Under the pieces are notes generated by a model. That model saw only the letters and a program-made list of their open reading frames with translations, was not told the origin of the DNA and made no database searches. This document shows positions 1 through 64,000 of a DNA stretch of 64,000 bases, piece by piece. This DNA is from Ignavibacteriota bacterium (GTDB lineage: Bacteria > Bacteroidota > Ignavibacteria > Palsa-1295). Position 1 is the first letter of the stretch. Each line of letters begins with the position of its first letter. The DNA lies in the NCBI GenBank assembly GCA_963736195.1, contig CAVTNP010000001.1:690133-754132 (forward strand). The letters run 5' to 3'. A program made the translations under genes and the position numbers.

Positions 1-846
1 TGTGGAGTAACAAATGCCTAGAAGGTATGCGGCATTATTTGGAATATTTGTGTTTCGAACGCCGAATTCACCATAAGCACCAATACCAGAAGAATGCATT
101 AGACGAATAGAATAAGAAAACGATGTATTTTCTTCATCCGTAAAATCATGCCCTAAATCTGGAGAGTATGTCGGAAGAACTCCTGTGGGAACCGATGAAG
201 CATATTCGCCGGTAACTGCAAATCCAAGAGGGAGCGGCAAGCTGTCAATTTTAAAAGAAGTAACATTGCCATCATTTTGATTTAATCCGATCCATTCCTG
301 GAGATCCGCAATTTTTTGATATGTAAAACTGAGTCGATTGAAAGAAATACTCCATCGTGAGCCCTGCGCGTCTATATTATACATAGTAAGACCTTGCTGA
401 AGGCGCATGTCATCATAATTGCCGCCTGATACGTCGAAGCCGATCCAATGTCCAAGGACATGAATTCCCGTATCGAAATCGGCAATAAATTTTGGATAAA
501 CGTCGATGGCCTGAAGATCATATACGCCGTAAGATTGTCCGCGATGTTCGGCGACAAGCTGTGTCGAAAGAGAAAATGCCGTATAGTGAAATTGTGAACT
601 GAAATCGAGATAGGACGCGCCATGAATGAGAGGTTCGTCGCCTACCGAATAACTATCGAATAAAAGCCCTCGCTGTTGGGCTAATAAATTTGGAAGAAGT
701 GCGGTGCCGAATGGATCGCTCTGGTAAATCAAACCACCTCGCAACGACCATTTGAAATCCTTCAGGGAAAACTTCGGTAGAGTATCTTGTGCGGATGCGT
801 TAGAATTAGCGAAGCAGAAAAGAACAATTAGGCTGGCGACTCGCAT
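1..846 (-). CDS. Partial CDS (N-terminal part; C-terminus lies beyond the window start): putative outer-membrane/porin-like protein with signal peptide
   Basis: The reverse-strand frame is open from the window edge to an ATG (complement at 844-846). The N-terminus MRVASLIVLFCFANSNASAQD is a typical signal peptide. Alternating hydrophobic, aromatic-rich strands are consistent with an OM beta-barrel. It is absent from the ORF track because it runs off the edge. Confidence 0.45.
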   Translation of the reverse strand, partial: MRVASLIVLFCFANSNASAQDTLPKFSLKDFKWSLRGGLIYQSDPFGTALLPNLLAQQRGLLFDSYSVGDEPLIHGASYLDFSSQFHYTAFSLSTQLVAEHRGQSYGVYDLQAIDVYPKFIADFDTGIHVLGHWIGFDVSGGNYDDMRLQQGLTMYNIDAQGSRWSISFNRLSFTYQKIADLQEWIGLNQNDGNVTSFKIDSLPLPLGFAVTGEYASSVPTGVLPTYSPDLGHDFTDEENTSFSYSIRLMHSSGIGAYGEFGVRNTNIPNNAAYLLGICYST

Positions 847-924
847 AATAATTCGATTAAACACGCTCAAAAACCTATTATGTAGTGAATAGTTGCACCA
901 AATATCTATCAGCCAGTTTGATTA

Positions 925-2571
925 TCAAACCCTCGCCAACGCCTCGTCGATGGTTGGCGCAAGATTTTCCTCGCCAAGCTCTTTTAAGAATCCGCTGCCA
1001 TCGAGCGCAATATACGGTTGGGAATGAATTTCAGATATAATAAAGCGCCCTTTGGCTTGCCGGACGCGCTTGCGAATATCGCCCAACACTTTCATTCCGG
1101 TCGCGTCAATGGCTGGCACGTTCCGCATTCGCACAATGAGTACCCGCGGAAAGGTACCGACGGAGGACATCGTCTGCATAAAGGAGTCAGCGGCACCGAA
1201 AAAGAATGGGCCATTGATCTCATAGATCTGCACGCCTTCAGGAATAACGAGCTTGCTCATATCGGCTGGAATATCGGCGTCATCCATTTCGCGCGAGATG
1301 ACACTTACATTCGTAACCGTTGCCATACGGTGCATAAAGAGGAATGCAGCGAGCACCATCCCAACCTCAATTGCAACCGTCAGATCAATGACGACTGTAA
1401 GAATAAACGTGGTGAGCAACACGATCACGTCACTCTTCGGCGCTTTCAGCAGGGAACGGAATGTTCGCCACTCGCTCATGTTGTATGCAACAACGACGAG
1501 GATCGCAGCAAGCGCGGCTAGTGGGATCATCGACGCCAAATGCCCGAATGCAAGCAGAATAAGTAACAGCGTAGCCGAATGGATGATACCGGCGATAGGT
1601 GTGCGCCCACCGCTCTTGATATTTGTTGCCGTCCGAGCGATCGCGCCGGTAGCGGGAATTCCACCGAATAGCGGGGTTACAATATTTGCAATTCCTTGTG
1701 CAACAAGTTCCATATTGGAGCGGTGCTTGCCGCCGATCATGCCATCTGCAACCACCGCCGATAGCAATGACTCCACTGCGCCAAGCACCGCTACGGTAAA
1801 GATGGATGGCATCAACATTCGGATCATTGGTAAGCTAATGTGCGGGAATTGGGGCGCTGGGATCGCGCCGGAGATCACACCAAACCGGCTGCCGATCGTA
1901 TCGACTGGAAGATTGAAAAAGTAAACGAGCGATGTCATCACCATAATCACAACAAATGGCGATGGAATTTTTTGTGTCAATCGTGGCCAATAAATAAGAA
2001 TGAACAGTGAAACGACGGCAATCCCAATAGACCATGGATTGACGTTCATCATATTCTCGCCAAAAGCCGCCCATTTGGAAAAGAACTCAGCGGGCACAGC
2101 GCCCATTTTAAGCCCCAGAAAATCTTTTACTTCCGAGGAAAAGATGATGACAGCAATACCGCTGGTGAATCCGGTAATAACTGGCGCCGGAATAAATTTG
2201 ATAACCGCGCCAAATTTTGCGATACCCATCAGCACCAGCACAACGCCGGCAAGCATGGTGGTTACGATAAGTCCGTCGATTCCGAATTTTTCGACAACGC
2301 CATAAATGACAACCACGAACGCGCCCGTTGGTCCGCCGATCTGCACGCGGCTACCGCCAAGTGCGGAGATGAGAAATCCGGCAATGATCGCAGTGATAAT
2401 GCCGCGTTCCGGTGAGACCCCACTCGCGATGGCAAACGCGATCGCCAATGGCAGCGCCACAACGCCAACGATAATACCAGCGGTGGCATCCTTGAAGAAT
2501 GCCTGACGGTTATAGTTTTTAAGAGTAGTGAATAACTTTGGTACGAACATCTGTATAATTGCGGGAGGCAT
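925..2571 (-). CDS. SulP-family anion permease (sulfate/bicarbonate transporter) with C-terminal STAS domain
   Basis: 548 aa with multiple TM helices and glycine-rich SulP motifs (GGSRVQIGGPTGAF...). The C-terminal soluble STAS-like region follows. Start is ATG at 2569-2571. Confidence 0.85.
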   Translation of the reverse strand: MPPAIIQMFVPKLFTTLKNYNRQAFFKDATAGIIVGVVALPLAIAFAIASGVSPERGIITAIIAGFLISALGGSRVQIGGPTGAFVVVIYGVVEKFGIDGLIVTTMLAGVVLVLMGIAKFGAVIKFIPAPVITGFTSGIAVIIFSSEVKDFLGLKMGAVPAEFFSKWAAFGENMMNVNPWSIGIAVVSLFILIYWPRLTQKIPSPFVVIMVMTSLVYFFNLPVDTIGSRFGVISGAIPAPQFPHISLPMIRMLMPSIFTVAVLGAVESLLSAVVADGMIGGKHRSNMELVAQGIANIVTPLFGGIPATGAIARTATNIKSGGRTPIAGIIHSATLLLILLAFGHLASMIPLAALAAILVVVAYNMSEWRTFRSLLKAPKSDVIVLLTTFILTVVIDLTVAIEVGMVLAAFLFMHRMATVTNVSVISREMDDADIPADMSKLVIPEGVQIYEINGPFFFGAADSFMQTMSSVGTFPRVLIVRMRNVPAIDATGMKVLGDIRKRVRQAKGRFIISEIHSQPYIALDGSGFLKELGEENLAPTIDEALARV

Positions 2572-2614
2572 CGGGAACGAGTAGGGTGAAAAGATAATTC
2601 AGCTAACATCATTC

Positions 2615-3475
2615 ATGGCACTCGATCATTTCCGCATAGAACCAGGCAGCGCCTTTTCGCTCGACTCCATCGATCCAGCGAACACACCGGGATTGAAAAC
2701 CAAAAAAAGCGCGGAAACAAAGCTCGTGAGCGACATCGAAGAACTCTCGAAGCTTCAATCTATGCTGTTCGCCCAAGATAATTATTCATTGCTTGTCATT
2801 TTTCAGGCAATGGATACTGCTGGGAAGGATAGCGCGATCAAGCATGTACTGACCGGCGTCAATCCGCAGGGTGTCGAGGTAAGTAACTTTCGCGTTCCGA
2901 GCGCCGAGGAGCTAAACCACGATTTTATGTGGCGTGCCATGAAAAGGCTTCCCGAGCGCGGGCGCATCGGCATTTTTAATCGTTCCTATTACGAAGAAGT
3001 GCTGACGGTTCGGGTTCACCCAGAGCTTTTATCCGGTGAAAAGCTTCCGAAGTCCGCACAAAAGAAAAATATTTGGAAAGAGCGTTATGAAGACATCAAT
3101 GCCATCGAGAAATATCTCACACGCAATGGTATTCGTATCGTTAAGTTCCATCTTTGTATCTCCAAAGAGGAACAGCGCAGGCGCTTACTCGCGCGCATCG
3201 AGGAGCAGGATAAGAACTACAAGATCAGCACGGCCGACGTGTATGAACGCACGTTCTGGAAGGATTATATGTCCGCCTACGAGGAGATGATCCGCCATAC
3301 CAGCACCGCGCACGCCCCGTGGTATGTTATCCCGTCCGATCACAAATGGTACACGCGCATCGCCGTTGCAGATGTGCTGGTTAGTACGCTACAATCGCTT
3401 CAACTCGAATTCCCGAAAATGACGAAAGATAAACTGCGCGAAATGGAGAAAGCGAAAAGACTGCTAAGTGTCTGA
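2615..3475 (+). CDS. ppk2: Polyphosphate kinase 2 (PPK2) family polyphosphate:nucleotide phosphotransferase
   Basis: Walker A-like motif AMDTAGKDS and conserved FNRSYYEEVL block typical of PPK2. Length 286 aa. Confidence 0.8.
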   Translation: MALDHFRIEPGSAFSLDSIDPANTPGLKTKKSAETKLVSDIEELSKLQSMLFAQDNYSLLVIFQAMDTAGKDSAIKHVLTGVNPQGVEVSNFRVPSAEELNHDFMWRAMKRLPERGRIGIFNRSYYEEVLTVRVHPELLSGEKLPKSAQKKNIWKERYEDINAIEKYLTRNGIRIVKFHLCISKEEQRRRLLARIEEQDKNYKISTADVYERTFWKDYMSAYEEMIRHTSTAHAPWYVIPSDHKWYTRIAVADVLVSTLQSLQLEFPKMTKDKLREMEKAKRLLSV

Positions 3476-3501
3476 ACTCGGATTTATGGGATTTTAGGGA
3501 T
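3472..3501. repeat. Left terminal inverted repeat (CTGAACTCGGATTTATGGGATTTTAGGGAT) of the cassette carrying the GxxExxY gene
   Basis: It is the reverse complement of 4029-4058 with 29/30 identity. It contains the TGA stop of ppk2. Confidence 0.7.
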
Positions 3502-3549
3502 CGACAGGAAAATATTAATAAATTTCAACCAAATAACCACTCAATTGCT

Positions 3550-3954
3550 ATGCTCGAAGATAGTGAAATTACTGGTAAGATCATCGGATGCGCAATGAAA
3601 GTACACTCGTCGCTCGGCAATGGCTTTCAAGAAGTTATTTACCAACGAGCCCTTGCGATGGAGTTGGAATTAGCTAACATGCCATTCTCACGTGAGCATG
3701 AAATGCCGATCTATTATCACGGAGCACTTATTGGAACTCGGCGCGTCGATTTCTTGGTCGATGGAAGAATCTCAGTTGAACTAAAAGCTATTACTGTGTT
3801 AGAAAATGTCCACCTTGCTCAGGCGATAAACTACCTTGAAGCGTATAATCTTCGAATCGGTTTATTAATTAATTTCGGTGCGGTCAGTATTGAAGTCCGA
3901 AGGCTTCAAAATAAAAAGCATAAGCCCTCCATTGAACCGAGAGATAGATCTTAA
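3550..3954 (+). CDS. GxxExxY-family protein (PDDEXK_3 nuclease-fold superfamily)
   Basis: 134 aa. The signature G-F-Q-E-V-I-Y (GxxExxY) lies near the N-terminus, followed by RVDFLVD and ELKA blocks typical of this family. The gene is flanked by 30-bp inverted repeats. Confidence 0.7.
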   Translation: MLEDSEITGKIIGCAMKVHSSLGNGFQEVIYQRALAMELELANMPFSREHEMPIYYHGALIGTRRVDFLVDGRISVELKAITVLENVHLAQAINYLEAYNLRIGLLINFGAVSIEVRRLQNKKHKPSIEPRDRS

Positions 3955-4028
3955 CGAAGCGAGCCTCAAGGAAACATAGTGAATTTGCGGGTTCTATGTG
4001 ATTTATTACGAAGAAATTCTTCCTGTTA

Positions 4029-4058
4029 ATCCCTAAAATCCCATAAATCCAAGTTCAG
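4029..4058. repeat. Right terminal inverted repeat (ATCCCTAAAATCCCATAAATCCAAGTTCAG) of the cassette carrying the GxxExxY gene
   Basis: It is the reverse complement of 3472-3501. It contains the stop codon of queG on the opposite strand. Confidence 0.7.
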
Positions 4059-4972
4059 ACAGCCGCATTCCTTATCAATCCCGCCAACTTCGTCCGCTTC
4101 ACAGGGGATTTCTGAAAGCGCCGGGAGAATTCCTCCGCATCCATTTGCGCGATCTTATCTCGTGTGAGGTTCAGATTCCCCTCTCGCGGAGCAAACTCCT
4201 GAATAGCCGATGGTTCTGCAAAGCGGTTCCAGGGACAAACGTCCTGGCAAATATCGCAGCCGTAAAGCCAACTATCCATTTTAGAGGCAAACTCTTCGGG
4301 AATGTTGTGCTCTGGTTTTAGTTCGATGGTAAGATAGGAGATGCAGCGCGTGGCGTCGATCTCGTAAGGTTTCAGTGCATCGGTTGGGCAGGCCTCGAGG
4401 CAGCGGGTGCAGGTGCCGCACAGATCTTCTGCGGGTGAGTCAGCTTCCAACTCGATATTCAGAATGATCTCTGCAAGGAACACCCACGAGCCTGCTTCCC
4501 GTGTGATGATATTGGTGTGCTTTCCTTGCCAACCGATCCCAGCGCGTTCTGCAATAGGTTTTTCGAGGAGCGGGCCGGTGTCGGTGTAATAGCGTCCTTC
4601 AGACTCCGGTACAAGTTGCTTTATTTCTGCAAGCAGCTTTTGGAGAATCGGTGGAATGATCTCGTGGTAATCCGTACCCCACGCATAACGGGAGATCTTT
4701 AGCTCTCCTGCATCAGGGAATTTGTCTGGATGATAATAGTTAAGCGCCAGCGAGAGAATGCTTTTCGCTCCTGGCAGAATATTCCTGACATCGCGCCGCT
4801 TTTCGTGGTTGTGCTCCATCCACTTCATCATCCCATGCGCACCGCCTGCGACCCATGCTTCAAAGTAATCCGCAGCTTCGTTAAATGGCTCAGCGGAAGT
4901 CACACCGGCTTTGTTAAAGCCGATCTCGATCGCTTTTGCTTTGATGAGATTGGTTAACTCGCCGGGAGTCAT
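4055..4972 (-). CDS. queG: Epoxyqueuosine reductase QueG (4Fe-4S)
   Basis: CGTCTRCLEACP and CDICQDVCPWN ferredoxin-type cysteine motifs. Length and order match QueG. Confidence 0.85.
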   Translation of the reverse strand: MTPGELTNLIKAKAIEIGFNKAGVTSAEPFNEAADYFEAWVAGGAHGMMKWMEHNHEKRRDVRNILPGAKSILSLALNYYHPDKFPDAGELKISRYAWGTDYHEIIPPILQKLLAEIKQLVPESEGRYYTDTGPLLEKPIAERAGIGWQGKHTNIITREAGSWVFLAEIILNIELEADSPAEDLCGTCTRCLEACPTDALKPYEIDATRCISYLTIELKPEHNIPEEFASKMDSWLYGCDICQDVCPWNRFAEPSAIQEFAPREGNLNLTRDKIAQMDAEEFSRRFQKSPVKRTKLAGLIRNAAV

Positions 4973-4978
4973 GCTATG

Positions 4979-6193
4979 TCAATGTACAACAGCAATTTTC
5001 CGAATTTCTCGCTTATTGCCCGCTTCCACAACCGCAAAATATATGCCTGCATTGACTGTAGAAAGATCAATGTTTACTGAGCCTGATTCATCCTGCGATA
5101 ACACTTCTGACCCAAGCATATTCAAGATTTGGATCTTGTATGAACCCTCCTCCGTCACGATCGCAAGCCTGTCGCCAGTCTGAACGATCTGAAATGCAGG
5201 CGGTGGAACTTCGCTCGTAACCCCGCTCGATACCTGGAACTCCAGATCGCCGCAAGAAAGCGTATCTGCTTGTACTTGCGCCTCGAAAGTATCACGCACA
5301 CCGGCACTTGACACAATAGTGCTTCGCTCCGGTACATGATTGATCATACCACCTGACTTGATGTAAAAAGTGTTCCAGCTTTCTTCTGATGTGGTATAGA
5401 CGCTACCCTCCGATTCCACAAAAACTGTTTGTGGATACGGAGTTGTAATCATTGTATCGATCCCGCCTGGTTTTACCCACACAAAACTATCGGCTACGCT
5501 TTCTGGAGTCGTCACTATCGTTGCGTACCAGGGAATCGTTGGTTCGCAATCGAGCACGCGGATGCTGATCGGCGTCGTGGTTTCACATCCAGCGGCATTA
5601 AAAATTGATACCGTTCCATCCTTAATGCCGATCGTGGGGTAGCTTACAGATACCCTGGCTCCGGTCGCAGAGGGTACGCTTGCATCTTCGTTGAAGCTCC
5701 AATAAAAGGAATCAGCCGATGGAAATGCAGAGGCAGTGAACGTGGCGACTTGACCAACCATCACGGCTGGCCCACTTAAGGAATCGGTTGCGGTGGGAGC
5801 AAAGTAATTCCCATCAATAAGAAGCGTAACAGTGGGAAGAGGGTAATTCGACACTGTAATATCATTCCCATTATCGGCAGAACTATCTACGGGGTCACTG
5901 GATACCACGCGAACGCGATAGCCAAGCCCGGTATTTGCGAGTTCGATTTGAAATGAACCTGTGTCGCCGGTCTCGGAACCGAACATAGTCGGTGAGTCGA
6001 ACGAACCATTGCTATTCGAAAGCTCGGCAACAAAAACGTTAGATGAATCGAACGAGCCACTTGCGGTGTAACTAAGATTGAGGATACCGTCTAAGCAATA
6101 CACCAGCTTCGTAATCGGTTTCAGCGTGATCGTCTGTCCACGGGCCTCGATCGCCGTGGCGCAAAGAAGAATAAGTGCAATTCGTAACTTCAT
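4979..6193 (-). CDS. Secreted protein of unknown function with T9SS C-terminal sorting domain (paralog family member 1)
   Basis: Signal peptide MKLRIALILLCATAIEARG. The N-terminal block QTITLKPITKLVYCLDG is shared with 6248-7444 and 31937-33316. The C-terminus ...GIYFAVVEAGNKREIRKIAVVH is typical of a Por secretion tail. Confidence 0.7.
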   Translation of the reverse strand: MKLRIALILLCATAIEARGQTITLKPITKLVYCLDGILNLSYTASGSFDSSNVFVAELSNSNGSFDSPTMFGSETGDTGSFQIELANTGLGYRVRVVSSDPVDSSADNGNDITVSNYPLPTVTLLIDGNYFAPTATDSLSGPAVMVGQVATFTASAFPSADSFYWSFNEDASVPSATGARVSVSYPTIGIKDGTVSIFNAAGCETTTPISIRVLDCEPTIPWYATIVTTPESVADSFVWVKPGGIDTMITTPYPQTVFVESEGSVYTTSEESWNTFYIKSGGMINHVPERSTIVSSAGVRDTFEAQVQADTLSCGDLEFQVSSGVTSEVPPPAFQIVQTGDRLAIVTEEGSYKIQILNMLGSEVLSQDESGSVNIDLSTVNAGIYFAVVEAGNKREIRKIAVVH

Positions 6194-6247
6194 CGTCCGC
6201 TCCTTTGATGAAGCATAGAAAACACTGTACCGCCCCGAAAGTTACAC

Positions 6248-7444
6248 CTAATGCATCACCGCGATCCTTTGAACCTTCCGGTCATTTCCCGAAACCACCA
6301 CCGCGAAATAAACTCCCGCCGAAAGTGCCGAAAGCTCGACATCCAACGCACCAGACCCACGCTGCGAAAGCACCTCTGTGCCGAGAATATTCGAGATGCG
6401 GATTTCGATCGGTAATCCTTCATCATTCGCAAAGAAATGATCGCCGGATTGAAGAATTGTTAAATTTGAAGGAGGGGGATTGTCGACAAGGCTGGGAAGA
6501 ACTTGGGAGTAATCGAAAGTAAGATCGGGACAGTAAAAATTGAACCTTAAAACACTATCGATTCCTGAATCCAAAACAGCAGCGGATAAATAGAATGGAT
6601 TCCCTTCTGTGTTCACTGAGGCACCATCCTTAATGTAAAAGATATAATTTGCTTGTAGCTGGCCCTCAATAGTTGCTCCGGGCTCTACAAAAATAGTCTG
6701 TGGATTATCACCAAAGATGTCTCCATCGAGGGACAAAATTCCACCAGGCCTAACCCAGACATACTGATAATCATTGGGACCAATGCCCGAAGTGGTTCCT
6801 TCAATAACGTCTACGTCCGGCCAATGGGGAATGGTTGGATTACAGCTAAGAATATAAAATGTGAAATTAGTAGTTGCCATGCACCCTGCCGCGTTCGTGA
6901 CGAGCAGACTTCCTGTCTTAGGGCCATCATGGGAATAACTCAATGCTACTGACGAATCCTGAGAATGATGTGTGGAGGCATCGGTATCGATAAACGTCCA
7001 GTCAAATAGAGTTCCTGTTGGCTCCATGTCGGTGATGTAGATGGTGTCTCCTATGAGTGCAAACGGAGAACTTGGAATTGGTTCTGGACTTGGTGGGCTT
7101 AAAACTTGAATATCGGATGGATTACTATCAGAAATTGCATAAGGATCAATCGAAGCAACCTTCACGTGAAAATTAGAGCCGATTGATCCCAACTTAACAC
7201 TAATAGAACCATTCATTGAGGAATTGTTTCCAATAATCGTGAAGTGGGAGAACGATCCATTGGCATCAGATAGCTCCACGAAGAAAGAATTATTGGAGGC
7301 AAAACTCCCACTCGCTTGATATGGGACAGTGATACTATCGTCCAAGCAATACAGAAGCTTCGTAATTGGCCCAAGCGTAATCGTCTGCGCTTCGAGTGAA
7401 GTCGCAGTCAGCAAAAAGCAAATAATAATTACGATTTTCTTCAT
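6248..7444 (-). CDS. Secreted protein of unknown function with T9SS C-terminal sorting domain (paralog family member 2)
   Basis: The track ORF is 6248..7489. A better start is MKKIVIIICFLLTATSLEAQ (signal peptide) at 7444. It carries the conserved QTITLGPITKLLYCLDD and CxDLTFDYSQ blocks, and a C-terminal sorting tail ...GVYFAVVVSGNDRKVQRIAVMH. Confidence 0.7.
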   Translation of the reverse strand: MKKIVIIICFLLTATSLEAQTITLGPITKLLYCLDDSITVPYQASGSFASNNSFFVELSDANGSFSHFTIIGNNSSMNGSISVKLGSIGSNFHVKVASIDPYAISDSNPSDIQVLSPPSPEPIPSSPFALIGDTIYITDMEPTGTLFDWTFIDTDASTHHSQDSSVALSYSHDGPKTGSLLVTNAAGCMATTNFTFYILSCNPTIPHWPDVDVIEGTTSGIGPNDYQYVWVRPGGILSLDGDIFGDNPQTIFVEPGATIEGQLQANYIFYIKDGASVNTEGNPFYLSAAVLDSGIDSVLRFNFYCPDLTFDYSQVLPSLVDNPPPSNLTILQSGDHFFANDEGLPIEIRISNILGTEVLSQRGSGALDVELSALSAGVYFAVVVSGNDRKVQRIAVMH

Positions 7445-7498
7445 AAATTTAGCTTCGAGGCGGAATGTACGGTTTATCCCTATAGACAAGAACGCACA

Positions 7499-7528
7499 AG
7501 GTCGCTCGGGTTACAAAATTATTTTAAA
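7499..7528 (-). promoter_or_regulatory. Conserved ~30-bp motif ATAATTTTGTAACCCGAGCGACC upstream of a T9SS cargo gene (second copy at 33637-33666)
   Basis: A near-identical 30-mer occurs in the same orientation upstream of two unrelated T9SS cargo genes. Confidence 0.3.
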
Positions 7529-7571
7529 AATCTTTTGTGAGTGGTCAAAATAGCTCAAAAAAGGGCATTTT

Positions 7572-7970
7572 TCAAAGTGGCTTTTCCCTCACCCAGACCT
7601 CACCATCCGCCATTTTCACCTCATAGACAGGAATGCTTCCGCTTGCGCCGATCTGCTGGCCGGTCGGAATATCGAAGATCCAGCCATGCAGTGGGCAGGT
7701 GACGGTTCGCGCTACGCAATCAAGCGAACCTGCCGCCAGCAGCGGCGACATCTCGTGTGGGCAGATATTTGAGGTGGCATAGATCGCGCCATCGATATTG
7801 AATATCGCGATCTCGCGATCCTCAATCACAATAACCTTCCCACGCTCGCAATTTTTTGGGAGTTCATCGACGGTGCAAGCGAAGGTGAATTCCATCGGAG
7901 CGTTCACCTCGCCCCGCAATTCTCTTCGCGCGGCTTCGAGGGCTTCGTCGTCGAACTCGTCCGTGGCCAT
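7572..7970 (-). CDS. Rieske [2Fe-2S] ferredoxin-like protein, last gene of the nuo cluster
   Basis: CPH...CPLHGW Rieske motif. Its start overlaps the nuoD stop at 7970. The true start may be the internal Met at about 7895. Confidence 0.7.
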   Translation of the reverse strand: MATDEFDDEALEAARRELRGEVNAPMEFTFACTVDELPKNCERGKVIVIEDREIAIFNIDGAIYATSNICPHEMSPLLAAGSLDCVARTVTCPLHGWIFDIPTGQQIGASGSIPVYEVKMADGEVWVREKPL

Positions 7971-9181
7971 TACCTATCCACTTCCCCCAGCACAATATCG
8001 ATCGAGCCGAGGATCACGATGAGATCGGCAATGAGGTAGCCACGCGAAATGAGCGGCAACAGACTGAGATTCGAAAATGCAGGGGAGCGGACCTTCACGC
8101 GCCACGGCTTTACATCGCCTTTCGAGACGATATAATATCCAAGTTCCCCGCGCGGAGTTTCCGTGCGTGAGAATATCTCGCCTTCTGGTGGTTTGATGCG
8201 CTTGGGAATTGCGGATTGAACATCGGTCGGATCATTAGTTGGATACTGCTCCAGAATTTGCTCGATGATATTCAGCGATTGTTCCCACTCCACCATACGC
8301 ACCCAATTCCTATTAAAGGAGTCGCCGAGTGTAGCGAGTTTGTCAGAGCCAACGGCTACTTCGAAATCGAATCGGTCGTAAATGGAATAGGGATCGTTCT
8401 TACGAACATCCCATTTTACACCACAGGCGCGCAGCATTGGGCCGGACGCACCACCATTGATCGCAACTTCCGCATCCAACACGCCAATATCTGCGGTACG
8501 TTGTCGGAAAATATGATTGAACGTCAGGAGATCGTTAATCTCTTTATGTGTGGCGCGGGAAGTGTTCAGGAACTCGCGGCACATGCCGAGCACATCCGGA
8601 TGCAGATCATGGGAAAGCCCGCCAACCCACATGTAATTATACAGAAAGCGGGCACCGCACGTTTTCTCGAACATTTCAAGAATGGTCTCGCGGTCGCGGA
8701 AGCAATAGAGAAATGGCGTAAACGCACCTGCGTCCATTCCAAACGTTCCGATCGCTATCAGATGTGAAGCAATGCGTTGAAGTTCAGCAAACAGAACGCG
8801 AATATACTCCACCTTTTGAGGAACTTCAATATTCATCATCCGCTCGACAGCTGTCACATACCCGTGCTCGCCTGACATGGCAGCAATGTAATCCATGCGA
8901 TCAACGTAGGGAATGATCTGTGGATAGGTCAACTGCTCCGCATGCTTTTCAAAGCAGCGGTGAAGGTAACCGATATGAGGAATAACATCAACTACGAGCT
9001 CGCCATCGAGCACCACTTCCAGGCGCAGCACGCCGTGCGTGGATGGATGCTGAGGCCCCATGTTCAGCACCATTTCCTCGGTGTGCAATCGCCCGCGCTC
9101 GACTTCTTCGGGCGCGTGGATTGGTGCGCTTGCATGAAGCGTGCTGTGCGTGATGGTGTGGCGATCGAAAATTTCTGGCAT
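7970..9181 (-). CDS. nuoD: NADH-quinone oxidoreductase subunit D (49 kDa)
   Basis: 403 aa with strong NuoD/NiFe-hydrogenase large-subunit-like conservation throughout (e.g. ...RSPAFSNLS... C-terminal block). Confidence 0.95.
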   Translation of the reverse strand: MPEIFDRHTITHSTLHASAPIHAPEEVERGRLHTEEMVLNMGPQHPSTHGVLRLEVVLDGELVVDVIPHIGYLHRCFEKHAEQLTYPQIIPYVDRMDYIAAMSGEHGYVTAVERMMNIEVPQKVEYIRVLFAELQRIASHLIAIGTFGMDAGAFTPFLYCFRDRETILEMFEKTCGARFLYNYMWVGGLSHDLHPDVLGMCREFLNTSRATHKEINDLLTFNHIFRQRTADIGVLDAEVAINGGASGPMLRACGVKWDVRKNDPYSIYDRFDFEVAVGSDKLATLGDSFNRNWVRMVEWEQSLNIIEQILEQYPTNDPTDVQSAIPKRIKPPEGEIFSRTETPRGELGYYIVSKGDVKPWRVKVRSPAFSNLSLLPLISRGYLIADLIVILGSIDIVLGEVDR

Positions 9182-9205
9182 TGAAATAGTGGTAATCCCG
9201 GTGCG

Positions 9206-9709
9206 TTAATATGGCACTTTCATCCCATGATAAAAGTCCGGTTCCTTGAAATCTTTTCGCAGCGGGAATCCGGGATAGTCTTCATCCAACAATAGTCTGC
9301 GATGGTCTGGGTGCCCGTCAAAATGAATTCCCATCATATCCCACGCTTCGCGTTCATGCCAATTCGCGTGCAGCCATACATCGGTTACCGATGGCACATG
9401 AGCATTCTCAGCAGGGACAGTAACCTTCAGTGCGATCTGATGTTGATGCTTCGTCGATTCGATATGATACACCACCGAGAGTGTGCCATTTCCATTATCC
9501 ACCGAAGAAATCAGAAGCAAGCTATCGAAAAAGAGGGACCGTTCATCGCGTAGGAAGAATGCGAGATCGCGAATTGTGGAGGGGTCGGCAACTTCGAGAT
9601 AAGAGCCCATCCGGCGCTGATAGGCATTTTCAGAATTGGATTTATGCCACGTGCCGACCCCTTCACCGAAGGAAGAATGTATTGCTGCTACTATATCCGA
9701 GGAAACCAT
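9206..9709 (-). CDS. nuoC: NADH-quinone oxidoreductase subunit C (30 kDa)
   Basis: 167 aa, positioned between nuoB and nuoD, with typical NuoC blocks (HIESTKHQHQIALKV, ERE.WDM.G). Confidence 0.9.
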   Translation of the reverse strand: MVSSDIVAAIHSSFGEGVGTWHKSNSENAYQRRMGSYLEVADPSTIRDLAFFLRDERSLFFDSLLLISSVDNGNGTLSVVYHIESTKHQHQIALKVTVPAENAHVPSVTDVWLHANWHEREAWDMMGIHFDGHPDHRRLLLDEDYPGFPLRKDFKEPDFYHGMKVPY

Positions 9710-9712
9710 AGA

Positions 9713-9766
9713 ATCATCCTAAAATCGTCCGCGTAATCCGCCTTAATCCGCGTAATCCCGGTTCTG
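9713..9766. repeat. Copy of the dispersed repeat family (CATCCTAAAATCGTCCGCGTAATCC...CCGCGTAATCCCGGTTCTG) spanning the nuoC-nuoB junction
   Basis: About 85% identical to 44857-44909. It contains an internal direct repeat TCCGCGTAATCC x2. Part of it encodes the nuoB C-terminus. Confidence 0.6.
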
Positions 9767-10258
9767 TGTCCTTACGATATCCTGCAATTTCATCAAACCT
9801 TCGAGCAGAGCTTCGGGGCGCGGCGGACAGCCAGGAATATATACATCAACCGGAATGATCCGATCGACGCCTTTCAGCACATGGTAACCATATTCCCAGT
9901 ACGGGCCCCCGCAGTTCGAGCAGTTTCCCATGGAGATCACGTACTTCGGGTCGGCCATTTGCTCGTAAAGCATTTTGATGCGCGTCGCCATCTTCAGCGT
10001 AACGGTTCCTGAGATAATGATCACATCCGATTGGCGCGGACTTGGGCGCGGAATAACTCCAAAACGCATCATGTCATAATGCGATGCCGCAGTGGCCATC
10101 ATTTCGATAGCACAGCAGGCAAGGCCAAAGCTCATCTGCCACAAACTCGAAAGGCGAGACCAATCGAAGAGCGTGTCGAGGTTTGTAACGATAATATTGG
10201 ATTCACCCGTTTTATCATTTGGAAGTACGGGGAGTTCGAGTTTATCTAAATATCCCAT
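9743..10258 (-). CDS. nuoB: NADH-quinone oxidoreductase subunit B (20 kDa, Fe-S)
   Basis: CCAIEMM...[11 protein letters not shown]...[10 protein letters not shown] cysteine motifs diagnostic of NuoB. Confidence 0.95.
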
Positions 10259-10261
10259 GTA

Positions 10262-10390
10262 AAATTACGAATTACGAATTTCAAATTACGAATTATAAAA
10301 AATACGCAACCTCAAGGCGAATCCCGCACGATACTGTTTGCTGTAGATTCGTAATTCGCAATTCGAAATTTGTAATTCGTAATTACAACA
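10262..10390. repeat. AT-rich imperfect inverted repeat built from ATTACGA heptamers (arms about 35 bp, 50-bp spacer) in the nuoB-nuoA gap
   Basis: AATTACGAATTACGAATTTCAAATTACGAATTAT ... ATTCGTAATTCGCAATTCGAAATTTGTAATTCGTAATTA. The right arm is translated as the C-terminal tail of nuoA. Confidence 0.6.
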
Positions 10391-10776
10391 TCCTTCAGCC
10401 TGGCAACATAAGGCTTGGGCCTTGCCCAGTCGAGATCGCCTTTCGCCCATACATAAATGTAGCCGACAAGTAAAATTCCAAGAAACGTAAACATCTCCGC
10501 GATGGCGAACCAGCCCATGCGCTTAAATATGAGTGCCCATGGAAACAAAAACAGAATCTCGACATCGAACAAAATAAAGATCAACGCTACAACGTAATAC
10601 CGAATGTTGAACTTCACCCACGCGCCGCCGATCGGATCCTCACCGCATTCATAAGACGCAAGCTTGAATTGATTCGGATTCTTCGGACGCAAAAGCTTGC
10701 TCGTAAGCAGGCCACCCGCAACAAAAATAATTGCGAGTATCCCAAATGCAAATACGTGGCTGAATTCTCCTAACAT
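10312..10776 (-). CDS. nuoA: NADH-quinone oxidoreductase subunit A with a ~36-aa C-terminal extension encoded by the heptamer-repeat element
   Basis: Three TM helices and a conserved ...WAKGDLDWA end at residue 118. The reading frame then continues through the repeat (ITNYKFRIANYE...) to the stop at 10312. Confidence 0.8.
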   Translation of the reverse strand: MLGEFSHVFAFGILAIIFVAGGLLTSKLLRPKNPNQFKLASYECGEDPIGGAWVKFNIRYYVVALIFILFDVEILFLFPWALIFKRMGWFAIAEMFTFLGILLVGYIYVWAKGDLDWARPKPYVARLKDVVITNYKFRIANYESTANSIVRDSP

Positions 10777-10897
10777 GACCGGGATTGTATCCTGATGACT
10801 CTATACCGGCTGAAAACGCCCATTGATTCAAGATAATGCCAAAACTAGAAAGGCCGCGAGATTCGCGGCCTTTCAAAACGATCGTTACAGCGAGAAC

Positions 10898-11569
10898 TTA
10901 GTCGTTCTCAACATACATCTTCAGTACTTCCGCGGCCTTGCCTGGATTTGCTCCTTGATCATGAATTTGTTTTGGAGTTTTTCCGCTGGCATCCGGAAGA
11001 TTCACAATTTTATCTGCTATATCCATCCCTTCGGTCACTTGGCCAAATACAGTGTAATTCTTATCGAGGAACCCTGCATCGGCTACACAAATAAAGAATT
11101 GGCACGATGCTGAATTTGGATCATTCGTGCGTGCCATCGAAAGGATACCGCGGGAATGATGAATTTCGTTGAATTCAGCCATGAGCCGGTTGGTGCCATT
11201 ATTCCCCATGCCGTCGTTGGAATAATCATTATCCTTCGTATTTGGATCGCCGCCCTGGATCATAAATCCCGGGATGACGCGGTGGAAATACGTTGAATCG
11301 TAAAAATGCGTCTTGGCAAGATTGATGATATTCGCGACGTGGTTCGGGGCAACCTTCTCGAAAAGCTGAAGCTTGATCGTGCCTTGCTTGGTAACGATCA
11401 CCAGGTGCCGTTTCGGATGCGCAGTGTATTGATCGAGTTTTGTGCCGGTAATAGGTGGTTTGTAGGGGTCTGTGCCCATAATGGTGGTGGCGTGCGTAAT
11501 GGTTAGTGTTGCGGCGCAAACGAAGATTGCTGCCGTGAAAAGGATGGAAAATTTGATCTTTTTATTCAT
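10898..11569 (-). CDS. Cyclophilin-type peptidyl-prolyl cis-trans isomerase with signal peptide
   Basis: HRVIPGFMIQGGDP and SMARTNDPNSASCQFFI blocks. N-terminal signal peptide MNKKIKFSILFTAAIFVCAA. Confidence 0.85.
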   Translation of the reverse strand: MNKKIKFSILFTAAIFVCAATLTITHATTIMGTDPYKPPITGTKLDQYTAHPKRHLVIVTKQGTIKLQLFEKVAPNHVANIINLAKTHFYDSTYFHRVIPGFMIQGGDPNTKDNDYSNDGMGNNGTNRLMAEFNEIHHSRGILSMARTNDPNSASCQFFICVADAGFLDKNYTVFGQVTEGMDIADKIVNLPDASGKTPKQIHDQGANPGKAAEVLKMYVEND

Positions 11570-11644
11570 GCAATGGATTGATTGTGAAAATCATAAAATA
11601 AGAAACTGCCATAGGCCAAAAAGAGCCAATCCGTTCCCGTTTCG

Positions 11645-12445
11645 TCATTGAATTGTAATTTCTCCAGTGGGGCTGTTATAGCTGCCGGGCACCACGCTGC
11701 CATCAGGTGCAATAAGTTGCAGCTTCACCGTATGCTTACCCTGCGTGAGCCCGGTAATGTAGTAGGGCTGCCATTTCGTGATGTCGGGCATGGAGGTTGT
11801 ATCAACCCATACCTTCACCTTATAGGCGTCGGGTGCCAGCGTGGCATTCGACACATAGAAATCGAGCAGCACCTTCGAATTCTCACCGGAGGCATAAGTG
11901 CCCTTTGGCCTGGAATACGTCAGCAGCGGACCGTTCAGATTATTCGCTTGCGCGGTATCGCTCGATTTGCTGCCGACGTAAAAAGTCCTGGTCGCGAACG
12001 AGTGTGGCGATTTAATGCTCTCGTGCCAGGAAAACGATGGAAAAGCCCTGATCGTATGCATCCCCGGTGCAAGCAAGCCAATATTGAATGGCTCGCCGCT
12101 CTTGTAGTTCGCCATGTAAGGCTTGCTATCCACGATAACGTGAAAATGCTGTCCCTGCTTGGAGTACGCGATGCCCATGGTGCTATCGCCATCGGTGTGG
12201 ATGCCCAGGTCGGTTCCCGAAACCTGCATGACGATCCGCACGGAATCGCTTGCATCCTTCAGAGTCTCGCCCTCTTTAGGCGATACAATGCTGAGCGAAG
12301 CATCAGGATACGCCCGCTGCGGCGCTGGAATAATAGCGATATGGCTTGTGGTATCAACAGTCGCTTGTTCAGTGCGTTTGCCGCACGAAACGAGCAAAGT
12401 GGAAAGAAGTGCTGCACTAAAAACGACGGAAAAAGTCTTACGCAT
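11645..12445 (-). CDS. Hypothetical lipoprotein
   Basis: The likely start MRKTFSVVFSAALLSTLLVSCGK carries a lipobox. The upstream extension to 12571 in the track ORF is probably not translated. Confidence 0.5.
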   Translation of the reverse strand: MRKTFSVVFSAALLSTLLVSCGKRTEQATVDTTSHIAIIPAPQRAYPDASLSIVSPKEGETLKDASDSVRIVMQVSGTDLGIHTDGDSTMGIAYSKQGQHFHVIVDSKPYMANYKSGEPFNIGLLAPGMHTIRAFPSFSWHESIKSPHSFATRTFYVGSKSSDTAQANNLNGPLLTYSRPKGTYASGENSKVLLDFYVSNATLAPDAYKVKVWVDTTSMPDITKWQPYYITGLTQGKHTVKLQLIAPDGSVVPGSYNSPTGEITIQ

Positions 12446-12576
12446 AGGTATATGTAAATATTTGAACACAAAAGTACGCAGAAATGCCCGGCATGTAACA
12501 TAATTTGCTACGGACATAGCTAAATTGAGAATTGCCTTACCGAATCCCCTCGCCTCCATTTCCGTATGCACACGTA

Positions 12577-13914
12577 ATGACGCTTCAGCCAGTTGCCATA
12601 AAGCGGTCCGTTAATTCATTGTTCTCTGCGACGTTTCGGTCGCTCAGGCATCGTAATTTCCGGCTGTTCTTTATTGGGCAGCTTATTTCGCTGATCGGGA
12701 CATGGCTTCAAAATACTGCGCTTGCATGGCTGGTCTGGTCATTGACGCACAATTCGATGATCCTTGGCGTCATGAGCTTTCTTGGCTCGATCCCGATACT
12801 ATTTCTTTCCATCATCGCCGGCACAGTTGCCGATGAGCATCCCAAGCGGCGCATTCTCGTCATTACACAAGCCTCTGCTGCACTGCAGGCCATTCTGCTT
12901 GCGATTGCGATTTGGACGCATAGCGTAACCGTCATCGTTATCGGTTCGGCAAATCTATTGCTTGGGATCATCACGGCTTTCGACATGCCTACCCGTCAGG
13001 CGTTCGTAGTGGAGATGGCGAGCAAAGAGGATGTAACGAACGCCGTAGCGCTGAACTCCGCGATCTTTAACGCGGCGCGTTTGATCGGTCCTGCGTTTGC
13101 GGGATACATCATCTATGCGCTTTCGATCGATATGTGCTTTTTTCTGAATGGCATTTCGTATATCGCGGTCATCATCGGGCTGCTAATGATGCGGTTCGAC
13201 AACGAGCATGCTCGCACACGTTCGCGAGAAACATCGCGTGTTGGAGCAATGAAGGAGGGAATTTCCTATCTCTATTCCGTTCCGCAACTACGCTCACTGA
13301 TGTTCCTGGTTATAGGCATGACTCTTTTTGGATGGAGCTACACCGTTAACCTTCCCGTTGTTGCCGGACATTTGTTGCGAGGCGGTTCATCCACCTATAG
13401 TGCGCTACTCTCTGCGAACGGCGCGGGTGCACTTCTCGCGGCGCTTTCACAAGCTGCGCTGGCCGGGAAGCTCGATTCTCGGAAGATGTTGTTCATTGGG
13501 CTTGCGGTATTTATCCTCGCACTCCTGGGACTTTCTTTCGCGCACACCCTTGCAGCATCCGTCGTGCTTTTGCTTTTCATTGGCTGGGGACTCATCACCT
13601 TTTTCATCACAGCGAATACGACACTTCAACGCCGCGTACCTGATGAGCTTCGGGGGCGTGTGATGAGCATCTATTCCTTTGCCTTCGCGGGTCTGTTCCC
13701 ATTCGGATCGTTATTGGCCGGCTGGATCGCTTCGACATTCGGCGTGGCAGATGCTTTTCGATTGAATGCGTTCATGCTTTCGTGCTTTGCTGTTCCCGCA
13801 TTTTTGTTCATTCGGAAGCTCCCTCGGCTTTCGGCAACCCGTGCAGAATCCATTCAGGAACTGCTCACCGGCGAGAGGGGTGCATTAGAGGCGGAACAGA
13901 TTTCGCGCGGTTAG
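12577..13914 (+). CDS. MFS transporter
   Basis: About 12 TM helices, with an MFS signature near TM2-3 (GTVADEHPKRRIL). The start is chosen at MTLQP (the track ORF begins at 12532). Confidence 0.8.
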   Translation: MTLQPVAIKRSVNSLFSATFRSLRHRNFRLFFIGQLISLIGTWLQNTALAWLVWSLTHNSMILGVMSFLGSIPILFLSIIAGTVADEHPKRRILVITQASAALQAILLAIAIWTHSVTVIVIGSANLLLGIITAFDMPTRQAFVVEMASKEDVTNAVALNSAIFNAARLIGPAFAGYIIYALSIDMCFFLNGISYIAVIIGLLMMRFDNEHARTRSRETSRVGAMKEGISYLYSVPQLRSLMFLVIGMTLFGWSYTVNLPVVAGHLLRGGSSTYSALLSANGAGALLAALSQAALAGKLDSRKMLFIGLAVFILALLGLSFAHTLAASVVLLLFIGWGLITFFITANTTLQRRVPDELRGRVMSIYSFAFAGLFPFGSLLAGWIASTFGVADAFRLNAFMLSCFAVPAFLFIRKLPRLSATRAESIQELLTGERGALEAEQISRG

Positions 13915-13953
13915 GCTTTATAGTGATGCGGGGACGGCTGGCCCCTAATATGC

Positions 13954-14370
13954 ATGACGATCGCATTCCTCCTTTTACGCGGGAAAGAATTTAGCTTACC
14001 GGATGATGTAAGCTCGGGAATTATCGGCCTTTTTTTTGGCCTGCTGTGTGGCCTGTTCTTTTACCAGCACTATTATAAACCGTATTTCTGGGCGATCTCG
14101 CTTGCCGGCGGCCTGTTCTTTACTCTCATCTCGCACGATCTATTTCAAAGAATGCTTACCGACGATGACACGCGCTCGATATGGCTTACGATCACATCCT
14201 TCGCATTACCGTTTCTCCTTACGTTGGTACTGAATTACGGATTGTATTACATTAAGCACACTAAACGCCAAAAGCGAATGAAGCGGCGGCGGCATTCGCA
14301 GTTCTTTGATACGCTCGATACGATCGACGCTGCAAGTTCCACAAATACCGGAAAGGATATTGCTTCATGA
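13954..14370 (+). CDS. Hypothetical membrane protein
   Basis: Four predicted TM segments and a basic C-terminal tail. Its end overlaps the next gene start by 4 nt. Confidence 0.4.
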   Translation: MTIAFLLLRGKEFSLPDDVSSGIIGLFFGLLCGLFFYQHYYKPYFWAISLAGGLFFTLISHDLFQRMLTDDDTRSIWLTITSFALPFLLTLVLNYGLYYIKHTKRQKRMKRRRHSQFFDTLDTIDAASSTNTGKDIAS

Positions 14371-14720
14371 AGCTTGTTCTGGCATGTGCATTTGTGTTCC
14401 TGGTGTATGGCTGCACAACGAACGCGCCGGTAGTATCGGAGTACATGATCATCGCTCCGCATTCCATTGCCATGACAGCAGCGAGACCGGATTCAACCGT
14501 GTCGATCACACATAGCTGCACGTGTCCTTTCACATGGAATTCAACGATTATTCCGGCATCGCCCTGGCTTACGTTTCCAACGTATCAGAACGGTGATAAA
14601 ACGGATGTGCCGATCTCGATCGATACCTCGCAATTACCGGTCGGCACCAGTCATGCATCCATTATTATTAACTCGAATAGTTACGGCGAAGATTCCATTC
14701 TGGTGACCGTGTCGAAATAA
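14367..14720 (+). CDS. Hypothetical small lipoprotein
   Basis: MKLVLACAFVFLVYGCTTN lipoprotein signal. The remainder is a beta-rich Ig-like/BACON-like sequence. Confidence 0.45.
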   Translation: MKLVLACAFVFLVYGCTTNAPVVSEYMIIAPHSIAMTAARPDSTVSITHSCTCPFTWNSTIIPASPWLTFPTYQNGDKTDVPISIDTSQLPVGTSHASIIINSNSYGEDSILVTVSK

Positions 14721-14736
14721 AACTTCATCGCGTAAT

Positions 14737-15462
14737 TCACACCATCATTTGTCTTACCTGCTCTTCCGTTTCTTTTAGAAGGCGGTTTTCATCGGCGCGT
14801 TTTTCTCCAACGGACGCCGTTTCGGCGGCGTGAGCAAAGATCGGCTTCCCAATGCGGATCTCAGCATGGCATCCCCATTTCGGAAGCCCTTTGTCGCGCG
14901 GTAGGATGCTATAAGCGCCAAGAAGCGCCACCGGTATGACCGGCACTCCCGCCTCATGGGCAAGATGAATAGCACCTCGTTTAAATGGCTGCATGATGCC
15001 AGTGTGAGTGCGGGTTCCTTCAGGAAAAAAAAGCACAGAAGCGCCATTCTTGATCCGCTCGATGGCCTTTCCGATCGTTCGTTGAGCCTTTTTGGGATTG
15101 GAACGATCGAGAACCAGGAACGGGCTTACCAGCAAGGCCCAACCCCAGACCGGAATGCGTGTAAGTGAACTTCGCAAGGTAAGGCGTAAGTTGTCCGGAA
15201 TGTATGCAAGCAAGATGGGAATGTCCATATAGCTCGAGTGATTTGCAGCATACACATAGTTCTGGCCTTTCTTAATATGTTCCGTGCCCGTGATCTTAAC
15301 ACGGACTCCGAAGGATAACAGACACGATCTGCTCCAGATCTTTGCTAACCAAAGATAGCTTCTGCCACTCCGGTCAGCCAGCGAAAAAATAACTGAGAGG
15401 ATCGAACAGATAATGGTCGATACGAGAAAACAAAGCGAGCCAAGGATCGAGAGTAAAATCAC
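14737..15462 (-). CDS. plsC: 1-acyl-sn-glycerol-3-phosphate acyltransferase
   Basis: NHSSYMDIP (HX4D-like) and FPEGTRTHTG acyltransferase motifs. Confidence 0.8.
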   Translation of the reverse strand: MILLSILGSLCFLVSTIICSILSVIFSLADRSGRSYLWLAKIWSRSCLLSFGVRVKITGTEHIKKGQNYVYAANHSSYMDIPILLAYIPDNLRLTLRSSLTRIPVWGWALLVSPFLVLDRSNPKKAQRTIGKAIERIKNGASVLFFPEGTRTHTGIMQPFKRGAIHLAHEAGVPVIPVALLGAYSILPRDKGLPKWGCHAEIRIGKPIFAHAAETASVGEKRADENRLLKETEEQVRQMMV

Positions 15463-16079
15463 TGGAGGTTTTCCAGCCCTTTAAGATTCATCGATTCGGC
15501 AATGCGACGGATCTCGTTAATGCTCTCAGCACTGTCCTCCACGATCGAGATCACGTACCGATTGCCCGGAAAGAGCGTGATCTCCCCATGCGGCTCTTTC
15601 TTCTCCATAGATTGCACTGCGCGATAGCCGGCAATAATCGTTGTTTCCGTACGCTCGTCGTTATTGTCATCAAGATAGGTTCCTTTGAATTTCTGCCACG
15701 GATCGTAAAGATACGGTACGTAGGCGAAATCATCGATCTGGATCTTCAATTTCTTGGTTCCCATTGTCAGATTTTCTGACACGCGCGACCGATTAAAATT
15801 GTCGCGAACTTGAATTTCCTTTTGTACCTCACCCTGGACGGTCCAGCCGGGAAGCGTTGGAAGGAATGTTGCGAGCTGATCGGGTTCGATCGCTTTTGCC
15901 ATTGGGGGAAGATTAGAGAGTGTAGTATCGGCTCTGGTTTTTGAGGTATCCTGAGTAGGCTTCAGCATCAAGGAATCTACCGAAGGATGCAGTGAATCCA
16001 GCGATGGTGGAAGCTGATCATTCCGGCGGCAGCCGGAACAGAGAATAAGAATAAGGCAAATCGCCAAAACGTACTTCAT
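15459..16079 (-). CDS. Hypothetical lipoprotein
   Basis: MKYVLAICLILILCSGC lipobox. It overlaps plsC and the ZIP gene by 4 nt, so the three form an operon. Confidence 0.5.
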   Translation of the reverse strand: MKYVLAICLILILCSGCRRNDQLPPSLDSLHPSVDSLMLKPTQDTSKTRADTTLSNLPPMAKAIEPDQLATFLPTLPGWTVQGEVQKEIQVRDNFNRSRVSENLTMGTKKLKIQIDDFAYVPYLYDPWQKFKGTYLDDNNDERTETTIIAGYRAVQSMEKKEPHGEITLFPGNRYVISIVEDSAESINEIRRIAESMNLKGLENLQ

Positions 16080-16807
16080 GATCCCATCAAGCTATTAAGC
16101 AAATGTGCTCCGATCCAAAACAGGAGCATTCCAAGAAACACTAAGATCGGGCCACTACGTCCCCGAAGAAACGAGAGATCGTGATTGCTTCTGCGATTTA
16201 TCTCTGGAATCAGGTCGGCAGCGCCAACATAAACCGCGCTTCCGGCGCTAAATGCAAATAGAAATCCGATCATCCTGGCATCGATCGAAACGAATAGCAG
16301 TACGAACAATGCACCGGCGAGTGTCGCGGCCGGAAGCATTAAATTTGCCGTTCGGGTGGCCCGGTGTGAGCTTCGCCCTGCGCGCATAACGCTTGCAACG
16401 GTGAGACCTTCCGGCACTTTGTGAAGCAGCACTGCGGTAAACACAAGTATCCCGATGCTCGATTTTGCCTGGGTAGCCGCACAGATCGACATGCCGTCGA
16501 AAAATGAATGAATGGCCAGACCGCCAATAGCACCAAACACCGAGTGCGATGCAAGCGCCCCTTCGCGATGCGTTTCCTCGCCAAAGTGCATGTGGCCTGA
16601 AAGGATATGCTCGAAAAAATGCAGCGCACTGAATCCTATCAGTATTGCGAGCAATGCAAGGTCGCTTCGATTGGAGAGCTGAATACTTTCAGGGATTAGA
16701 TCAAGGAACGCGAGGGCGAGCAAAAACCCTGCGCCGATGGCAAGCAAAGCACCCTCCACGGCCTTCGGCCAGCCTTTCTTTCGCTGCACGAGCATACCGC
16801 CGCTCAT
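16076..16807 (-). CDS. ZIP-family metal (zinc) transporter
   Basis: Multiple TM helices with histidine-rich HSFFDGMSI and HKVPEGL motifs characteristic of ZupT/ZIP. Confidence 0.75.
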   Translation of the reverse strand: MSGGMLVQRKKGWPKAVEGALLAIGAGFLLALAFLDLIPESIQLSNRSDLALLAILIGFSALHFFEHILSGHMHFGEETHREGALASHSVFGAIGGLAIHSFFDGMSICAATQAKSSIGILVFTAVLLHKVPEGLTVASVMRAGRSSHRATRTANLMLPAATLAGALFVLLFVSIDARMIGFLFAFSAGSAVYVGAADLIPEINRRSNHDLSFLRGRSGPILVFLGMLLFWIGAHLLNSLMGS

Positions 16808-16848
16808 TTGAGCGACAGCCGCGATCAGGGAGAGAAGAATTCCAAGGA

Positions 16849-17325
16849 TCAGAATTCCCCCAAAAGCAGCTTATCTCCAATGGGATAAAAAGTCCAGCTC
16901 ACCCTTCGCTGTTTCTTGCCGTTAAGATGAACGATCTGGGAAATATGCTTTTGGCCAGACGGAGTATCCTGTGTCTTGAATACAGTGTAGTAATCTCGGC
17001 GAGTATCGGGGAAATCATGGAAGAGTTTATTTATCTTAACGAGCACACCAGACACATACGCGTGCTCGCCAGAATCATTCACATTCACGGCGCGCAGCCA
17101 TTGCTTGCTTGTATCTTTATGCGCGATCAGCAACGCCGCGCTGTCGATATTATTCGTTTCTGCAAAATGTTTCAGATCCATAATGTGACCGAACACCACA
17201 TCCGAAAGGGAATCGCGCACCACTTGTGACAGCATCACAATATCGGTGCGCGGTTTGTTGCCCAGGCCGCCTTGCGCAATAGCAAGTGAAGGAAATAAAA
17301 CGAGTGCGATCAGGAGTTTCTTCAT
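16849..17325 (-). CDS. Hypothetical secreted protein
   Basis: Signal peptide MKKLLIALVLFPSLAIAQG. No recognizable motifs. Confidence 0.5.
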   Translation of the reverse strand: MKKLLIALVLFPSLAIAQGGLGNKPRTDIVMLSQVVRDSLSDVVFGHIMDLKHFAETNNIDSAALLIAHKDTSKQWLRAVNVNDSGEHAYVSGVLVKINKLFHDFPDTRRDYYTVFKTQDTPSGQKHISQIVHLNGKKQRRVSWTFYPIGDKLLLGEF

Positions 17326-17514
17326 AATGGGAAGAAACGTGTAGCAGTGGGAGTATGCTCCCGATCAATTTCTCTGGCTCTGTAGATACCATCTTAAAAG
17401 CAAGCGTAGCTTTAACGATCTTGCTGTTTGAAGAGCATATTTGCTTGTTTATTACCCGTTGTTCTTCCTCCGCAAAATAATTTGAAGCTTCTTTCTTAAG
17501 AAGCCTGGCGAAGC

Positions 17515-18057
17515 CTAAAGGGTATATCGCACGCCGATAGCGCCATCAAGATCAAGATCGAAGATGCGCTTGAACGCGATGAGCGGTCCAGCCTCCACAA
17601 AATATTGCATGGGTGAACTGAGCGGAATGAGGTTTATGCCGAAGATCGCACGACCCCCCAACTCGAACCCGTTATCTTCCTGATTGGCAAAGCTTTCTAC
17701 ATGCGGTTCCCTGCTGAAGAACATCCGGACACCCTTTGCAAATGCCACGGCTAATCCGGGTCCGGCATATTCATTCGTAACCGCAGAATGGAATATGTTA
17801 AATTCCCACACGTAGTCTAACTGCAGGCGCGGGGATCCGAAATAGTCTGGGCCGAACGCAGCCTGGAAGGCCGTTGGGCCCTCGAACTGGTACTTCATCG
17901 TGATGCCAAGCGGGTCGCCGAGGATAACGCCGACACACACATGCCTGGCAGCAGAATCTTGCGCCCTCGTCAAGGCGCTGGTGAAAAGAAGGCAGAATAG
18001 AACAATAGTTACCGGTCGGATCGGCTTTCTAACAGGGAGGCTATACATGCGGTGCAT
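17515..18057 (-). CDS. Hypothetical small outer-membrane beta-barrel-like protein
   Basis: N-terminal signal sequence, alternating amphipathic strands, and a C-terminal ...GVRYTL aromatic end. A hairpin with a T-rich tail lies downstream on its strand. Confidence 0.45.
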   Translation of the reverse strand: MHRMYSLPVRKPIRPVTIVLFCLLFTSALTRAQDSAARHVCVGVILGDPLGITMKYQFEGPTAFQAAFGPDYFGSPRLQLDYVWEFNIFHSAVTNEYAGPGLAVAFAKGVRMFFSREPHVESFANQEDNGFELGGRAIFGINLIPLSSPMQYFVEAGPLIAFKRIFDLDLDGAIGVRYTL

Positions 18058-18241
18058 AGTACGATGTAGTGAGGGAGTGTAAAAAGCTGGGGGGAAATAG
18101 GAACGTGTAGTTCTTATAACTTCTTATGTTACCGGAGATCACAAAAAGTTTGGAGAAGCTATGCAGAAAAGGATGTATGCTACTTCGGCGCAACAATTCC
18201 ACGCTGAATGTTTGTTTAGCGCACTGCACTCCTTAAATCCC

Positions 18242-18649
18242 ATGGCATATATACCCGAACGCCGCCCCTTTAGCGCCTGGAACAAGCTGATCCTTGGATA
18301 CCGCAGGTATTCTGGGTCGTGGGCGTATTTGCTCCAGCGCATCACCGGCGTGGGGCTTGTGACTTATCTCTTCATCCATATTTGGGCGCTCAGCTCGCTT
18401 ACGCATGGCCGCGCAGCGTTTGCCGAGGAAATGAAGACGTTCACCACGCCACCGTTCAAGGTGGCCGAATGGCTGCTCGGCGCGCTCGTCATGTTCCATG
18501 CGTTCAATGGCATTCGCATTGCGCTTGTCGATCTCGCTAATGGCGCGAAGTATCACAAAAAGCTACTTGGCGCCGTGTGGGTCACGGGTATCGCTGTGGT
18601 CGTGATGATGTTTTTCCTCATTTTTTCCAGCGAGATCTTCGCAAAATAA
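18242..18649 (+). CDS. sdhC: Succinate dehydrogenase/fumarate reductase cytochrome b subunit
   Basis: LQRITGVGLVTYLFIHIW and HAFNGIRIALVD heme-ligand blocks. Start chosen at the internal ATG 18242 (the track ORF begins at 18161). Confidence 0.7.
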   Translation: MAYIPERRPFSAWNKLILGYRRYSGSWAYLLQRITGVGLVTYLFIHIWALSSLTHGRAAFAEEMKTFTTPPFKVAEWLLGALVMFHAFNGIRIALVDLANGAKYHKKLLGAVWVTGIAVVVMMFFLIFSSEIFAK

Positions 18650-19057
18650 ATGGCTGATACTAAAAATACCATGAAAGGCGAGGGAGCACTTTTACGAAGC
18701 TATGCACGTCCGCGCAAAAGTGGAGCACCGGCATGGTGGTTGCAGCGTGTGACGGGCCTGGCACTCGTCGTGCTGACGGTCGGGCATTACATTTTGATGC
18801 ACTACAATCCGGTTAGCGGCCACGATTACGGCGAGACTGCTTCGCGTCTCACCTCACCGTGGTTCAAGGGAATTTATCTCGGTTTTATTACCATCGGAAT
18901 GTACCACGGACTGCAAGGAATTTGGAATATCGTCCGCGATTTTAAGTTGAAGCCCGCCGTTGGCCTCACCATTTTTGGCGTGATCGTGATCGCGGGAGTG
19001 ATCTTTGTCGCCGTGGGATGGAATACGATCCTAACATTCGATCCAATGAAGCCATAA
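18650..19057 (+). CDS. sdhD: Succinate dehydrogenase hydrophobic membrane anchor subunit
   Basis: Three TM helices with a conserved His (GHYILMHYN). It lies immediately downstream of sdhC. No sdhA/sdhB follows. Confidence 0.6.
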   Translation: MADTKNTMKGEGALLRSYARPRKSGAPAWWLQRVTGLALVVLTVGHYILMHYNPVSGHDYGETASRLTSPWFKGIYLGFITIGMYHGLQGIWNIVRDFKLKPAVGLTIFGVIVIAGVIFVAVGWNTILTFDPMKP

Positions 19058-19066
19058 GGCTTTCAG

Positions 19067-19759
19067 ATGTCGTTAAAACAATTCAGGGAAAGATTATTTG
19101 GACCACGCGGCCCAAGATTTGAGTGTCACCTGCGCGAACTGCGGGAGGAGGCCGGTTTGTCTCCCGAAGAATTAGCCGAGCATTGCAAGGTTTCAGTTGA
19201 AACGATTACCCTCATCGAGCAGGCTAAGTATGAGCCATCCGTGGTGCTTGCGGAGCATCTTGCCCGAAGGATGAATACCACAGTGGAATCGCTTTTTACG
19301 GCACTCTCACCAACTGGTGCTGCTTCTGCAGATTTTGAAGAGCGCATCCGCATGCAACTCAGACGCCTCGGCTTATGGTGTTTCTATGGTTTTTTTATTG
19401 TATCCTTGGTCGGAGCAGATATTTTATTCCATCTTAAGAATGAAGAGGATGCCGGAGTCGCGGTGTTTGTGGTATTGTGTTTCTTGACCATTGGTTTCCT
19501 TGTTGGCACCCTTTGGATTCCCGGCTACTGGCGATTTATGAGGCGCAGAAATAGGGAAGGAACCTCGAATCGCATATTCTGGCTTCGAGTGATCGGGAGC
19601 CCATTTCTTTTTGCTAGTATCATGGAAGTGTTCAATGTTAATCATGATCTGACATGGCAGCGACGACTCCTTTCATTTGTGTATTACGCTGTCTTCTGGG
19701 GTGGATGGATGTACTTGCTTGTTTATAGAAAAGTCAAACCTAAGAAAAGTCAAACCTAA
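19067..19759 (+). CDS. XRE-family HTH transcriptional regulator fused to a 4-TM membrane domain
   Basis: N-terminal Cro/C1-type HTH (LRELREEAGLSPEELAEHCKVSVETITLIEQAKYEPS) followed by hydrophobic segments. A 16-bp tandem duplication (GAAAAGTCAAACCTAA x2) lies at the 3' end (19728-19759). Confidence 0.65.
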   Translation: MSLKQFRERLFGPRGPRFECHLRELREEAGLSPEELAEHCKVSVETITLIEQAKYEPSVVLAEHLARRMNTTVESLFTALSPTGAASADFEERIRMQLRRLGLWCFYGFFIVSLVGADILFHLKNEEDAGVAVFVVLCFLTIGFLVGTLWIPGYWRFMRRRNREGTSNRIFWLRVIGSPFLFASIMEVFNVNHDLTWQRRLLSFVYYAVFWGGWMYLLVYRKVKPKKSQT

Positions 19760-19774
19760 GAAAAGTAGTATTTT

Positions 19775-20551
19775 ATGACCCCTCTTACCGAACTCAGAGC
19801 CTATCATATACGCGGCCTTCTGCGCGATGCGCGCGCGCGCCGTGGCGACTCAGAATTTGTGCTCGAAGGTCCGCATTTGCTCGAAGCGGCGCTTGAGAAA
19901 GCCCTGAAGCTCATCGAATACGTCGCGTTCACTCAGGCTGCTATAGTGCGGAATGGCGAGCTAATGGATCACACGGAAAAGCTTGGAATTCCCGTCTATT
20001 CGCTGTCAGCAAAACTTGCGGGGCGCATTTCCGATACACAGGAACCGCAAGGAATTTTTGCAGTATGCCGGATGCCTCGTTCTACTCAATTGCGTGGTAA
20101 CGCCATTCTTGCGCTCGATGGCCTGCAGGACCCTGGTAATGTGGGTACCATCGTGAGAACTGCGGCGTGGTTCGGCGTTCAGAATATTCTGCTCGGCGAT
20201 GGTACTGCCGATCCATTCGCGCCCAAAGTGGTACGCAGCACCCAAGGTGCGATCTTCGATGTGAGTATGGAAACCAGTACGGATCTCACAAAGCGCCTCA
20301 CTGATCTAAAGACCGCCGGATGGAATATTGTAGCTGCATCGTTGGATGAATCCGCACAACCGCTGTTCGATTTTTCCTTTCCGGAAAAAGTGGTAATCCT
20401 GCTCGGCACCGAAGCACACGGGATTCGTCCTGAGCTGCTCGCGATTGCCAACGCGCAAGTTGTTATTCCCAAATACGGTGTCGGCGAATCGCTGAATGTG
20501 GCGCTCAGCTCGGCAATCATCCTAGCAGAATACCGCAGGAGAAATCCGTAA
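19775..20551 (+). CDS. TrmH/SpoU-family RNA 2'-O-methyltransferase
   Basis: SPOUT motifs GLQDPGNVGTIVRTAAWFG, LGTEAHGI and VIPKYGVGESLNVAL. Confidence 0.8.
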   Translation: MTPLTELRAYHIRGLLRDARARRGDSEFVLEGPHLLEAALEKALKLIEYVAFTQAAIVRNGELMDHTEKLGIPVYSLSAKLAGRISDTQEPQGIFAVCRMPRSTQLRGNAILALDGLQDPGNVGTIVRTAAWFGVQNILLGDGTADPFAPKVVRSTQGAIFDVSMETSTDLTKRLTDLKTAGWNIVAASLDESAQPLFDFSFPEKVVILLGTEAHGIRPELLAIANAQVVIPKYGVGESLNVALSSAIILAEYRRRNP

Positions 20552-20583
20552 CCACCCCGTATGGGCACGGCAGGCTCTAAAGC

Positions 20584-21471
20584 TTGCTTCGGCCTGTTTA
20601 CGGGCTGAATTCGATTCCCCCTAAATTCTTGATTCACCCTGTAACCATACCATCCCCATCTGGCAAGTACAGCGTTACCTTCGGCACGTCCGAGCGGTTC
20701 GCAATCATTGCCGGACCGTGCGTGGTCGAAACTGAGGGAGTTCTGCGAGCAGTGGCGGATCGGTTGGTTGATATTCAATCGCAGTACCCCGTGGATTTCG
20801 TGTTCAAATCGTCCTACACCAAAGCGAACCGCACCAGCAGCACCAGCTTTACCGGAATAGGAATGGAAGCGGCGCTTGCGTTACTCGCAAAAATAAGAGC
20901 AGATTACGACCTCCCGATCCTAACCGATGTGCATTCGCCTGAAGAATGCGCAGATGTTGCAGCAGTCTGCGACGTTCTGCAGATCCCGGCATTTCTTTCA
21001 CGGCAAACCGAGCTATTGCACGCCGCCGGAAGAACGGAGCGCGTCGTTCAGATCAAAAAAGGGCAGTTCATGGCGCCGGAAGATATGAAGTTCGCGAAAG
21101 CTAAAGTTACCGAGACGGGTAACGCGCGCGTGCTGCTCTGTGAGCGCGGAACGTTCTTCGGCTATGGCGATCTGGTTGTTGACTTTCGGTCGTTGGTTAA
21201 AATGCGCGAGTTCGGTTCACCGGTGATCTACGATGCAACGCATTCTGTGCAGCGTCCGAGCCAAAATGGGATGAGCGGTGGAAATCGGGAATTCATCTCG
21301 CCGTTAGCACGCGCGGCTATGGCCGTCGGTGTGGATGGTCTTTTCCTCGAAACGCATCCTAACCCAGCCGAAGCATTGAGCGATAAAGAATCCCAACTTC
21401 CGCTCTCCGAACTGGAGCGGCTGATCGAATCCGTGCTCGAAGTTCACAATGCCGTGAAAGGGAATCGTTGA
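20584..21471 (+). CDS. kdsA: 3-deoxy-8-phosphooctulonate (KDO8P) synthase
   Basis: FKSSYTKANRTS, ILTDVH and LCERGTFFGY blocks typical of KdsA. Confidence 0.85.
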   Translation: MLRPVYGLNSIPPKFLIHPVTIPSPSGKYSVTFGTSERFAIIAGPCVVETEGVLRAVADRLVDIQSQYPVDFVFKSSYTKANRTSSTSFTGIGMEAALALLAKIRADYDLPILTDVHSPEECADVAAVCDVLQIPAFLSRQTELLHAAGRTERVVQIKKGQFMAPEDMKFAKAKVTETGNARVLLCERGTFFGYGDLVVDFRSLVKMREFGSPVIYDATHSVQRPSQNGMSGGNREFISPLARAAMAVGVDGLFLETHPNPAEALSDKESQLPLSELERLIESVLEVHNAVKGNR

Positions 21472-21472
21472 T

Positions 21473-22462
21473 ATGGATAGTTTTATTGCCAGTGCCCATA
21501 GGACCTTCGAGATCGAATCTCGTGCTATCCGTTCAAGCCTGGATAAGCTCGACGCGAAAGCGTTCGAGCATACCTGCAAGCTCGTGATGAATGCCAAAGG
21601 CCGAGTGATCGTAACCGGCGTGGGTAAATCCGGACATATCGCCAATAAGATCGCAGCGACGCTTGCCTCCACCGGTACGCCGGCATTTTTTCTCCACCCT
21701 GCTGAAGCTGCCCATGGCGATGTCGGCATGGTACAGCGTGAAGATGTCATTATTGTTCTCAGCAAAAGCGGTGCCTCGGATGAATTGCTGGTGCTTGTTC
21801 CATCGCTTCGCCAGATCGGGGTTCCCATTATTGCAATTACGTTCGCGCCGGAATCAAGGCTCGCGATCGAAGCTCGCGAGAGCGGCGGCGCGATCATGGC
21901 TTTACACCTGGATGAAGAGGCCTGCCCGTACGATCTTGCACCAACAGCCTCCACGACTGCTATGCTTGTGCTGGGCGATGCCCTGGCGATCGCATTGCTC
22001 GAGGCTCGGGAATTTTCCAGCGCGGATTTTGCACGGTTGCATCCGGCAGGCGCACTCGGACGCAAACTGACGTTCTCCGTTGCTGACCTCATGGCGAGCG
22101 GCGATGCACTCCCGCGCGTGCAGAAACATGCCACACTGAACGAGGTGATGATGGAAATGTCGCGAAAACGATTTGGGGCAACCGCCGTAATGAACGGCGA
22201 TCGACTGGTAGGAATCATTACCGACGGCGATCTACGCAGATTTTTTGAAATGCAGGAAACCATCGACACCAGCCTGGTTCGAGCGAAAGATCTGATGTCG
22301 GCAAACCCGCGCACGATCTCCTCCAGTGCGCTTGCGATCGAGGCGCTTCACGCCATGGAGGATCGCACACCAAAGGTCATGCAGCTACTCGTGCATGGCA
22401 GCGACGGCGATCTCGAAGGCATCATCCACATTCACGATATTGTAAAGGCAGGTATTTCTTGA
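21473..22462 (+). CDS. kdsD: Arabinose-5-phosphate isomerase (SIS domain plus tandem CBS domains)
   Basis: SIS motif VTGVGKSGHIANKIAATLASTG and a C-terminal CBS pair. It lies immediately after kdsA. Confidence 0.85.
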   Translation: MDSFIASAHRTFEIESRAIRSSLDKLDAKAFEHTCKLVMNAKGRVIVTGVGKSGHIANKIAATLASTGTPAFFLHPAEAAHGDVGMVQREDVIIVLSKSGASDELLVLVPSLRQIGVPIIAITFAPESRLAIEARESGGAIMALHLDEEACPYDLAPTASTTAMLVLGDALAIALLEAREFSSADFARLHPAGALGRKLTFSVADLMASGDALPRVQKHATLNEVMMEMSRKRFGATAVMNGDRLVGIITDGDLRRFFEMQETIDTSLVRAKDLMSANPRTISSSALAIEALHAMEDRTPKVMQLLVHGSDGDLEGIIHIHDIVKAGIS

Positions 22463-23127
22463 AAGCCGGTTTTTTTGTAGCAGCGCTCACATGCGTCCTT
22501 CTCATCAGTTGTGATGAAGGCCCGAAGGTCATGCCCAGCATCGCAAATGTGCCGGATGTTGGCAAGGATAATCCAGGCCAGGTCAGTTACAATACTTCCA
22601 TGAATTTTTCCGCGAGCGGGATTCTGCGTGCCATCGTTCACGCCGGCCGCGTGGAAACTTTTGAGACCAAGCACTACACCTGGCTTGATAGCGGTGTTCG
22701 CGTCGATTTTTACAACAAGGAGGGTTTGCATTCCAGCGTGTTGACATCTCGAAGTGCGAAGGTTAACACGATCAATAATAATATGACCGCATACGACCAC
22801 GTTCACATCGTCAGTGATTCAGGAACGACGGTCGATACCGATTCGCTGGAATGGGATAACAAATCGCAGACCATCCATTCGGATGCACACGTCCATATTG
22901 TCGAAAAGGACGGTCGCGTGACAGATGGCATTGGTTTCGAGAGCGATCAGAACCTTGAGAATTATCACATTCTGCGTCCAACGATCGTTGCACCGGCCGG
23001 AGCGTTCGAGTCGCACAAATCGAGTGGTAACGATCTGAAGCCGCAAGAGCAAACAGTTCCAGGCGCCGGTGCGATGCAGCAAAAGCCTGTGAATCTCGGG
23101 CTGGATTCAGCCAGTCGCGCAAAATAG
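22459..23127 (+). CDS. Periplasmic LptC/OstA-like LPS export protein (lipoprotein)
   Basis: Lipobox LLISCDE followed by a beta-jellyroll LptC-like sequence. It sits after kdsA-kdsD and overlaps kdsD by 4 nt. Confidence 0.5.
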   Translation: MKAGFFVAALTCVLLISCDEGPKVMPSIANVPDVGKDNPGQVSYNTSMNFSASGILRAIVHAGRVETFETKHYTWLDSGVRVDFYNKEGLHSSVLTSRSAKVNTINNNMTAYDHVHIVSDSGTTVDTDSLEWDNKSQTIHSDAHVHIVEKDGRVTDGIGFESDQNLENYHILRPTIVAPAGAFESHKSSGNDLKPQEQTVPGAGAMQQKPVNLGLDSASRAK

Positions 23128-23215
23128 TACGATTGGAACGTGCAATGTTTTGTTAAGCAGCCACTTCTAAAACACTCCGCCAATAAGGCAACGATATAGG
23201 ATTCCACAACACGAA

Positions 23216-24214
23216 ATGCCAACAACGCTCGTCACCGGCGCTGCCGGATTTATCGGTTCCCACCTCGTCGATGCGCTGATCGAGCGCGGTCATAATGTTG
23301 TCGCGCTGGATGATCTATCCGGTGGCTTTGCCGACAATGTGAATTCTCGCGCCACCTTTGTTCAGGCAAGCTGCGTCGATCACGAGCGCCTCTCGCGGTT
23401 GTTCAATCAATATGCGTTCGATTACGTCTTTCACCTTGCGGCCTATGCGGCAGAGGGTCTTTCACATTTTATCAAACGCTTCAATTATACGAATAACGTG
23501 ATCGGTTCAATGAACCTTATCAATGAATCGGTCAATCATAACGTGAAGCGATTCATCTTCACCAGTTCCATCGCGGTGTATGGAAAGAACCAGCTTCCGA
23601 TGCGTGAAGATCTCACGCCCGCGCCGGAAGACTCCTATGGCATTGCAAAATATTCGGTCGAGCTCGATCTGAAAGCTTCCCACGAGATGTTTGGTTTGGA
23701 TTATGTGATCTTTCGTCCGCATAATGTTTATGGCGAGCGGCAAAACACCGGTGACAAATACCGCAATGTGATCGGGATTTTCATGAACCAAACTCTGGCT
23801 GGGGAGTCATTCACTATTTTTGGGGATGGCGAACAAAAGCGAGCGTTCTCTTATATTGGCGACATCGCGCCGATCATTGCTGAAAGCGCAACGCACGATG
23901 GCGCAAGAAATGAAATTTTCAATGTTGGTGCGGATTCGGTTTACACGGTCAACCAGTTGGCGAACGAAGTAATGAACGCTATGGGAGTGAAGACCGAGGT
24001 TCGTCATCTTCCCGCCCGCAACGAGGTTGTTGATGCGTGGAGCGATCATTCAAAGGTGCAGCGCGTGTTCGGCACCAGCAAAGAGACGCCCCTTTCCGAA
24101 GGGCTAAAACGCATGGCAGAATGGGTTCGCGCAAACGGTCCGCGACAATCAAAACCCTTCGAAGGGATTGAAATTTTGAAGAATCTGCCGCCGAGTTGGA
24201 AAATCCTGGCGTAG
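23216..24214 (+). CDS. NAD-dependent nucleotide-sugar epimerase/dehydratase
   Basis: Rossmann motif TGAAGFIGSHLVDAL and a YxxxK-containing SDR-extended fold (YGIAKYSVE). Confidence 0.8.
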   Translation: MPTTLVTGAAGFIGSHLVDALIERGHNVVALDDLSGGFADNVNSRATFVQASCVDHERLSRLFNQYAFDYVFHLAAYAAEGLSHFIKRFNYTNNVIGSMNLINESVNHNVKRFIFTSSIAVYGKNQLPMREDLTPAPEDSYGIAKYSVELDLKASHEMFGLDYVIFRPHNVYGERQNTGDKYRNVIGIFMNQTLAGESFTIFGDGEQKRAFSYIGDIAPIIAESATHDGARNEIFNVGADSVYTVNQLANEVMNAMGVKTEVRHLPARNEVVDAWSDHSKVQRVFGTSKETPLSEGLKRMAEWVRANGPRQSKPFEGIEILKNLPPSWKILA

Positions 24215-24280
24215 AGTTGTGACTTTTAGGAGTTTTTTGTGTCATGCAACCAATGGCGCTGGTTCCGTCATATTTATTTT

Positions 24281-27200
24281 ATGAATACTCCTCTCGGTCG
24301 CTCTGGAATTTTTGCGGTCTCTAAACACACTCTAGCATCCACCTTTTCTCGGATTCGGACAAGATCGCTTCTTACGCTCGCGGTGCTTGCCTTGCTGGGC
24401 TGGTACTCGATTCGTGAAACGAATGCCCATTCCGGTGGAATAACTGGACAGACCCAAAAGACAACGAATACGGGTTGTTATTGTCATTGCAATGAAGCCC
24501 AGTCAAGCACAACCGTGACACTGGCGTGTTCAAGCGGCTCGTCTCCGCTGACAGCAATTGCCAATACGACCTACGATTTCACGATAACGGTCGCGAACAG
24601 CAGTGAAGTGGATGGTGGATGCGACATAGCTACCTACTCCGGAAACGGTCTCACCGCTGGGTCGGGCTTATATGCCTCGGGTGGCGAACTGACCCACAGT
24701 AGTCCTAAAAGTTTTGGTGGCAATGGATATTGTACCTGGAGCTTCACCTACACTGCCGGGTCATCAGAAGGATGGGATACTATTTACGCGACGGGCAATG
24801 CCGTCAATGGGGATGGCAGCGACGATAATGGCAATTGGGACGATCTGTGGAATTGGGCGCCGAAATTTATTATCCATACCGTTACACAGCCGGTTCGGAT
24901 GTCCCTCAGCCGAACAACGATCGCATTAGGGAAGATTCGGGTGGGTAACCGTGCATCAGATTCACTCACAGTGATTTCGAATGGCGAAGCTGCCATCACC
25001 ATTAGTTCGAGTGGCATGAAGAATGGCGCACCGTTTTCGAGCTATCCAACCACGACAGATCGATCTCTCAATCCCGGTTCCACCGAGATCGACAGCGTGA
25101 TCTTTGCCCCAACCGCGCGCGGCACTTTCTCCGATTCACTGATTTTCATTACCAATTCCGATACGTTGCCGGAGCAGAGGATGGGCGCTTACGTTAGCGG
25201 CCAGGGAATTCAAGCCATCTTCGATGCACCGAACGGCACAAACCTCTCATTCGGGAATCTTCGAGCGGATCGGACGGCACAGCAAACCTTTTCGTTCTCC
25301 AATTCTGGCGATGATACGCTATTTCTCCAAACGCCTTCCATTTCCGGGAGCGGTTTTTCGATCGTGACTGGGCTTTCCACACTTGCGTTCCCTCCAAATC
25401 AATCTGGAAGTGTGGTGGTGCAATTTGCTCCTACGTCGGCGCAATCGTATAGCGGGAGCTTGAGCTTTACCGCTTCGAACGGTGTCTCAGCTCCAACGGT
25501 ATCGCTGAGCGGTACCGGAATACTTCCCCAGATTCAAGTAGCAAATTCCGAAGCGCTGGGCTCGATCCGAGTGGGACAAACCTTGCAAGGTGGCGTTGCG
25601 ATCAAGAATATTGGAACGGATACACTGCATCTTTCCAATATATCGCTCACCCAGCCTTCCTCCCGCTTTTCACTCGGTGGTTATAGCTCTGCTGTCAATC
25701 CTGGGGGTACCGATACGGTGCATCTTTCCTACACGCCGAACGCAGAAAGAGCCGATACAGCAACGCTCACTTTTTCCACCGACGATCCAACAGATTCAGC
25801 CGTAGCGGTCACCATTATTGGCAGCGGAACCTTGCCGCACATGCTGATCTCTGAAAACGGGGACACCGAAAATCTGGGTCAGGTGAAAATATATTCCAGT
25901 GTATTTACTGATATAGCCGTTTCGAATAATGGTGCGGCTGTCCTTCATATAACGAGTGCATCAGCGGGGCCAACTCCTTTTGGTGTCGAGGTAAGTCCGG
26001 ATACAGTCAGCTCCGGCACATCTTCCAATATCCTGGTTGGATTTTCTCCAACGATGACCGGGGCGTTCAACGGAAAACTTGTCGTGCATGGAGACGATCC
26101 GAACAATCCTTCAGATACCGTATACCTAACCGGAACCGGAATTAACAGTGCGCTTTCCATCGATCCAGGCAGTATTAATTTTGGATCGGTTCCTGTACAT
26201 GCCAGCGTGATCGATACTATTATGCTCAGCGATTCCGGAACCGCAAATGTTAATATCTACAACGTACAATTACTTCCATCAGTGGGTGCTTTCGAGATCC
26301 TCGGAGAACCACCTACCGAAGTGACTGCTGGTGGAAGCGCAATCATCGTCCTGAGTTTCAAGCCAGATAGCGATGTGAATTATTCTGGATCGATCACCTT
26401 GACTACTGACGATCCCAGTGCAACCACCCGGACCATTAATATCAATGGCACCGGGATTACCGACCCGTTCACGGTAACACCTTCGATGCTCGATTTCGGC
26501 GAGGTACCTGCTATGAAAAGCGTTACGGATACCATTTCGCTGGACAATGAGGGAACTTCAATAGTGAACATTTCGAAGTATCAGCTTTCTCCGGCTTCGA
26601 GCGTATTTTCTATCGTCGGCACGCCCCCAGATCATGTGAATTCCAATGGGACGGCATCCCTGATCGTACTGTTCACGCCGGATAGTGCCGGCAATTACGA
26701 TGGAGCGATCACGATGACTACTAATGATGCAAGCGATCCCAGCCGCATCATTAGTCTGACAGGCACTGGTATCAAAGGCTCGCTTGCCTTATCTCCAGCC
26801 CAGATCGATTTTGGAACAGTCCCGATTGGGCACGATTCGTCCATTCGGGTAGCCTTGCGCAATGTTGGTTCCGCAAGTGTAACGATCGATTCAGTTGAAC
26901 TGAAAGGAAGCAACCCCAGCGCATTCAGCTATGGCGCATTTTCCGCCCCAACAACATTAGCCGCGAACGACTCGATCTCCTTTAGCGTGAGCTTCGATCC
27001 GACATCATCTGGAAGTTATAGTGCATCGATACGACTTGTTCTCGAAGATGGCACGAAAATAAACTTACCGCTGCAGGGGATTAGTCAGAACACAGCGAGC
27101 GTCTTACAGGATAATGCTGCGTTCGCATCGCTTTCGATTTCTCTATCCCCAAATCCTGCTGGAAATTCCGTATATCTACACACTACGCTCGGTGAGTCTG

Positions 27201-27391
27201 CTGAAGCCGCATTGTCAGTCTTTGATGAGGCGGGCAAAGCCGTGATCGTCCGCTCGCTTGGAATGCTCTCGCAAGGGCAGCATGACATTCTGATCACAAC
27301 CGAATCTCTCTCTATTGGGACCTATTTCGTTCGTTTGAGCAGTGGGAATTTCGCAACTGCCCAGGCAAAATTGATCATCGACAAAAAATAA
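24281..27391 (+). CDS. Large secreted adhesin-like protein with about 8 tandem 'choice-of-anchor D'-like Ig-fold repeats and a T9SS C-terminal sorting domain
   Basis: Repeated 100-aa modules (LxFGxV...DTxxLxNxGxxxLxI...). A C-terminal Por tail ...IGTYFVRLSSGNFATAQAKLIIDKK. Start chosen at MNTPLGRSG (the track ORF begins at 24239). Confidence 0.75.
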   Translation: MNTPLGRSGIFAVSKHTLASTFSRIRTRSLLTLAVLALLGWYSIRETNAHSGGITGQTQKTTNTGCYCHCNEAQSSTTVTLACSSGSSPLTAIANTTYDFTITVANSSEVDGGCDIATYSGNGLTAGSGLYASGGELTHSSPKSFGGNGYCTWSFTYTAGSSEGWDTIYATGNAVNGDGSDDNGNWDDLWNWAPKFIIHTVTQPVRMSLSRTTIALGKIRVGNRASDSLTVISNGEAAITISSSGMKNGAPFSSYPTTTDRSLNPGSTEIDSVIFAPTARGTFSDSLIFITNSDTLPEQRMGAYVSGQGIQAIFDAPNGTNLSFGNLRADRTAQQTFSFSNSGDDTLFLQTPSISGSGFSIVTGLSTLAFPPNQSGSVVVQFAPTSAQSYSGSLSFTASNGVSAPTVSLSGTGILPQIQVANSEALGSIRVGQTLQGGVAIKNIGTDTLHLSNISLTQPSSRFSLGGYSSAVNPGGTDTVHLSYTPNAERADTATLTFSTDDPTDSAVAVTIIGSGTLPHMLISENGDTENLGQVKIYSSVFTDIAVSNNGAAVLHITSASAGPTPFGVEVSPDTVSSGTSSNILVGFSPTMTGAFNGKLVVHGDDPNNPSDTVYLTGTGINSALSIDPGSINFGSVPVHASVIDTIMLSDSGTANVNIYNVQLLPSVGAFEILGEPPTEVTAGGSAIIVLSFKPDSDVNYSGSITLTTDDPSATTRTININGTGITDPFTVTPSMLDFGEVPAMKSVTDTISLDNEGTSIVNISKYQLSPASSVFSIVGTPPDHVNSNGTASLIVLFTPDSAGNYDGAITMTTNDASDPSRIISLTGTGIKGSLALSPAQIDFGTVPIGHDSSIRVALRNVGSASVTIDSVELKGSNPSAFSYGAFSAPTTLAANDSISFSVSFDPTSSGSYSASIRLVLEDGTKINLPLQGISQNTASVLQDNAAFASLSISLSPNPAGNSVYLHTTLGESAEAALSVFDEAGKAVIVRSLGMLSQGQHDILITTESLSIGTYFVRLSSGNFATAQAKLIIDKK

Positions 27392-27415
27392 AGGTACAAG
27401 CCGACAAAAAGTAAA

Positions 27416-27448
27416 GGGGCTCGCCGGTGGCGAGCCCCTTTGTTTTTT
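27416..27448 (+). terminator. Rho-independent terminator (GGGGCTCGCCggtgGCGAGCCCC + TTTGTTTTTT)
   Basis: A perfect 10-bp GC stem followed by a T-tract, 25 nt after the stop of the 1050-aa gene. Confidence 0.7.
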
Positions 27449-27468
27449 CGAAAGTCGAAAATCTTAGC

Positions 27469-28065
27469 TTAGTGGGCTGACTTTCTCACAGCGCCATGAT
27501 GTTGTTCGGGCGCCGGAGCAGCCGCCTTAGCAGCTTCTTTCTTGGCTGGCTCGGCCTTGGCAGCAGGAGCCGCAGCCTTCGTCGTGTCGGCTGCAGGAGC
27601 CGCGGCAAGCTGCGTAATCTTCTGTCCGAGGCTGGTGTGGGCGTCCTGGAGACTCTTCCATTTGTCACTGAGATCGTTGAAATTCGTCCCAAGTTTGGTA
27701 TCGGCATCCTTGAGCGCATCTGCCTGATCGGGTGTAGCATTCATGTACTGCTTCGTGCTATCGACGAGTGCATTCACAGCCGCCATATCGGCCTCATGCT
27801 TGGCAAAATCAGCTTTGATCATGCCGATCACAGTTGTATCCGCACCGGGTTTTTGCGCTGCGGTCGCGAGCGTTGCAGCCCATTGGGTGTGGTCGGTATT
27901 CATGCCGGCCATCGCAGTATTGATCTGGTCAATAAGGGTTTGAGCGGAGGCTTTCTTGGTTGCGTAATCGGTTTCGAGTTCGGTATTACGCTTGCTGCAA
28001 GCCGCCAGCCCAATGGTAAAAGCGGCAATCGTCGCTAAAATGGTCAATTTCCGTAGAGAGATCAT
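27469..28065 (-). CDS. Hypothetical lipoprotein with Ala/Lys/Pro-rich C-terminus
   Basis: MISLRKLTILATIAAFTIGLAACSK lipobox start (the track ORF begins at 28134). The C-terminus is low-complexity: AAAPAADTTKAAAPAAKAEPAKKEAAKAAAPAPEQHH. Confidence 0.5.
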   Translation of the reverse strand: MISLRKLTILATIAAFTIGLAACSKRNTELETDYATKKASAQTLIDQINTAMAGMNTDHTQWAATLATAAQKPGADTTVIGMIKADFAKHEADMAAVNALVDSTKQYMNATPDQADALKDADTKLGTNFNDLSDKWKSLQDAHTSLGQKITQLAAAPAADTTKAAAPAAKAEPAKKEAAKAAAPAPEQHHGAVRKSAH

Positions 28066-28111
28066 GCTAAAATAGTTAGTTTGAGTGAGCAGTTCACAAG
28101 AAGCGTCCGAA

Positions 28112-28179
28112 TTGTGATCGCTCATCCATTGCATGATTGCTCATCTAGCATGATCGCTCATACTGCATGATTGCTCATG
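28112..28179. repeat. Four tandem about 17-bp repeats (G/C)ATGAT(T/C)GCTCAT just upstream of the lipoprotein gene
   Basis: gtgatcgctcat / gcatgattgctcat / gcatgatcgctcat / gcatgattgctcat at regular 16-17-bp spacing. Confidence 0.6.
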
Positions 28180-28282
28180 GTTGGATTAACCGTTCACTCC
28201 CAGAACGCGAATTCCTGTGGTTAGTTGAAAAAATTCTATGCGCGAAACCAAAGAATTCGCTGAAAAGTGCGAATCCGCCGTC

Positions 28283-28963
28283 TCAGCTTTGCAGAGCATT
28301 CAGGCGTTCTAACGCCAAAGCAAAGACTCGATCCACCTGACTCTCGATCGTCAGGGTGGTCGTATCGAGTTCAACAGCATCCGAAGCTTTGCGTAGCGGG
28401 GAAATTGTACGTTCTCGATCACGTTTATCGCGCTCATCAATTTGCTGACGCAATTCTTCGAGCGGGATATGCGTCCCCATTCGTTCAAATTCCTGATCGC
28501 GGCGTTCGGCTCTGACGGCTGCATCCGCGATCAAAAATATTTTCAATTCTGCGTCCGGAAAAACGACGGTTCCAATATCGCGGCCTTCGAGCACAACGCC
28601 GCCATCGGCGCCAAGCTCGCGCTGTTTCTCAACCATTTTCGAGCGCACGTCGGCAAGCGTGGAAAGCTCGCTGGCGAGCAGCGCAATATCCGGCTCAAGG
28701 ATCTCTCGGGAGACATCCGAGCCGTTCAACAGGATATTTCCAGTGCCATCGAACCCAATTTCTGCCTCGCCCAATAACTCGTGAACCCGCGCAGGATCAT
28801 GCCCGTGATGATCCCGCCGGCGGACGAGCAGCGCGAACGCTCGGTACATTGCGCCGGTATTGATATGAAGATAGCCCAGACGAGCCGCGACTTGCCTGGC
28901 TGTCGTGCTTTTGCCGGAGGCCGTCGGGCCATCGATCGCTATGATTATTCCTTTGGGGCGCAT
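28283..28963 (-). CDS. cmk: Cytidylate kinase
   Basis: P-loop IIAIDGPTASGKST, plus INTGAMYRA and later conserved blocks. Confidence 0.9.
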   Translation of the reverse strand: MRPKGIIIAIDGPTASGKSTTARQVAARLGYLHINTGAMYRAFALLVRRRDHHGHDPARVHELLGEAEIGFDGTGNILLNGSDVSREILEPDIALLASELSTLADVRSKMVEKQRELGADGGVVLEGRDIGTVVFPDAELKIFLIADAAVRAERRDQEFERMGTHIPLEELRQQIDERDKRDRERTISPLRKASDAVELDTTTLTIESQVDRVFALALERLNALQS

Positions 28964-29269
28964 TTATTTGCAATGGATTTGCTCAAAAGATGGAAAGCAG
29001 AGCGTTCGTTCCGAATTAACCAAACCATTCCATTTCAGAAAGCCCGCAATATTTTTTTTTGCATTAGGAATTCATAAACTGTAGAGTATTTGAGCCACTT
29101 CCCGCCGATCGTCAATGAATGCTGCCCCTTCCTCATTTCATCTCTCATATTTCATCTTTTCCCCAAACAGGTGCCTATCATCACACCACATAATATACGG
29201 CGGGAATTCCCGGAAGTCAAGCAATTCCTGAAAATAGAGGAAAAATTCTTTTCAGACACAATGCGTACC

Positions 29270-30292
29270 CTACCATTGGAAACCAAGCGTGGCTTCCAAT
29301 CCAATCGAACCTAAAGGTGATGTGGCCGGTGAAAATAGCTGTTCCGCGCGAGCAGACATATCGAGCGTAAGTCCATTCGCAAATCGGTATTCAATACCGG
29401 CAGCTTCCGAGGAAAGGAATCCTACCGTGCTCGCACCTGCAACAATCTCCGCGCACGGAGATAACACATCATTCGGATTCAGGTCGAAGCGGTAGCCAAC
29501 ATCAAGCGAGTTTACTAATGATGTTGATGCCGACGCTGTTTGAGAAGGACTTCCAAGGGTAAGTTGTGTTGGCAATCCACCGACAGTAACCGTGGTATCG
29601 CGAGGCATGACAGATTGGGCGGCGTGATTCACGGTAAAAGAACTGCGCCGCAATTCCACAACGAACGAGGATGAGCCAAAAATGTGATACCGCACTCCCG
29701 CTGCGCCAAAGATAGAACTTGTGGAATAGCTATTGCCCGGGAGCAAAGCTCCACCAGCTACAAATGCACTCCAACGGTTAGCTGTCATCTCGTTCTGACC
29801 AGATACTTGGGTTAAAATTGTGGGATCAGAAGGAGCAGCAACGGGGGTCGCGATCGATTGTATATTCGATTGCGTCGAGGATTTTTTTCCCGATATATTC
29901 TGCGGAGCGGGAATCGTATTTTGTGTTTCACTAGAGTTATCTGTAACGCCAGTTTCTAAAGCTTCACCTTGCATTGCAGTGTTCTTTGCAGCGTTTGTTG
30001 CAACATTCACAGTTAAATGGGAAGGATCGGTCGCTTGGGATGCATCCGTCGCATACGACCCATGCAGGGCTTGCGTATTCGGCAACGATTCATTCACAAG
30101 GAAATGACTACCCATGAAAAGTCCAATACCTGCGAGCAATACCACACCGGCAGCATAATGAAAAAAGACTGCGAACGCCGATCTGCGGCGCGTATCGTGG
30201 TTCATCACAAGCGCGCGCATCTCGCCGAACGGGTAATAGGATGGCGTAGCATTTAGCGATCGGATGTAGGTTTGGTATGAGTCAGAGCGCAT
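29270..30292 (-). CDS. Anti-sigma-like single-pass membrane protein with S/T/Q-rich periplasmic linker and C-terminal outer-membrane beta-barrel domain
   Basis: It lies immediately downstream of the ECF sigma gene and overlaps it. The order is a short cytoplasmic N-terminus, a TM helix AFAVFFHYAAGVVLLAGIGLFMG, about 120 low-complexity residues, then about 175 aa of alternating amphipathic strands ending ...LGFQW. The track ORF start at 30394 overlaps the sigma gene by 112 nt, so 30292 (MRSDSYQ...) was chosen instead. Confidence 0.55.
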   Translation of the reverse strand: MRSDSYQTYIRSLNATPSYYPFGEMRALVMNHDTRRRSAFAVFFHYAAGVVLLAGIGLFMGSHFLVNESLPNTQALHGSYATDASQATDPSHLTVNVATNAAKNTAMQGEALETGVTDNSSETQNTIPAPQNISGKKSSTQSNIQSIATPVAAPSDPTILTQVSGQNEMTANRWSAFVAGGALLPGNSYSTSSIFGAAGVRYHIFGSSSFVVELRRSSFTVNHAAQSVMPRDTTVTVGGLPTQLTLGSPSQTASASTSLVNSLDVGYRFDLNPNDVLSPCAEIVAGASTVGFLSSEAAGIEYRFANGLTLDMSARAEQLFSPATSPLGSIGLEATLGFQW

Positions 30293-30875
30293 AATTTTCG
30301 ATTGCCTCCATGAGAATAACATTCTTCTCAGCATGTTGCCCGAGTTGATCTGAGTTCTTTTCTTTGTTACTAATTTCTTCGGGTTCGATCCCAAGCATTT
30401 TTTTCAGCATTTCGCGGCCGCGTCGTAATCTGCTTTTCACGCCGCTCAGTGTGCCACCTTGAATTGCACGAATTTCTTCGAGCGAAAGATCTGCAATATC
30501 GAATAGTAAAATGGTTTCCTTCATCTTTGCCGGCAGTCGGTCGACCACAGTCATTACTATTGCAATTTCCGCTGCGACATCCGGCATTGCGTTTAGATCG
30601 AGGATCGATTCCAGCGTGCTTGATTCAACAATCGTAAATCGTTGATCGCGGCGATGCCAGCGTTTGTACGTTCTTGCTACGATACGATAGAGAAATCCAG
30701 GGAACCCAGATTCATCGCGGTTAAAATCGAACCGTTCGAGCGCAACAAGAACTGCCTCGCTGACGAGATCTCTTGCCTGCTCCAGGTCGTGCGTCATGGC
30801 AAGCGCATATCGCAAAAGCCGAGGATAGACCGGCTCCAGCAGTGCAAGAAATCGTTCTTTGTGCGCGTTTTCCAT
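30282..30875 (-). CDS. ECF-subfamily RNA polymerase sigma-70 factor
   Basis: Sigma-70 region 2 (LVSEAVLVALERF...FLYRIVARTYKRWHRR) and region 4 (LSLEEIRAIQGGTLSGVKSRLRRGREMLKKML). It is a paralog of 44995-45633. Confidence 0.85.
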   Translation of the reverse strand: MENAHKERFLALLEPVYPRLLRYALAMTHDLEQARDLVSEAVLVALERFDFNRDESGFPGFLYRIVARTYKRWHRRDQRFTIVESSTLESILDLNAMPDVAAEIAIVMTVVDRLPAKMKETILLFDIADLSLEEIRAIQGGTLSGVKSRLRRGREMLKKMLGIEPEEISNKEKNSDQLGQHAEKNVILMEAIENYAL

Positions 30876-30882
30876 GAGTATT

Positions 30883-30912
30883 CCCCCTCCTAAAGAAGGA
30901 GGGGGCTTTTTT
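30883..30912. promoter_or_regulatory. GC hairpin CCCCCTCC-TAAAGAA-GGAGGGGG in the 35-nt gap between the upstream lipoprotein gene and the ECF sigma gene; on the mRNA strand it sequesters the Shine-Dalgarno GGAGG of the sigma gene
   Basis: Read on the minus strand: UAA-AAAAGCCCCCUCCUUCUUUAGGAGGGGGAAUACUC-AUG. The 3' stem half contains GGAGG, 7 nt before the ATG. A near-identical hairpin occurs at 33489-33516. Confidence 0.45.
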
Positions 30913-31891
30913 ATGGTACTACATATTTGATCCTCACAGCATTTGGCCCGAAGGGCGTGGTCAGGAAATGCTGATATTGCCCGCCGATCACCGGAAGCCC
31001 AGTCATATTCGAATGTCCGACGGCATAGACGTACACCGCCTGTCCCGCCGGCAGCGAATAGGGCATGAGCGTGGCAACGTCCATCGTGAGCGTATCCTTA
31101 AAATTCCCGCCGATCATTTTCGGCGATTGAAAGCCGGAATGATATGCGTCATTGGTTAACTCCGTTGCAAGCCATGCATCCTCCGTGCTATCTGGGGATT
31201 GCGCGCTTGGAGACGCGGGAAACAGCCCGCTATCGAGCGAAGTATAAACATAGATATTACCCGGCGCGAGCGTGCCCGTAACTTTCCCGCTCAGGATCAT
31301 TCCGTTGGAACTTCCAGCCGTATCGTAAATGACCACTTCAGAATCATGCGTGGTGACGGTCGTATCGAGTTTGCCGAGGCTATCTTTGATCGTACTGTCG
31401 ATGACAGTTATGATCTTCGTCTGGCTGACATTGAACACGTAGGATACGCCCGTCATGGTGATGGTATCGGTCGATTCCTGGACAAGGTAGGCATCATTGA
31501 TAATATCAGTTCCCACTCCAATGATATGATGCACCGGATAGATCATGGAATCGAATCCCGGCTTCCAGAAAATGATATTATACACTCCGGCGGGAATGTT
31601 ATCGATCTCGAAATGGCCGCCGGTATCTGCAGTTGCCTGATACGGCGTTCCCTGAATCGAGATTTGAATACCCGTTGGCGAAAGCCCCGTTGGCGCACCG
31701 GACGCATACGCCGCAACCGTTCCCTCCAGCTTTTCGCCGTTGCTGGTCGCCGCCGGAGGGTCAGAAGGGCTGGAGCAGCTTGAAAAAACCATTGCAAAAA
31801 TGGCGAAAAGGAGTCCGTATAGGCGGACTCCTTTATCGCTGTAGCGGCGCGGTTCCCGCGCCAGCCCCATGTTGCAAATTCCTGAGATCAT
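30911..31891 (-). CDS. Hypothetical lipoprotein with carboxypeptidase-regulatory-like (CarbopepD_reg) beta-sandwich domain
   Basis: Lipobox ...FAMVFSSCSS. GGHFEIDNIPAGVYNIIFWKPGF is the classic CarbopepD_reg motif. Confidence 0.55.
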   Translation of the reverse strand: MISGICNMGLAREPRRYSDKGVRLYGLLFAIFAMVFSSCSSPSDPPAATSNGEKLEGTVAAYASGAPTGLSPTGIQISIQGTPYQATADTGGHFEIDNIPAGVYNIIFWKPGFDSMIYPVHHIIGVGTDIINDAYLVQESTDTITMTGVSYVFNVSQTKIITVIDSTIKDSLGKLDTTVTTHDSEVVIYDTAGSSNGMILSGKVTGTLAPGNIYVYTSLDSGLFPASPSAQSPDSTEDAWLATELTNDAYHSGFQSPKMIGGNFKDTLTMDVATLMPYSLPAGQAVYVYAVGHSNMTGLPVIGGQYQHFLTTPFGPNAVRIKYVVP

Positions 31892-31936
31892 TCGTCCGGC
31901 AGAGGGCGGGGGGACCCCGCCACTACAGTTAATATG

Positions 31937-33316
31937 TCATTCCTTCACGATCTTCTTCGTTGTTACACTATTGCCAGAAGCAATTCGGATATAATACGTT
32001 CCGGGCGTGACATTCGAGAGATCGAGCGTAAGGTTCGTATTGCCTCGCGAATTCTCGGTTTTCACCGATTCGCCGAGCACATTCATCACCATTACATTCG
32101 AGCCCATCGGAATGTTTTGCAGTGTGACGACGCCATTCGTTGGATTGGGCGATAGTTCGATCTGAGAGACCGGCTCCGTTGGTGCGACCGATTCATTATC
32201 GTTGATGTGCATGATGGAGTTCGGTGGGGCTTGAGAATAATCGAAGGTGAGTGAATCACATTCAAACTCATTCTGTATCTCGCTTGGCTGATTCGGCTTC
32301 GGAGGCACGCTTGCACCTGCTGCATAGATGATAACATTGCCCCCATCGTCATAACCTTCCCCAGGCACACACGCGGCACCCGGCTTCAAGTAAATCAAGT
32401 CGCCCTCGCTCGCCACGACAGTAGCACCGGCCTCGGCGAAGAAAGTGTCTCTCGACTCGGACCACGCTGTCACCGTGACGCCAGGATTGACCCAATAGGT
32501 GCCAGGACTGTAGATCCTTCCATTCGAATCGAGACTATATATCGTAACACTCGAATCGAGCACGACCGCAGAGCGAGGAACCACCGGAGGAGAGCAATCG
32601 AACACATAAATTGTGTCGTACGCCATTCTCATACAACCGGTGGCAGTGTTGACTTCTCGGACGCTCACATACTTATAGCCTCCCGTCGAGTACGAAATGG
32701 GTGGCACAATGGTGTCCTCGTAGATGGTCACCGCATAAGCTCCCATCGCGGTAGCAGGCGTAGCATCTGCGCCAAAATCGCAAAAGACGCTGTCTATGGT
32801 CGGTGGCGGCGAGGGCATAAAATATATCCCACCCGAGAGTGGGGCACCCAAGAACGGAACCCCAATAAATCCAATATTAGCACGACCAAAGTTAAGGCGA
32901 AATCCAAATTCTGGCGCATTCGGATAATAACCAACAACGATATTACTTCCATTATCAGCACTTGTAATGTAAGGATTTGCACCTATTACACGGATGCGGT
33001 AATGTGCGGACCCTAATGCTGTTTTTGGAATAGCTGTCACAAGCGTAAACGTGCCCGGCAGAGAATCAATGAATGAGCCGATATTGCTGAAATCATTATT
33101 ATTGAAGCTTCCAGAAGTATCCAATAGTTGCACTGTAAAGGCATTTGCATGACCCCACGTCCCCGTTGCGGTAAATGTAACAGAGAATGGATCACCCAAG
33201 CAAAATGTGGTTCCGGATATTGAGTCTAACGTTATCGTTTGAGCGCAGGGAGCTCTTGGCTCTGCAAGCAGCACAACCGCGCAAAAGACCGCAAGAAAAG
33301 TACTGATTTTTTTCAT
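31937..33316 (-). CDS. Secreted protein of unknown function with T9SS C-terminal sorting domain (paralog family member 3)
   Basis: Signal peptide MKKISTFLAVFCAVVLLA. It shares the N-terminal QTITLDSISGTTFCLGD and CDSLTFDYSQ blocks with 4979-6193 and 6248-7444. C-terminal sorting tail ...GTYYIRIASGNSVTTKKIVKE. The track ORF extends to 33388. Confidence 0.7.
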   Translation of the reverse strand: MKKISTFLAVFCAVVLLAEPRAPCAQTITLDSISGTTFCLGDPFSVTFTATGTWGHANAFTVQLLDTSGSFNNNDFSNIGSFIDSLPGTFTLVTAIPKTALGSAHYRIRVIGANPYITSADNGSNIVVGYYPNAPEFGFRLNFGRANIGFIGVPFLGAPLSGGIYFMPSPPPTIDSVFCDFGADATPATAMGAYAVTIYEDTIVPPISYSTGGYKYVSVREVNTATGCMRMAYDTIYVFDCSPPVVPRSAVVLDSSVTIYSLDSNGRIYSPGTYWVNPGVTVTAWSESRDTFFAEAGATVVASEGDLIYLKPGAACVPGEGYDDGGNVIIYAAGASVPPKPNQPSEIQNEFECDSLTFDYSQAPPNSIMHINDNESVAPTEPVSQIELSPNPTNGVVTLQNIPMGSNVMVMNVLGESVKTENSRGNTNLTLDLSNVTPGTYYIRIASGNSVTTKKIVKE

Positions 33317-33636
33317 AGCCGAATTTAAGTAAAAAAGTGAACAAAAATGGTTTGTTTCCAATGCCGCAGAGTTTCCGGAAATCCCCACACGTATAACTTG
33401 CCGGAAGCCGGGTAGAAAGTTTCTGGGAGGGGTAAAATTATTTGGGTGAAGAAGTAACGCAAGACAAAACAGAGTTCACTGAATTACACCCCCTCCTTCT
33501 TTAGGAGGGGCTTTTTCAGTGGACTCCATATAATTGACGCAACTTTCAGCATTCTAAAGTGTTCTTTAGATACGAGCTTTTCAGATTGACTCGTTTCGGG
33601 GCAGTTCATGAAAAGTCTGCTAAGGTCGATAATTAT

Positions 33637-33666
33637 TCATAATTATTTTTTGTAACCCGAGCGACC
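33637..33666 (+). promoter_or_regulatory. Second copy of the conserved 30-bp motif ATAATTATTTTTTGTAACCCGAGCGACC upstream of a T9SS cargo gene
   Basis: Near-identical to the reverse complement of 7499-7528. It lies 40-100 nt upstream of the Kelch-repeat gene. Confidence 0.3.
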
Positions 33667-33766
33667 CAGCGCGTTTTAAATAGTGTAGAGACTTCTGACT
33701 TGATAAATGGGGCAAGCGAATATGGGCGCTTACCGCGGTGTTCAATCTCCCATAATACTCAAAATC

Positions 33767-35245
33767 ATGAAAATTCGTATCGCCGTCATTAGCTTAATAA
33801 TGTGTCTCGGAGCGAACCTACGTGCCCAGACCTGGCAATTTACCGGATCCCTGAATACGGAGCGCCGGTTGGAAACCATTAACGTGCTCCAAAATGGGAA
33901 AGTCCTCGTTACCGGCGGGGATGATATGGAGGGGAATGCGCTCGCCTCCTGCGAGATCTACGATCCGGCAACCGCCTCATGGAGCTACGCTGCATCGATG
34001 CAATTTCCAAGAGAGCGGCATACCTCCAACGAACTTTCGGATGGCCGAATCGTGATCATCGGGGGAAATACCAACAATATCAACGAATGGATTGCGACGC
34101 CAAGCATCGAAATTTACGATCCATCGACGGATACCTGGACACCCGGCGGCTCGATGTATGTTCCGCGCGAAAATCACACTTCTACCCTTATCAATGACAG
34201 CATGATTTTGATCAGCGGGGGACTTACCGGCCAAGAAGGAAACTGGCAGGTTCTTACTGAGTGTGAGATCTATAATGTAAATTCACTTCAGTGCACCGTT
34301 ACGGGGTCAATGTCCCAACTTCGGCATGACCATGCCGCTGCTTTACTCTCCGATGGGACGGTTCTTGTTGCTGGTGGACGAACCGGCGGCGCTGGAAGCG
34401 ACTATTTGGCAGAGTGCGAGATCTTCAATCCGTCTTCAGGAACCTGGGCGATTGCTCCACCGATGCCAGAGGCTCGCATTGCGCCGATCACCGCTGTCTT
34501 TTCCGATAACTCCGTTCTGATCGCGGGTGGACGTAAAGACGATAACGATGCCGCCGAGGCAGCGGACGTTTACAGTCCCGGCGCTCCAGCCTGGACGGCA
34601 GTCCAGAATATTTTGGTGCCCTCGACGTGGCAGGGAGGTACGGTATTACCGGGTGACCGTCTGCTCATGACCGGAGGTATCATCGGTGGCGATTGGTCCG
34701 ATCCATCTGGTCAGAGCCCAGTCAATACTCCTACCTGCGAGTGGTACGATAAGCCGAACCAGCAATGGTACTATGCTCCGACGATGAATGAGCCACGCGC
34801 AGAGCATGGAGCAGTTACCTTTACTCAAACTGTCAATTCGGGCCTGCCGACGCAACTGGTACTCGTCGTTGGCGGGATCATCGGTGTTGCAACTGTAACC
34901 AATACATGCGAAGTGCTCGATGTTGGTTCAGGCGCGATCGCAAACTACATTGCACATCAGGAGAGCATCGAGTCAGCGGTCGCTCCAGCAAATGCTCCGG
35001 CAAATATGCTAACTATTAGCTACACGAACAATGGACCGGCGCTCGATCTCGTGCTTGCTGCCAGCGAAAATGTGACAACTGAGCTCGTTTCGATCGATGG
35101 CCGAGTGGTCTTCAACATGGATGAGCAGCTTGCCGGTGGCGAACATGTTCTCAATCTTCCTTCCAGTTTGGCCTCCGGGATGTACCTGGTTCGCGTGAAC
35201 GCGGGCGGGAACGTAATGACTTCGAAGATACAGATCACCCAGTGA
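33767..35245 (+). CDS. Kelch-repeat beta-propeller protein with T9SS C-terminal sorting domain
   Basis: Signal peptide MKIRIAVISLIMCLGANLRAQ. There are about 6 Kelch-like repeats (VLVTGG..., IVIIGGN..., ILISGG..., VLVAGGR..., VLIAGGR..., LLMTGG...). C-terminal sorting tail ...GMYLVRVNAGGNVMTSKIQITQ. Confidence 0.75.
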   Translation: MKIRIAVISLIMCLGANLRAQTWQFTGSLNTERRLETINVLQNGKVLVTGGDDMEGNALASCEIYDPATASWSYAASMQFPRERHTSNELSDGRIVIIGGNTNNINEWIATPSIEIYDPSTDTWTPGGSMYVPRENHTSTLINDSMILISGGLTGQEGNWQVLTECEIYNVNSLQCTVTGSMSQLRHDHAAALLSDGTVLVAGGRTGGAGSDYLAECEIFNPSSGTWAIAPPMPEARIAPITAVFSDNSVLIAGGRKDDNDAAEAADVYSPGAPAWTAVQNILVPSTWQGGTVLPGDRLLMTGGIIGGDWSDPSGQSPVNTPTCEWYDKPNQQWYYAPTMNEPRAEHGAVTFTQTVNSGLPTQLVLVVGGIIGVATVTNTCEVLDVGSGAIANYIAHQESIESAVAPANAPANMLTISYTNNGPALDLVLAASENVTTELVSIDGRVVFNMDEQLAGGEHVLNLPSSLASGMYLVRVNAGGNVMTSKIQITQ

Positions 35246-35277
35246 GTTTCTGTTGAAATAAATAAGAATTGGCCTTG

Positions 35278-35312
35278 AAAGGGGAGGACGTGTTCCTCCC
35301 CTTTCTGTTATT
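35278..35312 (+). terminator. Rho-independent terminator (GGGGAGGAcgtgtTCCTCCCC + TTTCTGTTATT)
   Basis: A GC hairpin followed by a T-rich tract directly after the Kelch gene stop. It marks the left edge of an AT-rich island. Confidence 0.65.
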
Positions 35313-35366
35313 ATGTATTTTGGCGATTATATACTTTGCTCAACCGACAGAAGGGGGTGTTGATAA

Positions 35367-35570
35367 TTGAGTATCACTGAGTGGCTTGGCTTCAGCTTCT
35401 TTCTGCTGTTCCTTTTTCTTCTCGTATGGCTTAATTTGGCTTTCCTCTACTGGGCTATTAAGGCGGTGTTTTACGGAGATTATGCTGAGGAATTTGCTGA
35501 ATCTCTCTCTGAGGTCATAATAACGGGACTTGAAGCGACCATACTTGGTAGTATAAGTGGGACGCAATAA
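35367..35570 (+). CDS. Possible small membrane protein (67 aa, TTG start)
   Basis: Strong SD AAGGGGG 9 nt upstream of TTG. It has a single hydrophobic helix and an acidic C-terminus. The overlapping minus-strand ORF 35340..35633 is an alternative, so coding status is uncertain. Confidence 0.3.
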   Translation: MSITEWLGFSFFLLFLFLLVWLNLAFLYWAIKAVFYGDYAEEFAESLSEVIITGLEATILGSISGTQ

Positions 35571-36000
35571 AATGGTATAATAATTTCGATCATACTGACG
35601 CTTTTCAGTATAGCGGTAATAATCCTTTGCCATGCCGTGATACTCAATATTTATCCAGCATTTAATTTACTGTTTTTCCTCATTATCCGTACTCTAAAAA
35701 TCACGAAGCACGTCATTGTTTTCCTTAGGAATTTCAAGTGGAACATCGGTTTTCATTTGAGGCGCAATCGTAATGGTTCCAAGGTTCCATTCGAAGAGGA
35801 CAAGGCTCAGTTTGAGCGTTTCGAATCGCTCCTCGAAAAATTCGTCTCCGCTCCCTCCGACAAGGTAAAGGGAATACTCAAAAAGGAGAAGAAGCTAAAA
35901 ACGCGCAAAATTCGCCCCAAATGAAGCTTTTTTAACGGCTCAAAAGATTGTGCAAAATTGTTTCGTATATTTGTAGCGTCATTTTGCTGGCGGCGACACT

Positions 36001-36699
36001 ATGGCAGACAATACTATCCGATTCAGACAAATCCCCGAAGACGCTCTTCGCGCTTTCGAGGATTTGTTTGTTATGGGGGAACCATTGTTTGAGCAACTTG
36101 ACGGTGCTATTGATGCGGCTCCGAAGAAAGTCAAAGCATCTGCCGTCGTAGCTTATCTTGCGAAGAAAGTTCAGATACCACTTGAATCGCTTTCGGCGTT
36201 AATTGGTTCCCTACAAGGACTTCTTGGCGCAATGGATTCTTACCATGTAACTGCCGCGCAAGCCAGCAAGGATGTTGTTGAAACCTCTCTTAAGCTATCA
36301 AAAACGGAGAAGCTGATAGCCTCTGATTCTCCCAAATACGAGCAAAGACTTCTTAGCCTCTTATCGAAACCTCAACTTGTTTTACCGTCAAAGGCGTTAA
36401 GTTTATTGAACGATCATGCACGAGTATTTGGCAATGTGCGAATAATATCTGATGTTAGACCCGTGTTTGGTGAAGACACAAGTGCCCCTCCCCATGCTTG
36501 GATGCTCTATCATACCTTACACTTTAGATGCAATCTTGGCAAAGAGGTAGAGGATGATATTTTTATTGCCCTTGATACCGCTGATCTTCGCGCCCTTGAA
36601 CATGCTGTTGCTCGCGCAACCAGTAAACAAAAAGTTTTGATCTCGCAATTTAAGCAGCTTAAATTGGATTACGTAACTCCTGACGAGGTGGAGGCTTAA
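36001..36699 (+). CDS. Hypothetical protein, first gene of a three-gene cassette in an AT-rich island
   Basis: 232-aa ORF with no recognizable motifs. Its stop (TAA) is 1 nt before the next ATG (TAAAATG). Confidence 0.5.
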   Translation: MADNTIRFRQIPEDALRAFEDLFVMGEPLFEQLDGAIDAAPKKVKASAVVAYLAKKVQIPLESLSALIGSLQGLLGAMDSYHVTAAQASKDVVETSLKLSKTEKLIASDSPKYEQRLLSLLSKPQLVLPSKALSLLNDHARVFGNVRIISDVRPVFGEDTSAPPHAWMLYHTLHFRCNLGKEVEDDIFIALDTADLRALEHAVARATSKQKVLISQFKQLKLDYVTPDEVEA

Positions 36700-36700
36700 A

Positions 36701-37201
36701 ATGTTAGAGCCAATCTTCATTCCAACACGGCATTTGAGAGGACGCTGGGAGGTCTCTCGTAATAACTTCGAAGTTGAGCCATTAAAGCGAGAGATTCCTT
36801 TCGATGGATTGCTTTGGGTCGCCTTTTCTAAATGTGAAATTGATTTAGAAGTTGAAAGTAAATTTAAAAGCTTACAGAGGAGTCTCTTAGATGAAACAGC
36901 GGGAACATCCCACTTTAGGGATATTCTTATGAGTCAGTATTACCGATGGATGATTCGCTTAAGCGAGCCGCTAATTCCTATCTTGCTCCGCGAAATTTTA
37001 CTTGACCCCTCTCCGATCTGGGTTTCTCTTTTGAGGGACGTAGCAGGACTTGACCCCGTTCCCTCTGAAGAGAGAAGCGATTACACGAAAGTGGTGTTGC
37101 GCTGGCGCGATTGGGGACTTATTGAAGGATATTTACGTGACGAACGAAACAGTCCCTCTTCGGCTGAAAGTTGGCTTGGGCCTCTTACATCCGTTAACTG
37201 A
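36701..37201 (+). CDS. Hypothetical protein, second gene of the cassette
   Basis: 166-aa ORF, translationally coupled to the upstream and downstream genes. No recognizable motifs. Confidence 0.5.
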   Translation: MLEPIFIPTRHLRGRWEVSRNNFEVEPLKREIPFDGLLWVAFSKCEIDLEVESKFKSLQRSLLDETAGTSHFRDILMSQYYRWMIRLSEPLIPILLREILLDPSPIWVSLLRDVAGLDPVPSEERSDYTKVVLRWRDWGLIEGYLRDERNSPSSAESWLGPLTSVN

Positions 37202-37658
37202 TGACAACCATTCTCCTTGTAGTCCCGCCGATGCTGCGTATAATTGCTTTGCTTGGGCAGCGGGAATCACCCATGTCAACTGGGGGCCATATCCTGATTA
37301 TGGCTTCACTTGGCCAGAAGACTTGCCGAGAGATGAAAAGGAATCAACCTATATCGCCCTTTTTGAAAAGGAGCGGTTTGTAGTTTGCGAAAACGGAGAA
37401 CCTGAGTCTGGTTATCAAAAAATAGCCCTTTTCGTAAAAGACGGATTTGTAGAACATGCGGCGAGGTTGCTCGAAAGCGGCGATTGGGCAAGTAAGCTTG
37501 GATTTGAGCATCTTGACATTATTCATACTTCTGTTGATGTCGTTGCAGGAAGTAGGTATGGCATTCCTAAGATTTATATGAAGCGCGAAAGAACAGAGTC
37601 CGACCCAGAGGCGCCCTCTATTGCCAAATTCCCGCCGAACCCACTTAGTAGCCGATAA
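37050..37658 (+). CDS. Hypothetical protein with a candidate Cys/His active-site pattern (AAYNCFAWAAG ... H), third gene of the cassette
   Basis: The ORF as listed in the track. The true start is probably an internal TTG/ATG around 37160-37200, overlapping the previous stop. The motif SPCSPADAAYNCFAWAAGITH loosely resembles papain-like/NlpC-P60-type cysteine hydrolases. This is inference only. Confidence 0.4.
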   Translation: MTPFPLKREAITRKWCCAGAIGDLLKDIYVTNETVPLRLKVGLGLLHPLTDDNHSPCSPADAAYNCFAWAAGITHVNWGPYPDYGFTWPEDLPRDEKESTYIALFEKERFVVCENGEPESGYQKIALFVKDGFVEHAARLLESGDWASKLGFEHLDIIHTSVDVVAGSRYGIPKIYMKRERTESDPEAPSIAKFPPNPLSSR

Positions 37659-37815
37659 TTACTGGTTGAGCGAGGTATATAATCGACTATATTTTCGGTG
37701 CCATTTACGGCACCAAATTGATCCCGTGGGTTGTTCATAGGTTCGGACTTATCTACCGGAACTGGTGTTCCACCCGAACAACCCCACAACATTTTCATTG
37801 GAAAGCACTTTTACT

Positions 37816-38904
37816 ATGCAAGATACAGCAACGAGAGACGCGCGGAAGAAAGCACTCACTATCGCGATGGACGCGATCGAGAAGAACCACGGCAAGGGAT
37901 CGGTCATGCGTTTGGGCGATCAGCCGCATGTGAAAGTGGATGTGATCCCGACCGGCTCGCTTTCCATCGATGCTGCGATCGGCATTGGCGGCGTACCACG
38001 CGGCCGCGTGATCGAGATCTTTGGGCCGGAATCCTCCGGCAAAACCACGCTGTGCCTGCATATCATCGCGGAAGCGCAAAAACGCGGTGGCAACGCAGCA
38101 TTTATCGATGCCGAACATGCGCTGGACGTGAATTACTCGAAGCGTCTCGGCGTGAACGTGGATGAGCTTATTCTTTCTCAGCCCGAATTTGGCGAGCAGG
38201 CACTGGATATTCTGGAGCAGCTCGTGCGATCCGCTGCGCTTGATGTTATCGTTGTCGATTCCGTTGCCGCGCTTACGCCTCGCGCAGAAATTGAAGGCGA
38301 AATGGGCGATGCGCAGATGGGATCTCATGCCCGGCTTATGTCGCAGGCCATGCGGAAAATTACGGCCGTTATTGGCAAATCCGGCACGACGGTTATTTTC
38401 ACGAATCAGCTTCGCTCGAAGATCGGCGTGATGTATGGCAATCCGGAAACCACCACCGGTGGAAACGCGCTGAAATTTTACGCATCGGTGCGCTTGGATA
38501 TTCGCCGACGTGATGTCATTAAAGAAGGCACGGAAATCATCGGAAATCGCGTACGCGTGAAAGTGGTGAAAAACAAGCTTGCACCGCCCTTCCGCGAAGT
38601 GGAGTTCGACGTGCTCTATAACGAAGGCATCTCGAAAATGGGTGACATGATAGACGTTGGTATCGAGAACGACATCATTCAGAAATCTGGCTCGTGGTTC
38701 TCCTTCGAAGGCGAGCGCATCGGCCAGGGCCGCGAATCCGTCAAGGCATTCCTGAAAGAAAATGCCGATTCCTTCGCGAAAGTCGAAAAAGCAGTGCGAA
38801 AGAAACTGGGCATCGAGATCGAGGGAATCGCTGGTAACTTGGCGACCAATGGCGCTGTCGCGGCGGGAGGGGTGATCGAGGAGAAGTCCAATAGGAGGAA
38901 ATAA
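37816..38904 (+). CDS. recA: Recombinase RecA
   Basis: Walker [11 protein letters not shown]1/L2 loop blocks, and near-complete RecA conservation. The ATG at 37816 is preferred over the track start at 37765. Confidence 0.95.
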
Positions 38905-39416
38905 TGACCACAATAGAATACAACGAAAAACAGACTATTAACGAACTGATGCGTGTCATTAATCACGCAGAAGGAACACCGATTAATGAGCTTCGCATTA
39001 TTGACCTTGCCGAATGCGGAAGCGGAATTTACATCTTTTATCAGCAACAGGCAAATAAGCGGTGGTATTTTTACATTGGGAAGGCATCCAGTGAGAGCTT
39101 GGTTCAAAGGATTGCGATTCATTTTGATACAAGGATTGAGATGGCATCGAGCGGGATTCTAAGCAAGGTTCAGCGTTCAGAAGCTATCGCCGATCAATCT
39201 GCATTCTCGCTTATCGACGCAATTCGACTCTTGGAAAAGAAAAATACGAGACTGATTTTCATTACTATTTCACCGTTGCAAGAGTGCAAACGGGTCGTGA
39301 CAAAATTGGAATACTTCCTCATAAATGCTTATGACACTCCAAAGGTGTATAACGTGCGGAGGGGTAAAGCAGCTCCCTCACTCGACATTCCACTCAAAGA
39401 ATTGATTCCTAACTAA
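38904..39416 (+). CDS. GIY-YIG nuclease-domain protein, translationally coupled to recA
   Basis: GIYIFY...(9)...YFYIGKA, then a conserved Arg (LVQRIAIHF) and downstream Glu/Asn (KLEYFLINAY), as in UvrC/I-TevI-type GIY-YIG domains. Its ATG overlaps the recA stop (ATAATGA). The region is AT-rich. Confidence 0.7.
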   Translation: MTTIEYNEKQTINELMRVINHAEGTPINELRIIDLAECGSGIYIFYQQQANKRWYFYIGKASSESLVQRIAIHFDTRIEMASSGILSKVQRSEAIADQSAFSLIDAIRLLEKKNTRLIFITISPLQECKRVVTKLEYFLINAYDTPKVYNVRRGKAAPSLDIPLKELIPN

Positions 39417-39417
39417 A

Positions 39418-39837
39418 ATGCAATCAGCCATGATTACGAATTATTCGAATTGCAACAAAAGGGCGCGCTCATTCGATTTAATTATCGAGTCTTTCTGTCT
39501 ATTGGCACTAATTACCCTCACTTCGGGATGTGTGGGTAAAAACGATGGAGGAATAAGAGGCGTCTTTATCTGCCAGAACCCTGACAAGAGCGGCCTTCCT
39601 ATGTCTAATCTTGAATTCAGGAGCGACGACATTGTCGCATTTTTGCCGCTTTTACCAGACGGAAGCACGACGCCAATGAATTATAAAATTGAGGGGAATT
39701 TTATCTACTTAAAACCGATACCTGGAATTGTAACTCCGATGGTGGTGGATCTGTTGACAACCCTTAAAATCGTCAGTGACACCAGTATAGAAGAGGATGT
39801 TCAGAGCAACCCTTATGTGTGGGTGAAGAAGCAATAG
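39418..39837 (+). CDS. Hypothetical lipoprotein
   Basis: Hydrophobic N-terminus with lipobox LTSGCVGK. No recognizable motifs. Confidence 0.4.
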   Translation: MQSAMITNYSNCNKRARSFDLIIESFCLLALITLTSGCVGKNDGGIRGVFICQNPDKSGLPMSNLEFRSDDIVAFLPLLPDGSTTPMNYKIEGNFIYLKPIPGIVTPMVVDLLTTLKIVSDTSIEEDVQSNPYVWVKKQ

Positions 39838-39866
39838 TTAAAGAATCTCAAGAAAAGATGCTACAA

Positions 39867-39905
39867 CGCAAAGTACATGCTTGCTGTTATGGGGCCGACG
39901 ATCAA
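39867..39905 (+). pseudogene. Remnant 3' end of a fourth copy of the tandem lipoprotein family (..YMLAVMGPTINK*)
   Basis: The 39-nt tract translates to a peptide near-identical to the C-terminus of the following paralog (..ISMLAVMGPSVNR*). No N-terminal portion is present. Confidence 0.4.
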
Positions 39906-39937
39906 TAAGTAAATTTTCAAGATTGGAGGATTTGAAA

Positions 39938-40324
39938 ATGCTTCGAGCATTGCTGTTTATTATTATTGCATTCACGCTTTCCGCGTGTGGGGCCTCGAAA
40001 TACACCCCGTATTCCAAATGGTCGTTGCCCGCGCATGGCTATTCGGAAGCCCAACTTGATTCGACGACCTATCAGGTGAGTTATGTCGATCCTTCTGCCG
40101 ATGTATCGGATCGTTTTGCTCTTTACCGTGCAGCGGAGCTAACCAAGCAGCGTGGCTTCGATTATTTCATTGTTGCTGATACCCAGCCCAGTTCCACTGA
40201 TGACGATTTGTCGAAAGTCACTAAGACGGTTCGTATGTATAAAGGAGATGCTCCTGCCGATAACCCGCAGGCCTACAACGCAATCTCCATGTTAGCTGTT
40301 ATGGGGCCGTCGGTGAATAGATAG
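39938..40324 (+). CDS. Lipoprotein, tandem paralog A (GYSE..LDSTTYQV...RYALYRAAELT.QRGFDYF family)
   Basis: Lipobox LSACGAS. The conserved core is shared with the next two genes. Confidence 0.6.
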   Translation: MLRALLFIIIAFTLSACGASKYTPYSKWSLPAHGYSEAQLDSTTYQVSYVDPSADVSDRFALYRAAELTKQRGFDYFIVADTQPSSTDDDLSKVTKTVRMYKGDAPADNPQAYNAISMLAVMGPSVNR

Positions 40325-40367
40325 AAATTAACCGCGCGATGTTTCGCGCATAGAAGGAGATGAATTC

Positions 40368-40766
40368 ATGATATCGATCCGATTAACTGCTTCGTGCATT
40401 GCGTTACTGCTTCTTTCCGCGTGTGCAACGCCCTACGTTAAGAATGCCGGTGGGCTGTTTAGTGGCACCGGCTATCAGGATATTCCGATCGATTCTACAA
40501 CGTACCGTGTAGTGTTTTACGGAAGTCATGGTGGCACCAGCCTGGAATTGGTTGATCGCTACGCGTTCTATCGTGCTGCAGAGCTTACCGCCGAAAAAGG
40601 GTATGATTATTTTGTGATCGTGCAAACCGGGGCGGACGAAAAACAGCGCATTGCGTGGAATACCGTTCGCATGTCGAGGGTTCCGCCAACGAGCGAGGAT
40701 TTTGCCGTGTTCGACGCACAAACCGTGCTACGGGAAATGGCGCCTTACGTTCAACGATCGGAGTAA
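40368..40766 (+). CDS. Lipoprotein, tandem paralog B
   Basis: Lipobox LLSACAT. Conserved DSTTYRVVF...RYAFYRAAELTAEKGYDYF. Confidence 0.6.
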   Translation: MISIRLTASCIALLLLSACATPYVKNAGGLFSGTGYQDIPIDSTTYRVVFYGSHGGTSLELVDRYAFYRAAELTAEKGYDYFVIVQTGADEKQRIAWNTVRMSRVPPTSEDFAVFDAQTVLREMAPYVQRSE

Positions 40767-40847
40767 GGAGCGAATGAACTAGATCTGCTGTTTTAGGATT
40801 AAATTTCTGTAGCTTCGATTTCTTAAAAATACCTTCACCCTATTTCC

Positions 40848-41378
40848 ATGAAAAACCATAAGAGCGCAACGATCCTTATTGGAATTGGAATTTTGTTTTT
40901 AGCTTCGTGCGCAACGAAATACGCGCCGGCCACCGGCTCGTTCTGGGACGGCCATACCGGCTACTCCGAGGTAGCGCTTGATAGCACTACCTGGCAGGTT
41001 ACCTTCTGCGGCAATAATAACACTTCGGATGATGTCGTGAACCGCTACGCGTTGTACCGTTCGGCGGAACTTACTTCTCAGCGAGGCTTCGATTACTTCG
41101 TTGTGCTTGATAATAATGACGTCGCAGCGCTGACTTCGACCGTGAATCGTAACAAGACTCAGCAGACCCAGATAGAACACACCGTCGATCCGCAAACAGG
41201 CAAAGTGATCCCTGTGGCAGTTACGACTACTAACTCGACATCAACGGTCAACACGCAAGCGGCACACACCGTGACGAAAACCATTCGTATGTTCACGGGC
41301 GCGCGGCCTGCGGATAATCCCAACGCTTTCGATGCCAGATCCATGGTTACGATGATGGCGCCGAGCATTCAACGCTAA
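40848..41378 (+). CDS. Lipoprotein, tandem paralog C (with T/N-rich insertion)
   Basis: Lipobox FLASCAT. Conserved DSTTWQVTF...RYALYRSAELTSQRGFDYF. Confidence 0.6.
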   Translation: MKNHKSATILIGIGILFLASCATKYAPATGSFWDGHTGYSEVALDSTTWQVTFCGNNNTSDDVVNRYALYRSAELTSQRGFDYFVVLDNNDVAALTSTVNRNKTQQTQIEHTVDPQTGKVIPVAVTTTNSTSTVNTQAAHTVTKTIRMFTGARPADNPNAFDARSMVTMMAPSIQR

Positions 41379-41399
41379 CGCGCCTGCCGGCTTTTTATT

Positions 41400-42044
41400 A
41401 TGGAAGGCCGCATCACCTCGATCGTCCGTCAAAAGAACGACAAGGCTCGCGCTTCGATCTTTTTGGATGAAGAATTTGCGTTCGGGGTGTGCGATCAGAC
41501 GGTCGAGCAATTCCGCCTTCGCAAAGGCGATTACATCGATCGTGAGTTATTCGAAAAGATCACGGAGTTCGATCTATTCATCGAAGCGAAGCGCGTTGCG
41601 CTGGCATATCTAAACTATCGCGCCCGCAGCGAGAAAGAGATTCGTGAGCGATTGCAGAAGGAAGACATTCCAGAGCCAATTATTCTTCGAACCTTCGAGT
41701 TCCTGCGAGAATACAAACTGATCGATGATGAGGCGTGGTCAAAATCCTTCGTAAATGATAAACTGGTAAGGAAATCTGTGTCATCGAAGCAGTTGGCGTA
41801 TGGCCTGGCGCAAAAAGGGGTGTCGAAGGAAGTGATCGAAGAAACGATCTCGAATTTGAATGCAAATGAGAGTGATGAGTCCCGTGCCATACGCGCTGCC
41901 GAAAAGCGCTGGCCACGAATCCTGAAATCCGAGAGCGACCCCCGAAAGCAAAAACAAAAGTTGTACACGTTTTTGGCCGGAAGAGGGTTTGATTATGACG
42001 TGATCAACCAAGTGATCGCAAAAATTATGAATGATGAATTATGA
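41400..42044 (+). CDS. recX: RecA regulator RecX
   Basis: Three-repeat helical architecture with typical blocks (ALAYLNYRARSEKEIRERL, AWSKSFVNDKL, LAYGLAQKGV). Confidence 0.8.
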   Translation: MEGRITSIVRQKNDKARASIFLDEEFAFGVCDQTVEQFRLRKGDYIDRELFEKITEFDLFIEAKRVALAYLNYRARSEKEIRERLQKEDIPEPIILRTFEFLREYKLIDDEAWSKSFVNDKLVRKSVSSKQLAYGLAQKGVSKEVIEETISNLNANESDESRAIRAAEKRWPRILKSESDPRKQKQKLYTFLAGRGFDYDVINQVIAKIMNDEL

Positions 42045-42096
42045 AAGATGAAATATCTTCCTCTGATTCATCATTCATAATTCATAATTCATAATT
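42022..42096. repeat. AT-rich imperfect inverted repeat made of ATTCATA/TATGAAT heptamers, spanning the recX stop and the recX-ybbR gap
   Basis: AAATTATGAATGATGAATTATGAAAGATGAA ... TTCATCATTCATAATTCATAATTCATAATTT. The architecture matches the nuoB/nuoA element. Confidence 0.55.
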
Positions 42097-42101
42097 TCCT
42101 C

Positions 42102-43055
42102 ATGACCCTCGCTCGCGGCATCCTGATTTTCCTCGGCGCACTGATCTTTTCTGTGCTGCTGTGGGCGTATGTGCGGCTTTCAGCAGCGTATGAGGCGGAT
42201 GTCGATCTGCCGGTCAAGCTTACTGCGCCGAAAGGATATGCGCTCGCTTCCGGCGTTCCCGAACGATTGCACACACGCGTGCGCGGCGCGGGCTGGCAGA
42301 TACTTCTGATGGGTTTTACCAAGAATGCGAATTTCCAATTCGATCTTTCCGAACGTGCGTTGCCGCCCGAGGAACTTGTAACGCTGCACTCGGACGAGAT
42401 CGCGAATTCAGCCGTACTCCCAAGTGAACTGCGCGTGCTGAAAGTGGAACCGGATTCTCTTGAACTACAATTTGCCAGGGCCATCGAAAAACGAATCAGC
42501 ATACAACCGCGGCTTGACGTGCGCCCGGCCCGGGGCTATGTTATCGTTGGTGACCCGGTGGTGACACCGCGCACGGTATCCGTAGTTGGTGCTTCCGATG
42601 TGGTTGATTCCTTGAACGGGATTTCGACTCAGTCCTTCCGGGTGACCGATGCGAAGGAAGATGTGGATCGAGTGCTGTTGTTATCCGATTCGCTCGATAA
42701 TTTTATTACCATACCAAATGCGCCGAAAGTTACCGTTCACGTCGCGGTGCAAGCGATCGGCGAACAACGAATTTCCGGAGTTCCAGTAGTTATCGATGCG
42801 CTGCCGCCTCAATTTGAGCTGCTCCTCATTCCAGGAACGATCGCTGTTACGATTCGAGGAGGCGCGGAGGAGCTGGCGAAGCTTCAGCCTTCTGTGATCC
42901 ATGCGCGAGTGTTGTATAACCCCACGATGCTGGATACTGCAACGTCCGTTACGCCACAGATAGAAGTTCCAAGGGGATTGACATATCTCTCTTCCGATCC
43001 TCCCAGTGTAAAGTTCATTCTCCGGCGAAGGGGGGCGGATCATGGGACTCCGTGA
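42102..43055 (+). CDS. YbbR-like domain protein (CdaR-type)
   Basis: N-terminal TM helix followed by repeated YbbR-like beta modules. Confidence 0.55.
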   Translation: MTLARGILIFLGALIFSVLLWAYVRLSAAYEADVDLPVKLTAPKGYALASGVPERLHTRVRGAGWQILLMGFTKNANFQFDLSERALPPEELVTLHSDEIANSAVLPSELRVLKVEPDSLELQFARAIEKRISIQPRLDVRPARGYVIVGDPVVTPRTVSVVGASDVVDSLNGISTQSFRVTDAKEDVDRVLLLSDSLDNFITIPNAPKVTVHVAVQAIGEQRISGVPVVIDALPPQFELLLIPGTIAVTIRGGAEELAKLQPSVIHARVLYNPTMLDTATSVTPQIEVPRGLTYLSSDPPSVKFILRRRGADHGTP

Positions 43056-44802
43056 TGCTTCGTTCGTCGTAGTTGATGTCGAAACAACCGGCCTGAACGC
43101 TGCCCAGCATCGCATTACGGAGATCGCTCTGGTGCGGGTGCAACAGGGAGCGATCACGGAATCCTATACCACGCTTATCAACCCCGAGCAGTTCATTCCG
43201 CCGTTCATCACGCAGCACACGGGAATTACGAACGCGATGGTGTACGACAAACCGCGCTTTCGCGAGGTTCTTCCAGAGATAGAGAAGTTCATCAAAAAAT
43301 CCGATCTGCCGGTGCTGGTTGGGCATAACGTGAAGTTCGATCATGGGTTTCTGATCGAGTCTTTCAAACGCGCGGGACAAGAATTCCAACATGCCCAAGG
43401 CCCGCTATGCACCTGCCGGCTTGCGCGCAGATTACTACCACAGCTTGGAAGTAAATCACTCAAAAGCGTACAGGATTATTTAGGAATTAAGAACCCGCGC
43501 CAGCATCGCGCGCTTGGGGATGCGCAGGCTACGGCAAAGATCCTGCTGCATTTCTTATCGATGGCAGAGGGATTGGAGATCGAGACGATCGAAGATCTGA
43601 TCCGCCTGCAATTTGCCAAACCCAATTACGCTCGCCGTAAAACTAAGCGCGAGGTTTCGCTTCGTGAAAAAGTACGAATGTTCCCAGACCGTCCTGGAGT
43701 CTATACGATGACGAGCCGAGGTGGTGAAGTGCTTTATGTTGGCAAGGCGAAGAGCCTTCACGAGCGCGTGGCTTCTTATTTTACCCAATCGCATACGGAG
43801 GGCACGAAGCTAACCCGCATGATGCGGGCCGTGCAGGATATTACCTACGAAGAAACAGGCAGCGAGCTTTCTGCATTGCTATTGGAGAGCCGAAAGATCA
43901 AGGAACTGAACCCACGCTTTAACTCGCTCGATCGCAGGTATAAGCCGCAGAGTTTTATCCGGCTGGACGTGCAGAACGATTTTCCGGAACTATCGTTCAG
44001 CCGCGAACCGGCGCCGGATGGGGCCGAATATTTCGGGCCGTTCCGCTCGCGCGAGGCGGCGGAATCGTTGATGGAAATCCTGAACCATGCTTTCAAACTT
44101 CGCGAATGCGGCGACAAATTCAAGATCGGCGCTGATGTAAGGCCGTGTCTGTATTTTGAGATCGACCGGTGCGGAGCGCCGTGCGCGCTCTTGCAATCCA
44201 AGCAATCCTATCGTGATGAAGTGAGGCGCTTGCAGGAATTCCTCGCCGCAGGTGATGACGGAGTTCTTGCTCACGTCGAACAGCTCATGCGCGATGCCTC
44301 CGACAAACTCGATTTCGAAGAAGCTCAGTTTTACAAAGTCCGGCTCTTCGAACTGCGCCGTGTACTTGGCACGGGCGATCGGCCATCGGCAAGCCTCAGC
44401 GCAAACGATTTTGTGCTTTTAAACCCCCTCAATGCCTCGGAGTGTGAGGTCTATTTTGTGAGATTCGGCCAACTCATGAAGCAAATGGTTCTCGGCGTGG
44501 GACACCTGCCCATCGCCGAACAATGGTTCGCGCGTCAGCTTCGCATGTATTACGGTGCAACATCCTCGTTGCCTCCCTCGGCTGGAAAACCAGAGATCGA
44601 TGAGATGCGCATTCTTTCGAGGTGGGTCGAGACAAGCAAGAAAAAGGGGAGCAGAATAATCTATATCGAGCAGGATTGGGAAGACTCAGTAACGAAAGTG
44701 GTAGCAGAATTGAGAACGATGCTTGGGGAGTCACAAAAGGAACTATCGCAAGCCCAATCACGCCAACGCAAACTTTTGTTGAAACCGATGAAAACTGTCT
44801 GA
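43042..44802 (+). CDS. DnaQ-like 3'-5' exonuclease fused to a GIY-YIG (UvrC N-terminal-like) nuclease domain
   Basis: DEDDh motifs (FVVVDVETTGL, HNVKFDHGFL, H..LGDA) followed by GIY-YIG (GVYTMTSRGGEVLYVGKAKSLHERVASYF). A Cys cluster follows. Confidence 0.8.
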   Translation: MGLRDASFVVVDVETTGLNAAQHRITEIALVRVQQGAITESYTTLINPEQFIPPFITQHTGITNAMVYDKPRFREVLPEIEKFIKKSDLPVLVGHNVKFDHGFLIESFKRAGQEFQHAQGPLCTCRLARRLLPQLGSKSLKSVQDYLGIKNPRQHRALGDAQATAKILLHFLSMAEGLEIETIEDLIRLQFAKPNYARRKTKREVSLREKVRMFPDRPGVYTMTSRGGEVLYVGKAKSLHERVASYFTQSHTEGTKLTRMMRAVQDITYEETGSELSALLLESRKIKELNPRFNSLDRRYKPQSFIRLDVQNDFPELSFSREPAPDGAEYFGPFRSREAAESLMEILNHAFKLRECGDKFKIGADVRPCLYFEIDRCGAPCALLQSKQSYRDEVRRLQEFLAAGDDGVLAHVEQLMRDASDKLDFEEAQFYKVRLFELRRVLGTGDRPSASLSANDFVLLNPLNASECEVYFVRFGQLMKQMVLGVGHLPIAEQWFARQLRMYYGATSSLPPSAGKPEIDEMRILSRWVETSKKKGSRIIYIEQDWEDSVTKVVAELRTMLGESQKELSQAQSRQRKLLLKPMKTV

Positions 44803-44856
44803 ACCTTGATTTGGGGCGATTTCAGAGAATAAAAAGATAAGGCTTCATTTTCAATC

Positions 44857-44909
44857 CATCCCTAAAATCGTCCGCGAAATCCCCTTCCATCCGCGAAATC
44901 CAGGTTCTT
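44857..44909. repeat. Copy of the dispersed repeat family (CATCCCTAAAATCGTCCGCGAAATCCCCTTCCATCCGCGAAATCCAGGTTCT) upstream of the second ECF sigma gene
   Basis: About 85% identical to 9714-9766. It contains an internal direct repeat TCCGCGAAATCC x2. Confidence 0.6.
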
Positions 44910-44994
44910 CCCCATGCGACTTTTCTCCACCTCATGTCTCTTCTCTCCAAATCCGAAGAATGGTGACCGGTCATCCTTGTCGGACTAACACAGC

Positions 44995-45633
44995 ATGACA
45001 CTACAGGCAGCGAGCATTTCGGCTCGCGGTAACGAGAAACACACGCGATTCATGGCCCTTCTGGAGCCGTGCCTTGCGAAGCTTTCCCGTTATTGCCATG
45101 CGATGACAAAGGATGTGGAATCGGGACGCGATCTGCTATCGGATGCGATCCTGCTCAGCTACGAGAACTTCGAAAGACTTCGAGCACCCGAAGCCTTTAC
45201 GAGCTATATCTTCACAACGGCGCGGCGGTTATTTTACCGGCGCGAACGGAGAAAAAAGTTCTGGGGTGTGCTCGGAAGCGAAGCGGAAACACTCGTGGAT
45301 GAGCGGGAACCCACGCCCGAAATGCGACTCGATCTCGAAGCGCTCGATCGCGCACTAACGCATTTACCCGAAAAACAACGCGAAGCCGTGATACTCTTCG
45401 AAATATCCGGACTCTCGCTTGCGGAAATTCGGGAAGTGCAAGGCGGATCGCTTTCGGGTGTGAAATCGCGCATCGTGAGAGGCCGCGAGAAGCTTGCGGT
45501 CCTGCTCGGTGAGCGGGAGTCTGAACAGCCGGGGACGACAGTTCGACAGCAGGCGCGGACGCCTGCTCCACGCGAGCACTCAACATCCTTTGAACGCGCA
45601 CAGGTCGCTACTCTAATAAGGGAGAAACTATGA
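44995..45633 (+). CDS. ECF-subfamily RNA polymerase sigma-70 factor (paralog of 30282-30875)
   Basis: Region 2 (LLSDAILLSYENF...YIFTTARRLFYRRERR) and region 4 (LSLAEIREVQGGSLSGVKSRIVRGREKL). It shares the unusual QGGxLSGVKSR block with the other ECF sigma. Confidence 0.85.
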   Translation: MTLQAASISARGNEKHTRFMALLEPCLAKLSRYCHAMTKDVESGRDLLSDAILLSYENFERLRAPEAFTSYIFTTARRLFYRRERRKKFWGVLGSEAETLVDEREPTPEMRLDLEALDRALTHLPEKQREAVILFEISGLSLAEIREVQGGSLSGVKSRIVRGREKLAVLLGERESEQPGTTVRQQARTPAPREHSTSFERAQVATLIREKL

Positions 45634-47978
45634 AGAACAAACCGCTTCAACCATCCGAGAAATTAGCGAAGCACTTCGCGGCATACCGCGAGGAAGCGCC
45701 GCTGATCTCTGCTCCCGAAGTCGAGAATCTCCTTGCCGGTAGTGCCACTGCTGACCACCCACGCAACGCATTTTCTTTCAGGAGAATTTTTATGACACTC
45801 AGCGGACTCGCCGGACTTGCGGCTATCAGCTACTTCGCATTCTTTAGTTCATCAAATGGGACCAATGGGACTACTACTATCAATGGGTCCCAAATGACCC
45901 ATCCGTCCCATAACACCCCGAATACTACGAAACTTTCGCAGCTTGCAACGCCAGCAAGCACGACCACGAAGCCCACCCCACAACTTCACATAAACGACAA
46001 CCCCCACGGCCCATGGAGCGCCGGCAACGACCAGTTCTACGCCGATCTCTCGCAGAAAGAATTAGCAAAGCTGGGAATTGTGGTTCATGGTGACTCCATA
46101 TTGACCTATAAACTCAATGATAAGGATAGTGTCGTATGGACGCAATTTTCTGAATATTCGGTTCCGGGTATAAAGTACAAAGGTCATTCCATTGGCGGTG
46201 GGGGGAAGTTGGCCTCTGCGCCGCAGGGCGTGGAAGCTCACCGCTTTTATCCGATTCTCATGACCTACTCGAACGGCAATGGCGCAGCCTATCGCATCGA
46301 GGAAGGTGACCAAAGTGAGTGTGGAATGATCGGGCCGGAAGATCTGAATAAAGCATTCCGTGCATGGCTCGAAACTCCTGGAACTCCCGGGCTGCGGACA
46401 CTGGGATTTACCTCCTCATCCACAATGTCGTCGCCGTGCAAAAACTGTCCTCCCATCGAAAGCGACACTATTAAGATCACGGTCGGAAAAGATCTGGCGC
46501 CTTCTCCATTCCCATTAATTGCACCAAAAATCGATAGTCTCTCCGGCGATCTTCAGGGTGCATTATTGCAGCTCGCTCATTATTATGAAGGCAGCATAGC
46601 TATACAACCTTCGGTTACGTGGCCCAAAAATCTAACTATAAAAGTGGATACGTTTACCGCTCGGAACTTGCTCGATCAAATGGACGCCGAGGAGAATGGT
46701 GGAGTAGAACAGCATTTGCGTTCGATCATGGCTCGCTTGAACGAACTCATTCCCGTCATTGTGCGGCCGCACGGCGGTTCCGGCGCACCCGATTCGAACG
46801 ACTACATCTTCTGGTATGAACCAAGCGATGAGCTGTTCGATGCGTTGCCCTCGGCGCAAGCATCAATCATTCGAGCAAAGTTGAATACGCCACCGCATTG
46901 CCTATCCATGCCGAACGATGTGCTGAAGTCAGCGGAGATAACCTATTGTGTTGCCGAAACCCAAGAGGTACAAGTGAGGGTGCAAGATTTAACGGGCAAA
47001 CAACTTATTGGTATGTCGCAACTTGCATCTACTGGAGATAATATCCTGCAATTCACAACAGAGACACTTCCATCGGGCATGTACATCGTCACCGTGCAAG
47101 ATCATGACGGCACGGAACGCTCGCAAAGGCTGTGGGTCGAGAACGCACATCCGAAATCCTATAAAGACGCGATTTGGGATAAGAATGCACCGCACGCACC
47201 CAACCAAATGTGGTTTGTGAATACCGACGATCCAACTCCTGTGAATGATCTGCCCGTGGAGCATTCGACTTCACTTCTCATTCCGAGTTTGTCGTTGGAT
47301 TCGGCGGCTCTTTCCGGGATCGGAGTACAAAGCAATAGTGTACTATCCGCGTATTACACTCAAGGCTCTCAACCAAATGCAGTTAACTACATGGGTATTG
47401 TGAGAAGTTGGGGAGCAGTTATTCAGACCCTTGCAAAGAGTTCGGTGACTGGTGTCACTGTCCCTATATTCGAACCGTCATTAGTGACAGATGGAATCGG
47501 TCGTAAGCGAGTATTCGCGGGTGATTCCAATTATAGCGAACTTGTTCCAATTCTTCTTCGCGCTGGAACTCCAAGTGATACCATCGGAGCTACGGATCTT
47601 ATTTTCTGGTACAAGCCAACGCCAGAATTTCTTGCAGATCTATCGGATTCTGCCCGAGCCATAGCACAGAGTCTCGCCAGTGTCAATGGTGGAACTAACA
47701 CAACCAAGGTACATGGTTCGATCCAGCAGGCCGCGGTATTCCCAAATCCATCGAAAGGGAACTTGTCCGTGCAGCTAACGCTGGGCGGTGCGCGCACCCT
47801 TACGTTCACGCTTCGGAATTTATTAGGCCAGCAAGCGGCGCCATCGGTTCAAGCGCGGATGGATGGCACGGGCGAGCAGTCGCTTGATTTCAGCACGGTT
47901 CCGGAAGGCGTGTATCTCCTCGATATTTCCTCCGATCAGGGCGAGCGGTATATCGAGCGGGTGGTGATTGCACATTAA
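45630..47978 (+). CDS. Anti-sigma-like single-pass membrane protein with large extracytoplasmic domain and T9SS C-terminal sorting domain
   Basis: Its start overlaps the sigma stop (ATGA). There is a cytoplasmic segment of about 50 aa, then a TM helix IFMTLSGLAGLAAISYFAFF, then about 700 aa ending in a Por-type tail ...VFPNPSKGNLSVQLTL...GVYLLDISSDQGERYIERVVIAH. It is paralogous to 62712->64000. Confidence 0.6.
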   Translation: MKNKPLQPSEKLAKHFAAYREEAPLISAPEVENLLAGSATADHPRNAFSFRRIFMTLSGLAGLAAISYFAFFSSSNGTNGTTTINGSQMTHPSHNTPNTTKLSQLATPASTTTKPTPQLHINDNPHGPWSAGNDQFYADLSQKELAKLGIVVHGDSILTYKLNDKDSVVWTQFSEYSVPGIKYKGHSIGGGGKLASAPQGVEAHRFYPILMTYSNGNGAAYRIEEGDQSECGMIGPEDLNKAFRAWLETPGTPGLRTLGFTSSSTMSSPCKNCPPIESDTIKITVGKDLAPSPFPLIAPKIDSLSGDLQGALLQLAHYYEGSIAIQPSVTWPKNLTIKVDTFTARNLLDQMDAEENGGVEQHLRSIMARLNELIPVIVRPHGGSGAPDSNDYIFWYEPSDELFDALPSAQASIIRAKLNTPPHCLSMPNDVLKSAEITYCVAETQEVQVRVQDLTGKQLIGMSQLASTGDNILQFTTETLPSGMYIVTVQDHDGTERSQRLWVENAHPKSYKDAIWDKNAPHAPNQMWFVNTDDPTPVNDLPVEHSTSLLIPSLSLDSAALSGIGVQSNSVLSAYYTQGSQPNAVNYMGIVRSWGAVIQTLAKSSVTGVTVPIFEPSLVTDGIGRKRVFAGDSNYSELVPILLRAGTPSDTIGATDLIFWYKPTPEFLADLSDSARAIAQSLASVNGGTNTTKVHGSIQQAAVFPNPSKGNLSVQLTLGGARTLTFTLRNLLGQQAAPSVQARMDGTGEQSLDFSTVPEGVYLLDISSDQGERYIERVVIAH

Positions 47979-48144
47979 GACGTGCCAATCATGTAGGGGT
48001 TAATGGCATTAATCCATGTTGTGATGTCAATCATTGGTTGATATCGATCATTCGTTTCCAATGATGGGCCAATGCCATTGGCCACTACAATTCGATTGGC
48101 TTTGGTTAATGGTATTGAGGCATTAGAGCCACAAGGGCCATAAA

Positions 48145-48183
48145 CCGAAAAAGCACCCGCCGATCCGACGGGTGCTTTTACTA
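48145..48183. terminator. Bidirectional rho-independent terminator (AAAAAGCACCCGccgatccgaCGGGTGCTTTTT)
   Basis: An A-tract, 8-bp GC stem and T-tract between convergent genes. Confidence 0.65.
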
Positions 48184-48201
48184 TCTTGAAAATAGGGATA
48201 T

Positions 48202-48561
48202 TTATCGAGCCATCGGCGCGCGGCCACCATAGGCTGCGCGGCCGCCGCGACCTGGCGCTGCCCAATGTCCGGCAACGAAGCCGTAACGTCCGCCTCTGTG
48301 TGGGTAACGTGGTGCTACCCAAACAAATCCGGGGTGTGGTGGGCGGTCCCAACGGCCTGGCACCCATACATAAGCCTGCGTGGCATAGTCCCAGCGATGG
48401 AATCCGGGTATCCATACGGCTTCTGGATATGGCGCAGCTACAACCACCTCGTGCCGAGGCGGCGGCGGGCCGATACGAATGTCGAAACTGACTTGTGCGA
48501 ACGACGGTACCGCAAGCGCCAAGAGGCAACTGATACCGATCGCTTTTATGAGATTATTCAT
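48202..48561 (-). CDS. Small secreted protein with W-x-P-G-x-W type tryptophan/proline/glycine repeats
   Basis: Signal peptide MNNLIKAIGISCLLALAVPSFAQ. Repeats WIPGFHRWDY / WVPGRWDRPP / WVAPRYPHRGG / VAGHWAAPGRGG. The track start at 48636 is probably too early. Confidence 0.55.
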   Translation of the reverse strand: MNNLIKAIGISCLLALAVPSFAQVSFDIRIGPPPPRHEVVVAAPYPEAVWIPGFHRWDYATQAYVWVPGRWDRPPHPGFVWVAPRYPHRGGRYGFVAGHWAAPGRGGRAAYGGRAPMAR

Positions 48562-48784
48562 GTGGTGTCTCCTTTTAATTTGTTGTTTAATCTTTAGACG
48601 CCTTTTCATACGCACTTCGTTTAATGCGTGATACACAGATTCGCAATTTTTATGATTAATTGTTCTTCAGAAAACGGTGGGTCTTGAGCAAAAAATGATT
48701 TTTCGCGGCCGCTAATTAAAGTTCATAGAATTTGGTTTACCTACATTCTATATTCCGTGGCCTGCATTGTCAGGCTAACGGGAG

Positions 48785-50911
48785 ATGACACGCTCTCCAA
48801 GTTGGGAGCACTTAGCACCTTTCAGACAATACATGCAGGACGAATTGCAATCAGAAGAACGGCCGAATTCGAACGAGGAACAACCGGCCACACCACATTC
48901 GACGCCAGCCGGCGAATCCGAGTCCACAACAGCAGAAGCTACCCCCGCGCGCCCGCCCGCGGCAACCGCAAGCAGTTATCGCGATATTATAGCCGAACGC
49001 CTGGCTCGTAAAGCCGGCGGTGGGGATGGCGCGGCCCACAGCCCAATGGCGCATTCTTCGGATGTCGAGCTTACTCAGAGAACAGCATCTACCCCCGAAA
49101 ATCAAGCTGAATCATCCACGGACGACCGCGCCGGTTCGAGCGATTCAGAAGTCAAAACGGCTCAACCTGAAATCTCGCTCAAGACGAGAACGGCGTCTGA
49201 AGTTCCCGCGGGAGGCTCGGCGACCGAAGTGCGCACGGATGCCGGCATTTCGAGCAGAGAGCGCGCAAGGATCCGCCAGCAGGAACGCGCTGCGCTTCGC
49301 AGACAAGGGGCGCGAGCCGCCGATGCTTTTTCAAATCGTGAGGAAGAAACAGCAGTGCTTGAAACGCCATCCGCTGATCAAGAGTCCGGCCAGTCTGTTG
49401 AAGAAGCCGCGTCAGCGCAAGAGCGAAAAGATATTATCGCGGAGCGCATGGCACGCCGAGGCGGCGATCGTGAGCAACGCCGCCCGGAACGAAGTCGTGA
49501 AGAGGGACGTGGCCGTGAGGACGGTCGCAATCGAGAAGAAGGACGCGGCAGAGAGGAATCTCGCCGAAGAGAAGAACCTCGCCGAGGTGGTTCGCGCCGC
49601 GAGGAAACGCCCCGTGAACTGCCTGCAAAGCCTCAAACAGAAGTTCCATCCGGTTTGACACTTCGTTCAGCACAATCTACTCCGCGGGTGATCGAAGAAC
49701 CACGTCGAGAAGCTGGCGCCCAGCGCTCACCATCCGACCGCACGTCATCCGACCGGCGTGCATCACGGCCCGAATCTGCGTCCCGTCCCGAAGCGGGAGC
49801 TCGTCCCGAAACCGGAGCCCGTCCCGGCAGCGATGCAGCCCATTCGCTCGCAGCAAAACTCGGAATTTCGGTTGTGGTGCCCCTCTTCAACGAACAAGAT
49901 TCGCTTAGGGAACTTACGGCTGCGCTCAAGCAGCAGTTGATGCGGCTTGCCGGCCCGAAGTACGAGATCCTTTACGTCAACGATGGCTCGACCGACCGTT
50001 CCGGCGAGATCCTGCAGGATATCCTTGCGACAAGTTCTCGTGTAACTGTTATTTCGTTCCGGCGCAATCTCGGTAAATCGGCGGCGCTTGCCGCAGGCTT
50101 TGCCGAAGCCCAATATGGCATCGTGATTACACTCGATGCCGATCTGCAGGACGATCCGCAAGAATTCGTCAATTTGATTGCCAAACTCGCCGAAGGGTAC
50201 GACCTCGTGAGCGGCTGGAAGAAACAGCGTCACGACCCCGTCTCGAAAACGGGCCCGAGCAAGTTCTTTAATTGGGTAACAGGAATGTTTAGCGGTATTA
50301 AGCTGCACGATTTCAACTGTGGGCTAAAGGCGTACCGGAAGGAAGTGACCGAAAGCCTGCAAGTCTATGGCGAAATGCACCGTTACCTTCCCGCGCTGGC
50401 CTATTGGCAGGGCTTCCGCGTAACGGAGATTCCGGTCACGCATCATCCGCGCAAGTTCGGTAAATCAAAATTTGGTTCCAGCCGATTCTTCAAAGGGTTC
50501 CTTGATCTGCTTAGCATCGTGTTCACGAACCGGTACGGCAAACGCCCGCTGCACCTCTTCGGTACCATCGGTACGCTGATGGCGATCGCCGGATTTATTA
50601 TTGACATCTACCTTACGGTTGAGTGGGCACTTGGGCTTACCTCGCTTTCGAATCGCCCGATACTGTTGCTTGGCTTGCTGCTGATCCTGGTGGGAGTACA
50701 GCTTATTTCGATCGGACTTTTAGGAGAGATGATCGTAAAGAACGCGGCATCGAAAGCTACGCTGAATTATCAGAAAGAAAAGGGTAAGCCGTCAGCAGAA
50801 GCGCGCGAACGCCGGGCTTCGCGTATGAGCGCCCGCTCCGGCGGGCCACGCCCTCCGCGCCCAGGTGGATCAAGACCGGAACGCCGCGGACCTTCTCGAC
50901 GCCCCGTTTAG
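48785..50911 (+). CDS. GT2-family polyprenyl-phosphate glycosyltransferase (GtrB/DPM1-like) with a ~340-aa highly charged low-complexity N-terminal extension
   Basis: The C-terminal half carries VVVPLFNEQDSL...YVNDGSTD...LDADLQDDPQE GT2 motifs plus two TM helices and an Arg-rich tail. The N-terminal half is E/R/S/A-rich with internal repeats (DIIAERLAR x2, REEGRGRE x2). The frame is open throughout. Confidence 0.7.
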   Translation: MTRSPSWEHLAPFRQYMQDELQSEERPNSNEEQPATPHSTPAGESESTTAEATPARPPAATASSYRDIIAERLARKAGGGDGAAHSPMAHSSDVELTQRTASTPENQAESSTDDRAGSSDSEVKTAQPEISLKTRTASEVPAGGSATEVRTDAGISSRERARIRQQERAALRRQGARAADAFSNREEETAVLETPSADQESGQSVEEAASAQERKDIIAERMARRGGDREQRRPERSREEGRGREDGRNREEGRGREESRRREEPRRGGSRREETPRELPAKPQTEVPSGLTLRSAQSTPRVIEEPRREAGAQRSPSDRTSSDRRASRPESASRPEAGARPETGARPGSDAAHSLAAKLGISVVVPLFNEQDSLRELTAALKQQLMRLAGPKYEILYVNDGSTDRSGEILQDILATSSRVTVISFRRNLGKSAALAAGFAEAQYGIVITLDADLQDDPQEFVNLIAKLAEGYDLVSGWKKQRHDPVSKTGPSKFFNWVTGMFSGIKLHDFNCGLKAYRKEVTESLQVYGEMHRYLPALAYWQGFRVTEIPVTHHPRKFGKSKFGSSRFFKGFLDLLSIVFTNRYGKRPLHLFGTIGTLMAIAGFIIDIYLTVEWALGLTSLSNRPILLLGLLLILVGVQLISIGLLGEMIVKNAASKATLNYQKEKGKPSAEARERRASRMSARSGGPRPPRPGGSRPERRGPSRRPV

Positions 50912-50943
50912 ATAATTCAGTAAGAGTTTAGAAGTAAGAGCAC

Positions 50944-52089
50944 TTGGAACTCTCACTTTATAAGGCCGATTGTCGTCAATTTCGCGGCGACATTCCCTGT
51001 GCACCGAGTAAGCGGGAGGGCGTGCATTGCGATGGCTGCCGTTATTACGACCAGGTTTCGGAGAACGTCCTAATTATCAAGCTTGGCGCCGCCGGTGATG
51101 TGCTGCGTACCACGCCACTACTGATTCCGCTGCGCAAGCAGCATCCACATGCGCGTATTTGGTGGCTTACGCATTCGCCCGAGCTGGTTCCCAAGTCGCA
51201 GGTCGATCGTATTCTTACCTGGAAATCCGAACACATCGAGATCCTTCATGCGCTGCATTTCTCGCGCGTACTCAATCTCGATAAAGATCATTATGCCTGT
51301 GCGCTCGCATCTTCGCTAAATGCAGATGCGAAAGATGGATTCATCCTCGGCACGTTCGGAGAAACGGAACCAGCGAGCGAACGAGCGAAGGCCAAATTCA
51401 TCACGGGAATTTTCGATGACGTCAGTCTTCAAAATCATAAAGACTACCCTACCGAACTCTTCGAACTCTGTGGCTATGAGTTCCATGGCGAGGAATATCT
51501 CATCGATCCGCCCCCAATGGAAGCATTCCCGCTACTCGACACCTTGCGGCCTATCGTTGGGCTGAACACGGGTGCGGGTCCACGGTGGACCTCACGCCTT
51601 TGGAATATCGAGAACTGGGTGCAGCTTGCCGAGCAGATACACGCTTCGGGAAAGAACGTCCTGCTGCTGGGAGGGCCGGATGAGGACGCGCGCAATCGTG
51701 AAATCCATCGCCGAACGAATGGCAAGGCGCAGTATATCGGCTTTTTTGCGTTACAGCAGTTCATTGCGCTCATGCAGCACTGCGAGCTTGTCGTAACCGG
51801 CGTTACGATGGGACTTCACATTGCGATCGCTTTGAAAAAGAAGATCGTGCTCATCAACAATATTTTCAATCCCTACGAATTTGGGAATTTGTATGGTTTG
51901 GGAGAGATCGTTCAGCCGGACGCGCAATGCAAATGCTTCTTCCGTGGCGAGTGCATCAATCCAGATTATTTCTGCCTCGATAGATTGAGCGTTGAGAAAG
52001 TATTTGCCACGCTCGAACGTGTGTGGGTTACACCGAATGGCAAACACCAGCAAGCGCCGCTCGTGATGCCGGGAATGATAACGGTGTGA
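50944..52089 (+). CDS. GT9-family glycosyltransferase (ADP-heptose:LPS heptosyltransferase-like)
   Basis: IKLGAAGDVLRTTPL and LLLGGPDE...VTGVTMGLHIA blocks typical of RfaF/WaaC-type heptosyltransferases. Confidence 0.8.
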   Translation: MELSLYKADCRQFRGDIPCAPSKREGVHCDGCRYYDQVSENVLIIKLGAAGDVLRTTPLLIPLRKQHPHARIWWLTHSPELVPKSQVDRILTWKSEHIEILHALHFSRVLNLDKDHYACALASSLNADAKDGFILGTFGETEPASERAKAKFITGIFDDVSLQNHKDYPTELFELCGYEFHGEEYLIDPPPMEAFPLLDTLRPIVGLNTGAGPRWTSRLWNIENWVQLAEQIHASGKNVLLLGGPDEDARNREIHRRTNGKAQYIGFFALQQFIALMQHCELVVTGVTMGLHIAIALKKKIVLINNIFNPYEFGNLYGLGEIVQPDAQCKCFFRGECINPDYFCLDRLSVEKVFATLERVWVTPNGKHQQAPLVMPGMITV

Positions 52090-52101
52090 ACGAACTACAT
52101 A

Positions 52102-52458
52102 TTATTCCGGAGTAGCGCTGCGTTCGACATTATGCCTAATCTGCGCACCCGGATGGGCATGCGTCTCTTTGTGTTTCTTCAACAGCTTTTCGATAACCTT
52201 CATCGAGATGTCAATGGCCTTGTGAGATTCCTCAGCGGATTCCTTTACCTTCAGCGTATCGCCGGGGACATGTATTATCGCTTCGAAGGTCTTTTTATGT
52301 CCATTCGAGCCTTCCTGATCGACGATGAATTCCGCGCTGATAATACTGGAGTGCTCGCCATTGGTAAATTTACTTGCGATGTGCTCGAATTCCGTGGTGA
52401 TGTATTTCTGAATGGCTTCGCGGGCGGCTTCGTGGCGAACTTGAATTCTGATATTCAT
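52102..52458 (-). CDS. hpf: Ribosome hibernation promoting factor (HPF/RaiA family)
   Basis: 118 aa. MNIRIQVRHEAAREAIQKYITTEFEHIASKF and a beta-alpha-beta-beta-beta-alpha pattern typical of HPF. Confidence 0.85.
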   Translation of the reverse strand: MNIRIQVRHEAAREAIQKYITTEFEHIASKFTNGEHSSIISAEFIVDQEGSNGHKKTFEAIIHVPGDTLKVKESAEESHKAIDISMKVIEKLLKKHKETHAHPGAQIRHNVERSATPE

Positions 52459-52640
52459 AATGGTTATTGTTTAAATTTCAAAGTAATGAACGCTTGCGTT
52501 CATTACGGGTTGAGCAGTTGACATGGCGGCAAAGTGCAGGAGAAAAGGCAGCCATTCCATAAGCTGTACCTAAATAATTATACTGCCAATCACTGTACAT
52601 GTAACATCGCTGAACCGAAATTAATACCCGATGGAAGCTC

Positions 52641-53693
52641 TTAGGAAGGCTCCGTTCCGGATCGTGGATGTGCCTGATCATAGACGGATTTCATGCGTTC
52701 GACGGTCAAATGCGTGTAGCGTTGGGTGGTCCGGAGGGATTCGTGGCCTAAAATCTCCTTCACAGCCCGCAGATCGGCACCGTGATCGAGCAAGTGGGTA
52801 GCCGTTGTGTGACGAAGCATGTGCGGATGAGCGTGCGGCATGTCCGGCTCATGCGCAAATGCCTTGGAGACAATATCATAGACCATGCGCGGGGTGAGGC
52901 GATTGCCGTTCTTGAGCAGAAAGAGTGCTTGGGTATCTCCCGAACCACCCCCCAACCCCCGCCTTGGAAAGGCGGGGGAGCTTAATGAAGAGTTCTTTCT
53001 TTCTTTCAGATATTCTTTGATCGCCTCGACCGCTTTTGCGCCGATGGGTACGATGCGCTGCTTCGATCCTTTGCCCAGCACGCGAACAGTGTTCGCTTTA
53101 AGATCGAGTTCGCTGAGATCGATCGAGCATAGTTCCGAGCGGCGAAGTCCGCTGGAATAGAGTAGTTCCAGCACTGCCCGATCGCGCGCTTCTTCCATGC
53201 TTCCCCTCTTCTTTAGGGAGGGGGTTGGGCCGGCACTATTCCCAGCCAGCACATTGGCCATGGCGCGTTCGCTTACGACATTCGGCAAATTCTTTTCTGC
53301 CTTGGGTGTTTTCAGCAAACGAGCAGCATTGAACTCAAAAATTCCCTGCTTCACTAAAAATTTGACGAAAGACCGCACCGCAGCAAGCTTACGCCCGATA
53401 GAGCTTGCCTTCAGAGTTTTTACATTGCCTACGGTCATTCTCACTTCTCCTCTCCCTTTGGGAGAGCCTGGGTGAGGGATCGTTTGTTCTGAAAGCGTGT
53501 GGACATAACGGCGAAGAGCATACAGGTCATCATGCGTGCCGGATAGTACCATCCGTTCGGACTTTAGGATGCGGTAGAGATCGACAAGGTCGCCTTCGTA
53601 GGCTTCGATCGTTTTAGGGCTGGCCTCGCGCTCGTGTTCGAGGTATTCCAGGAAACTGCGAAGCCATCGGGGAAAATCGGTGTAGAAATCCAT
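52641..53693 (-). CDS. xerD: Tyrosine site-specific recombinase XerD/XerC, carrying two short in-frame GC-hairpin insertions
   Basis: Catalytic blocks ARDRAVLELLYSSGLRRSEL, HMLRHTTATHLLDHGADLRAVKEILGHESLRTTQRYTH (R..HxxR..Y). At 350 aa it is about 50 aa longer than canonical XerD because of two inserts (GPTPSLKKRG and SLSSPAFPRRGLGGGSG). Confidence 0.85.
   Translation of the reverse strand: MDFYTDFPRWLRSFLEYLEHEREASPKTIEAYEGDLVDLYRILKSERMVLSGTHDDLYALRRYVHTLSEQTIPHPGSPKGRGEVRMTVGNVKTLKASSIGRKLAAVRSFVKFLVKQGIFEFNAARLLKTPKAEKNLPNVVSERAMANVLAGNSAGPTPSLKKRGSMEEARDRAVLELLYSSGLRRSELCSIDLSELDLKANTVRVLGKGSKQRIVPIGAKAVEAIKEYLKERKNSSLSSPAFPRRGLGGGSGDTQALFLLKNGNRLTPRMVYDIVSKAFAHEPDMPHAHPHMLRHTTATHLLDHGADLRAVKEILGHESLRTTQRYTHLTVERMKSVYDQAHPRSGTEPS
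52946..52978. repeat. GC hairpin element (CCCCCAACCCCCGCCttggaaaGGCGGGGGAG) inserted in-frame inside xerD
   Basis: An 8-bp perfect GC stem within the coding sequence. It encodes the extra peptide ...SSPAFPRRGLGGGSG... that is absent from canonical XerD. It shares the GGGGGTTGGGG tail with intergenic hairpins. Confidence 0.6.
53203..53233. repeat. GC hairpin element (CCCCTCttctttagGGAGGGGGTTGGGCCGG) inserted in-frame inside xerD
   Basis: Its stem and loop are almost identical to the intergenic hairpins at 30883 and 33489. It encodes the extra peptide ...GPTPSLKKRG... Confidence 0.6.
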
Positions 53694-53740
53694 AAAGATT
53701 TCCTATGAACTGCCCGCCATTCCGGGCAGACGACAAAATA

Positions 53741-54289
53741 TTAGTGTACTCGATCGGAACCGGTGAGCATCACGCGCCCTAACGGAGAATACGGCGCATC
53801 GAAGTGGAACAACATGCTCGAAACAAAATCCTTCACTTCTTCAAGCGATGCACTCGAAGCGCCGGAAAGCATAATGCGGTCGATCATAAATTCCACATCG
53901 GAATCAGTCAGAATGCCGAGTTCCAGCATTTGCAGCATGAAGCCGCGTGCCTCTTTGGAAATGACGGAACTTTCGATCTCGTGATACACTCGGAAACTCG
54001 CATTCTCTTTGAGGATACCGAGTACGCTCTGCTTTTTTCCGAATGGGACTGAAAGGATCAGCGGATCGTCGGAACCCTGAGCGAATTTATCGATCAACCA
54101 CGAGAACGCGGTGGAAATTTCGATCTCGCTGAAGCCGCGCACGGAAAGCGGTTTGAGGTCGATCTCGGCAAGCGGCTTGTTCTCCTTGATCTCAGAAAGA
54201 AGAAAGAAAACGATCTCCATGATGCGCTCCCGCCCAGAAGCTTCCGGAGCACCGGCCATGTTCTGTTCGAGTGAGTTATTCGCGTTCAT
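53741..54289 (-). CDS. smg: Smg-like protein (DUF494)
   Basis: 182 aa, acidic, with an N-terminal ..IMEIVFFLLSEI.. block resembling Smg. Weak. Confidence 0.45.
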   Translation of the reverse strand: MNANNSLEQNMAGAPEASGRERIMEIVFFLLSEIKENKPLAEIDLKPLSVRGFSEIEISTAFSWLIDKFAQGSDDPLILSVPFGKKQSVLGILKENASFRVYHEIESSVISKEARGFMLQMLELGILTDSDVEFMIDRIMLSGASSASLEEVKDFVSSMLFHFDAPYSPLGRVMLTGSDRVH

Positions 54290-54316
54290 TGTGCTAACTT
54301 CTTAATAAGGGCATCG

Positions 54317-54763
54317 CTACGAACGTCCCTGGATCGTAGCCAAATACCAACGCTCCCTGCTTCTCATTTGTTTCCTGCCGGAAGGGGTCTTATCCGTGTA
54401 ACCGGCGAGGTGTAAAACGGCATGAATAACAAGGTGTACGATCTCCCGATCCGGCCCACTCTTGAAACGTCGGGCATTTTCCAGCGCTCGCTCCACGCTG
54501 ATGTATATCTCCGATTCCAGCGATGTGCCAGTACGCTCAAGCTCGAACGTGATCACGTCGGTCAGGTAGTCATGCCCAAGCGACGATCGGTTAATTTCGA
54601 GCAATTCTTCATCCGACATGGCGATCACCGAAAGATCAATGCTCGTCGTGGGCAATTCCGTATTTGCAACGAGCTTTGCAGCTTGTTTCATCTTCGCACG
54701 CTGATCGCTCGATATGGCAAAAACTCTTCGAGCGCGCGGCGTTTGAGTGATACTAAATCTCAA
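54317..54763 (-). CDS. ybeY: Endoribonuclease YbeY (rRNA maturation factor)
   Basis: Conserved zinc-binding HxxxHxxxH-type block HLVIHAVLHLAGYTD near the C-terminus. Typical length. Confidence 0.8.
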   Translation of the reverse strand: MRFSITQTPRARRVFAISSDQRAKMKQAAKLVANTELPTTSIDLSVIAMSDEELLEINRSSLGHDYLTDVITFELERTGTSLESEIYISVERALENARRFKSGPDREIVHLVIHAVLHLAGYTDKTPSGRKQMRSRERWYLATIQGRS

Positions 54764-54787
54764 GGGAGAATAGTTATTCTATCCATG

Positions 54788-54933
54788 TCATCCTGAGCGT
54801 AGTCTTCCGCAGCGGAGCGGAGGAAGACGAAGTCGAAGGATCTCATGCGGTTCAACTCACAGGTGAATGTCCGAAGATCCTTCGACTTCGCAAGACTACG
54901 CTGTCGCTTCGTCTTGCTCCGCTCAGGATGACA
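54788..54933. repeat. 146-bp complex palindromic element with 14-bp perfect termini TGTCATCCTGAGCG ... CGCTCAGGATGACA
   Basis: The arms share the GTCATCCTGAGCG and GAAGTCGAAGGATC modules in inverted orientation. There is a central 30-bp unique core and no ORF. It lies between ybeY and the next gene. Confidence 0.55.
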
Positions 54934-54955
54934 GATGAATAACGGATTATTCTAA

Positions 54956-55459
54956 TCAATTCTCGTTACGAAACACTTCTGTGTTTTCGGCAAATATTTT
55001 TAGTGCAACGGCGGCGCGGAGATCTTCATCGCCTACTTCGGAAAGCTCCATTGGTCCGAGCGATTCAGAGATATTCATGTACACCTGGATCGCGCCACGC
55101 GAGCTGAGCGTGAGCATCGAGAGCTTACCCGGTGCTGGACGCGAATAGAACGCCGCTTCCTCCGTGGCCTCGAGCAAACGAATTTCCTCGATGCCGTGCA
55201 ATTCCACAATTCCAAGCGCCGAAGTAACGACTACGCAAGCATCTGCAGTGGCCCCATCGCCAGCGCCCTCGGTTTCCATCAAATTGATCTCCAGCAGCGG
55301 ACTTTCGCCAGCCACCGCTCCGCCGCCCTCTGCACGAGCGGTATGATAAATAAGGATATTCGCCTCGCGCGAGCCCAGGCCCGTTTCGCGGGCGCTCGAC
55401 ATCGCGATACCCTCTAAGGTATCGGCTAGGCGTTCGATCAATTCCGGTCGTAAAAGCAT
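54956..55459 (-). CDS. Hypothetical protein
   Basis: 167-aa ORF in a high-GC region with no recognizable motifs. The overlapping alternative frames look less protein-like. Confidence 0.4.
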   Translation of the reverse strand: MLLRPELIERLADTLEGIAMSSARETGLGSREANILIYHTARAEGGGAVAGESPLLEINLMETEGAGDGATADACVVVTSALGIVELHGIEEIRLLEATEEAAFYSRPAPGKLSMLTLSSRGAIQVYMNISESLGPMELSEVGDEDLRAAVALKIFAENTEVFRNEN

Positions 55460-55657
55460 GTGTTATGAACGTACCACTTATGACTGGCGGTTCTCCGTCT
55501 ACGAAAATACGGAATAAATCGAGGGGGGCGGGTAATTCGGTCACTTGTCATTCCCGCGGATACAAGAATCCAGGCCCGGAGCTACAGTAACCATTGGATT
55601 CCCGGTTCATGGCCGATCATGCTCCTTTCGCGGGACATGCCACTCAAGTATCCCATT

Positions 55658-55690
55658 CATCCCAGCAATACCCATAAATCCAGGTTCAGA
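55658..55690. repeat. Copy of the dispersed repeat family (CATCCCAGCAATACCCATAAATCCAGGTTCAGA)
   Basis: Shares the CCCATAAATCCAGGTTCAG core with 3472-3501 and 4029-4058. Confidence 0.5.
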
Positions 55691-55833
55691 ATTTCAAAAC
55701 CAGCATTGTCCGCGTCTACCCATGCACCTGAATGGGGGCATTCATACACCTCATTGCTCAAACGTCCACGCCAAGCATATCTCGATGAAGACGTTAATTG
55801 GAACCGAAGCGAGATTCTACCGTTTCTTCTATT

Positions 55834-56076
55834 ATGGATCGATCATTCGAACAAATTCGCACGGAAGTTCTGGAATTAGATACCGAGAGCCAGCGCAGGC
55901 TTGTGGACGAGGTCGAACAGAAGCTTGGACCTTATGAACCGAATAATACTGATTTTGAAGGAGCCTACGAGAGGCTTCAGGCCTTCGACCGCGGGGAAAT
56001 GAGTTCCATTAGCGCTGAAGAGTCCGTGGCTGATGTTTATCAATTGATTGCGGCTTCAAGGCAGAAACGTCCGTGA
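55834..56076 (+). CDS. Putative antitoxin (addiction-module component, ParD-like position)
   Basis: Small acidic protein immediately upstream of a ParE/RelE-like toxin gene, overlapping it by 4 nt. Start chosen at MDRSFEQIR. Confidence 0.55.
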   Translation: MDRSFEQIRTEVLELDTESQRRLVDEVEQKLGPYEPNNTDFEGAYERLQAFDRGEMSSISAEESVADVYQLIAASRQKRP

Positions 56077-56369
56077 CGTTTCAAGTCCTTTCTGCAGCAC
56101 AAACAGATTTTGTTCGCGCCGTGCATTGGTATCTGGAAGATCAACAGACGCTTCAATCGGCAGAGCGGTTCGCACAGGAAGTCAGTCGGATCTATAATGA
56201 GATCAAGAAAGACCCGAACCGCTATCCTCCAAAACATCGAGGTCTTCGAGCCTGGCCGCTAGTGAAGTTCCCTTTCTTCGTTATTTATCGGCTGAAAGGG
56301 GAGGACATTGCCATCGCTTCCATAAAGCACAAATCCCGCGATGCGGGATATTTAGAGAGGCTGAAGTGA
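56073..56369 (+). CDS. ParE/RelE-family type II toxin
   Basis: 98 aa with C-terminal KFPFFVIYRLKGEDIAIASIKHKSRD, matching the ParE/RelE fold pattern. Confidence 0.7.
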   Translation: MTFQVLSAAQTDFVRAVHWYLEDQQTLQSAERFAQEVSRIYNEIKKDPNRYPPKHRGLRAWPLVKFPFFVIYRLKGEDIAIASIKHKSRDAGYLERLK

Positions 56370-56378
56370 GGTGAATTT

Positions 56379-58505
56379 TCACCGCATCAGCACCACCGGC
56401 AGCGTTTGCACGGTGGATGAGCGATCATCCACCTGCCCATTCATCCGAACGAGGCATTCATACACCCCATCGGGCAATCCGGTAGGATTGCCCCATATAA
56501 AGTTATGCTCTCCCGCACCCAACTCACCCGAAAACAGCCGCGCAACCTCCACGCCAAGCATATTCACAATGGATACCTCCGCATATCCAGCAGCTTGAGA
56601 TGTGAAGGTGATCTGGGTAGATTGAGAGAAGGGATTTGGGTAGATTTGAATTGACGGTTCGGTTACTGTTGAGGTTTGCGCTACGGAACTAATACCGAAA
56701 TCGGAAAGTGGAATGTCCCAAACACTGTATCCATTAGTGCCTGCAAAAAGATTCGTTCCGTTGGCAACAAGGCATGTGATGCCGTAAAAGGGAATCAGCC
56801 CAGTGTTCTTTGACTCCCATGTCGTTCCATTATCAATAGAGAAATAAACGCCACTCTTATCATCACTCACGAATAAATTCGAACCACTGGCGGTAAAAGA
56901 TGATATTCCATTACCAGGAAGGCCCGCAAATGCTTCTTTCCAACTATTGCCGCTATCAGTGGAACGATAAATGCTATCATTATAACTTACAGCAAAGAGA
57001 CTCGTCCCATTGGCAAAAAGATAATAGAAATAGCTCATTGGTGTTGCCAAACTCGTCCAGGTAGCACCAAGGTCTGTGGAGCGCAAAACCACCCCGGTTG
57101 GAAACTCATCAGGACCCTCGGCAGCAGCAAACAGAGTCGTTCCGATGGCTGCAAACAAAGACGCTCCCCCATACCCTCCGACACCCAAATTTTTTTCATT
57201 TTCGACTGTCTGAGCAATCCAGTTCGAACCGCTGTCCGAGGAATAATAGAAAACGCTATCGTTCGCAGCAAAAAGATTCGTTCCGCTTACGGTGAGTATT
57301 GTTGTAGGCTCGGTATCGATGAGAATCCAGCTTTTGCCGTTGTCCCTTGATCTAAATATTCCGCCTGGAGGGATGCCATAGGGACCATTCGCAACTGCAA
57401 AAAGAGTTGTTCCCATAACGGCCAGATCATCGACATAATATCCAGAGAGTCCAGCGGTTGACCAGCTTGTTCCATTGTCGGTTGATAGAAAGAGGCCATT
57501 GGAGGCGTTCTCGGCAGCAAAAAGATTCGTGCCCACGGTTGCGAGCACGGCAATATCAGCGTCGGTGATTCCATCCGTAGCAGCAGTCCAAGTCTCCCCG
57601 CTATCGCTTGAACGGAACACCTGATCCTCAAAAGATCCGGCAAAAAGAGTCGATCCAACTGCCTCAAGAGGGCCAAAGCCGATCACATTACTTATTCCAT
57701 CGCTGGATGAATCCCAGCTTGCCCCTCTATTTCTAGAATGCCAGAGCCTCCAAGAATCTGACACATAAATGTTCGAGTCGTCAATAATTAGAGAGGATAT
57801 ATCTGCATTCGAGAACCCATTTGTATCCGGCAACCAACTTGCCCCGCTATCTGTGGAACTCCAGACCCCCGCGCCGTGGGTACCCCCAAACAGCGTCGTC
57901 CCCATAACTGCGAGTGGAGCGAACAGGACTTGTGAGACACCTGCACTCGTCCAAGTTATTCCATCGTCTATTGATTCAACAAACCCGCCTTCGTACATCC
58001 CAACGTACACGCTTGCAAAAAGGGATGAACCGATGGAGGCAAACGAAGCGGCATTGATCCCAATAGTCGTCCAATTTTTCCCGTTGTCTGTAGAACGAAA
58101 AGTACCGCCATCTGTCGCTGCAAAGAGCGTGGTTCCATTGGAGAAGAGTGTGGAAACTAAGTACGAAGTTAAACCTGAGCCATGCCAAGTATTGCCGTTA
58201 TCAGATGTGAGATATACGCCGCTATCGGTACCTGCAAAAATATTCGTGCCCACAATCGCAAAGGTTTGAACGGCACCATTCGTGAGACCTGTGCTTGAAG
58301 GAGTCCAGCTTGCGCCATTATCTGTAGAACGAAAAATTCCATCTCCCCAGGTTCCGGCAAACAAGCTTCCGTTTTGAAATGTAAACGCTTGAACCGTCCC
58401 TCCCCATGGTCCATTCGTTTGCACCCACTGTGCGTGCAGCATACACGGCGGCATCACCGCGAGCGTGGCGAAGAGAGTGAGTGCGAGAAGCCGTTTCGGG
58501 AACAT
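56379..58505 (-). CDS. Secreted beta-propeller protein with about 14 BNR/Asp-box-like (SxDxGxTW) repeats and T9SS C-terminal sorting domain
   Basis: Signal peptide MFPKRLLALTLFATLAVMPPCMLHAQ. Repeated STDNGASWT / SDNGNTWH / STDSGASW ... motifs. C-terminal Por tail ...IQIYPNPFSQSTQITF...GVYECLV... Confidence 0.75.
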   Translation of the reverse strand: MFPKRLLALTLFATLAVMPPCMLHAQWVQTNGPWGGTVQAFTFQNGSLFAGTWGDGIFRSTDNGASWTPSSTGLTNGAVQTFAIVGTNIFAGTDSGVYLTSDNGNTWHGSGLTSYLVSTLFSNGTTLFAATDGGTFRSTDNGKNWTTIGINAASFASIGSSLFASVYVGMYEGGFVESIDDGITWTSAGVSQVLFAPLAVMGTTLFGGTHGAGVWSSTDSGASWLPDTNGFSNADISSLIIDDSNIYVSDSWRLWHSRNRGASWDSSSDGISNVIGFGPLEAVGSTLFAGSFEDQVFRSSDSGETWTAATDGITDADIAVLATVGTNLFAAENASNGLFLSTDNGTSWSTAGLSGYYVDDLAVMGTTLFAVANGPYGIPPGGIFRSRDNGKSWILIDTEPTTILTVSGTNLFAANDSVFYYSSDSGSNWIAQTVENEKNLGVGGYGGASLFAAIGTTLFAAAEGPDEFPTGVVLRSTDLGATWTSLATPMSYFYYLFANGTSLFAVSYNDSIYRSTDSGNSWKEAFAGLPGNGISSFTASGSNLFVSDDKSGVYFSIDNGTTWESKNTGLIPFYGITCLVANGTNLFAGTNGYSVWDIPLSDFGISSVAQTSTVTEPSIQIYPNPFSQSTQITFTSQAAGYAEVSIVNMLGVEVARLFSGELGAGEHNFIWGNPTGLPDGVYECLVRMNGQVDDRSSTVQTLPVVLMR

Positions 58506-58600
58506 AGTGTGCCTATAGAAAGCCGCGCGGGAAGTTAAAAGTGCCCCTGCGAAAGGTCAATTCGGAGTACCTAACCTCCGGTGGAATCATGGGGATTCAT

Positions 58601-58738
58601 GGAAGCAGCGCTTCCATGCACACAACAACAGTGTTTGTGTGGAGGGAAGCGCTGCTTCCCTCATTCCCCAATCCCAACCAGCGTTACTTCCCTCATTCCC
58701 CAATCCCAACCAGCGTTACTTCCCTCAATTCCACTTCC
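58601..58738. repeat. Structured repeat region upstream of htrA: a 15-bp inverted repeat pair (GGAAGCAGCGCTTCC / GGAAGCGCTGCTTCC) followed by a 32-bp tandem repeat x2.5 (CCTCATTCCCCAATCCCAACCAGCGTTACTTC)
   Basis: Two perfect unit copies at 58659-58690 and 58691-58722 plus a partial copy. The track ORFs here (58541..58813, 58581..58838) are repeat-derived. Confidence 0.6.
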
Positions 58739-58940
58739 ATCCCCCATACCATCCGGTGTAGCTTCCCCTATCATGGTTGGATTTATCTTCATTCACCAAG
58801 TCTTCATTGGTGAAACAAGAAATTGCCCGTTACGTTAGAAAACTTCACCTTATATGGAGCGCGCCTTTACGCAGCCTTATGGCGTATCTGGGGGCTCCAG
58901 GTTAGCCACTCATTCACCAAATTTTTATCAGGAGTCAAAT

Positions 58941-60554
58941 ATGTTAAAGAAACGACCATTAGTAGCAGCCATCTTTTTGGTGGTGCTCGGTTTGGTATTC
59001 GGAGCGACTTTAGTGACTGGCTTTGGCAGTTGGAAAGGCATGAACCTTGCTTTTGGCGCCAATCAGCCTGAGCTTGGCGGTCCGATGCCGGATCTTCCGA
59101 ACGACCAGGCGCTCGCCAGCATGAACGGATCGTTCGTAGCTATCGCAAAGGCGGTTCAGCCGACGATCGTCCAGATCAATGTGAAGACCGAAGCGCCAAA
59201 GCTCACCAAGAACGAGCAAAATAACGACAACAACCCGTTCAAGCACTTTTTCAACTTCGGCAACGGCGATGATGGCAATGGTGGTGGTGGCGATATGCCG
59301 TTCTTCCAATTCCCACCTCAGCAGCGCGGCCCGGAAGAGGGGATCGGCTCTGGAGTGATCATCACGAGCGATGGATATATCCTTACCAATAACCACGTGG
59401 TAAAGGATGCTGCCAAGAAGGGCGGTATCACCGTTCAAATGACCGACAAACGAGTTTTCGATGCACATGTTGTTGGCACCGACCCAACCACCGATCTTGC
59501 GGTAATTAAAGTGGATGCATCTAATCTGCCTGTTGCGGCGCTTGGCAATTCTGACGATCTTGCCGTCGGGCAGGTAGTATTGGCTGTTGGAAATCCTCTG
59601 GGCCTTGAATCGACAGTTACCGAGGGTATTGTTTCATCGCTTGGCCGTCCTTTGGATATTCCAGATGAAAAAGGCACGCACAATGGTTATAGTATCGCGA
59701 ATTTTATTCAGACGGATGCCGCGATCAATCCAGGGAACTCTGGCGGTGGGCTGTTCAATATCAAGGGCGAAGTCATTGGAATCAATTCCGCCATTGAATC
59801 GACGACCGGCATGTTCGCCGGATATGGATTTGCTATTCCGATCAATATGGCAAAAGTGGTTGCGACGGATCTTATCAAGTCCGGCAAAGTGAACCGTGGC
59901 TACATCGGAGTCAATATTGGAACCGTCGATCAAACGACTGCCCAGGCGCTAGGTCTTGACAAACCGCGCGGCGTGCTCATCGATCATGTCGTGAAAGATG
60001 GCGCCGGTGAAGCAGCCGGACTCAAGGAGCACGACGTCATCCTTTCGGTCAATGGCACGGAGACGAACGAGCGCAATCAATTGCAAGCTCTGATCGGCAT
60101 GCACCGCGCCGGCGATCACGTTACACTTCATATCTGGCGCGATGGAAAAGAAATGGATAAGACCGTTACGCTCAAGCCGCGCGAAGAGATAGCTGATAAG
60201 GATTCCGACGAAAATGGCGATGAGTCGCAAGGCGATGCACAGGAAGAGTCGGCGAAATCAACTGCTACGCTCGATAATATTGGGCTCGCAGTCCGCACCG
60301 TGACTGCCGATGATAAGGATAAATATCACGTCACGAACGGAGTACTTATCACAAGCGTGGCTCCGGCATCCGAGGCAATGGATCGCGGCTTGGGACGCAA
60401 TGCAGTCATCACGGAAGCGGCGCACCAAAAGGTAACCGATGCCGGGAAGTTCGAGAAGATCATCAAAGATAACGCAGGCAAAGCCGTCGGCTTGAACGTC
60501 GTTGATGATAAAGGGGACTCGCACTTCTTCGCGATCAAGGTTCCAAGCGAGTGA
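58941..60554 (+). CDS. htrA: Periplasmic serine endoprotease DegP/HtrA (trypsin-like domain plus two PDZ domains)
   Basis: Catalytic triad blocks TNNHVV, DLAVIKV and GNSGGGLFN. SD AGGAGT 7 nt before the ATG at 58941. Confidence 0.9.
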   Translation: MLKKRPLVAAIFLVVLGLVFGATLVTGFGSWKGMNLAFGANQPELGGPMPDLPNDQALASMNGSFVAIAKAVQPTIVQINVKTEAPKLTKNEQNNDNNPFKHFFNFGNGDDGNGGGGDMPFFQFPPQQRGPEEGIGSGVIITSDGYILTNNHVVKDAAKKGGITVQMTDKRVFDAHVVGTDPTTDLAVIKVDASNLPVAALGNSDDLAVGQVVLAVGNPLGLESTVTEGIVSSLGRPLDIPDEKGTHNGYSIANFIQTDAAINPGNSGGGLFNIKGEVIGINSAIESTTGMFAGYGFAIPINMAKVVATDLIKSGKVNRGYIGVNIGTVDQTTAQALGLDKPRGVLIDHVVKDGAGEAAGLKEHDVILSVNGTETNERNQLQALIGMHRAGDHVTLHIWRDGKEMDKTVTLKPREEIADKDSDENGDESQGDAQEESAKSTATLDNIGLAVRTVTADDKDKYHVTNGVLITSVAPASEAMDRGLGRNAVITEAAHQKVTDAGKFEKIIKDNAGKAVGLNVVDDKGDSHFFAIKVPSE

Positions 60555-60576
60555 TCGGAACGACAACCAAAAGTAC

Positions 60577-60614
60577 GAAGGCCCCCCTCACTTTAGTGGT
60601 GAGGGGGGCCTTCT
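60577..60614. terminator. Long perfect hairpin GAAGGCCCCCCTCAC-tttag-GTGAGGGGGGCCTTC between convergent htrA and pirin genes
   Basis: A 15-bp perfect stem. It lacks a clean T-tract but is positioned as a bidirectional terminator. Confidence 0.55.
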
Positions 60615-60652
60615 GCCAATGGGCTATATTTAGGTGCTCTATTATTTTAAGA

Positions 60653-61531
60653 CTACGCTCCGAACTTACCGGCGTTGTAATCGTCGAACGCCTGGAAGAC
60701 TTCTTCACGCGTGTTCATCACGAACGGGCCATAGCGCGCGACGGGCTCATTGATCGGCTCTGCGCCGAGCACGATGAGTTCGGCGGCTTCATCGGATGTG
60801 TTGGCAATTGCGAGTTGGTTACCATCGGAAAGAATTCCTAATTGACCCGCGTTCAGGCGCGAGGCATCTTTGCCCACGCTGATGCTGCTGCGGAACACGT
60901 AGAGCATGATATTTTGTCCTGAGGGAACCTCAAGCAAGGCATGTCCGCCAGGCTGAACGGTGTAGTGTAAATAGAGGATCGGCCACGTTGTATTGATCGG
61001 CCCACGAACGCCGGCAGCCTCGCCTCCAAGAACTTTTAATTTGTAACCGCTTTCGGCATCTTCAATGACTGGAATGGAATCCGCCTTAATGCGTAACGAT
61101 TGCGGCGGTATCATTTTCTTTGCTGCCGGAAGATTCACCCATAATTGAAATCCGCGCATGAACCCACCGTGCTGCCGGGTGTATTCCGTTGGGCCGCCGC
61201 CGTGAATGATGCCGCGTCCGGCGGTCGTCCATTCGACATCACCGGCGTAAAAGTCTTCCGCGAAACCGGTAGAATCATGACTTCGCGTCTCGCCTTCCAG
61301 GATGTAGGTCAGCGTCTCGAATCCGCGGTGCGGATGGTCGGGGAGGCCATCTTCGTCACCGGGGTTGTGTTGGATCGGTCCAGCTTCATCGAGCAGAAAG
61401 AACGGATCGACATGATCGAGCGATCGCGTCGGGAAGGGCCGGCGCACCTGAAATCCGCCGCCTTCAATGGTGATCTCGCCATTTACGATGCGATCTAATT
61501 CTCTGGTATGAGTCTGTGTGAGTATATCCAT
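60653..61531 (-). CDS. Pirin-family bicupin protein
   Basis: HPHRGFETLTYILEG metal-binding motif and two cupin halves. Confidence 0.85.
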   Translation of the reverse strand: MDILTQTHTRELDRIVNGEITIEGGGFQVRRPFPTRSLDHVDPFFLLDEAGPIQHNPGDEDGLPDHPHRGFETLTYILEGETRSHDSTGFAEDFYAGDVEWTTAGRGIIHGGGPTEYTRQHGGFMRGFQLWVNLPAAKKMIPPQSLRIKADSIPVIEDAESGYKLKVLGGEAAGVRGPINTTWPILYLHYTVQPGGHALLEVPSGQNIMLYVFRSSISVGKDASRLNAGQLGILSDGNQLAIANTSDEAAELIVLGAEPINEPVARYGPFVMNTREEVFQAFDDYNAGKFGA

Positions 61532-61857
61532 AATAATTTTTCTAAGTTAGTAAAGGAAAAACGAACGAGCGAGATATTTGTTTCAACAGGCAATAATAGG
61601 GCTATCGGGTCATCAACTTTTTGCCTCACTTGACTTTGGCAAAATAATTGCTATATTGTGGAAGTGAATGATGCGCATGCGTCGTTCTAAGAATGTACAT
61701 TCTCACTAAACAACGAACCATCGTGAGGCGAGCAACGGACGGGCGGTAACAAGTGCAGGAGCAGCAAGCTCATGGTGCTTGCTGTTTGGATACTCGTTTC
61801 CTTCTTTGCCGCTGTTCCTTACGGAACTCTCCTGAATGGAGGAAAGGGAAGGAAACT

Positions 61858-62598
61858 ATGCTTATAACATTTGAAGGTATTGATGGAAGCGGTAAGTCGT
61901 CTCAGGCGAAACTTGTTGCCGATCGCCTGAGCGAGCAAGGAATTGAATGCTTGCTCGTCCGGGAACCTGGTGGTGCGGAATTATCCGAGCAGATCAGAAC
62001 CATTTTGCTCGATGCCAAACACAAAGCGCCTGTTGCCCATGCCGCGGAATTATTATTGTTTGCCGCAAGTCGTGCTCAGCTTGTCGAGGAAGTGATCGAG
62101 CCGGCCTTGAAGCGCAATGCCGTGGTGATCTGCGACCGCTTCACCGACTCGACGATCGCCTACCAGGGCTACGGGCGGGGGTTGCCGCTGGCCTACATCC
62201 GCAGTGTGAACGATCTTGCGACCGGCGGACTGATTCCCGATATTACATTCCTCATCGATGTGCCCATCGAAATGGCTATCCAACGCCGCAAAGGTATGGG
62301 GGATGATAGGATGGAATCTGAAAGCAGACTATTCTTCAGCCATGTGGTACAGGGCTATATGGCGCTTGCACAAAAGCATCCGGATCGCATTCATGTGATC
62401 GATGGATCGGACTCGATGGAGGATATTCACCATACCATCGTTCGGCTTGTGGAGTACGAACTGGGAAACGACTTACGGCATGCGCATCGCATCAATAAAG
62501 GCTTGCGTCGTGCCGAGAACATCCCTGCACAATTGCTTTCTGCTCGCAGCGAACTTGCCTATTCGCTCGATGGGCAGGCGGAAGTAATGGCAAATTGA
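61858..62598 (+). CDS. tmk: Thymidylate kinase
   Basis: P-loop ITFEGIDGSGKSS, DRF..S..AYQG and lid blocks. SD AAGGAAA before the ATG at 61858 (the track ORF begins at 61753). Confidence 0.85.
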   Translation: MLITFEGIDGSGKSSQAKLVADRLSEQGIECLLVREPGGAELSEQIRTILLDAKHKAPVAHAAELLLFAASRAQLVEEVIEPALKRNAVVICDRFTDSTIAYQGYGRGLPLAYIRSVNDLATGGLIPDITFLIDVPIEMAIQRRKGMGDDRMESESRLFFSHVVQGYMALAQKHPDRIHVIDGSDSMEDIHHTIVRLVEYELGNDLRHAHRINKGLRRAENIPAQLLSARSELAYSLDGQAEVMAN

Positions 62599-62607
62599 AA
62601 ATTAAAA

Positions 62608-62710
62608 GCCCCTCTCCCTGCAGGGAGAGGGGTTGGGGTGAGGTTTTTCGGATTATCGACCGGCCTCATCCCTTTGCCCCCTTCTTCCCTGCTGGGAGAA
62701 GGGGGTTTTT
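62608..62710. terminator. Pair of GC hairpins (GCCCCTCTCCCtgcaGGGAGAGGGG and CCCCCTTCTTCCCtgctGGGAGAAGGGGG+TTTTT) between convergent tmk and the T9SS gene
   Basis: Each hairpin has a T-tract on one side and an A-tract on the other, so together they act as bidirectional terminators. Both belong to the GC-hairpin family (GGGGTTGGGG tail). Confidence 0.6.
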
Positions 62711-62711
62711 A

Positions 62712-64000
62712 TTATTTCGTTACCACGACCCGCTCCACATCGCGCTCACCGTTGTCAGTGGTGGTGACGAGGAGATAGACGCCTGCCGGTAACTGCGAGA
62801 GATCGAGCTGTGCATCTCCAGTGGTGGACGAAGTCACCCCGCCATTCAGCACTTCCTGGCCAAGAAGGTTACGCACGCTGAAGTAGGCACGCGGTGCGTC
62901 CGAAAGCTGATAGTGAACCGTTGCCGGGCCGATCGTTGGATTCGGATAGACCGAGATCGCAAGCTGCTTCGATTGCGGCGCTGGAGTTGAATTAACTGCC
63001 GCAGGCATCGCCGCCGTTAGCTCCGGCGATGGTTCATACCAGAAGATGAGTTCGTTCGGATGCTCCGCATTCTTTAGGTTGACGACGCGGATGGGGATGA
63101 GGTGATTGAGATTTAACGGATCGCTTACAAACGAACCATAGACGGAATCAATATCAGGCATCCGTAAATCAAAATTTTCTACATTCGGAATTGAATCGAT
63201 TGGCTTTTTCATTGCAATCATCTTTTTGATAGCAAAATGCGAAATCGAATCGACAAATTTTTTGCTAAATGCTTCGTCAAGACTGTCCGTAACAAACACT
63301 CGCGTTTCCGTTGATACCCTTGTATGGCTTCCTGGAGTTTGAGAAATGGTATTTCGGATGCTCTGAGTAAAATCATTTTTGACATTGGCGCGGACAGTTA
63401 TCGGATTTCCATTGATCGTCGTATCAACGATCTTTTGGAGCATCGAATCGTCATCAAACACAGGGAGAATATCCATTTTCCCACTTTCATTTACAAAATT
63501 TTTGATGATTTCAGTTTGCGGTTTGCTATGAGATGAGTCCGCAAATTCTAAGAAAAACATTCTTTTCGCACCACTTGCTGTGGTAATCAGCTTTGGTGGA
63601 GGAAGAATATTAACGTTCGGCTCTTTTTGATGTGAGGTCGAGAAGTGCATTCGAACTGCACCAGTTGGAAGAAGGGAAAAATGATTGTAATAATCATCTT
63701 TCGTTCCAACTCCCTCGTAAAAATCAATATCCCCGTTATCTTCAAGCACAATGCCGAGCTTGGCAAGCTGGTCGGGCGAAAGCTCGACGGGTTGCAGGCT
63801 GTCGGCAGTTGCAATGGGGGTTTCGGGAATTTTTACGCTAGCTAAGGTGGCCTCGTTTAATGGGCATACGACAAATGAGGGTTTATTTCTTGGCGGTGTT
63901 GCAAAATGTTGCGTACCCCCCTCCGTCCTCTCTGACCCATAGTTCGTATGGGACAATACGGGTTCTTTTGTGATTGCGGTTGTGCTTGGCTGGGGTGTTT
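62712..64000 (-). CDS. Partial CDS (N-terminus beyond window end): secreted protein with T9SS C-terminal sorting domain, paralog of the anti-sigma-like protein at 45630-47978
   Basis: Shares ELSPDQLAKLGIV, LIFWYEPSPELTAAMP and the C-terminal Por tail with 45630-47978. The reading frame stays open to the window edge. Confidence 0.65.
   Translation of the reverse strand, partial: TPQPSTTAITKEPVLSHTNYGSERTEGGTQHFATPPRNKPSFVVCPLNEATLASVKIPETPIATADSLQPVELSPDQLAKLGIVLEDNGDIDFYEGVGTKDDYYNHFSLLPTGAVRMHFSTSHQKEPNVNILPPPKLITTASGAKRMFFLEFADSSHSKPQTEIIKNFVNESGKMDILPVFDDDSMLQKIVDTTINGNPITVRANVKNDFTQSIRNTISQTPGSHTRVSTETRVFVTDSLDEAFSKKFVDSISHFAIKKMIAMKKPIDSIPNVENFDLRMPDIDSVYGSFVSDPLNLNHLIPIRVVNLKNAEHPNELIFWYEPSPELTAAMPAAVNSTPAPQSKQLAISVYPNPTIGPATVHYQLSDAPRAYFSVRNLLGQEVLNGGVTSSTTGDAQLDLSQLPAGVYLLVTTTDNGERDVERVVVTK

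Follow-up and report, generated by a model that had tools for sequence, protein, structure and literature searches.

A gene with an apparently active GIY-YIG core appears to ride on the recA operon of an Ignavibacteriota bacterium as strain-variable DNA

The recA-recX locus

The window analysed is a stretch of 64,000 nucleotides from an Ignavibacteriota bacterium (GCA_963736195.1, CAVTNP010000001.1:690133-754132) in which 2.5 kb of DNA separates recA from recX (Table 1). All open reading frames between and including these two genes were found at the coordinates given by an earlier reading made from the sequence alone. The order it described is also correct: an ORF for a GIY-YIG protein, a small lipoprotein gene, three tandem lipoprotein paralogs and then recX, the product of which is 82-85% identical to those of relatives.

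Table 1. Features of the recA-recX region of the window
Feature	Position	Strand	Basis or detail
Palindrome GGTGCC-N6-GGCACC	37697..37714	+	about 100 nt 5′ of recA
recA	37816..38904	+	Pfam RecA, E = 6.6e-134
Variable cassette (nuclease and small lipoprotein genes)	38887..39860	+	blastn breakpoints 38886 and 39861
Candidate translational-coupling junction	38893..38906	+	sequence reading: AGGAGG, recA TAA, nuclease ATG
Predicted stand-alone UvrC-like GIY-YIG nuclease gene, 170 aa	38904..39416	+	family search, invariant columns, fold model
Small lipoprotein gene, 135 aa from Met5, lipobox L-T-S-G-C	39430..39837 (ORF opens 39418)	+	
Remnant of a fourth CC0125-family lipoprotein gene, final 17 codons and stop	39859..39912	+	alignment with L002
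CC0125/CC1285-family paralog a, 128 aa, lipobox LSAC	39938..40324	+	NF047637, E = 2e-21, 77.2 bits
CC0125/CC1285-family paralog b, 132 aa, lipobox LSAC	40368..40766	+	NF047637, E = 2.1e-24, 86.9 bits
CC0125/CC1285-family paralog c, 176 aa, lipobox LASC	40848..41378	+	NF047637, E = 9.8e-33, 114 bits
recX	41400..42044	+	Pfam RecX_HTH1, HTH2 and HTH3 all matched
Long AT-rich near-perfect hairpin over the recX stop	42022..42097	+	fold test

The recA stop codon (TAA, 38902-38904) and the nuclease start codon (ATG, 38904-38906) have one base in common, as had been claimed, which places the string ATAATGA quoted in the earlier reading at 38901-38907. The recA sequence shared with all five relatives considered below stops after ...VIEEK, at about 38886. 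The last five codons (S-N-R-R-K) are unlike those of the relatives and contain a Shine-Dalgarno motif for the downstream gene, AGGAGG (38893-38898), 5 nt 5′ of the nuclease ATG. A scan of the junction revealed no terminator-like site between recA and the nuclease gene. The TAATG overlap, the Shine-Dalgarno motif and the uninterrupted junction are what the earlier proposal of translational coupling entails at the level of sequence, and both coupling and co-transcription of the nuclease gene with recA are predicted on this basis. Control by DNA damage, which the earlier reading drew from the coupling, would be a further conjecture. The nuclease gene is also AT-rich, as proposed, its GC content of 42.1% being lower than that of the window as a whole (50.3%) or of recA (54.5%).

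The palindrome sits in the one stretch upstream of recA that is conserved, and has one exact match in the whole window. It is kept in relative L002, and relative L082 changes both arms in concert (GTGCT...AGCAC). Folded by itself the palindrome is not significant (z -1.66), and we consider it a candidate operator or 5′-UTR hairpin. At the other end of the locus, the hairpin over the recX stop has a minimum free energy of -29.9 kcal/mol (z -5.89, equalled by 0 of 200 shuffles) and is the likeliest end of a recA-to-recX transcription unit, as no terminator was seen ahead of it. The same hairpin gave spurious, sub-threshold matches to miRNA precursors.

Paralogs a, b and c all score above the curated cut-off of NCBIfam NF047637 (40 bits) and carry a lipobox cysteine after a hydrophobic N-terminus, placing them in the CC0125/CC1285 family. 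For paralog a the start is ATG 39938, rather than the TTG of the longest ORF. Paralog b has orthologues in L098 (o145, 75% identity) and L002 (CC2, 50-54%). Paralog c, with orthologues 72-84% identical, is the only one common to all genomes in which the recA-recX interval is covered (the window, L002, L082, L097 and L098). The remnant matches the C-terminus of L002 CC1 at 15 of 16 residues, and the intact L097 orthologue terminates ...AYNAKSMLAVMGPTINK. Together with the 3′ end of the paralog that follows, the remnant makes up a direct repeat (83%). The cassette in the window deleted most of a fourth paralog, sparing 17 codons. The small lipoprotein gene matches no Pfam family and has a GC content of 42.9%.

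A UvrC-like GIY-YIG protein

Does the 170-residue protein have a genuine GIY-YIG core? The earlier reading called the core bona fide; its key positions are G41-I-Y43, Y57-I-G59-K60, R69, H73, E136 and N150. In a single-sequence Pfam scan the protein falls under every cut-off, PF20815 (GIY_YIG_2) giving E = 0.072 and 13.5 bits where the cut-off is 22.4, with no match to PF01541. Because all Pfam scores lie below cut-off, the lone sequence does not establish the core. The family does. Residues G41, Y43, Y57, G59, R69, H73 and E136 are invariant among 31 family representatives, N150 does not vary within the six closest homologues, and PF01541 and PF20815 are matched by 16 and 11 of the 31 members, respectively (E < 0.01). 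A family profile aligns with the UvrC N-terminal domain (E = 1e-4) over the GvYif...YVGKa and E...N motifs, pairing E136 and N150 with UvrC E76 and N88, and NCBIfam gives matches to uvrC and Cho.

In the GIY-YIG superfamily the GIY and YIG motifs lie 10-15 residues apart, an arginine follows about 10 residues after YIG and a histidine or tyrosine four residues later. The AF2 model (pLDDT 91.7) has GIY and YIG on adjacent strands, 41-49 and 52-61, and a helix, 66-73, that bears R69 and H73; together with the Glu and Asn in an α/β fold, these are the features of the superfamily. The best Foldseek matches are to GIY-YIG proteins, namely the GIY-YIG domain of UvrC, at a probability of 0.77, and a protein of this kind from a crAss-like phage, at 0.99. 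To this catalytic domain are added an N-terminal extension of about 40 residues and a two-helix insert of about 35 residues between the Arg/His helix and β3; the chain ends 20 residues past N150. Pfam detects no separate DNA-binding domain (NUMOD, zinc finger or HTH) in the protein or its 31 scanned relatives, in which the only matches are to GIY-YIG-type models apart from one to Gpi1.

We conclude that the protein is probably a stand-alone GIY-YIG nuclease with a complete set of catalytic residues, UvrC-like in sequence, and nuclease activity is predicted. It would most likely nick or cut DNA in the usual one-metal manner of GIY-YIG enzymes, with E136 and N150 binding the metal and Y43, Y57, R69 and H73 acting on the phosphate. 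The unnamed family is new within a known superfamily and is unstudied. Its members, at least 156 in number, are small 'hypothetical' proteins of scattered occurrence in Bacteria and Archaea, encoded by solitary genes behind unrelated housekeeping genes or within TA islets. Members often lie 20-60 nt behind a conserved gene, for example recA, an aminotransferase or a radical-SAM gene.

The locus in related genomes

The slot behind recA was compared in six genomes, the window and relatives L002, L082, L088, L097 and L098, the RecA proteins of which are 92-98% identical. The nuclease and small lipoprotein cassette occurs in three of them (the window, L082 and L088); at the DNA level the window copy resembles none of the GIY-free relatives (L002, L097 and L098). 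At the same position L002 carries DUF4160/DUF2442 and L097 two ORFs of no known kind (67 and 124 aa); in L098 the slot is empty and a lipoprotein gene begins 15 nt past recA. The slot ranges in size from 0 to 1.7 kb with its left edge inside the last recA codons, though that junction varies: the window has an overlap there, L082 and L088 a spacer of 39 nt. The upstream side of recA is likewise variable, with BrnT/CopG and a nucleotidyltransferase in L002, HepT and a nucleotidyltransferase in L097, DUF4926 in L098, and DUF7689 with two unknown ORFs in the window.

The earlier expectation that recX normally follows recA directly is true of relatives, since about 32 other fetched loci, nearly all of those labelled Ignavibacteria or Bacteroidota included, have recX beginning no more than about 120 nt from recA. 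The 2.5-kb insert does separate the two genes, but is not the product of one event. It consists of two parts, an older lipoprotein array of variable copy number and a separate variable cassette, the latter of about 42% GC, 8 points under the window mean of 50%.

Presence of the nuclease does not track recA phylogeny, the window recA being 87-89% identical at the nucleotide level to those of the three GIY-free relatives and 84% to that of GIY-positive L082. The nuclease alleles at the recA locus are mosaic and only 43-69% identical in amino-acid sequence. When the window is compared with L088, nucleotide identity is 90.9% at the recA 3′ end and 74% in the small lipoprotein gene, whereas the nucleases share 51% amino-acid identity with saturated synonymous sites (pS 0.79 vs 0.35 in the adjacent gene). 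The L088 nuclease is L082-like (69%), yet its lipoprotein is window-like (61%). Slot contents have apparently been exchanged by recombination across conserved flanks, the recA 3′ end on one side and the lipoprotein array or recX on the other. A dN/dS of 0.19 between the L088 and L082 alleles points to purifying selection on a functional gene.

Could the nuclease and small lipoprotein work together as the two components of a toxin/immunity or abortive-infection pair? The genes are adjacent, 1-15 nt apart and in the same order, in all three GIY-positive genomes, and the slot otherwise carries TA-like pairs. We nevertheless regard such a pair as very improbable. The partner has a signal peptide and lipobox and so should leave the cytoplasm, in which the nuclease would stay; each gene recombines independently of the other; constraint on the partner is relaxed (dN/dS about 0.5 vs L088); and no conserved partner gene was found beside family members elsewhere. 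The small lipoprotein of the window is 33-35% identical to that of L082.

A different possibility is that the nuclease is resident and serves the host in recombination or repair, under common regulation with RecA and RecX. The gene would then be ancestral to the clade, with later losses in some strains, and its product would act as a minimal Cho/SLX1-type incision or branch-cutting enzyme. In its favour, three genomes, that of the most divergent relative (L082) among them, carry the gene at the same place after recA and in the same orientation; in sequence the protein is closest to the N-terminal domains of UvrC and Cho; the nuclease is under purifying selection; and its expression is predicted to be coupled to that of recA. 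We think this doubtful because three of six close genomes lack the gene, as do all 79 further recA loci that were fetched from outside the clade, and because the window allele is a xenologous replacement, its synonymous sites saturated and the flanks on either side conserved. The low GC content of the gene also counts against residency, as does the absence of linkage to repair genes among family members at other loci. In addition the genome already has a DEDD-exonuclease/UvrC-like GIY-YIG fusion gene, distinct from the 170-residue ORF, at 43042-44802, 1 kb downstream. The gene shows neither lineage-wide conservation nor a host-like composition, and the insertion proposed earlier stands to that extent. 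The patchy, recombination-exchanged distribution marks the nuclease gene as accessory cargo rather than a lineage-wide repair factor.

Comparison with known GIY-YIG systems

The N-terminal GIY-YIG domain of UvrC/Cho (PF01541; PDB codes 1YCZ and 1YD0-6) is the best match in both sequence and structure. The GvYiF...YVGKa, R-x3-H/Y and E...N motifs align and the catalytic residue set is common to both. The window protein differs in its extension and helical insert, in having none of the Cys-rich, UvrB-binding, EndoV-like and HhH domains, and in not being conserved across the lineage. Identity as a UvrC/Cho excinuclease was rejected given the length of 170 residues, matches to the N-terminal domain alone and the presence of a resident UvrC-like fusion elsewhere. 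The 'Bacillus-II' UvrC-like paralogs have no C-terminal domains, an N-terminal extension alone, and belong to a UvrC/HEase supercluster (PMC1564403). By description they are of the same architecture class as the window protein, but they come from other taxa, and recA linkage is not reported for that subfamily (PMC1564403).

The sequence-only reading saw here a homing-endonuclease-like insertion, and the likeness to the T4 Seg and I-TevI-type enzymes lies in the GIY-YIG core, the intergenic position beside a conserved gene and the sporadic occurrence in relatives. A genuine free-standing homing endonuclease would cut an allele that lacks the cassette, close to the recA 3′ end, RecA-dependent repair would copy the cassette in, and the small lipoprotein gene would hitch-hike into the empty site. 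Consistent with this are the one fixed locus beside a highly conserved gene, the natural empty allele in L098, flanks that are mosaic as co-conversion predicts, the low GC content of the cassette, the patchiness of the family with its members so often just behind conserved genes, and its place in the UvrC/HEase supercluster of Dunin-Horkawicz et al. 2006 (PMC1564403). On the other hand, the window protein has no NUMOD, zinc-finger or HTH module, typical of GIY-YIG homing enzymes (PMC1564403), and is encoded on a bacterial chromosome, not in a phage, intron or intein; no relatives were found in phages, plasmids or IMG/VR contigs. The alleles are deeply diverged under purifying selection over dS > 1, with no recent near-identical copies, the left junction is imprecise, and the mobile unit is larger than the nuclease gene, the lipoprotein gene co-travelling at the recA slot. 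Other family members, moreover, are located in TA islets. What survives of the proposal is a non-core element of insertion type, present in half the genomes, incongruent with recA, low in GC and associated with a paralog cut to 17 codons; homing by the nuclease gene is, on the balance of these observations, unlikely. The interpretation offered by the sequence-only reading is, overall, partly supported.

Single-gene GIY-YIG defence nucleases offer another comparison. PD-T4-3/CMoRE (PMC12923530) and PD-lambda-1 and Uzume (bioRxiv 10.1101/2024.10.26.620412) are, like the window gene, solitary, patchily distributed and found in variable islets, and the CMoRE nuclease domain is likewise closest to UvrC (PMC12923530). 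The likeness extends to the fold, PDB entry 9u75 being among the best PDB matches of the window protein. The window protein is about 80 residues shorter, has the motif GIYIFY as opposed to GIYxY in CMoRE, and lacks the C-terminal modification-sensing domain of the latter. PADLOC defence models gave no significant match to it or its closest homologues; motif-level matches to UzuA and PDC-S14 (E about 0.001-0.05) covered the motif alone. Assignment to the catalogued defence genes PD-T4-3/CMoRE and Uzume was rejected on the lack of a PADLOC match, the GIYIFY motif and the missing C-terminal domain.

Origin and role of the nuclease gene

The reading we favour, with a probability of roughly 55%, is that the nuclease gene is strain-variable accessory cargo on the recA operon, catalytically intact and with a likely role in conflict. 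A slot opens at the last recA codons in this Ignavibacteriota clade, which strains fill with differing cargo or leave empty. In the window the incoming cassette would have rewritten the recA end codons, and removed most of one lipoprotein paralog; the nuclease gene, having no separate promoter, would be transcribed from that of recA. Translation would follow by ribosome reinitiation at the TAATG overlap or by recruitment at AGGAGG, and either would make the nuclease level follow that of RecA. Any cargo of a slot within the recA-recX operon would inherit recA expression in this way.

What might such a nuclease do? A part in genetic conflict, either restriction of foreign DNA or securing of its own maintenance, is most likely, and we infer it in part from the other selfish-type modules in the slot and on the upstream side of recA, which count for the accessory-cargo reading. 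The single-gene defence nucleases named above are a precedent for it. Against it, PADLOC defence models are matched at motif level alone (E about 0.01), and the protein has no sensor or specificity domain to account for the sparing of self DNA. In addition, occurrence of the cassette in both the window and the most divergent relative, L082, means that it may be old in the clade and lost three times, a history that would fit a host-beneficial but dispensable function equally well. The recA linkage in three genomes could also be a genuine functional tie to recombination.

As accessory cargo, the cassette resembles the contents of variable-cargo or defence-island hotspots between core genes, which share with the recA slot conserved flanks around exchangeable cargo of TA or defence type, the occurrence of an empty allele and a mosaic pattern of recombination. 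The recA slot differs from such hotspots in being tiny, in starting within the end codons of recA and in lying inside the putative recA-recX operon.

Gene organization of the recA-recX interval

The gene order proposed in the sequence-only reading, with a GIY-YIG nuclease gene and an array of lipoprotein genes between recA and recX, agrees with the ORF map. The final A of the recA stop codon TAA (38902-38904) is the first base of the nuclease ATG, and an AGGAGG sequence (38893-38898), located 5 nt upstream of this ATG, lies in the C-terminal recA codons for S-N-R-R-K. A longer, GTG-initiated recA ORF from 37765 was rejected; the relatives start at the equivalent of 37816.

Features of the recA neighbourhood in the window
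Feature	Position	Strand	Description
Three-ORF block	36001-37658	+	232-aa and 166-aa ORFs without family; 202-aa ORF is DUF7689
Palindrome	37697-37714		GGTGCC-N6-GGCACC, GGTGCCATTTACGGCACC; lies within the one conserved stretch upstream of recA
recA	37816-38904	+	Pfam RecA, E = 6.6e-134
Nuclease gene	38904-39416		170 codons
Small lipoprotein gene	ORF opens 39418, likely start 39430		Signal peptide ends L-T-S-G-C
Paralog 1 remnant	39859-39912		17 codons; C-terminal match to paralog 1 of L002 and L097
Lipoprotein paralog a	39938-40324		Lipobox LSAC
Lipoprotein paralog b	40368-40766		Lipobox LSAC
Lipoprotein paralog c	40848-41378		Lipobox LASC
recX	41400-42044
AT-rich hairpin	42022-42097		Stem of about 34 bp, spans recX stop; z -5.9
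DEDD-exonuclease/UvrC-like GIY-YIG fusion	43042-44802	+	586 aa; NF005906, 507.7 bits

The nuclease and small lipoprotein genes, together termed the cassette, have GC contents of 42.1% and 42.9%, respectively, compared with 50.3% for the window, 54.5% for recA and 49.5-52% for paralogs a, b and c. These paralogs score 77-114 bits against NCBIfam NF047637, 'CC0125/CC1285 family lipoprotein' (cut-off 40). The remnant that follows the cassette is identical in 15 of 16 residues to the C-terminus of paralog 1 in the related genome L002, paralog 1 of a second relative, L097, matches too, and the remnant and the 3′ end of paralog a form an 83% direct repeat.

A family of small GIY-YIG nucleases

Taken alone, the window nuclease falls below every curated threshold; its best score, to PF20815, is 13.5 bits where 22.4 is required. 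In a word-indexed search covering 5.8 billion proteins it matched nothing but itself. Exhaustive phmmer comparison with 1.84 billion cluster representatives gave 32 relatives, and profile searching extended the family to at least 156 proteins, 145-190 aa in length and every one annotated 'hypothetical', from taxa including Aenigmarchaeota, Nitrososphaerota, Dehalococcoidales, Pyrinomonadaceae, Sterolibacterium and Nitrosomonas. One phmmer match, P0005 (1971 aa, 72 bits), aligns with the 170-aa query over three distinct segments, of which the best (1916-1953) is at the very C-terminus; the family alignment does not include this protein.

Seven residues, Gly41, Tyr43, Tyr57, Gly59, Arg69, His73 and Glu136, are invariant across the 31-sequence family alignment, and Asn150 is invariant in the six closest homologs. 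PF01541 is matched by 16 of the 31 members and PF20815 by 11. A search of the PDB with the family profile identifies the UvrC N-terminal GIY-YIG domain (E = 1e-4), with the GvYif...YVGKa and E...N blocks aligned, and the NCBIfam matches are to uvrC, Cho and DEDD-UvrC. The AlphaFold model calculated on the family alignment (pLDDT 91.7, pTM 0.87) presents the core elements in the order expected for GIY-YIG: a β-hairpin (41-49, 52-61), a helix (66-73), a strand (115-121) and a helix (125-142). Residues 3-36 add an N-terminal strand and a pair of helices, and a further helix pair is inserted at 85-112. In Foldseek comparisons UvrC GIY-YIG domains rank first against the PDB (probability 0.77), with the defence nuclease 9u75/CMoRE sixth, and GIY-YIG proteins are on top against viral models (probability 0.99). 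On the basis of these residues, matches and structural comparisons the catalytic core recognized in the sequence-only reading is real, and is a property of the family.

PADLOC, PHROGs and NCBIfam provided motif-level matches only and no family assignment. The family is unnamed and resembles UvrC, not I-TevI. What is new is an uncharacterised family, now defined, with catalytic residues intact and members in Bacteria and Archaea, inside the well-known GIY-YIG superfamily.

Comparison of recA loci

In about 32 of 80 recA loci from species-representative genomes recX starts no more than approximately 120 nt from recA, among them nearly every locus labelled Ignavibacteria or Bacteroidota. No member of the nuclease family was found outside the clade of the window among the 80. 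A comparison of related recA-recX loci had been suggested as a check on the insertion, and with five relatives (RecA 92-98% identical in amino acids, recA 84-89% in nucleotides) it reveals occupied, differently occupied and empty alleles.

Gene content following recA in the window and its relatives
Locus	Content
Window	Nuclease (170) – small lipoprotein – 17-codon paralog 1 remnant – paralogs a, b, c
L088 (short contig)	Nuclease (176) – small lipoprotein – ...
L082/83/84	Nuclease (174) – small-lipoprotein homolog – 277-aa ORF – paralog c
L002	DUF4160 (interrupted) / DUF2442 – paralog 1 without signal peptide – paralogs 2, 3, 4
L097	67-aa and 124-aa unknown ORFs – intact paralog 1 – paralog 2 – paralog c
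L098	Empty; paralog b ortholog begins 15 nt past recA stop, paralog c next

Every pairwise alignment breaks after RecA ...VIEEK (about 38886) and picks up again in the lipoprotein array (39861). Given these breakpoints, the paralog 1 remnant and the varied contents of the interval among relatives, the 2.5-kb 'insert' is two layers: a clade-wide lipoprotein array of unstable copy number and a cargo slot of about 1 kb directly behind recA. Arrival of the cassette in the window removed some 115 codons of paralog 1.

No significant remnants of the nuclease or small lipoprotein were detected by tblastn in the GIY-free loci. For this reason the 10-mer ACAATAGAAT, identical in the window (38910-38919, nuclease codons 3-5) and in GIY-free L002 (9199-9208) and in both genomes positioned a few bases past the recA stop, is not taken as a footprint of the nuclease; it may be due to chance. 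In L002 (9189-9385) the DUF4160 frame behind recA comes after a short ORF that ends in a stop codon (MSYARD and stop); the DUF4160 gene therefore looks 5′-truncated or interrupted, with an intact DUF2442 gene as its partner.

Mosaicism is also seen within the lipoprotein array. The 5′ end of paralog a, encoding the signal peptide, is common to L002 paralog 2 (window 39861-39993 aligned with L002 10205-10335) and the body is nearest to L097 paralog 1 (48.5%; window 40035-40319 aligned with L097 5234-5503). That the two parts match paralogs of different relatives suggests unequal crossing-over or gene conversion between tandem copies.

Exchange of the cassette

The nuclease alleles share 51% identity between window and L088, 43.5% between window and L082, and 69% between L088 and L082. 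The corresponding values among relatives are 82-85% for RecX and 72-84% for paralog c. The most telling pair is window and L088, which are 90.9% identical over the final 331 nt of recA and 74% identical in the small lipoprotein gene (nucleotides; pS 0.35). In the nuclease gene, located between these two segments, synonymous sites are saturated (pS 0.79) and DNA similarity is left only in the catalytic-motif block and the last 25 or so codons. Since synonymous divergence accompanies non-synonymous divergence, the comparison indicates that an allele has been replaced, rather than the protein evolving fast in place. L088 is a mosaic, with a nuclease like that of L082 and a lipoprotein like that of the window. 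The nuclease dN/dS of 0.19 (L088 against L082 alleles) shows that selection maintains the gene, under looser constraint than recA (0.03-0.05) or recX (0.06).

In recA the window is 87-89% identical in nucleotides to the three GIY-free genomes and L082 is the outlier at 84%, so occupancy of the slot is not in step with phylogeny. The left junction varies also. About 20 nt of what follows recA in the empty L098 allele is retained in L082 and L088, where the nuclease is preceded by a 39-nt spacer carrying its own GGAG; the window allele is fused into the last codons of recA.

Patchy occupancy, low GC and the truncated paralog support the earlier idea of a mobile insertion. Our preferred interpretation, to which we assign a probability of roughly 0.55, is that the cassette is accessory cargo exchanged by recombination, its stand-alone GIY-YIG nuclease being active and a passenger of the recA operon, expressed as such, with genetic conflict as its most likely role. 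That role would be restriction of foreign DNA or self-maintenance.

Could the nuclease be a resident repair factor? The UvrC-like sequence and the linkage to recA fit, but the gene is missing from half of the clade and all outgroups, and the window allele is xenologous and of deviant composition; we consider this quite unlikely. The proposal of a homing-endonuclease-type insertion holds with respect to mobility, but the homing label is not established. Presence/absence polymorphism, an empty allele and mosaic flanks are as expected of a strict homing endonuclease, yet the DNA-binding module that GIY-YIG homing enzymes typically carry (PMC1564403) is absent, the junction is not fixed, and neither recent near-identical copies nor an association with phage, intron or intein was found, rendering this explanation unlikely. 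A search with a 6-sequence alignment located three metagenome loci only and no relatives in IMG/VR viral contigs; phage genome and plasmid collections gave no tblastn match. It is most improbable that nuclease and lipoprotein constitute a toxin-immunity pair, because the lipoprotein partner is exported and recombines independently.

Expression

Scans detected no terminator-like structure on the + strand from recA to the nuclease gene and no convincing terminator before recX; counts from a generic σ70 and terminator scan were not above shuffled expectation. The hairpin at the recX stop is probably a terminator. It displays an unusual structure of repeated AUGAAU/AUUCAU units, which attracted spurious sub-threshold miRNA-precursor matches in Rfam; nothing in 35-45 kb exceeded an Rfam gathering score. 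With no terminator seen between the genes and this hairpin only at the recX stop, the simplest reading is that the nuclease would be co-transcribed from the recA promoter and translationally coupled to recA. The palindrome upstream of recA, which occurs once in the window, is conserved in L002 and its arms co-change in L082 (GTGCT/AGCAC). Its possible roles are repressor operator and leader hairpin. DNA-damage control of the nuclease, part of the sequence-only reading, is a hypothesis that we retain as such.

The wider family and its significance

At the loci examined, family members outside the recA locus are solitary genes. One lies 19 nt after a HicB-like antitoxin gene in a BrnT/HicB islet, another after a DUF2283 gene and two terminator-like hairpins, others 62 nt after an aminotransferase gene and 20 nt after a radical-SAM gene, and one is next to MazE/PemK and HigB modules near the rplQ operon. 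A conserved partner gene was considered and rejected, as a membrane protein, a Phd-like ORF, an ankyrin protein or nothing is found downstream. An exported or membrane product does follow the nuclease in several cases, a lipoprotein in the window and a signal-peptide protein, a secreted ankyrin-repeat protein and a TM protein at L085 (1063-1233), L086 (2574-3731) and L095 (7556-7954), although independent cases are too few for a pattern.

A conflict role has an established precedent in the single-gene GIY-YIG defence nucleases PD-T4-3/CMoRE (PMC12923530), PD-lambda-1 and Uzume (bioRxiv 10.1101/2024.10.26.620412). The window nuclease differs in falling outside each of these by their membership tests, and the family matched none of the PADLOC defence models. 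A literature search on GIY-YIG with recA or recX found only plant-organelle and general repair papers.

The islet is ordinary in kind but its address, at the recA stop codon inside the recA-recX operon, is unusual. This operon is usually viewed as compact and conserved, yet it can carry a cargo slot whose contents would inherit recA expression. One locus that is occupied, differently occupied or empty in near-identical backgrounds represents a natural experiment, making the question directly testable. A defence enzyme would be a very small new single-gene defence system; a homing enzyme would give bacteria a rare case of a free-standing homing endonuclease in the chromosome; failing both, this is another accessory nuclease in a TA-type islet.

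A bolder and decidedly doubtful proposal is that the family comprises unrecognised minimal chromosomal homing or 'addiction' nucleases parked at the 3′ ends of conserved genes in Bacteria and Archaea, with the recA-linked members exploiting recA in two ways. Its damage-inducible transcript and ribosomes would serve their expression, and RecA-mediated gene conversion would copy the nuclease into empty alleles. If true, a selfish element would be wired into the enzyme that propagates it.

Surroundings of recA

Upstream of recA the window carries the three-ORF block, in DNA of 43-47% GC, which is absent from the relatives. They have instead BrnT/CopG-antitoxin and nucleotidyltransferase genes (L002), HepT and nucleotidyltransferase (L097) or DUF4926 (L098). 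The block is a second variable slot, so that recA has on each side a small landing pad for selfish modules of the TA type.

Between cmk and recA the window has about 8.7 kb (28964-37689), and L002 no more than about 1.7 kb. The window segment codes for an ECF sigma factor, an overlapping 374-aa unknown ORF, a 326-aa CarboxypepD_reg-like protein and two proteins with T9SS sorting tails (483 aa, and 512 aa with Kelch repeats). A second indel (24239-27391) encodes a 1050-aa Ig-repeat T9SS protein.

The DEDD-exonuclease/UvrC-like fusion gene, two genes past recX and also conserved in L002, L097 and L098, shares 14 nt with the YbbR-like gene before it. The neighbourhood thus holds a second, core GIY-YIG enzyme, which the profile of the small nuclease family matches weakly (E about 1e-5).

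Follow-up and report, generated by a model that had tools for sequence, protein, structure and literature searches.

Why would a protein that resembles an anti-sigma factor end in a sorting domain for the T9SS? The question is raised by a gene pair in the window (the whole stretch of 64,000 nucleotides analyzed here), in which an ECF sigma factor gene is directly followed by the gene for a 782-aa protein, referred to below as the partner. T9SS regulation is poorly understood, and a single chain that combines an anti-sigma-like module with a T9SS address tag would directly link secretion to transcription. Such a chain also poses a topological puzzle, namely, a T9SS substrate that is anchored in the inner membrane.

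The sigma and partner genes are coupled and conserved as a pair

The upstream gene (44995..45633, plus strand) encodes a 212-aa protein with a C-terminal tail of ~40 aa. It passed the Pfam cut-offs for PF04542 (Sigma70_r2, 28.7 versus 24 bits) and PF08281 (Sigma70_r4_2, 50 versus 25.7 bits) and the NCBIfam cut-off for TIGR02937 (57 versus 42.9 bits), while the NCBIfam match was at the superfamily level only, with no specific subfamily or equivalog cut-off being reached. Judged by these profile matches, it is an ECF (group 4) sigma-70 factor with sigma2 and sigma4 domains only. The partner gene (45630..47978, plus strand) starts at an ATGA common with the sigma stop, and both open reading frames had exactly the coordinates given in a preliminary description of this DNA. 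A Shine-Dalgarno (SD)-like GGGAG for the partner gene lies inside the last sigma codons (REKL), and the junction, GGGAGAAAnTATGAAG, with its ATGA and SD at Met1, is kept across loci.

The sigma gene abuts or overlaps the partner gene at every homologous locus with upstream DNA, which amounts to about a dozen distinct loci (L001; L002, in a different neighborhood; L003; L005; and GTDB genomes, some of which repeat those loci). Among the GTDB genomes with upstream DNA, the two genes abut in 8 of 8, and the metagenome loci overlap partly with these eight. Sigma linkage was also found at L007 and L008 for a paralogous partner family, at L009 for a beta-barrel family, and at L020 for a chimera. Since the sigma gene adjoins the partner gene at every such locus, the linkage is not coincidental, and the preliminary description's own reservation, that orthologs might not be sigma-linked, did not hold for the family or for the orthologs of its paralog. 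The homologs of the 782-aa partner that we found were confined to Kapabacteria-like MAGs. In a natural chimera, P0017, the N-terminus and the sigma factor are both of the family 2 type and the ectodomain is of the family 1 type, such that the N-terminus stays matched to its sigma type; the same pattern could also arise simply because the sigma gene and the partner 5' end are physically linked.

A promoter-like motif, GCGACTTT-N10-ATGTCT (44916..44939, plus strand), lies upstream of the sigma gene, and exact matches were present upstream of sigma at L001 to L006, which represent four distinct loci (L004 repeats L003, and L006 repeats L005) and include L002 in its different neighborhood. We infer that this motif is a candidate autoregulated ECF-type promoter. 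At 0 mismatches it occurs once in the window, and because the 64-kb window holds no second site, its regulon could not be defined. The conserved 5' leader of the sigma gene further contains a block, TCCAAATCCGAA, followed by a perfect palindrome, TGACCGGTCA (44964..44973, plus strand), which is unique in the window (chance expectation, 0.08). The palindrome core, GACCGGTC, is invariant across 5 aligned loci, and the ten palindrome bases are nearly so, with L003 differing at one end base.

The partner has a conserved N-terminus and a predicted signal anchor

Residues 1 to 52 of the partner (45630..45785, plus strand), which are predicted to be cytoplasmic, include SExLAKHFAPYREEAPLxSxPEIEKLL and are conserved in 20 of 21 aligned homologs; the exception, P0008, has its start called at the invariant Met55. 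Differences across the three codon positions of this segment (~12, 3, and 12) give a coding signature indicating that it is translated, and the N-termini of the 782-aa family and the paralog family are homologous (hhalign P value of 2e-4). AF2 modeled two short helices in this region with low confidence. No anti-sigma domain (zf-HC2/RsrA-like, RskA, FecR, and similar) was recognized in the 21 members with Pfam or NCBIfam, and Pfam, NCBIfam, and PDB sequence searches returned no match for the partner N-terminus. We propose that the segment spanning residues 1 to 52 is a putative sigma-binding region.

The single hydrophobic segment, at residues 53 to 72 (45786..45845, plus strand), is a predicted N-in signal anchor. 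Its hydropathy peak (residues 53 to 71/72, KD19 of 1.76) was the only one in the protein, with 3 K/R in the preceding 15 aa and 0 after it, so that the prediction agrees with the earlier proposal of an N-terminus of ~50 aa followed by a single transmembrane (TM) helix. The same positive-inside pattern was found in 52 of 52 members of three families, in which the hydrophobic segment starts at residues 42 to 77 and no conserved A-x-A type cleavage site follows it; in family 2, FWP comes directly after the segment. AF2 did not build the TM segment as a helix. The partner probably adopts an N-in single-pass topology, and these comparisons argue against an ordinary signal peptide, the possibility that the preliminary description had counted against itself.

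Met55 was considered as the true start and rejected, given that the upstream 36 codons have the coding signature, that the resulting signal would be without a charged n-region, unlike those of the window cargo proteins, and that loci conserve the ATGA/SD junction at Met1. In family 2, TAAC was considered as a lipobox and likewise rejected, as the Cys is not conserved.

Residues 73 to 126 (45846..46007, plus strand) form a T/S/N/P-rich low-complexity linker with a pLDDT of <50 in AF2 and a length of 47 to 63 aa across the family, as expected of a disordered tether.

The partner carries duplicated modules and ends in a type A sorting domain

The linker is followed by module 1 (residues 127 to 420; 46008..46889, plus strand), which AF2 modeled as a mixed alpha/beta domain with a pLDDT of ~75 to 85 and which, by alignment conservation, begins LSxxELAKLGIVV and ends LVPVIVR...DYIFWYEPSxELF. 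It matched no Pfam family in any of the 21 members and had no specific fold match, and for the ectodomain as a whole, Pfam, NCBIfam, and PDB sequence searches returned nothing other than Por_Secre_tail. Residues ~421 to 505 (46890..47144, plus strand) are a second Por_Secre_tail stretch, an internal beta-sandwich with two invariant cysteines (C424 and C440); they correspond to the terminal T9SS C-terminal sorting domain (CTD) of 480- to 510-aa orthologs such as P0026 (TIGR04183, 32 bits) and thus represent a former CTD. Module 2 (residues 550 to 690; 47277..47699, plus strand) is a shorter copy in the AF2 model, ending LVPILLR...DLIFWYKPTPEF, and the two module ends match each other with a BLASTP E value of 5e-10. 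This internal duplication had been missed in the preliminary description.

At the extreme C-terminus, residues 703 to 780 (47736..47969, plus strand) form a type A T9SS CTD. The domain clearly passed the cut-offs for both Por_Secre_tail (PF18962, 62.9 versus 27 bits) and TIGR04183 (57.6 versus 23 bits), bearing out the sorting tail that had been read from the sequence, and it superposes on solved CTDs, which were its best structural matches, rather than on generic Ig folds. Two paralogous families retain the CTD as their very last domain, in versions with 1, 2, and 3 modules alike.

At least 8 CTD-bearing open reading frames are present in the window, which, along with a PorX equivalog in close relatives, is an indirect sign that the organism may have a T9SS. 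Six ordinary CTD cargo proteins have signal peptides of 20 to 26 aa, which end A-Q or G-Q in the four whose N-termini were read; the sigma-linked proteins have no such peptide, and the conserved, translated N-terminal extension of 50 to 75 aa is absent from the six cargo proteins. A porX equivalog (689 versus 300 bits) lies convergent beside the sigma/partner operon in four or five lineages. In the window lineage porX is not adjacent to the operon, and the 64-kb window contains neither porX nor any other T9SS component.

The window also holds a paralog and a Dma-like, sigma-linked protein

The paralog reported at 62712..64000 is real, given its shared layout and CTD, although it lies on the minus strand. 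The window covers its C-terminal 428 aa; the full protein, P0035 (511 aa), has the same N-terminus, TM segment, and linker, followed by one module and a CTD. In its orthologs P0040 (L007) and P0070 (L008), an ECF sigma gene overlaps by 4 bp, which answers on orthologs the question of whether the paralog has a sigma partner. Since L007 shares the tmk and pirin synteny of the window paralog, an ECF sigma gene probably also lies upstream of P0035 in the source genome. The pirin and a 708-aa BNR protein are encoded in the window as well.

A second ECF sigma gene (30282..30875, minus strand) encodes a member of the same paralogous group that is 36% identical to the first sigma factor, with the QGGxLSGVKSR motif being found in both. 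Its partner (29270..30292, minus strand) consists of a conserved N-terminus, a TM segment, a linker (105 to 121 aa in homologs), and a C-terminal all-beta region ending GFQW, and its family is sigma-linked at L009. OMP_b-brl matched 6 of 11 homologs of this partner (best E value, 7.5e-5), and the AF2 model reached a pLDDT of only 37; the predicted C-terminal outer-membrane barrel is not proven. In hhalign comparisons of its N-terminus with those of the other two families, the P value was about 0.2, which is not significant. The second variant of a sigma-paired protein that the preliminary description proposed does exist, and it is sigma-linked.

The partner resembles Dma anti-sigma factors in layout

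The Dma family comprises envelope-spanning anti-sigma factors of Bacteroidota, published in 2024 (PMC10927553). In Dma1, a sigma-binding region at the N-terminus is followed by a TM helix, a disordered tether, and an outer-membrane domain; the protein undergoes proteolytic processing, and its full-length, two-membrane form was shown experimentally (PMC10927553). The family has been defined by a sigma-binding N-terminus, a TM segment, a long disordered tether, an OMP_b-brl_2 barrel, and an ECF21 sigma factor (PMC13088901). The 29270..30292 partner fits this published kind. The 782-aa partner resembles it in being encoded directly downstream of an ECF sigma gene in a Bacteroidota-related lineage, in its layout (a short cytoplasmic N-terminus, one TM segment, a disordered tether, and a C-terminus addressed to the outer membrane), and in sharing the window with a Dma-like relative that has a paralogous sigma factor (29270..30875). 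In contrast, a CTD beta-sandwich, and not an 8-stranded beta-barrel, forms the C-terminus of both the 782-aa partner and its paralog; the combination of folded modules and a type A CTD implies delivery by the T9SS instead of BAM. The tether has about half the length of that in the Dma-like window partner (55 versus 113 aa). The preliminary description had considered the mechanism new; the envelope-spanning kind of anti-sigma factor was already published (PMC10927553), whereas a T9SS-tail version was not found in the literature.

In Porphyromonas gingivalis, the CTD protein PorA feeds PorXY-SigP signaling (PMC7712824). PorA (PGN_0123) and the partner would be alike in that a CTD-bearing protein is regulatory rather than an effector and governs how much of an ECF sigma factor is present or active, and porX directly adjoins the operon here in several lineages. 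However, PorA has a normal signal peptide and is a surface protein in its own right that acts via the PorY kinase and PorX, it has no anti-sigma-like N-terminus, and its gene is not beside sigP.

Classical single-pass anti-sigma factors (RseA/sigmaE) are released by regulated intramembrane proteolysis, and CnrY/CnrH is the minimal two-helix class II anti-sigma type. The partner shares with these systems the operon order, a predicted single pass through the membrane with the N-terminus inside, and a short cytoplasmic segment, predicted to be helical, that is similar in size to CnrY, but it has no sequence match to known anti-sigma domains and has a very large extracytoplasmic part with a secretion signal. 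Compared with ordinary type A cargo, its CTD passes the same PF18962 and TIGR04183 models and superposes on the same solved structures; the differences are the predicted absence of a short cleavable signal peptide, the conserved cytoplasmic segment of 50 to 75 aa with an anchor of 19 to 20 residues, and a gene that is always sigma-coupled.

DISCUSSION

Taken together, our preferred reading is that the partner is a membrane-anchored, Dma-like anti-sigma factor in which a T9SS tail replaces the outer-membrane barrel, a reading to which we assign a probability of roughly 50%. The sigma factor and the partner would be co-transcribed from the conserved, probably autoregulated promoter and translationally coupled through the SD and ATGA, a step that is shown here, as is the domain layout of the partner. 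The first ~50 residues, with their two short helices, would hold the sigma factor at the inner membrane, with residues 53 to 72 serving as an uncleaved N-in anchor, an arrangement that the comparative evidence supports. Outside the cytoplasm would be the T/S/N/P-rich tether of ~55 residues and, beyond it, the folded modules, which the terminal CTD may dock to the outer-membrane T9SS. The fate of the docked end would decide when the tether is cut, whether by the pull of translocation, by sortase removal of the CTD, or by periplasmic degradation when secretion fails, and intramembrane proteolysis would then release the sigma factor. Binding of the sigma factor, the membrane topology of the partner, and a release coupled to secretion are all presumed here.

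Several observations count against this mechanism. No anti-sigma domain is recognized, and AF2 has low confidence in the N-terminus. The T9SS cannot fully release a polypeptide that is held by an inner-membrane anchor, and no T9SS substrate is known to have such a topology. The internal former CTD indicates that the CTD fold can persist without a signal role, the tether is half the Dma-like length, and the window lineage lacks the porX adjacency.

A bolder possibility, which we hold only tentatively, is that the partner is a T9SS sentinel substrate fused to an anti-sigma factor, such that pulling or sortase processing, or failure and degradation, frees the sigma factor. Transcription would then read T9SS throughput directly, uniting roles that PorA and PorXY-SigP play separately, and, with the barrel-ended neighbor, the BAM and T9SS routes would each be monitored by a dedicated sigma/anti-sigma sentinel. 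RcsF (BAM) and NlpE (Lol) are sentinel-type envelope sensors of Enterobacteria that embody the same concept of a biogenesis-pathway substrate reporting on that pathway's performance, but they are unrelated proteins with other signaling modules, and their regulator-binding domain is not in the same polypeptide.

A less probable reading than the preferred one is that the partner is a conventional single-pass anti-sigma factor whose CTD-derived, Ig-like end never engages the T9SS and whose signal is a periplasmic ligand or stress. The retention of the fold by residues 421 to 505 in a nonterminal, nonsignal position would fit this explanation, as would the lack of precedent for substrates anchored in the inner membrane and the absence of T9SS components from the window. 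Yet the terminal domain exceeds the curated cut-offs for CTDs by a wide margin, has solved CTDs as its best structural matches, and has stayed at the extreme C-terminus of two paralogous families through 1-, 2-, and 3-module duplications. Moreover, porX adjacency recurs, and since the sister system appears to end in an outer-membrane barrel, outer-membrane targeting looks like a shared theme. We consider it unlikely that the partner is instead a normal T9SS cargo protein whose cleavable signal is exceptionally long and whose expression is driven by the linked sigma factor; the released N-terminal peptide would then at most transiently titrate the sigma factor until degraded. Some members do have small residues suited to signal peptidase after the hydrophobic segment (e.g., FFS-ASH and FFSSS-N), Met55 at the start of that segment is invariant, and in its size and modularity the ectodomain resembles surface proteins. 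However, none of these possible cleavage motifs is conserved, the segment is immediately followed by Pro in family 2, and the six other window CTD proteins lack the extension; in addition, the same N-terminal plan precedes the beta-barrel in the Dma-like relative, and a full-length form is experimentally established for Dma1 (PMC10927553). The least probable explanation is that the partner, rather than inhibiting the sigma factor, is a co-transcribed target of it or a positive factor for it, with the true anti-sigma factor being encoded elsewhere or absent. Consistent with this idea are the failure to recognize an anti-sigma domain in the partner and the conserved C-terminal tail of the sigma factor, as some ECF groups are regulated through C-terminal extensions. 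Part of the tail conservation, however, is accounted for by the SD sequence embedded in its codons, and the coupling, the N-terminus and TM segment just downstream of sigma, and the three paralogous pairs are the classic signature of a cognate anti-sigma factor.

If the partner is indeed a Dma-like anti-sigma factor with a T9SS tail, the Dma principle of an anti-sigma factor reaching the outer membrane would not be limited to barrel insertion but would include a second route of targeting. This would suggest a modular design that predates Bacteroides. Ready experimental material exists in the conserved promoter motif and in the versions of the partner that occur naturally with 1, 2, and 3 modules or as chimeras.

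The ECF sigma factor and its partner form a conserved, translationally coupled operon

An ECF sigma factor of 212 aa (44995..45633, + strand; Sigma70_r2, Sigma70_r4_2, and TIGR02937 at 57 bits versus a cut-off of 42.9, with no specific subfamily cut-off reached in scans with Pfam/NCBIfam-type models) is followed by a partner protein of 782 aa (45630..47978, + strand). As the preliminary description held, the two ORFs (span 44995-47978) overlap by four bases, ATGA. The partner ends in a Por_Secre_tail (residues 703-780), the type A C-terminal sorting domain (CTD) of the T9SS (PF18962, 62.9 bits versus 27; TIGR04183, 57.6 bits versus 23). This is the sole domain type recognized in the protein, and a weaker second CTD-like stretch lies at about residues 417-499. 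The only hydrophobic segment spans residues 53-72 (KD19 hydropathy score of 1.76), with K/R at three of the 15 preceding residues and no K/R following, and is directly succeeded by a T/S/N/P-rich stretch of 53 residues. Hydropathy and domain matches thus agree with the layout first proposed, namely, an N-terminus of ~50 aa, a single TM helix, and a T9SS tail.

The sigma gene overlapped the partner start by four bases at every retrieved locus of the same synteny (L001, L003/L004, and L005/L006) and also at L002, which lies in a different neighborhood. Among 10 loci from GTDB species representatives, a sigma ORF reached the partner start or stopped just short of it in all 8 with upstream DNA; the GTDB loci partly repeat metagenome loci, and distinct loci number about a dozen in total. 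The conserved junction, GGGAGAAAnTATGAAG, combines a Shine-Dalgarno-like sequence with ATGA. The paralogous partner (62712..64000, - strand, extending off the window; whole protein P0035, 511 aa) has the same plan, with a conserved N-terminus, TM helix, linker, one module, and CTD; the preliminary description had already reported shared internal blocks and the sorting tail. Its syntenic ortholog P0040, which like the window paralog has thymidylate kinase and pirin downstream, and its distant ortholog P0070 each follow an ECF sigma gene that likewise overlaps the partner by 4 bp. Coincidental linkage, which the preliminary description had named as its refutation, is therefore contradicted by orthologs of the partner and of the paralog alike, and the sigma/partner linkage is real. 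Paralogy extends to the sigmas: those of the three window-type pairs are 36 to 45% identical, and all share LSGVKSR, part of the motif ascribed earlier to the two in the window.

The sigma ends in the conserved residues R-E-K-L/I (45622-45633), whose codons read AGGGAGAAAxTATGA, so the constraint on them may come from the partner's ribosome-binding site and start and not from the function of the sigma.

The partner combines a predicted anchor with modules and a sorting domain

In an alignment of 21 homologs, the conserved N-terminus (SExLAKHFAPYREEAPLxSxPEIEKLL) is separated by a variable spacer from the conserved hydrophobic segment, which opens with an invariant Met-Thr and is followed by a variable linker. 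Differences among loci in the first 36 codons are concentrated in the first and third codon positions (about 12, 3, and 12 at the three positions), which shows that this region is translated. Met55 is invariant in the 21 homologs, and Met55-Thr56 (45792-45797) opens the hydrophobic segment, as Met-Thr does in the paralog family (MTAMTT); an internal start at Met55 was judged unlikely.

Two modules lie downstream of the linker, each with an LSxxELAKLGI-type start and an LVPVIVR...D-x-IFWYEPSxEL end followed by a beta-sandwich; the ends of the two are homologous (BLASTP E value of 5e-10). Orthologs carry one module (480 to 510 aa, e.g., P0026), two (about 750 to 850 aa), or three (P0019, 1,096 aa). 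In one-module orthologs, the terminal CTD corresponds to the first beta-sandwich (TIGR04183, 32 bits); the internal sandwich of the 782-aa partner is therefore a former CTD. In the AF2 model (mean pLDDT of 68), confident folded domains begin at residue 130, whereas residues 1-126 are modeled less reliably and include two short helices (9-17 and 28-40), all at low confidence. The modules had no specific match among Pfam families across the 21 members or in fold comparison. A 2,175-aa protein from the cluster-representative HMMER scan, P0088, contains 41 repeated stretches matching module 1 residues 211-246, which suggests wide reuse of part of this module as a repeat unit.

Across three families, comprising the partner's, the paralog's, and that of the partner at 29270-30292, the hydrophobic window begins at residue 42-77 (KD, 1.58 to 2.14) and is preceded by more K/R than follow it in 52/52 members. 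Downstream of this window, the members conserve no cleavage motif of the small-x-small type, and in the paralog's family Phe-Trp-Pro follows immediately. By comparison, four other CTD ORFs of the window (4979-6193, 6248-7444, 31937-33316, and 56379-58505, all - strand) have short signal peptides of 20 to 26 aa with a charged start and an A-Q or G-Q end; judged against these, the sigma-linked proteins are a distinct class of CTD protein. These patterns support the hydrophobic segment as a predicted anchor.

The window is rich in T9SS cargo: these four ORFs and two more (24281-27391 and 33707-35245, both + strand) end in Por_Secre_tail amid otherwise housekeeping DNA (NADH dehydrogenase, RecA, and RecX), and the six include tandem paralogs, a 1,036-aa multi-Ig protein, a Kelch propeller, and a BNR/sortilin-like propeller.

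Sigma type tracks the partner N-terminus

The two CTD families have homologous cytoplasmic segments, as an hhalign comparison excluding the TM showed (P of 2e-4 over 31 columns at 39% identity). P0017 (L020:3279-6541), found on two contigs from different samples, is a natural chimera in which the N-terminus and linker of the paralog's family are joined to a two-module ectodomain of the partner's family. Its upstream sigma shares 83% identity with the sigma of the paralog's family but only 43% with the window sigma; therefore, sigma type tracks the N-terminus and not the ectodomain. A sigma-binding domain would predict this pattern, although the same pattern would arise by simple physical linkage during recombination.

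The architecture is a variant of the Dma design

The Dma (dual membrane-spanning anti-sigma) family is defined by a sigma-binding region at the N-terminus, followed by a TM helix and a long disordered tether that leads to an outer-membrane beta-barrel at the C-terminus, and its members are paired with ECF21 sigmas; full-length Dma1 bears both termini, and C-terminal fragments occur in outer-membrane vesicles (PMC10927553, PMC13088901). The 782-aa partner and its paralog have the first three of these features, with sigma binding predicted, but end in a T9SS CTD as outer-membrane address instead of a beta-barrel. No description of such an architecture emerged from literature searches pairing anti-sigma factors with Por_Secre_tail, T9SS, or CTD, nor does the accessible part of the literature citing Dma describe a T9SS-CTD variant. 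The novelty claimed earlier is thereby narrowed to the T9SS tail: the first three features were already known from Dma (PMC10927553, PMC13088901), and the architecture is a variant, not found described, of this recently recognized design.

The other sigma/partner pair in the window (30282-30875 and 29270-30292, respectively, both - strand) appears from its sequence to fit the Dma kind. Its partner has a conserved N-terminus, a TM helix, a T/S-rich tether of 105 to 121 aa among homologs, and an all-beta C-terminus with a GFQW or GFEW end. The preliminary description had called it beta-barrel fused and sigma linked; linkage recurs in L009 and OMP_b-brl matches 6/11 homologs, but the quality of the AF2 model is insufficient to establish a barrel. 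The pair adjoins a CarboxypepD_reg-like protein (30911-31891) and the CTD protein at 31937-33316, an arrangement repeated in L009.

A CTD protein also feeds sigma signaling in Porphyromonas gingivalis, where the CTD of PorA binds PorV and PorA feeds the PorXY-SigP pathway, which controls T9SS genes (PMC7712824). A PorX equivalog (NF052313, 689 bits versus a cut-off of 300), the T9SS response regulator, lies convergent and immediately downstream of the operon in four or five lineages (L003/L004, L005/L006/L019, L011, and L014; L003:5725-7332, L005:7375-8961, L011:6273-7853, L014:5345-6920, and L019:6381-7961, all - strand). It is absent next to the operon in the window, L001/L012, L002, L010, L015, L016, and L018.

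Secretion-coupled release of the sigma is a plausible model

We propose that the N-terminus is a sigma-specific element and the hydrophobic segment an anchor, as the comparisons support, and that the CTD would engage the T9SS at the outer membrane, the protein bridging the envelope via its tether. Events at the CTD end (pulling, sortase cleavage, or degradation upon failed secretion) would then trigger proteolysis that frees the sigma. We give this whole chain, from operon to sigma release, a probability of roughly 0.5. Its interest lies in a physical connection from the T9SS to ECF signaling that is concrete and testable, in which binding, topology, and secretion are predicted. The 55-aa tether would reach up to about 19 nm fully extended (estimate), at half the tether length of the Dma-like partner. 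Topology is a real difficulty for any translocation model because an anchored chain cannot be released.

Among the alternatives, we consider it unlikely that the CTD is merely an Ig fold domesticated by an otherwise ordinary sensor in the periplasm; the CTD is genuine in both fold and sequence. Somewhat less probable still is a cargo with a long cleavable leader that at most transiently titrates the sigma; the partner's distinctness from ordinary cargo is established. No known anti-sigma domain was detected in the partner or its homologs (Pfam/NCBIfam, 21 members), but we think it improbable that the partner is not an inhibitor at all. One enzyme that might cut the tether in the periplasm is a putative HtrA/DegP-like serine protease (58854-60554, + strand; assigned by eye, with PDZ-type C-terminal regions), whose gene lies ~2 kb away from that of the paralogous partner.

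Regulatory DNA, distribution, and neighbors

The motif GCGACTTT-N10-ATGTCT (44916-44939) lies upstream of the sigma, is exact at each of the six fetched loci of the partner's family (L001-L006), and occurs once in the window. ECF promoters have an AAC-like -35 and a GTC-like -10 element; because the motif resembles these, autoregulation of the sigma is likely. The leader of the sigma gene (44940-44994) contains a block, TCCAAATCCGAA, and a perfect palindrome, TGACCGGTCA (44964-44973), kept in five loci, which may be an operator or RNA hairpin.

An HMMER scan with partner residues 1-420 found only 34 relatives among 1.84 billion cluster representatives. Named sources of the family are "Candidatus Kapabacteria" or Kapaibacterium, Ignavibacteriota, and unclassified Bacteroidetes MAGs, so the family is clade specific and uncultured.

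A small secreted protein (~120 aa mature, signal peptide with an FAQ end, YxWVPGRW-type repeats, no Pfam match) is a conserved convergent neighbor downstream of the operon (window 48202-48636, L001:6705-7067, and L002:6464-6844, - strand in all three), even in L002 with its differing upstream neighborhood. Between the CTD-type sigma/partner loci, of which there are two, is a tyrosine recombinase (52641-53693, - strand; Phage_integrase and SAM-like N-terminal domain).

Follow-up and report, generated by a model that had tools for sequence, protein, structure and literature searches.

The xerC-like tyrosine recombinase gene described here, from an uncultured bacterium of the Kapabacteria type, carries three extra in-frame segments, which we interpret as copies of the BoxC/PIT/TM intrastrand triplex motif, two of them intact and one decayed. 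These copies have probably been copied and homogenised by structure-prone replication or repair. The gene lies within a 64-kb stretch of DNA, referred to below as the window, which was analysed over its full length. Judged by its sequence, the unit of a hairpin followed by GTTGGG is this known motif and not a new element. What looks new is its location, since the copies are translated in frame in conserved proteins and at recurrent hotspots.

The recombinase and its three modules

The gene (52641-53693, minus strand) encodes a protein of 350 aa with three in-frame repeat modules and the two-domain architecture of Phage_int_SAM_1 (PF02899) and Phage_integrase (PF00589). In an NCBIfam scan it scores 303.8 bits with the XerC model (cut-off 335.15) and 246.3 bits with the XerD model (TIGR02225, cut-off 329.6), both below threshold. 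Identity as the XerD equivalog was rejected, as that score is below its cut-off and also below the XerC score. Relatives of the protein are named XerC in their source databases, and the gene order ybeY-DUF494-xerC-hpf is kept in seven ortholog loci. A preliminary description called the gene xerD and counted two inserts. By its model scores and sequence it is instead XerC-like, with a third insert, at site A (53450-53478), that had been overlooked. The excess of about 50 aa proposed there applies to a comparison with E. coli XerD only; relative to insert-free relatives (305-312 aa) the excess is about 40 aa. The catalytic residues R184, K211, H291, R294, H317 and Y326 are invariant in the ortholog alignment, and the protein aligns with the XerD structure 1A0P. 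In the predicted structure the three loops that hold the modules are coil of low pLDDT between conserved blocks, which agrees with the placement suggested earlier.

Site A (53450-53478, plus strand) is a complete triplex motif, with its G-rich strand antisense to the gene, and reads CTCTCCC ttt GGGAGAG cctgg GTGAGGG on the plus strand. On the gene strand the region 53440-53480 reads CCCTCACCC-AGG-CTCTCCC-AAA-GGGAGAG, with the peptide PHPGSPKGRGEV, and the module supplies the residues PHPGSPKGR of the insert GSPKGRGEVRMTV (aa 76-88, nt 53430-53468). In a scan with the triplex rule it has 7/7 valid triads, a stem of 7 and loops of 3 and 5, and it matches TMECO type B of E. coli at 27 of 34 nt. 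The loop that it encodes is predicted as coil with a pLDDT of 41-53.

Site C (52943-52978, minus strand) is also a complete triplex motif, in which the G-rich strand is the sense strand of the gene. It reads CCCCCGCCTT tcc AAGGCGGGGG ttg GGGGGTGGTT on the gene strand and has 9/10 valid triads, a stem of 10 and loops of 3 and 3, with one C.G interruption in the stem (CCCCCGCC) facing a T of the third strand. The hairpin, CCCCCGCCTT-gga-AAGGCGGGGG, is perfect, as had been reported, with a stem of 10 bp, and lies at 52956-52978, 2 nt from the earlier placement at 52954-52976; the GTTGGG said to follow it does so only on the opposite, gene-sense strand. The module encodes SSPAFPRRGLGGGSG (aa 238-252), a segment of pLDDT 54 that adds 12 aa relative to XerD 1A0P. 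Only 20-22 of 36 nt are identical to the TMECO types, and site C is a stem variant.

Site B (53203-53229, plus strand, G-rich strand antisense to the gene) reads CCCCTC ttctttagg GAGGGG G TT GGG and fails the full triplex rule in the same scan. With a stem of 6 bp, a loop of 9 nt and a third strand shortened to GGG, it is read as a decayed copy of the triplex motif. The hairpin part is present at 53203-53223 and is followed by GTTGGG, as originally described, but it is not a strong perfect hairpin. The encoded peptide, GPTPSLKKRGS (aa 155-165), occupies the interdomain linker position; it maps to the XerD linker, adds 9 aa relative to 1A0P and has a pLDDT of 56. The earlier observation that the hairpins of sites B and C are both translated in frame, with the catalytic residues intact, holds.

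The module is free of stop codons in five of six frames and codes for Pro/Ser/Leu and then for Gly/Arg/Glu. No T-run follows the hairpins of the three xerC copies on either strand, and a role as Rho-independent terminators was ruled out for these copies on that ground. Within the 64-kb window coding copies were found in xerC only and in no other gene.

The triplex motif and its intergenic relatives

Knowledge of BoxC/PIT/TM goes back to the 1990s, and the motif is strikingly conserved across bacteria; earlier work on it is reportedly that of Bachellier and of Hoyne and Maher. To our knowledge, it has no established function or mode of spread. The BoxC, PIT, TM and TMECO elements of E. coli and other bacteria have been described by Holder et al. 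(2015, NAR 43:10126; PMC4666352), with a pyrimidine arm, a purine arm and a G-rich third strand in that order. The triplex rule applied here allows G.G-C, A.A-T or T.A-T triads with the third strand antiparallel to the purine arm, and the ITxF geometry allows stems of 6-15 nt with at most one mismatch and loops of 1-6 nt (PMC4666352). Site A, site C and an intergenic copy at 62609 conform to the three-block rule and to the ITxF geometry, and only site B departs from the rule. The modules of the window and the E. coli TM have a common three-block plan with the core CCCTCTCCC / GGGAGAGGG / GGGTGAGGG. Both are multi-copy, with unrelated flanks, both orientations and no mobility genes, and both are tied to local sequence variability. 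Unlike the E. coli TM, the window copies include variant stems (CCCCCGCC, CCCCCTCC) in which the third strand is kept. In a scan of genome contigs the core motif was found in at least 138 copies from many bacterial phyla, with a conserved hairpin and unrelated flanks.

The E. coli motif has been described as always intergenic (PMC4666352), and no annotated feature lies under it in the 12 listed of 4,612 matching records from 5,426 complete genomes; the three xerC copies, in contrast, lie within a CDS. Holder et al. linked the motif to local sequence instability, with no transposase association, and in their work the triplex escaped detection in vivo in E. coli (PMC4666352). In the literature the bare strings GGGAGAGGGG and CCCCTCTCCC led only to primer papers and to eukaryotic work on G4. 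We found no report of the motif within coding sequence in the literature covered, which is weak evidence, most subscription journals being outside that coverage. Lying between genes is a trait recorded for the motif in E. coli and not a structural criterion of BoxC/PIT/TM.

The intergenic relatives in the window bear out the proposal that the same hairpin family is used between genes. The motif at 62609-62643 (plus strand, between convergent genes) reads CCCCTCTCC ctgcag GGAGAGGGG tt GGGGTGAGG and has 9/9 triads, a stem of 9 and loops of 6 and 2. It is identical to TMECO type A at 31 of 37 nt, contains the motif that recurs across phyla, and shares 24 identical nt with a coding copy in the HgmA gene of another species (L001). 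A second pyrimidine/purine hairpin, GCCCCCTTCTTCC ctgct GGGAGAAGGGGGT followed by TTTTATT, adjoins it at 62676-62706 (plus strand). Two further relatives consist of a hairpin only. The one at 30883-30905 (plus strand; CCCCCTCCTAAAGAAGGAGGGGG followed by CTTTTTT) has no third strand, and its hairpin is the same at 23/23 nt as hairpins of full TMs in the relatives L002 (17939) and L005 (2545). The one at 33490-33510 (plus strand, between divergent ORFs; CCCCTCCTTCTTTAGGAGGGG followed by CTTTTT) shares its stem with that at 30883 and has the loop flipped. The form of a Rho-independent terminator, a GC stem with a T-run, is seen at 30883, at 33490 and on the minus strand of 62609, unlike the xerC copies. 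The hairpin at 30883 is nevertheless on the strand opposite both flanking ORFs, and neither it nor that at 33490 is placed or oriented to terminate its flanking ORFs. Six perfect C-arm/G-arm hairpins were observed in the window as against about 0.05 in dinucleotide shuffles, and three full triplex motifs as against none in 20 shuffles. Rfam at gathering thresholds gave no match anywhere in the window, and these hairpins thus lie outside the curated RNA families.

Module exchange among orthologs and alternative explanations

The xerC gene of the window was aligned with 12 orthologs, giving 13 genes; a metagenome scan added five usable full-length xerC genes, none close enough to provide a fresh junction. 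In orthologs 80-88% identical, with conserved synteny, the sites are empty or hold different modules, which supports the earlier view that the inserts are lineage-specific. Orthologs with the same segments and no palindromic DNA were looked for, and none was encountered. Site A is empty in L001, L003, L005, L006, L007 and L008-L012. The site B position holds an intact copy in the opposite orientation in L005 and, in other orthologs, a GGATGAAGG palindrome or nothing. At site C, a TM is present in several forms in all 13 aligned genes, and by this distribution the copy is ancestral to the whole clade and not recent. The states of the loops thus range from empty, through TMs in either orientation, TMs with other stems and TMs with nested hairpins, to an unrelated long palindrome, and they disagree with the xerC gene tree. 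This suggests that related species have gained, lost and exchanged the modules time and again, although the incongruence could in part be due to homologous recombination between lineages instead of recurrent events.

In-frame modules are also found in other genes of the relatives, namely HgmA (+12 aa, L001), PorTail (+8 aa, L002) and YbbR. The intact PorTail copy encodes PPTPSFFRRGS, the same peptide in the same frame as site B. In other phyla in-frame copies are present in aconitase, xanthine dehydrogenase and aspartokinase/DAP decarboxylase, three candidates that Pfam confirmed. An open frame of at least 900 nt spans 48% of 111 testable copies among those listed across bacteria as against 82% of random positions, a test which is confounded by long spurious ORFs in GC-rich genomes and was used for candidate picking only.

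The presence/absence polymorphism, the two orientations, the recurrence of one module between genes and within unrelated genes, and the 24-nt identity between copies of different species might all be expected of a MITE- or RPE-like mobile hairpin that is specific to this genome, is active at present and enters ORFs by transposition with the frame kept. We regard this as unlikely. At the filled/empty junctions compared (xerC site A, HgmA and PorTail) there are no target-site duplications and no terminal inverted repeats beyond the hairpin, and the junctions are of a replacement type; the compared sequences are 13-22% diverged, and short duplications may have eroded. No GTAG, the REP-type 5' end, was apparent at the module ends. 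The module measures only 30-37 nt, and the family spans many phyla, so it is not genome-specific. The absence of any transposase association in the literature (PMC4666352), the ancestral copy at site C and the restriction of coding copies in the window to xerC also speak against an actively spreading element of this genome, the reading that the preliminary description had suggested.

The comparison with the Rickettsia palindromic elements (RPEs) made there stands as far as behaviour is concerned. RPEs, as far as the account of Ogata et al. (2000) given in PMC10969869 goes, are about 150 bp long, are confined to Rickettsia and encode conserved peptide domains. Like the xerC modules, they are according to that account palindromic repeats found between genes and in frame in housekeeping ORFs, with peptides compatible with fold and function. 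In xerC the palindromes are in frame and leave the catalytic residues intact. The modules differ from RPEs in being 30-37 nt long, in occurring in many phyla, in their triplex-type third block and in showing no sequence relationship, and the NCBIfam scan of the protein returned only recombinase families and no RPE family. MITEs and other small repeats (ERIC, Correia, Nezha, QMITE; PMC10969869, PMC2229807) resemble the modules in being short, non-autonomous stem-loops with occasional in-frame ORF fusions. MITEs come with a cognate transposase as well as with terminal inverted repeats and target-site duplications; the xerC modules show none of these. The element behaves like an RPE without being one, and it is no MITE either.

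A different explanation is that the modules in xerC are selected cis-acting signals or functional peptides, for example a protein-binding site, a flexible linker that benefits the enzyme, or a DNA or RNA structure that makes transcription or translation pause where domains meet. The conservation of the module DNA could be taken in this way. Site C differs from L002 and L001 at 1-2 of 37 nt, while the synonymous third positions of these two differ by 42-43% (P ~5e-8 and 4e-7). Overall the module is 3-5% diverged as against 37-43% at synonymous third positions, about 10-fold less than neighbouring synonymous sites. The low divergence could alternatively reflect selection on DNA, RNA or peptide. 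The core sequence is also conserved across phyla, site B is the interdomain linker and the TM is kept at site C throughout the alignment. We nonetheless consider selected signals improbable, as many close orthologs have nothing at sites A and B, copies at one and the same site differ in orientation, unrelated palindromes replace the TM, and the peptides are predicted to be disordered. The intragenic hairpins lack a T-run, hence they are no terminators, and PIT elements showed neither promoter nor terminator activity in E. coli (PMC4666352).

Proline (CCN) and glycine (GGN) codons are reverse-complementary, so that loops rich in Pro and then Gly, as these peptides indeed are, can mimic hairpins by chance. 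This very improbable explanation was rejected on the shuffle test, in which the three-block plan with valid triads, seen three times, never arose, and on module conservation, the DNA being conserved beyond what codon degeneracy requires; the close match to intergenic copies and to the TMECO of E. coli and the empty ortholog sites also contradict it. An artefact of assembly or sequencing, such as errors in homopolymers or chimeric joining at runs of G or C, deserves next to no credence. The DNA does come from a MAG, and long-read assemblies are among the related contigs, but the same modules occur at the same sites and in frame in independent JGI, ENA and NCBI assemblies from different samples, with the reading frame intact through every module.

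Mechanism and implications

Copying and homogenisation of the triplex motif by structure-prone replication or repair would account for these patterns as follows. The module is a repeat of 30-37 nt with a C-rich arm, a complementary G-rich arm and a G-rich block that may lie on the purine arm. It would be moved not by cut-and-paste transposition but by copying, replacement and homogenisation through template switching or gene conversion between copies, which the patterns suggest to be triggered where single-stranded DNA folds into a hairpin or triplex. The nested hairpins and flipped loops are expected of such hairpin-templated changes. Copies of a multiple of 3 nt survive in frame as flexible loops, with the catalytic core undisturbed, because the module is open in most frames and codes for the residues given above; no function of the modules in the host protein is implied. 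If copying and homogenisation are nucleated by folding, an occupied loop would turn into a self-perpetuating hotspot, a claim which rests on 64 kb and on loci chosen around xerC.

So far the motif has been treated as an intergenic curiosity tied to instability, and translated copies widen this view. They amount to a natural assay, in that filled and empty orthologs in a fixed frame constrain origin, replacement and decay. A module divergence of 3-5% as against about 40% at synonymous sites points to a homogenising or constraining force on the DNA itself. 'Selfish DNA inside proteins', so far known chiefly from Rickettsia, would be extended to a motif of many phyla, with a bearing on how protein loops evolve. 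Annotation is affected through inflated protein lengths, spurious low-complexity loops and family-model scores below cut-off, of which this XerC is an example. We put forward, tentatively, the further possibility that the pan-bacterial triplex motif is enzyme-free, self-propagating DNA whose template-switch copies regularly write Pro/Gly-rich loops of 8-17 residues into essential enzymes. If this is true, the coding copies and their insert-free orthologs would provide the first exact before/after junctions of its spread. That three sites are concentrated in the gene of a site-specific recombinase might be due to local self-seeding or to some connection of the motif with Xer activity.

Repeat modules in a xerC gene

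All three hairpins fall within an ORF of 350 aa (52641-53693, minus strand). Its product has both Pfam domains found in Xer-type tyrosine recombinases, and the catalytic Arg, Lys, His-x-x-Arg, His and Tyr are invariant. The preliminary description called this gene xerD and reported two in-frame GC hairpins in it. We prefer xerC, since NCBIfam scores XerC (303.8 bits) above XerD (246.3 bits), both under the curated cut-offs, and the nearest relatives, from MAGs of Kapabacteria and related Bacteroidota, are called XerC by their sources. The first hairpin is confirmed, and is a perfect one (CCCCCGCCTT-gga-AAGGCGGGGG); it occupies 52956-52978, a shift of 2 nt from the position first given; the second, CCCCTC...GAGGGG at 53203-53223, exists but is weaker than claimed (6-bp stem, 9-nt loop); and a third, CTCTCCC-ttt-GGGAGAG at 53450-53466, had been missed. 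The window contains six perfect hairpins with a C-rich and a G-rich arm against ~0.05 in dinucleotide-preserving shuffles, and they are not due to chance. Of the nine pyrimidine/purine hairpins in the window, only the three in xerC are coding, the other six being intergenic; the probability of at least three of nine falling inside one 1-kb gene is ~3e-4 if they are uniformly distributed, by a post hoc test.

Close homologs are 302 to 377 aa long, and in a 40-sequence alignment this variation falls in three places that coincide with the three hairpins: site A (residues ~73-88, window peptide PHPGSPKGRGEVRMTV), site B (~155-165, GPTPSLKKRGS) and site C (~238-252, SSPAFPRRGLGGGSG). Five of the six module frames are stop-free, encoding Pro/Ser/Leu/Thr and then Gly/Arg/Glu. 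In an AlphaFold2 model of XerC (mean pLDDT 83) the inserts are predicted as coil between helices and are the lowest-confidence parts of the protein (site A, residues 70-95, pLDDT 41-53; site B, 150-164, 56; site C, 238-267, 54). Relative to E. coli XerD (1A0P), site B corresponds to the interdomain linker (+9 aa) and site C to the loop past the helix following the β-hairpin (+12 aa). Stop-free frames, the modelled low-confidence coil and invariant catalytic residues may thus explain why the copies are tolerated.

An hpf/RaiA-like ORF (52102-52458) lies directly downstream of xerC, and a Ribosomal_S30AE (HPF/RaiA) gene adjoins xerC at its 3' side in the window and in 7/7 fetched ortholog loci. 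The top PDB match to XerC, 9i5v chain 14 (401 residues; E 1.3e-44, 284 aligned residues), was deposited as 'Ribosome-associated translation inhibitor RaiA'. Together, the name of this chain and the gene order suggest a XerC-HPF fusion or a read-through annotation in some relative.

Relationship to the BoxC/PIT/TM family

Each copy combines a C-rich arm and its G-rich complement with a tail, also G-rich (GGGGTGAGG or GGGGGGTGG), set 2-5 nt beyond them. In the window this is seen most clearly in an intergenic copy at 62609-62643 (CCCCTCTCCC-TGCA-GGGAGAGGGG-TT-GGGGTGAGG). In the literature the module is the E. coli BoxC repeat, later described again as a PIT element and after that as the "intrastrand triplex motif" TM/TMECO; its third block is able to pair with the purine arm in G.G-C, A.A-T and T.A-T triads (Holder et al. 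2015, PMC4666352). As single-stranded DNA, TMECO forms a stable triplex in vitro, and the triplex was undetected in vivo (PMC4666352). The 23 copies in E. coli MG1655 are "always located intergenically", the loci are unusually variable between strains, there is no associated transposase, and earlier work on the motif did not find promoter or terminator activity (PMC4666352). Scanning the window by the triad rule gave three complete motifs, against none in 20 shuffles: site C (9/10 triads, the G-rich strand being the sense strand of the gene), site A (7/7, G-rich strand antisense) and the 62609 copy (9/9). Site B is a decayed copy that failed the rule. Identity to TMECO sequences is 31/37 for the 62609 copy and 27/34 for site A. 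Structure, geometry, sequence and repetition all place the element in the BoxC/PIT/TM family, with a predicted triplex.

With the motif CCTCACCCCNNCCCCTCTCCC and one genome per species, at least 120 matching stretches were found; those listed include Xanthomonadaceae, Chloroflexota, Planctomycetota, Cyanobacteria, Acidobacteriota, Myxococcota, Leptospiraceae, Elusimicrobia, Ignavibacteria, Chitinophagaceae and others. Of the 138 copies listed, nearly all have a variable loop after the motif and then close with GGGAGAGGGG or a near variant, in flanks unrelated to one another. The TMECO variant tested occurs in 4,605 of 5,426 complete E. coli genomes, and among the matches listed none of 12 records carries an annotated feature under it. 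Many genomes have two or three triplex motif copies within 70-600 nt of one another (loci L036, L039, L048, L070, L074, L080, L112, L123, L134 and L135), with regular spacing in L112 (168 nt) and L123 (140 nt). This recalls both the pairs of copies known from E. coli and the xerC gene, where three lie within 540 nt.

The preliminary description likened the inserts to Rickettsia palindromic elements (RPEs). The module does behave like one but is not an RPE, because it is 30-37 nt long and pan-bacterial whereas RPEs are ~150 bp and Rickettsia-specific, and the NCBIfam listing gives no RPE family for the window XerC protein. The hallmarks of MITEs are missing as well. Since the only described property of BoxC/PIT/TM that it does not share is intergenic location, we regard it as a known, enigmatic repeat in an undescribed, translated situation, and not as a new element; no report of translated TM copies was found in the searchable literature.

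Two terminator-like hairpins on the plus strand, at 30883-30905 and 33490-33510, have a common stem (CCCCCTCC/GGAGGGGG) and downstream CTTTTT; ORFs around the former are both on the minus strand and those around the latter divergent, so that neither hairpin is positioned to terminate adjacent ORFs. Strong intergenic hairpins outside the triplex family occur at 60577-60613 (15-bp stem GAAGGCCCCCCTCAC..GTGAGGGGGGCCTTC, between convergent ORFs) and 35277-35305 (11 bp, purine-first, GAAAGGGGAGG..CCTCCCCTTTC).

Variation among orthologs and copies in other genes

Sites A-C were compared codon by codon between the window and 12 orthologs (L001-L012), seven from fetched loci with ybeY-DUF494-xerC-hpf synteny in 7/7 and five from a metagenome scan. 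Site A is occupied in the window, L002 and L004; the remaining ten orthologs have an empty site, shorter by 11 codons. Site B holds the decayed module in the window and an intact copy in reverse orientation in L005; the module is absent from L001, L003 and L007, and none was identified in L008 and L010. Six orthologs have an unrelated long GGATGAAGG...CCTTCATCC palindrome there, with folding energy to -44 kcal/mol. The module is present at site C in every ortholog compared, with stem CCCCCGCC in the window, L001 and L002, CCCCCTCC in L005 and L006, CCCTCTCCC(CC) in L003, L004 and L012 (degenerate in L007 and L011), and CCCCCTCC with small hairpins nested in the loops in L008 and L009. These states conflict with a neighbour-joining tree of 264 ungapped codons: the sister pairs L002/L004 and L001/L003 each differ in their site C modules, while L005 and L006, also sisters, are entirely unlike at site B. 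The xerC inserts are thus specific to lineages, and their DNA consists of hairpin modules.

The nested hairpins at site C (~aa 225-250 of the L008 and L009 genes) are repeats within repeats; they lie in loop 1 in L008 (TGCAGCGAAGCGGAA) and L009 (CGCAGCGAAGCG), and L009 has another, GCATCG-CCGA-CGATGC, in loop 2, between purine arm and third strand. The (GGATGAAGG)n...(CCTTCATCC)n palindromes of site B (L002 at ~10460-10560, L006, L009, L011, L012) are a second repeat family unrelated to TM, translated as ..MKDEG...SSFIPHP.. and absent from the whole window. They fold at -21 to -44 kcal/mol in L002, L006, L009 and L011; L011 has a doubled palindrome, and in L004 and L012 part of it is deleted.

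Translated copies also occur in other genes. An HgmA-like gene in L001 has an in-frame module (+12 aa, GSLTPTPLPAERGA) with 24 nt identical to the window's intergenic copy. In L002, a Por_Secre_tail protein has one (+8 aa, PPTPSFFRRGS) with the peptide and frame of xerC site B, and a YbbR-like protein has one in frame at its C-terminus. Three pan-bacterial matches are translated within Pfam-confirmed enzymes: five tandem 33-nt copies in an Anaerolineales aconitase (L099), one copy inside the MoCoBD_2 domain of a Leptospiraceae xanthine dehydrogenase (L098), and one in a Dokdonella aspartokinase/diaminopimelate decarboxylase fusion (L102), at a position without a copy in the Dyella homolog (L038). 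The aconitase array (MAG contig DAOUCM010000240.1, 6244-6396) is head-to-tail and in-frame, (GSPxGRGEGVR)x5, near the N-terminus, and the Pfam Aconitase match picks up again directly after it.

Probable mode of gain and replacement

Filled and empty sites differ by replacement-type indels, and at the junctions compared there is neither a target-site duplication nor any terminal repeat apart from the hairpin. Between orthologs with 42-43 % synonymous third-position difference, the site C module differs at only 1-2 of 37 nt (binomial P ~5e-8 and 4e-7), in a loop where the peptide could otherwise vary freely. Copies with the same stem can have flipped loops (TAAAGAA at 30883, TTCTTTA at 33490; also xerC site B and the L002 Por_Secre_tail copy), and some loops hold small nested hairpins. 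From these features we infer hairpin-templated change and copying or conversion between repeats rather than cut-and-paste transposition, which agrees with the published link between the motif and local instability (PMC4666352). It is probable that triplex-motif repeats are gained and replaced through structure-prone replication and repair. Copies in coding DNA would persist only if in-frame, stop-free and landing in a permissive loop, and an occupied loop would then become a hotspot.

Classical active transposition, proposed earlier as an element "actively spreading in this genome", is unlikely: that picture is not borne out by junctions of this kind or by a pan-bacterial family. The low module divergence could also reflect selection on DNA, RNA or peptide, but this too is unlikely, being hard to square with the empty sites of close orthologs, the mixture of orientations and unrelated palindromes standing in for the module. 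The coding copies offer a concrete handle on how a widespread motif propagates and shapes protein loops.

CACCC is already present at empty sites, immediately 5' of the module position in filled orthologs, at xerC site A (L001, L003, L006) and in the Por_Secre_tail gene (L001, window 45630-47978). It resembles the C-rich third-strand block of the module (CCTCACCCC / CCACCCCCC) and may represent microhomology or a target preference.
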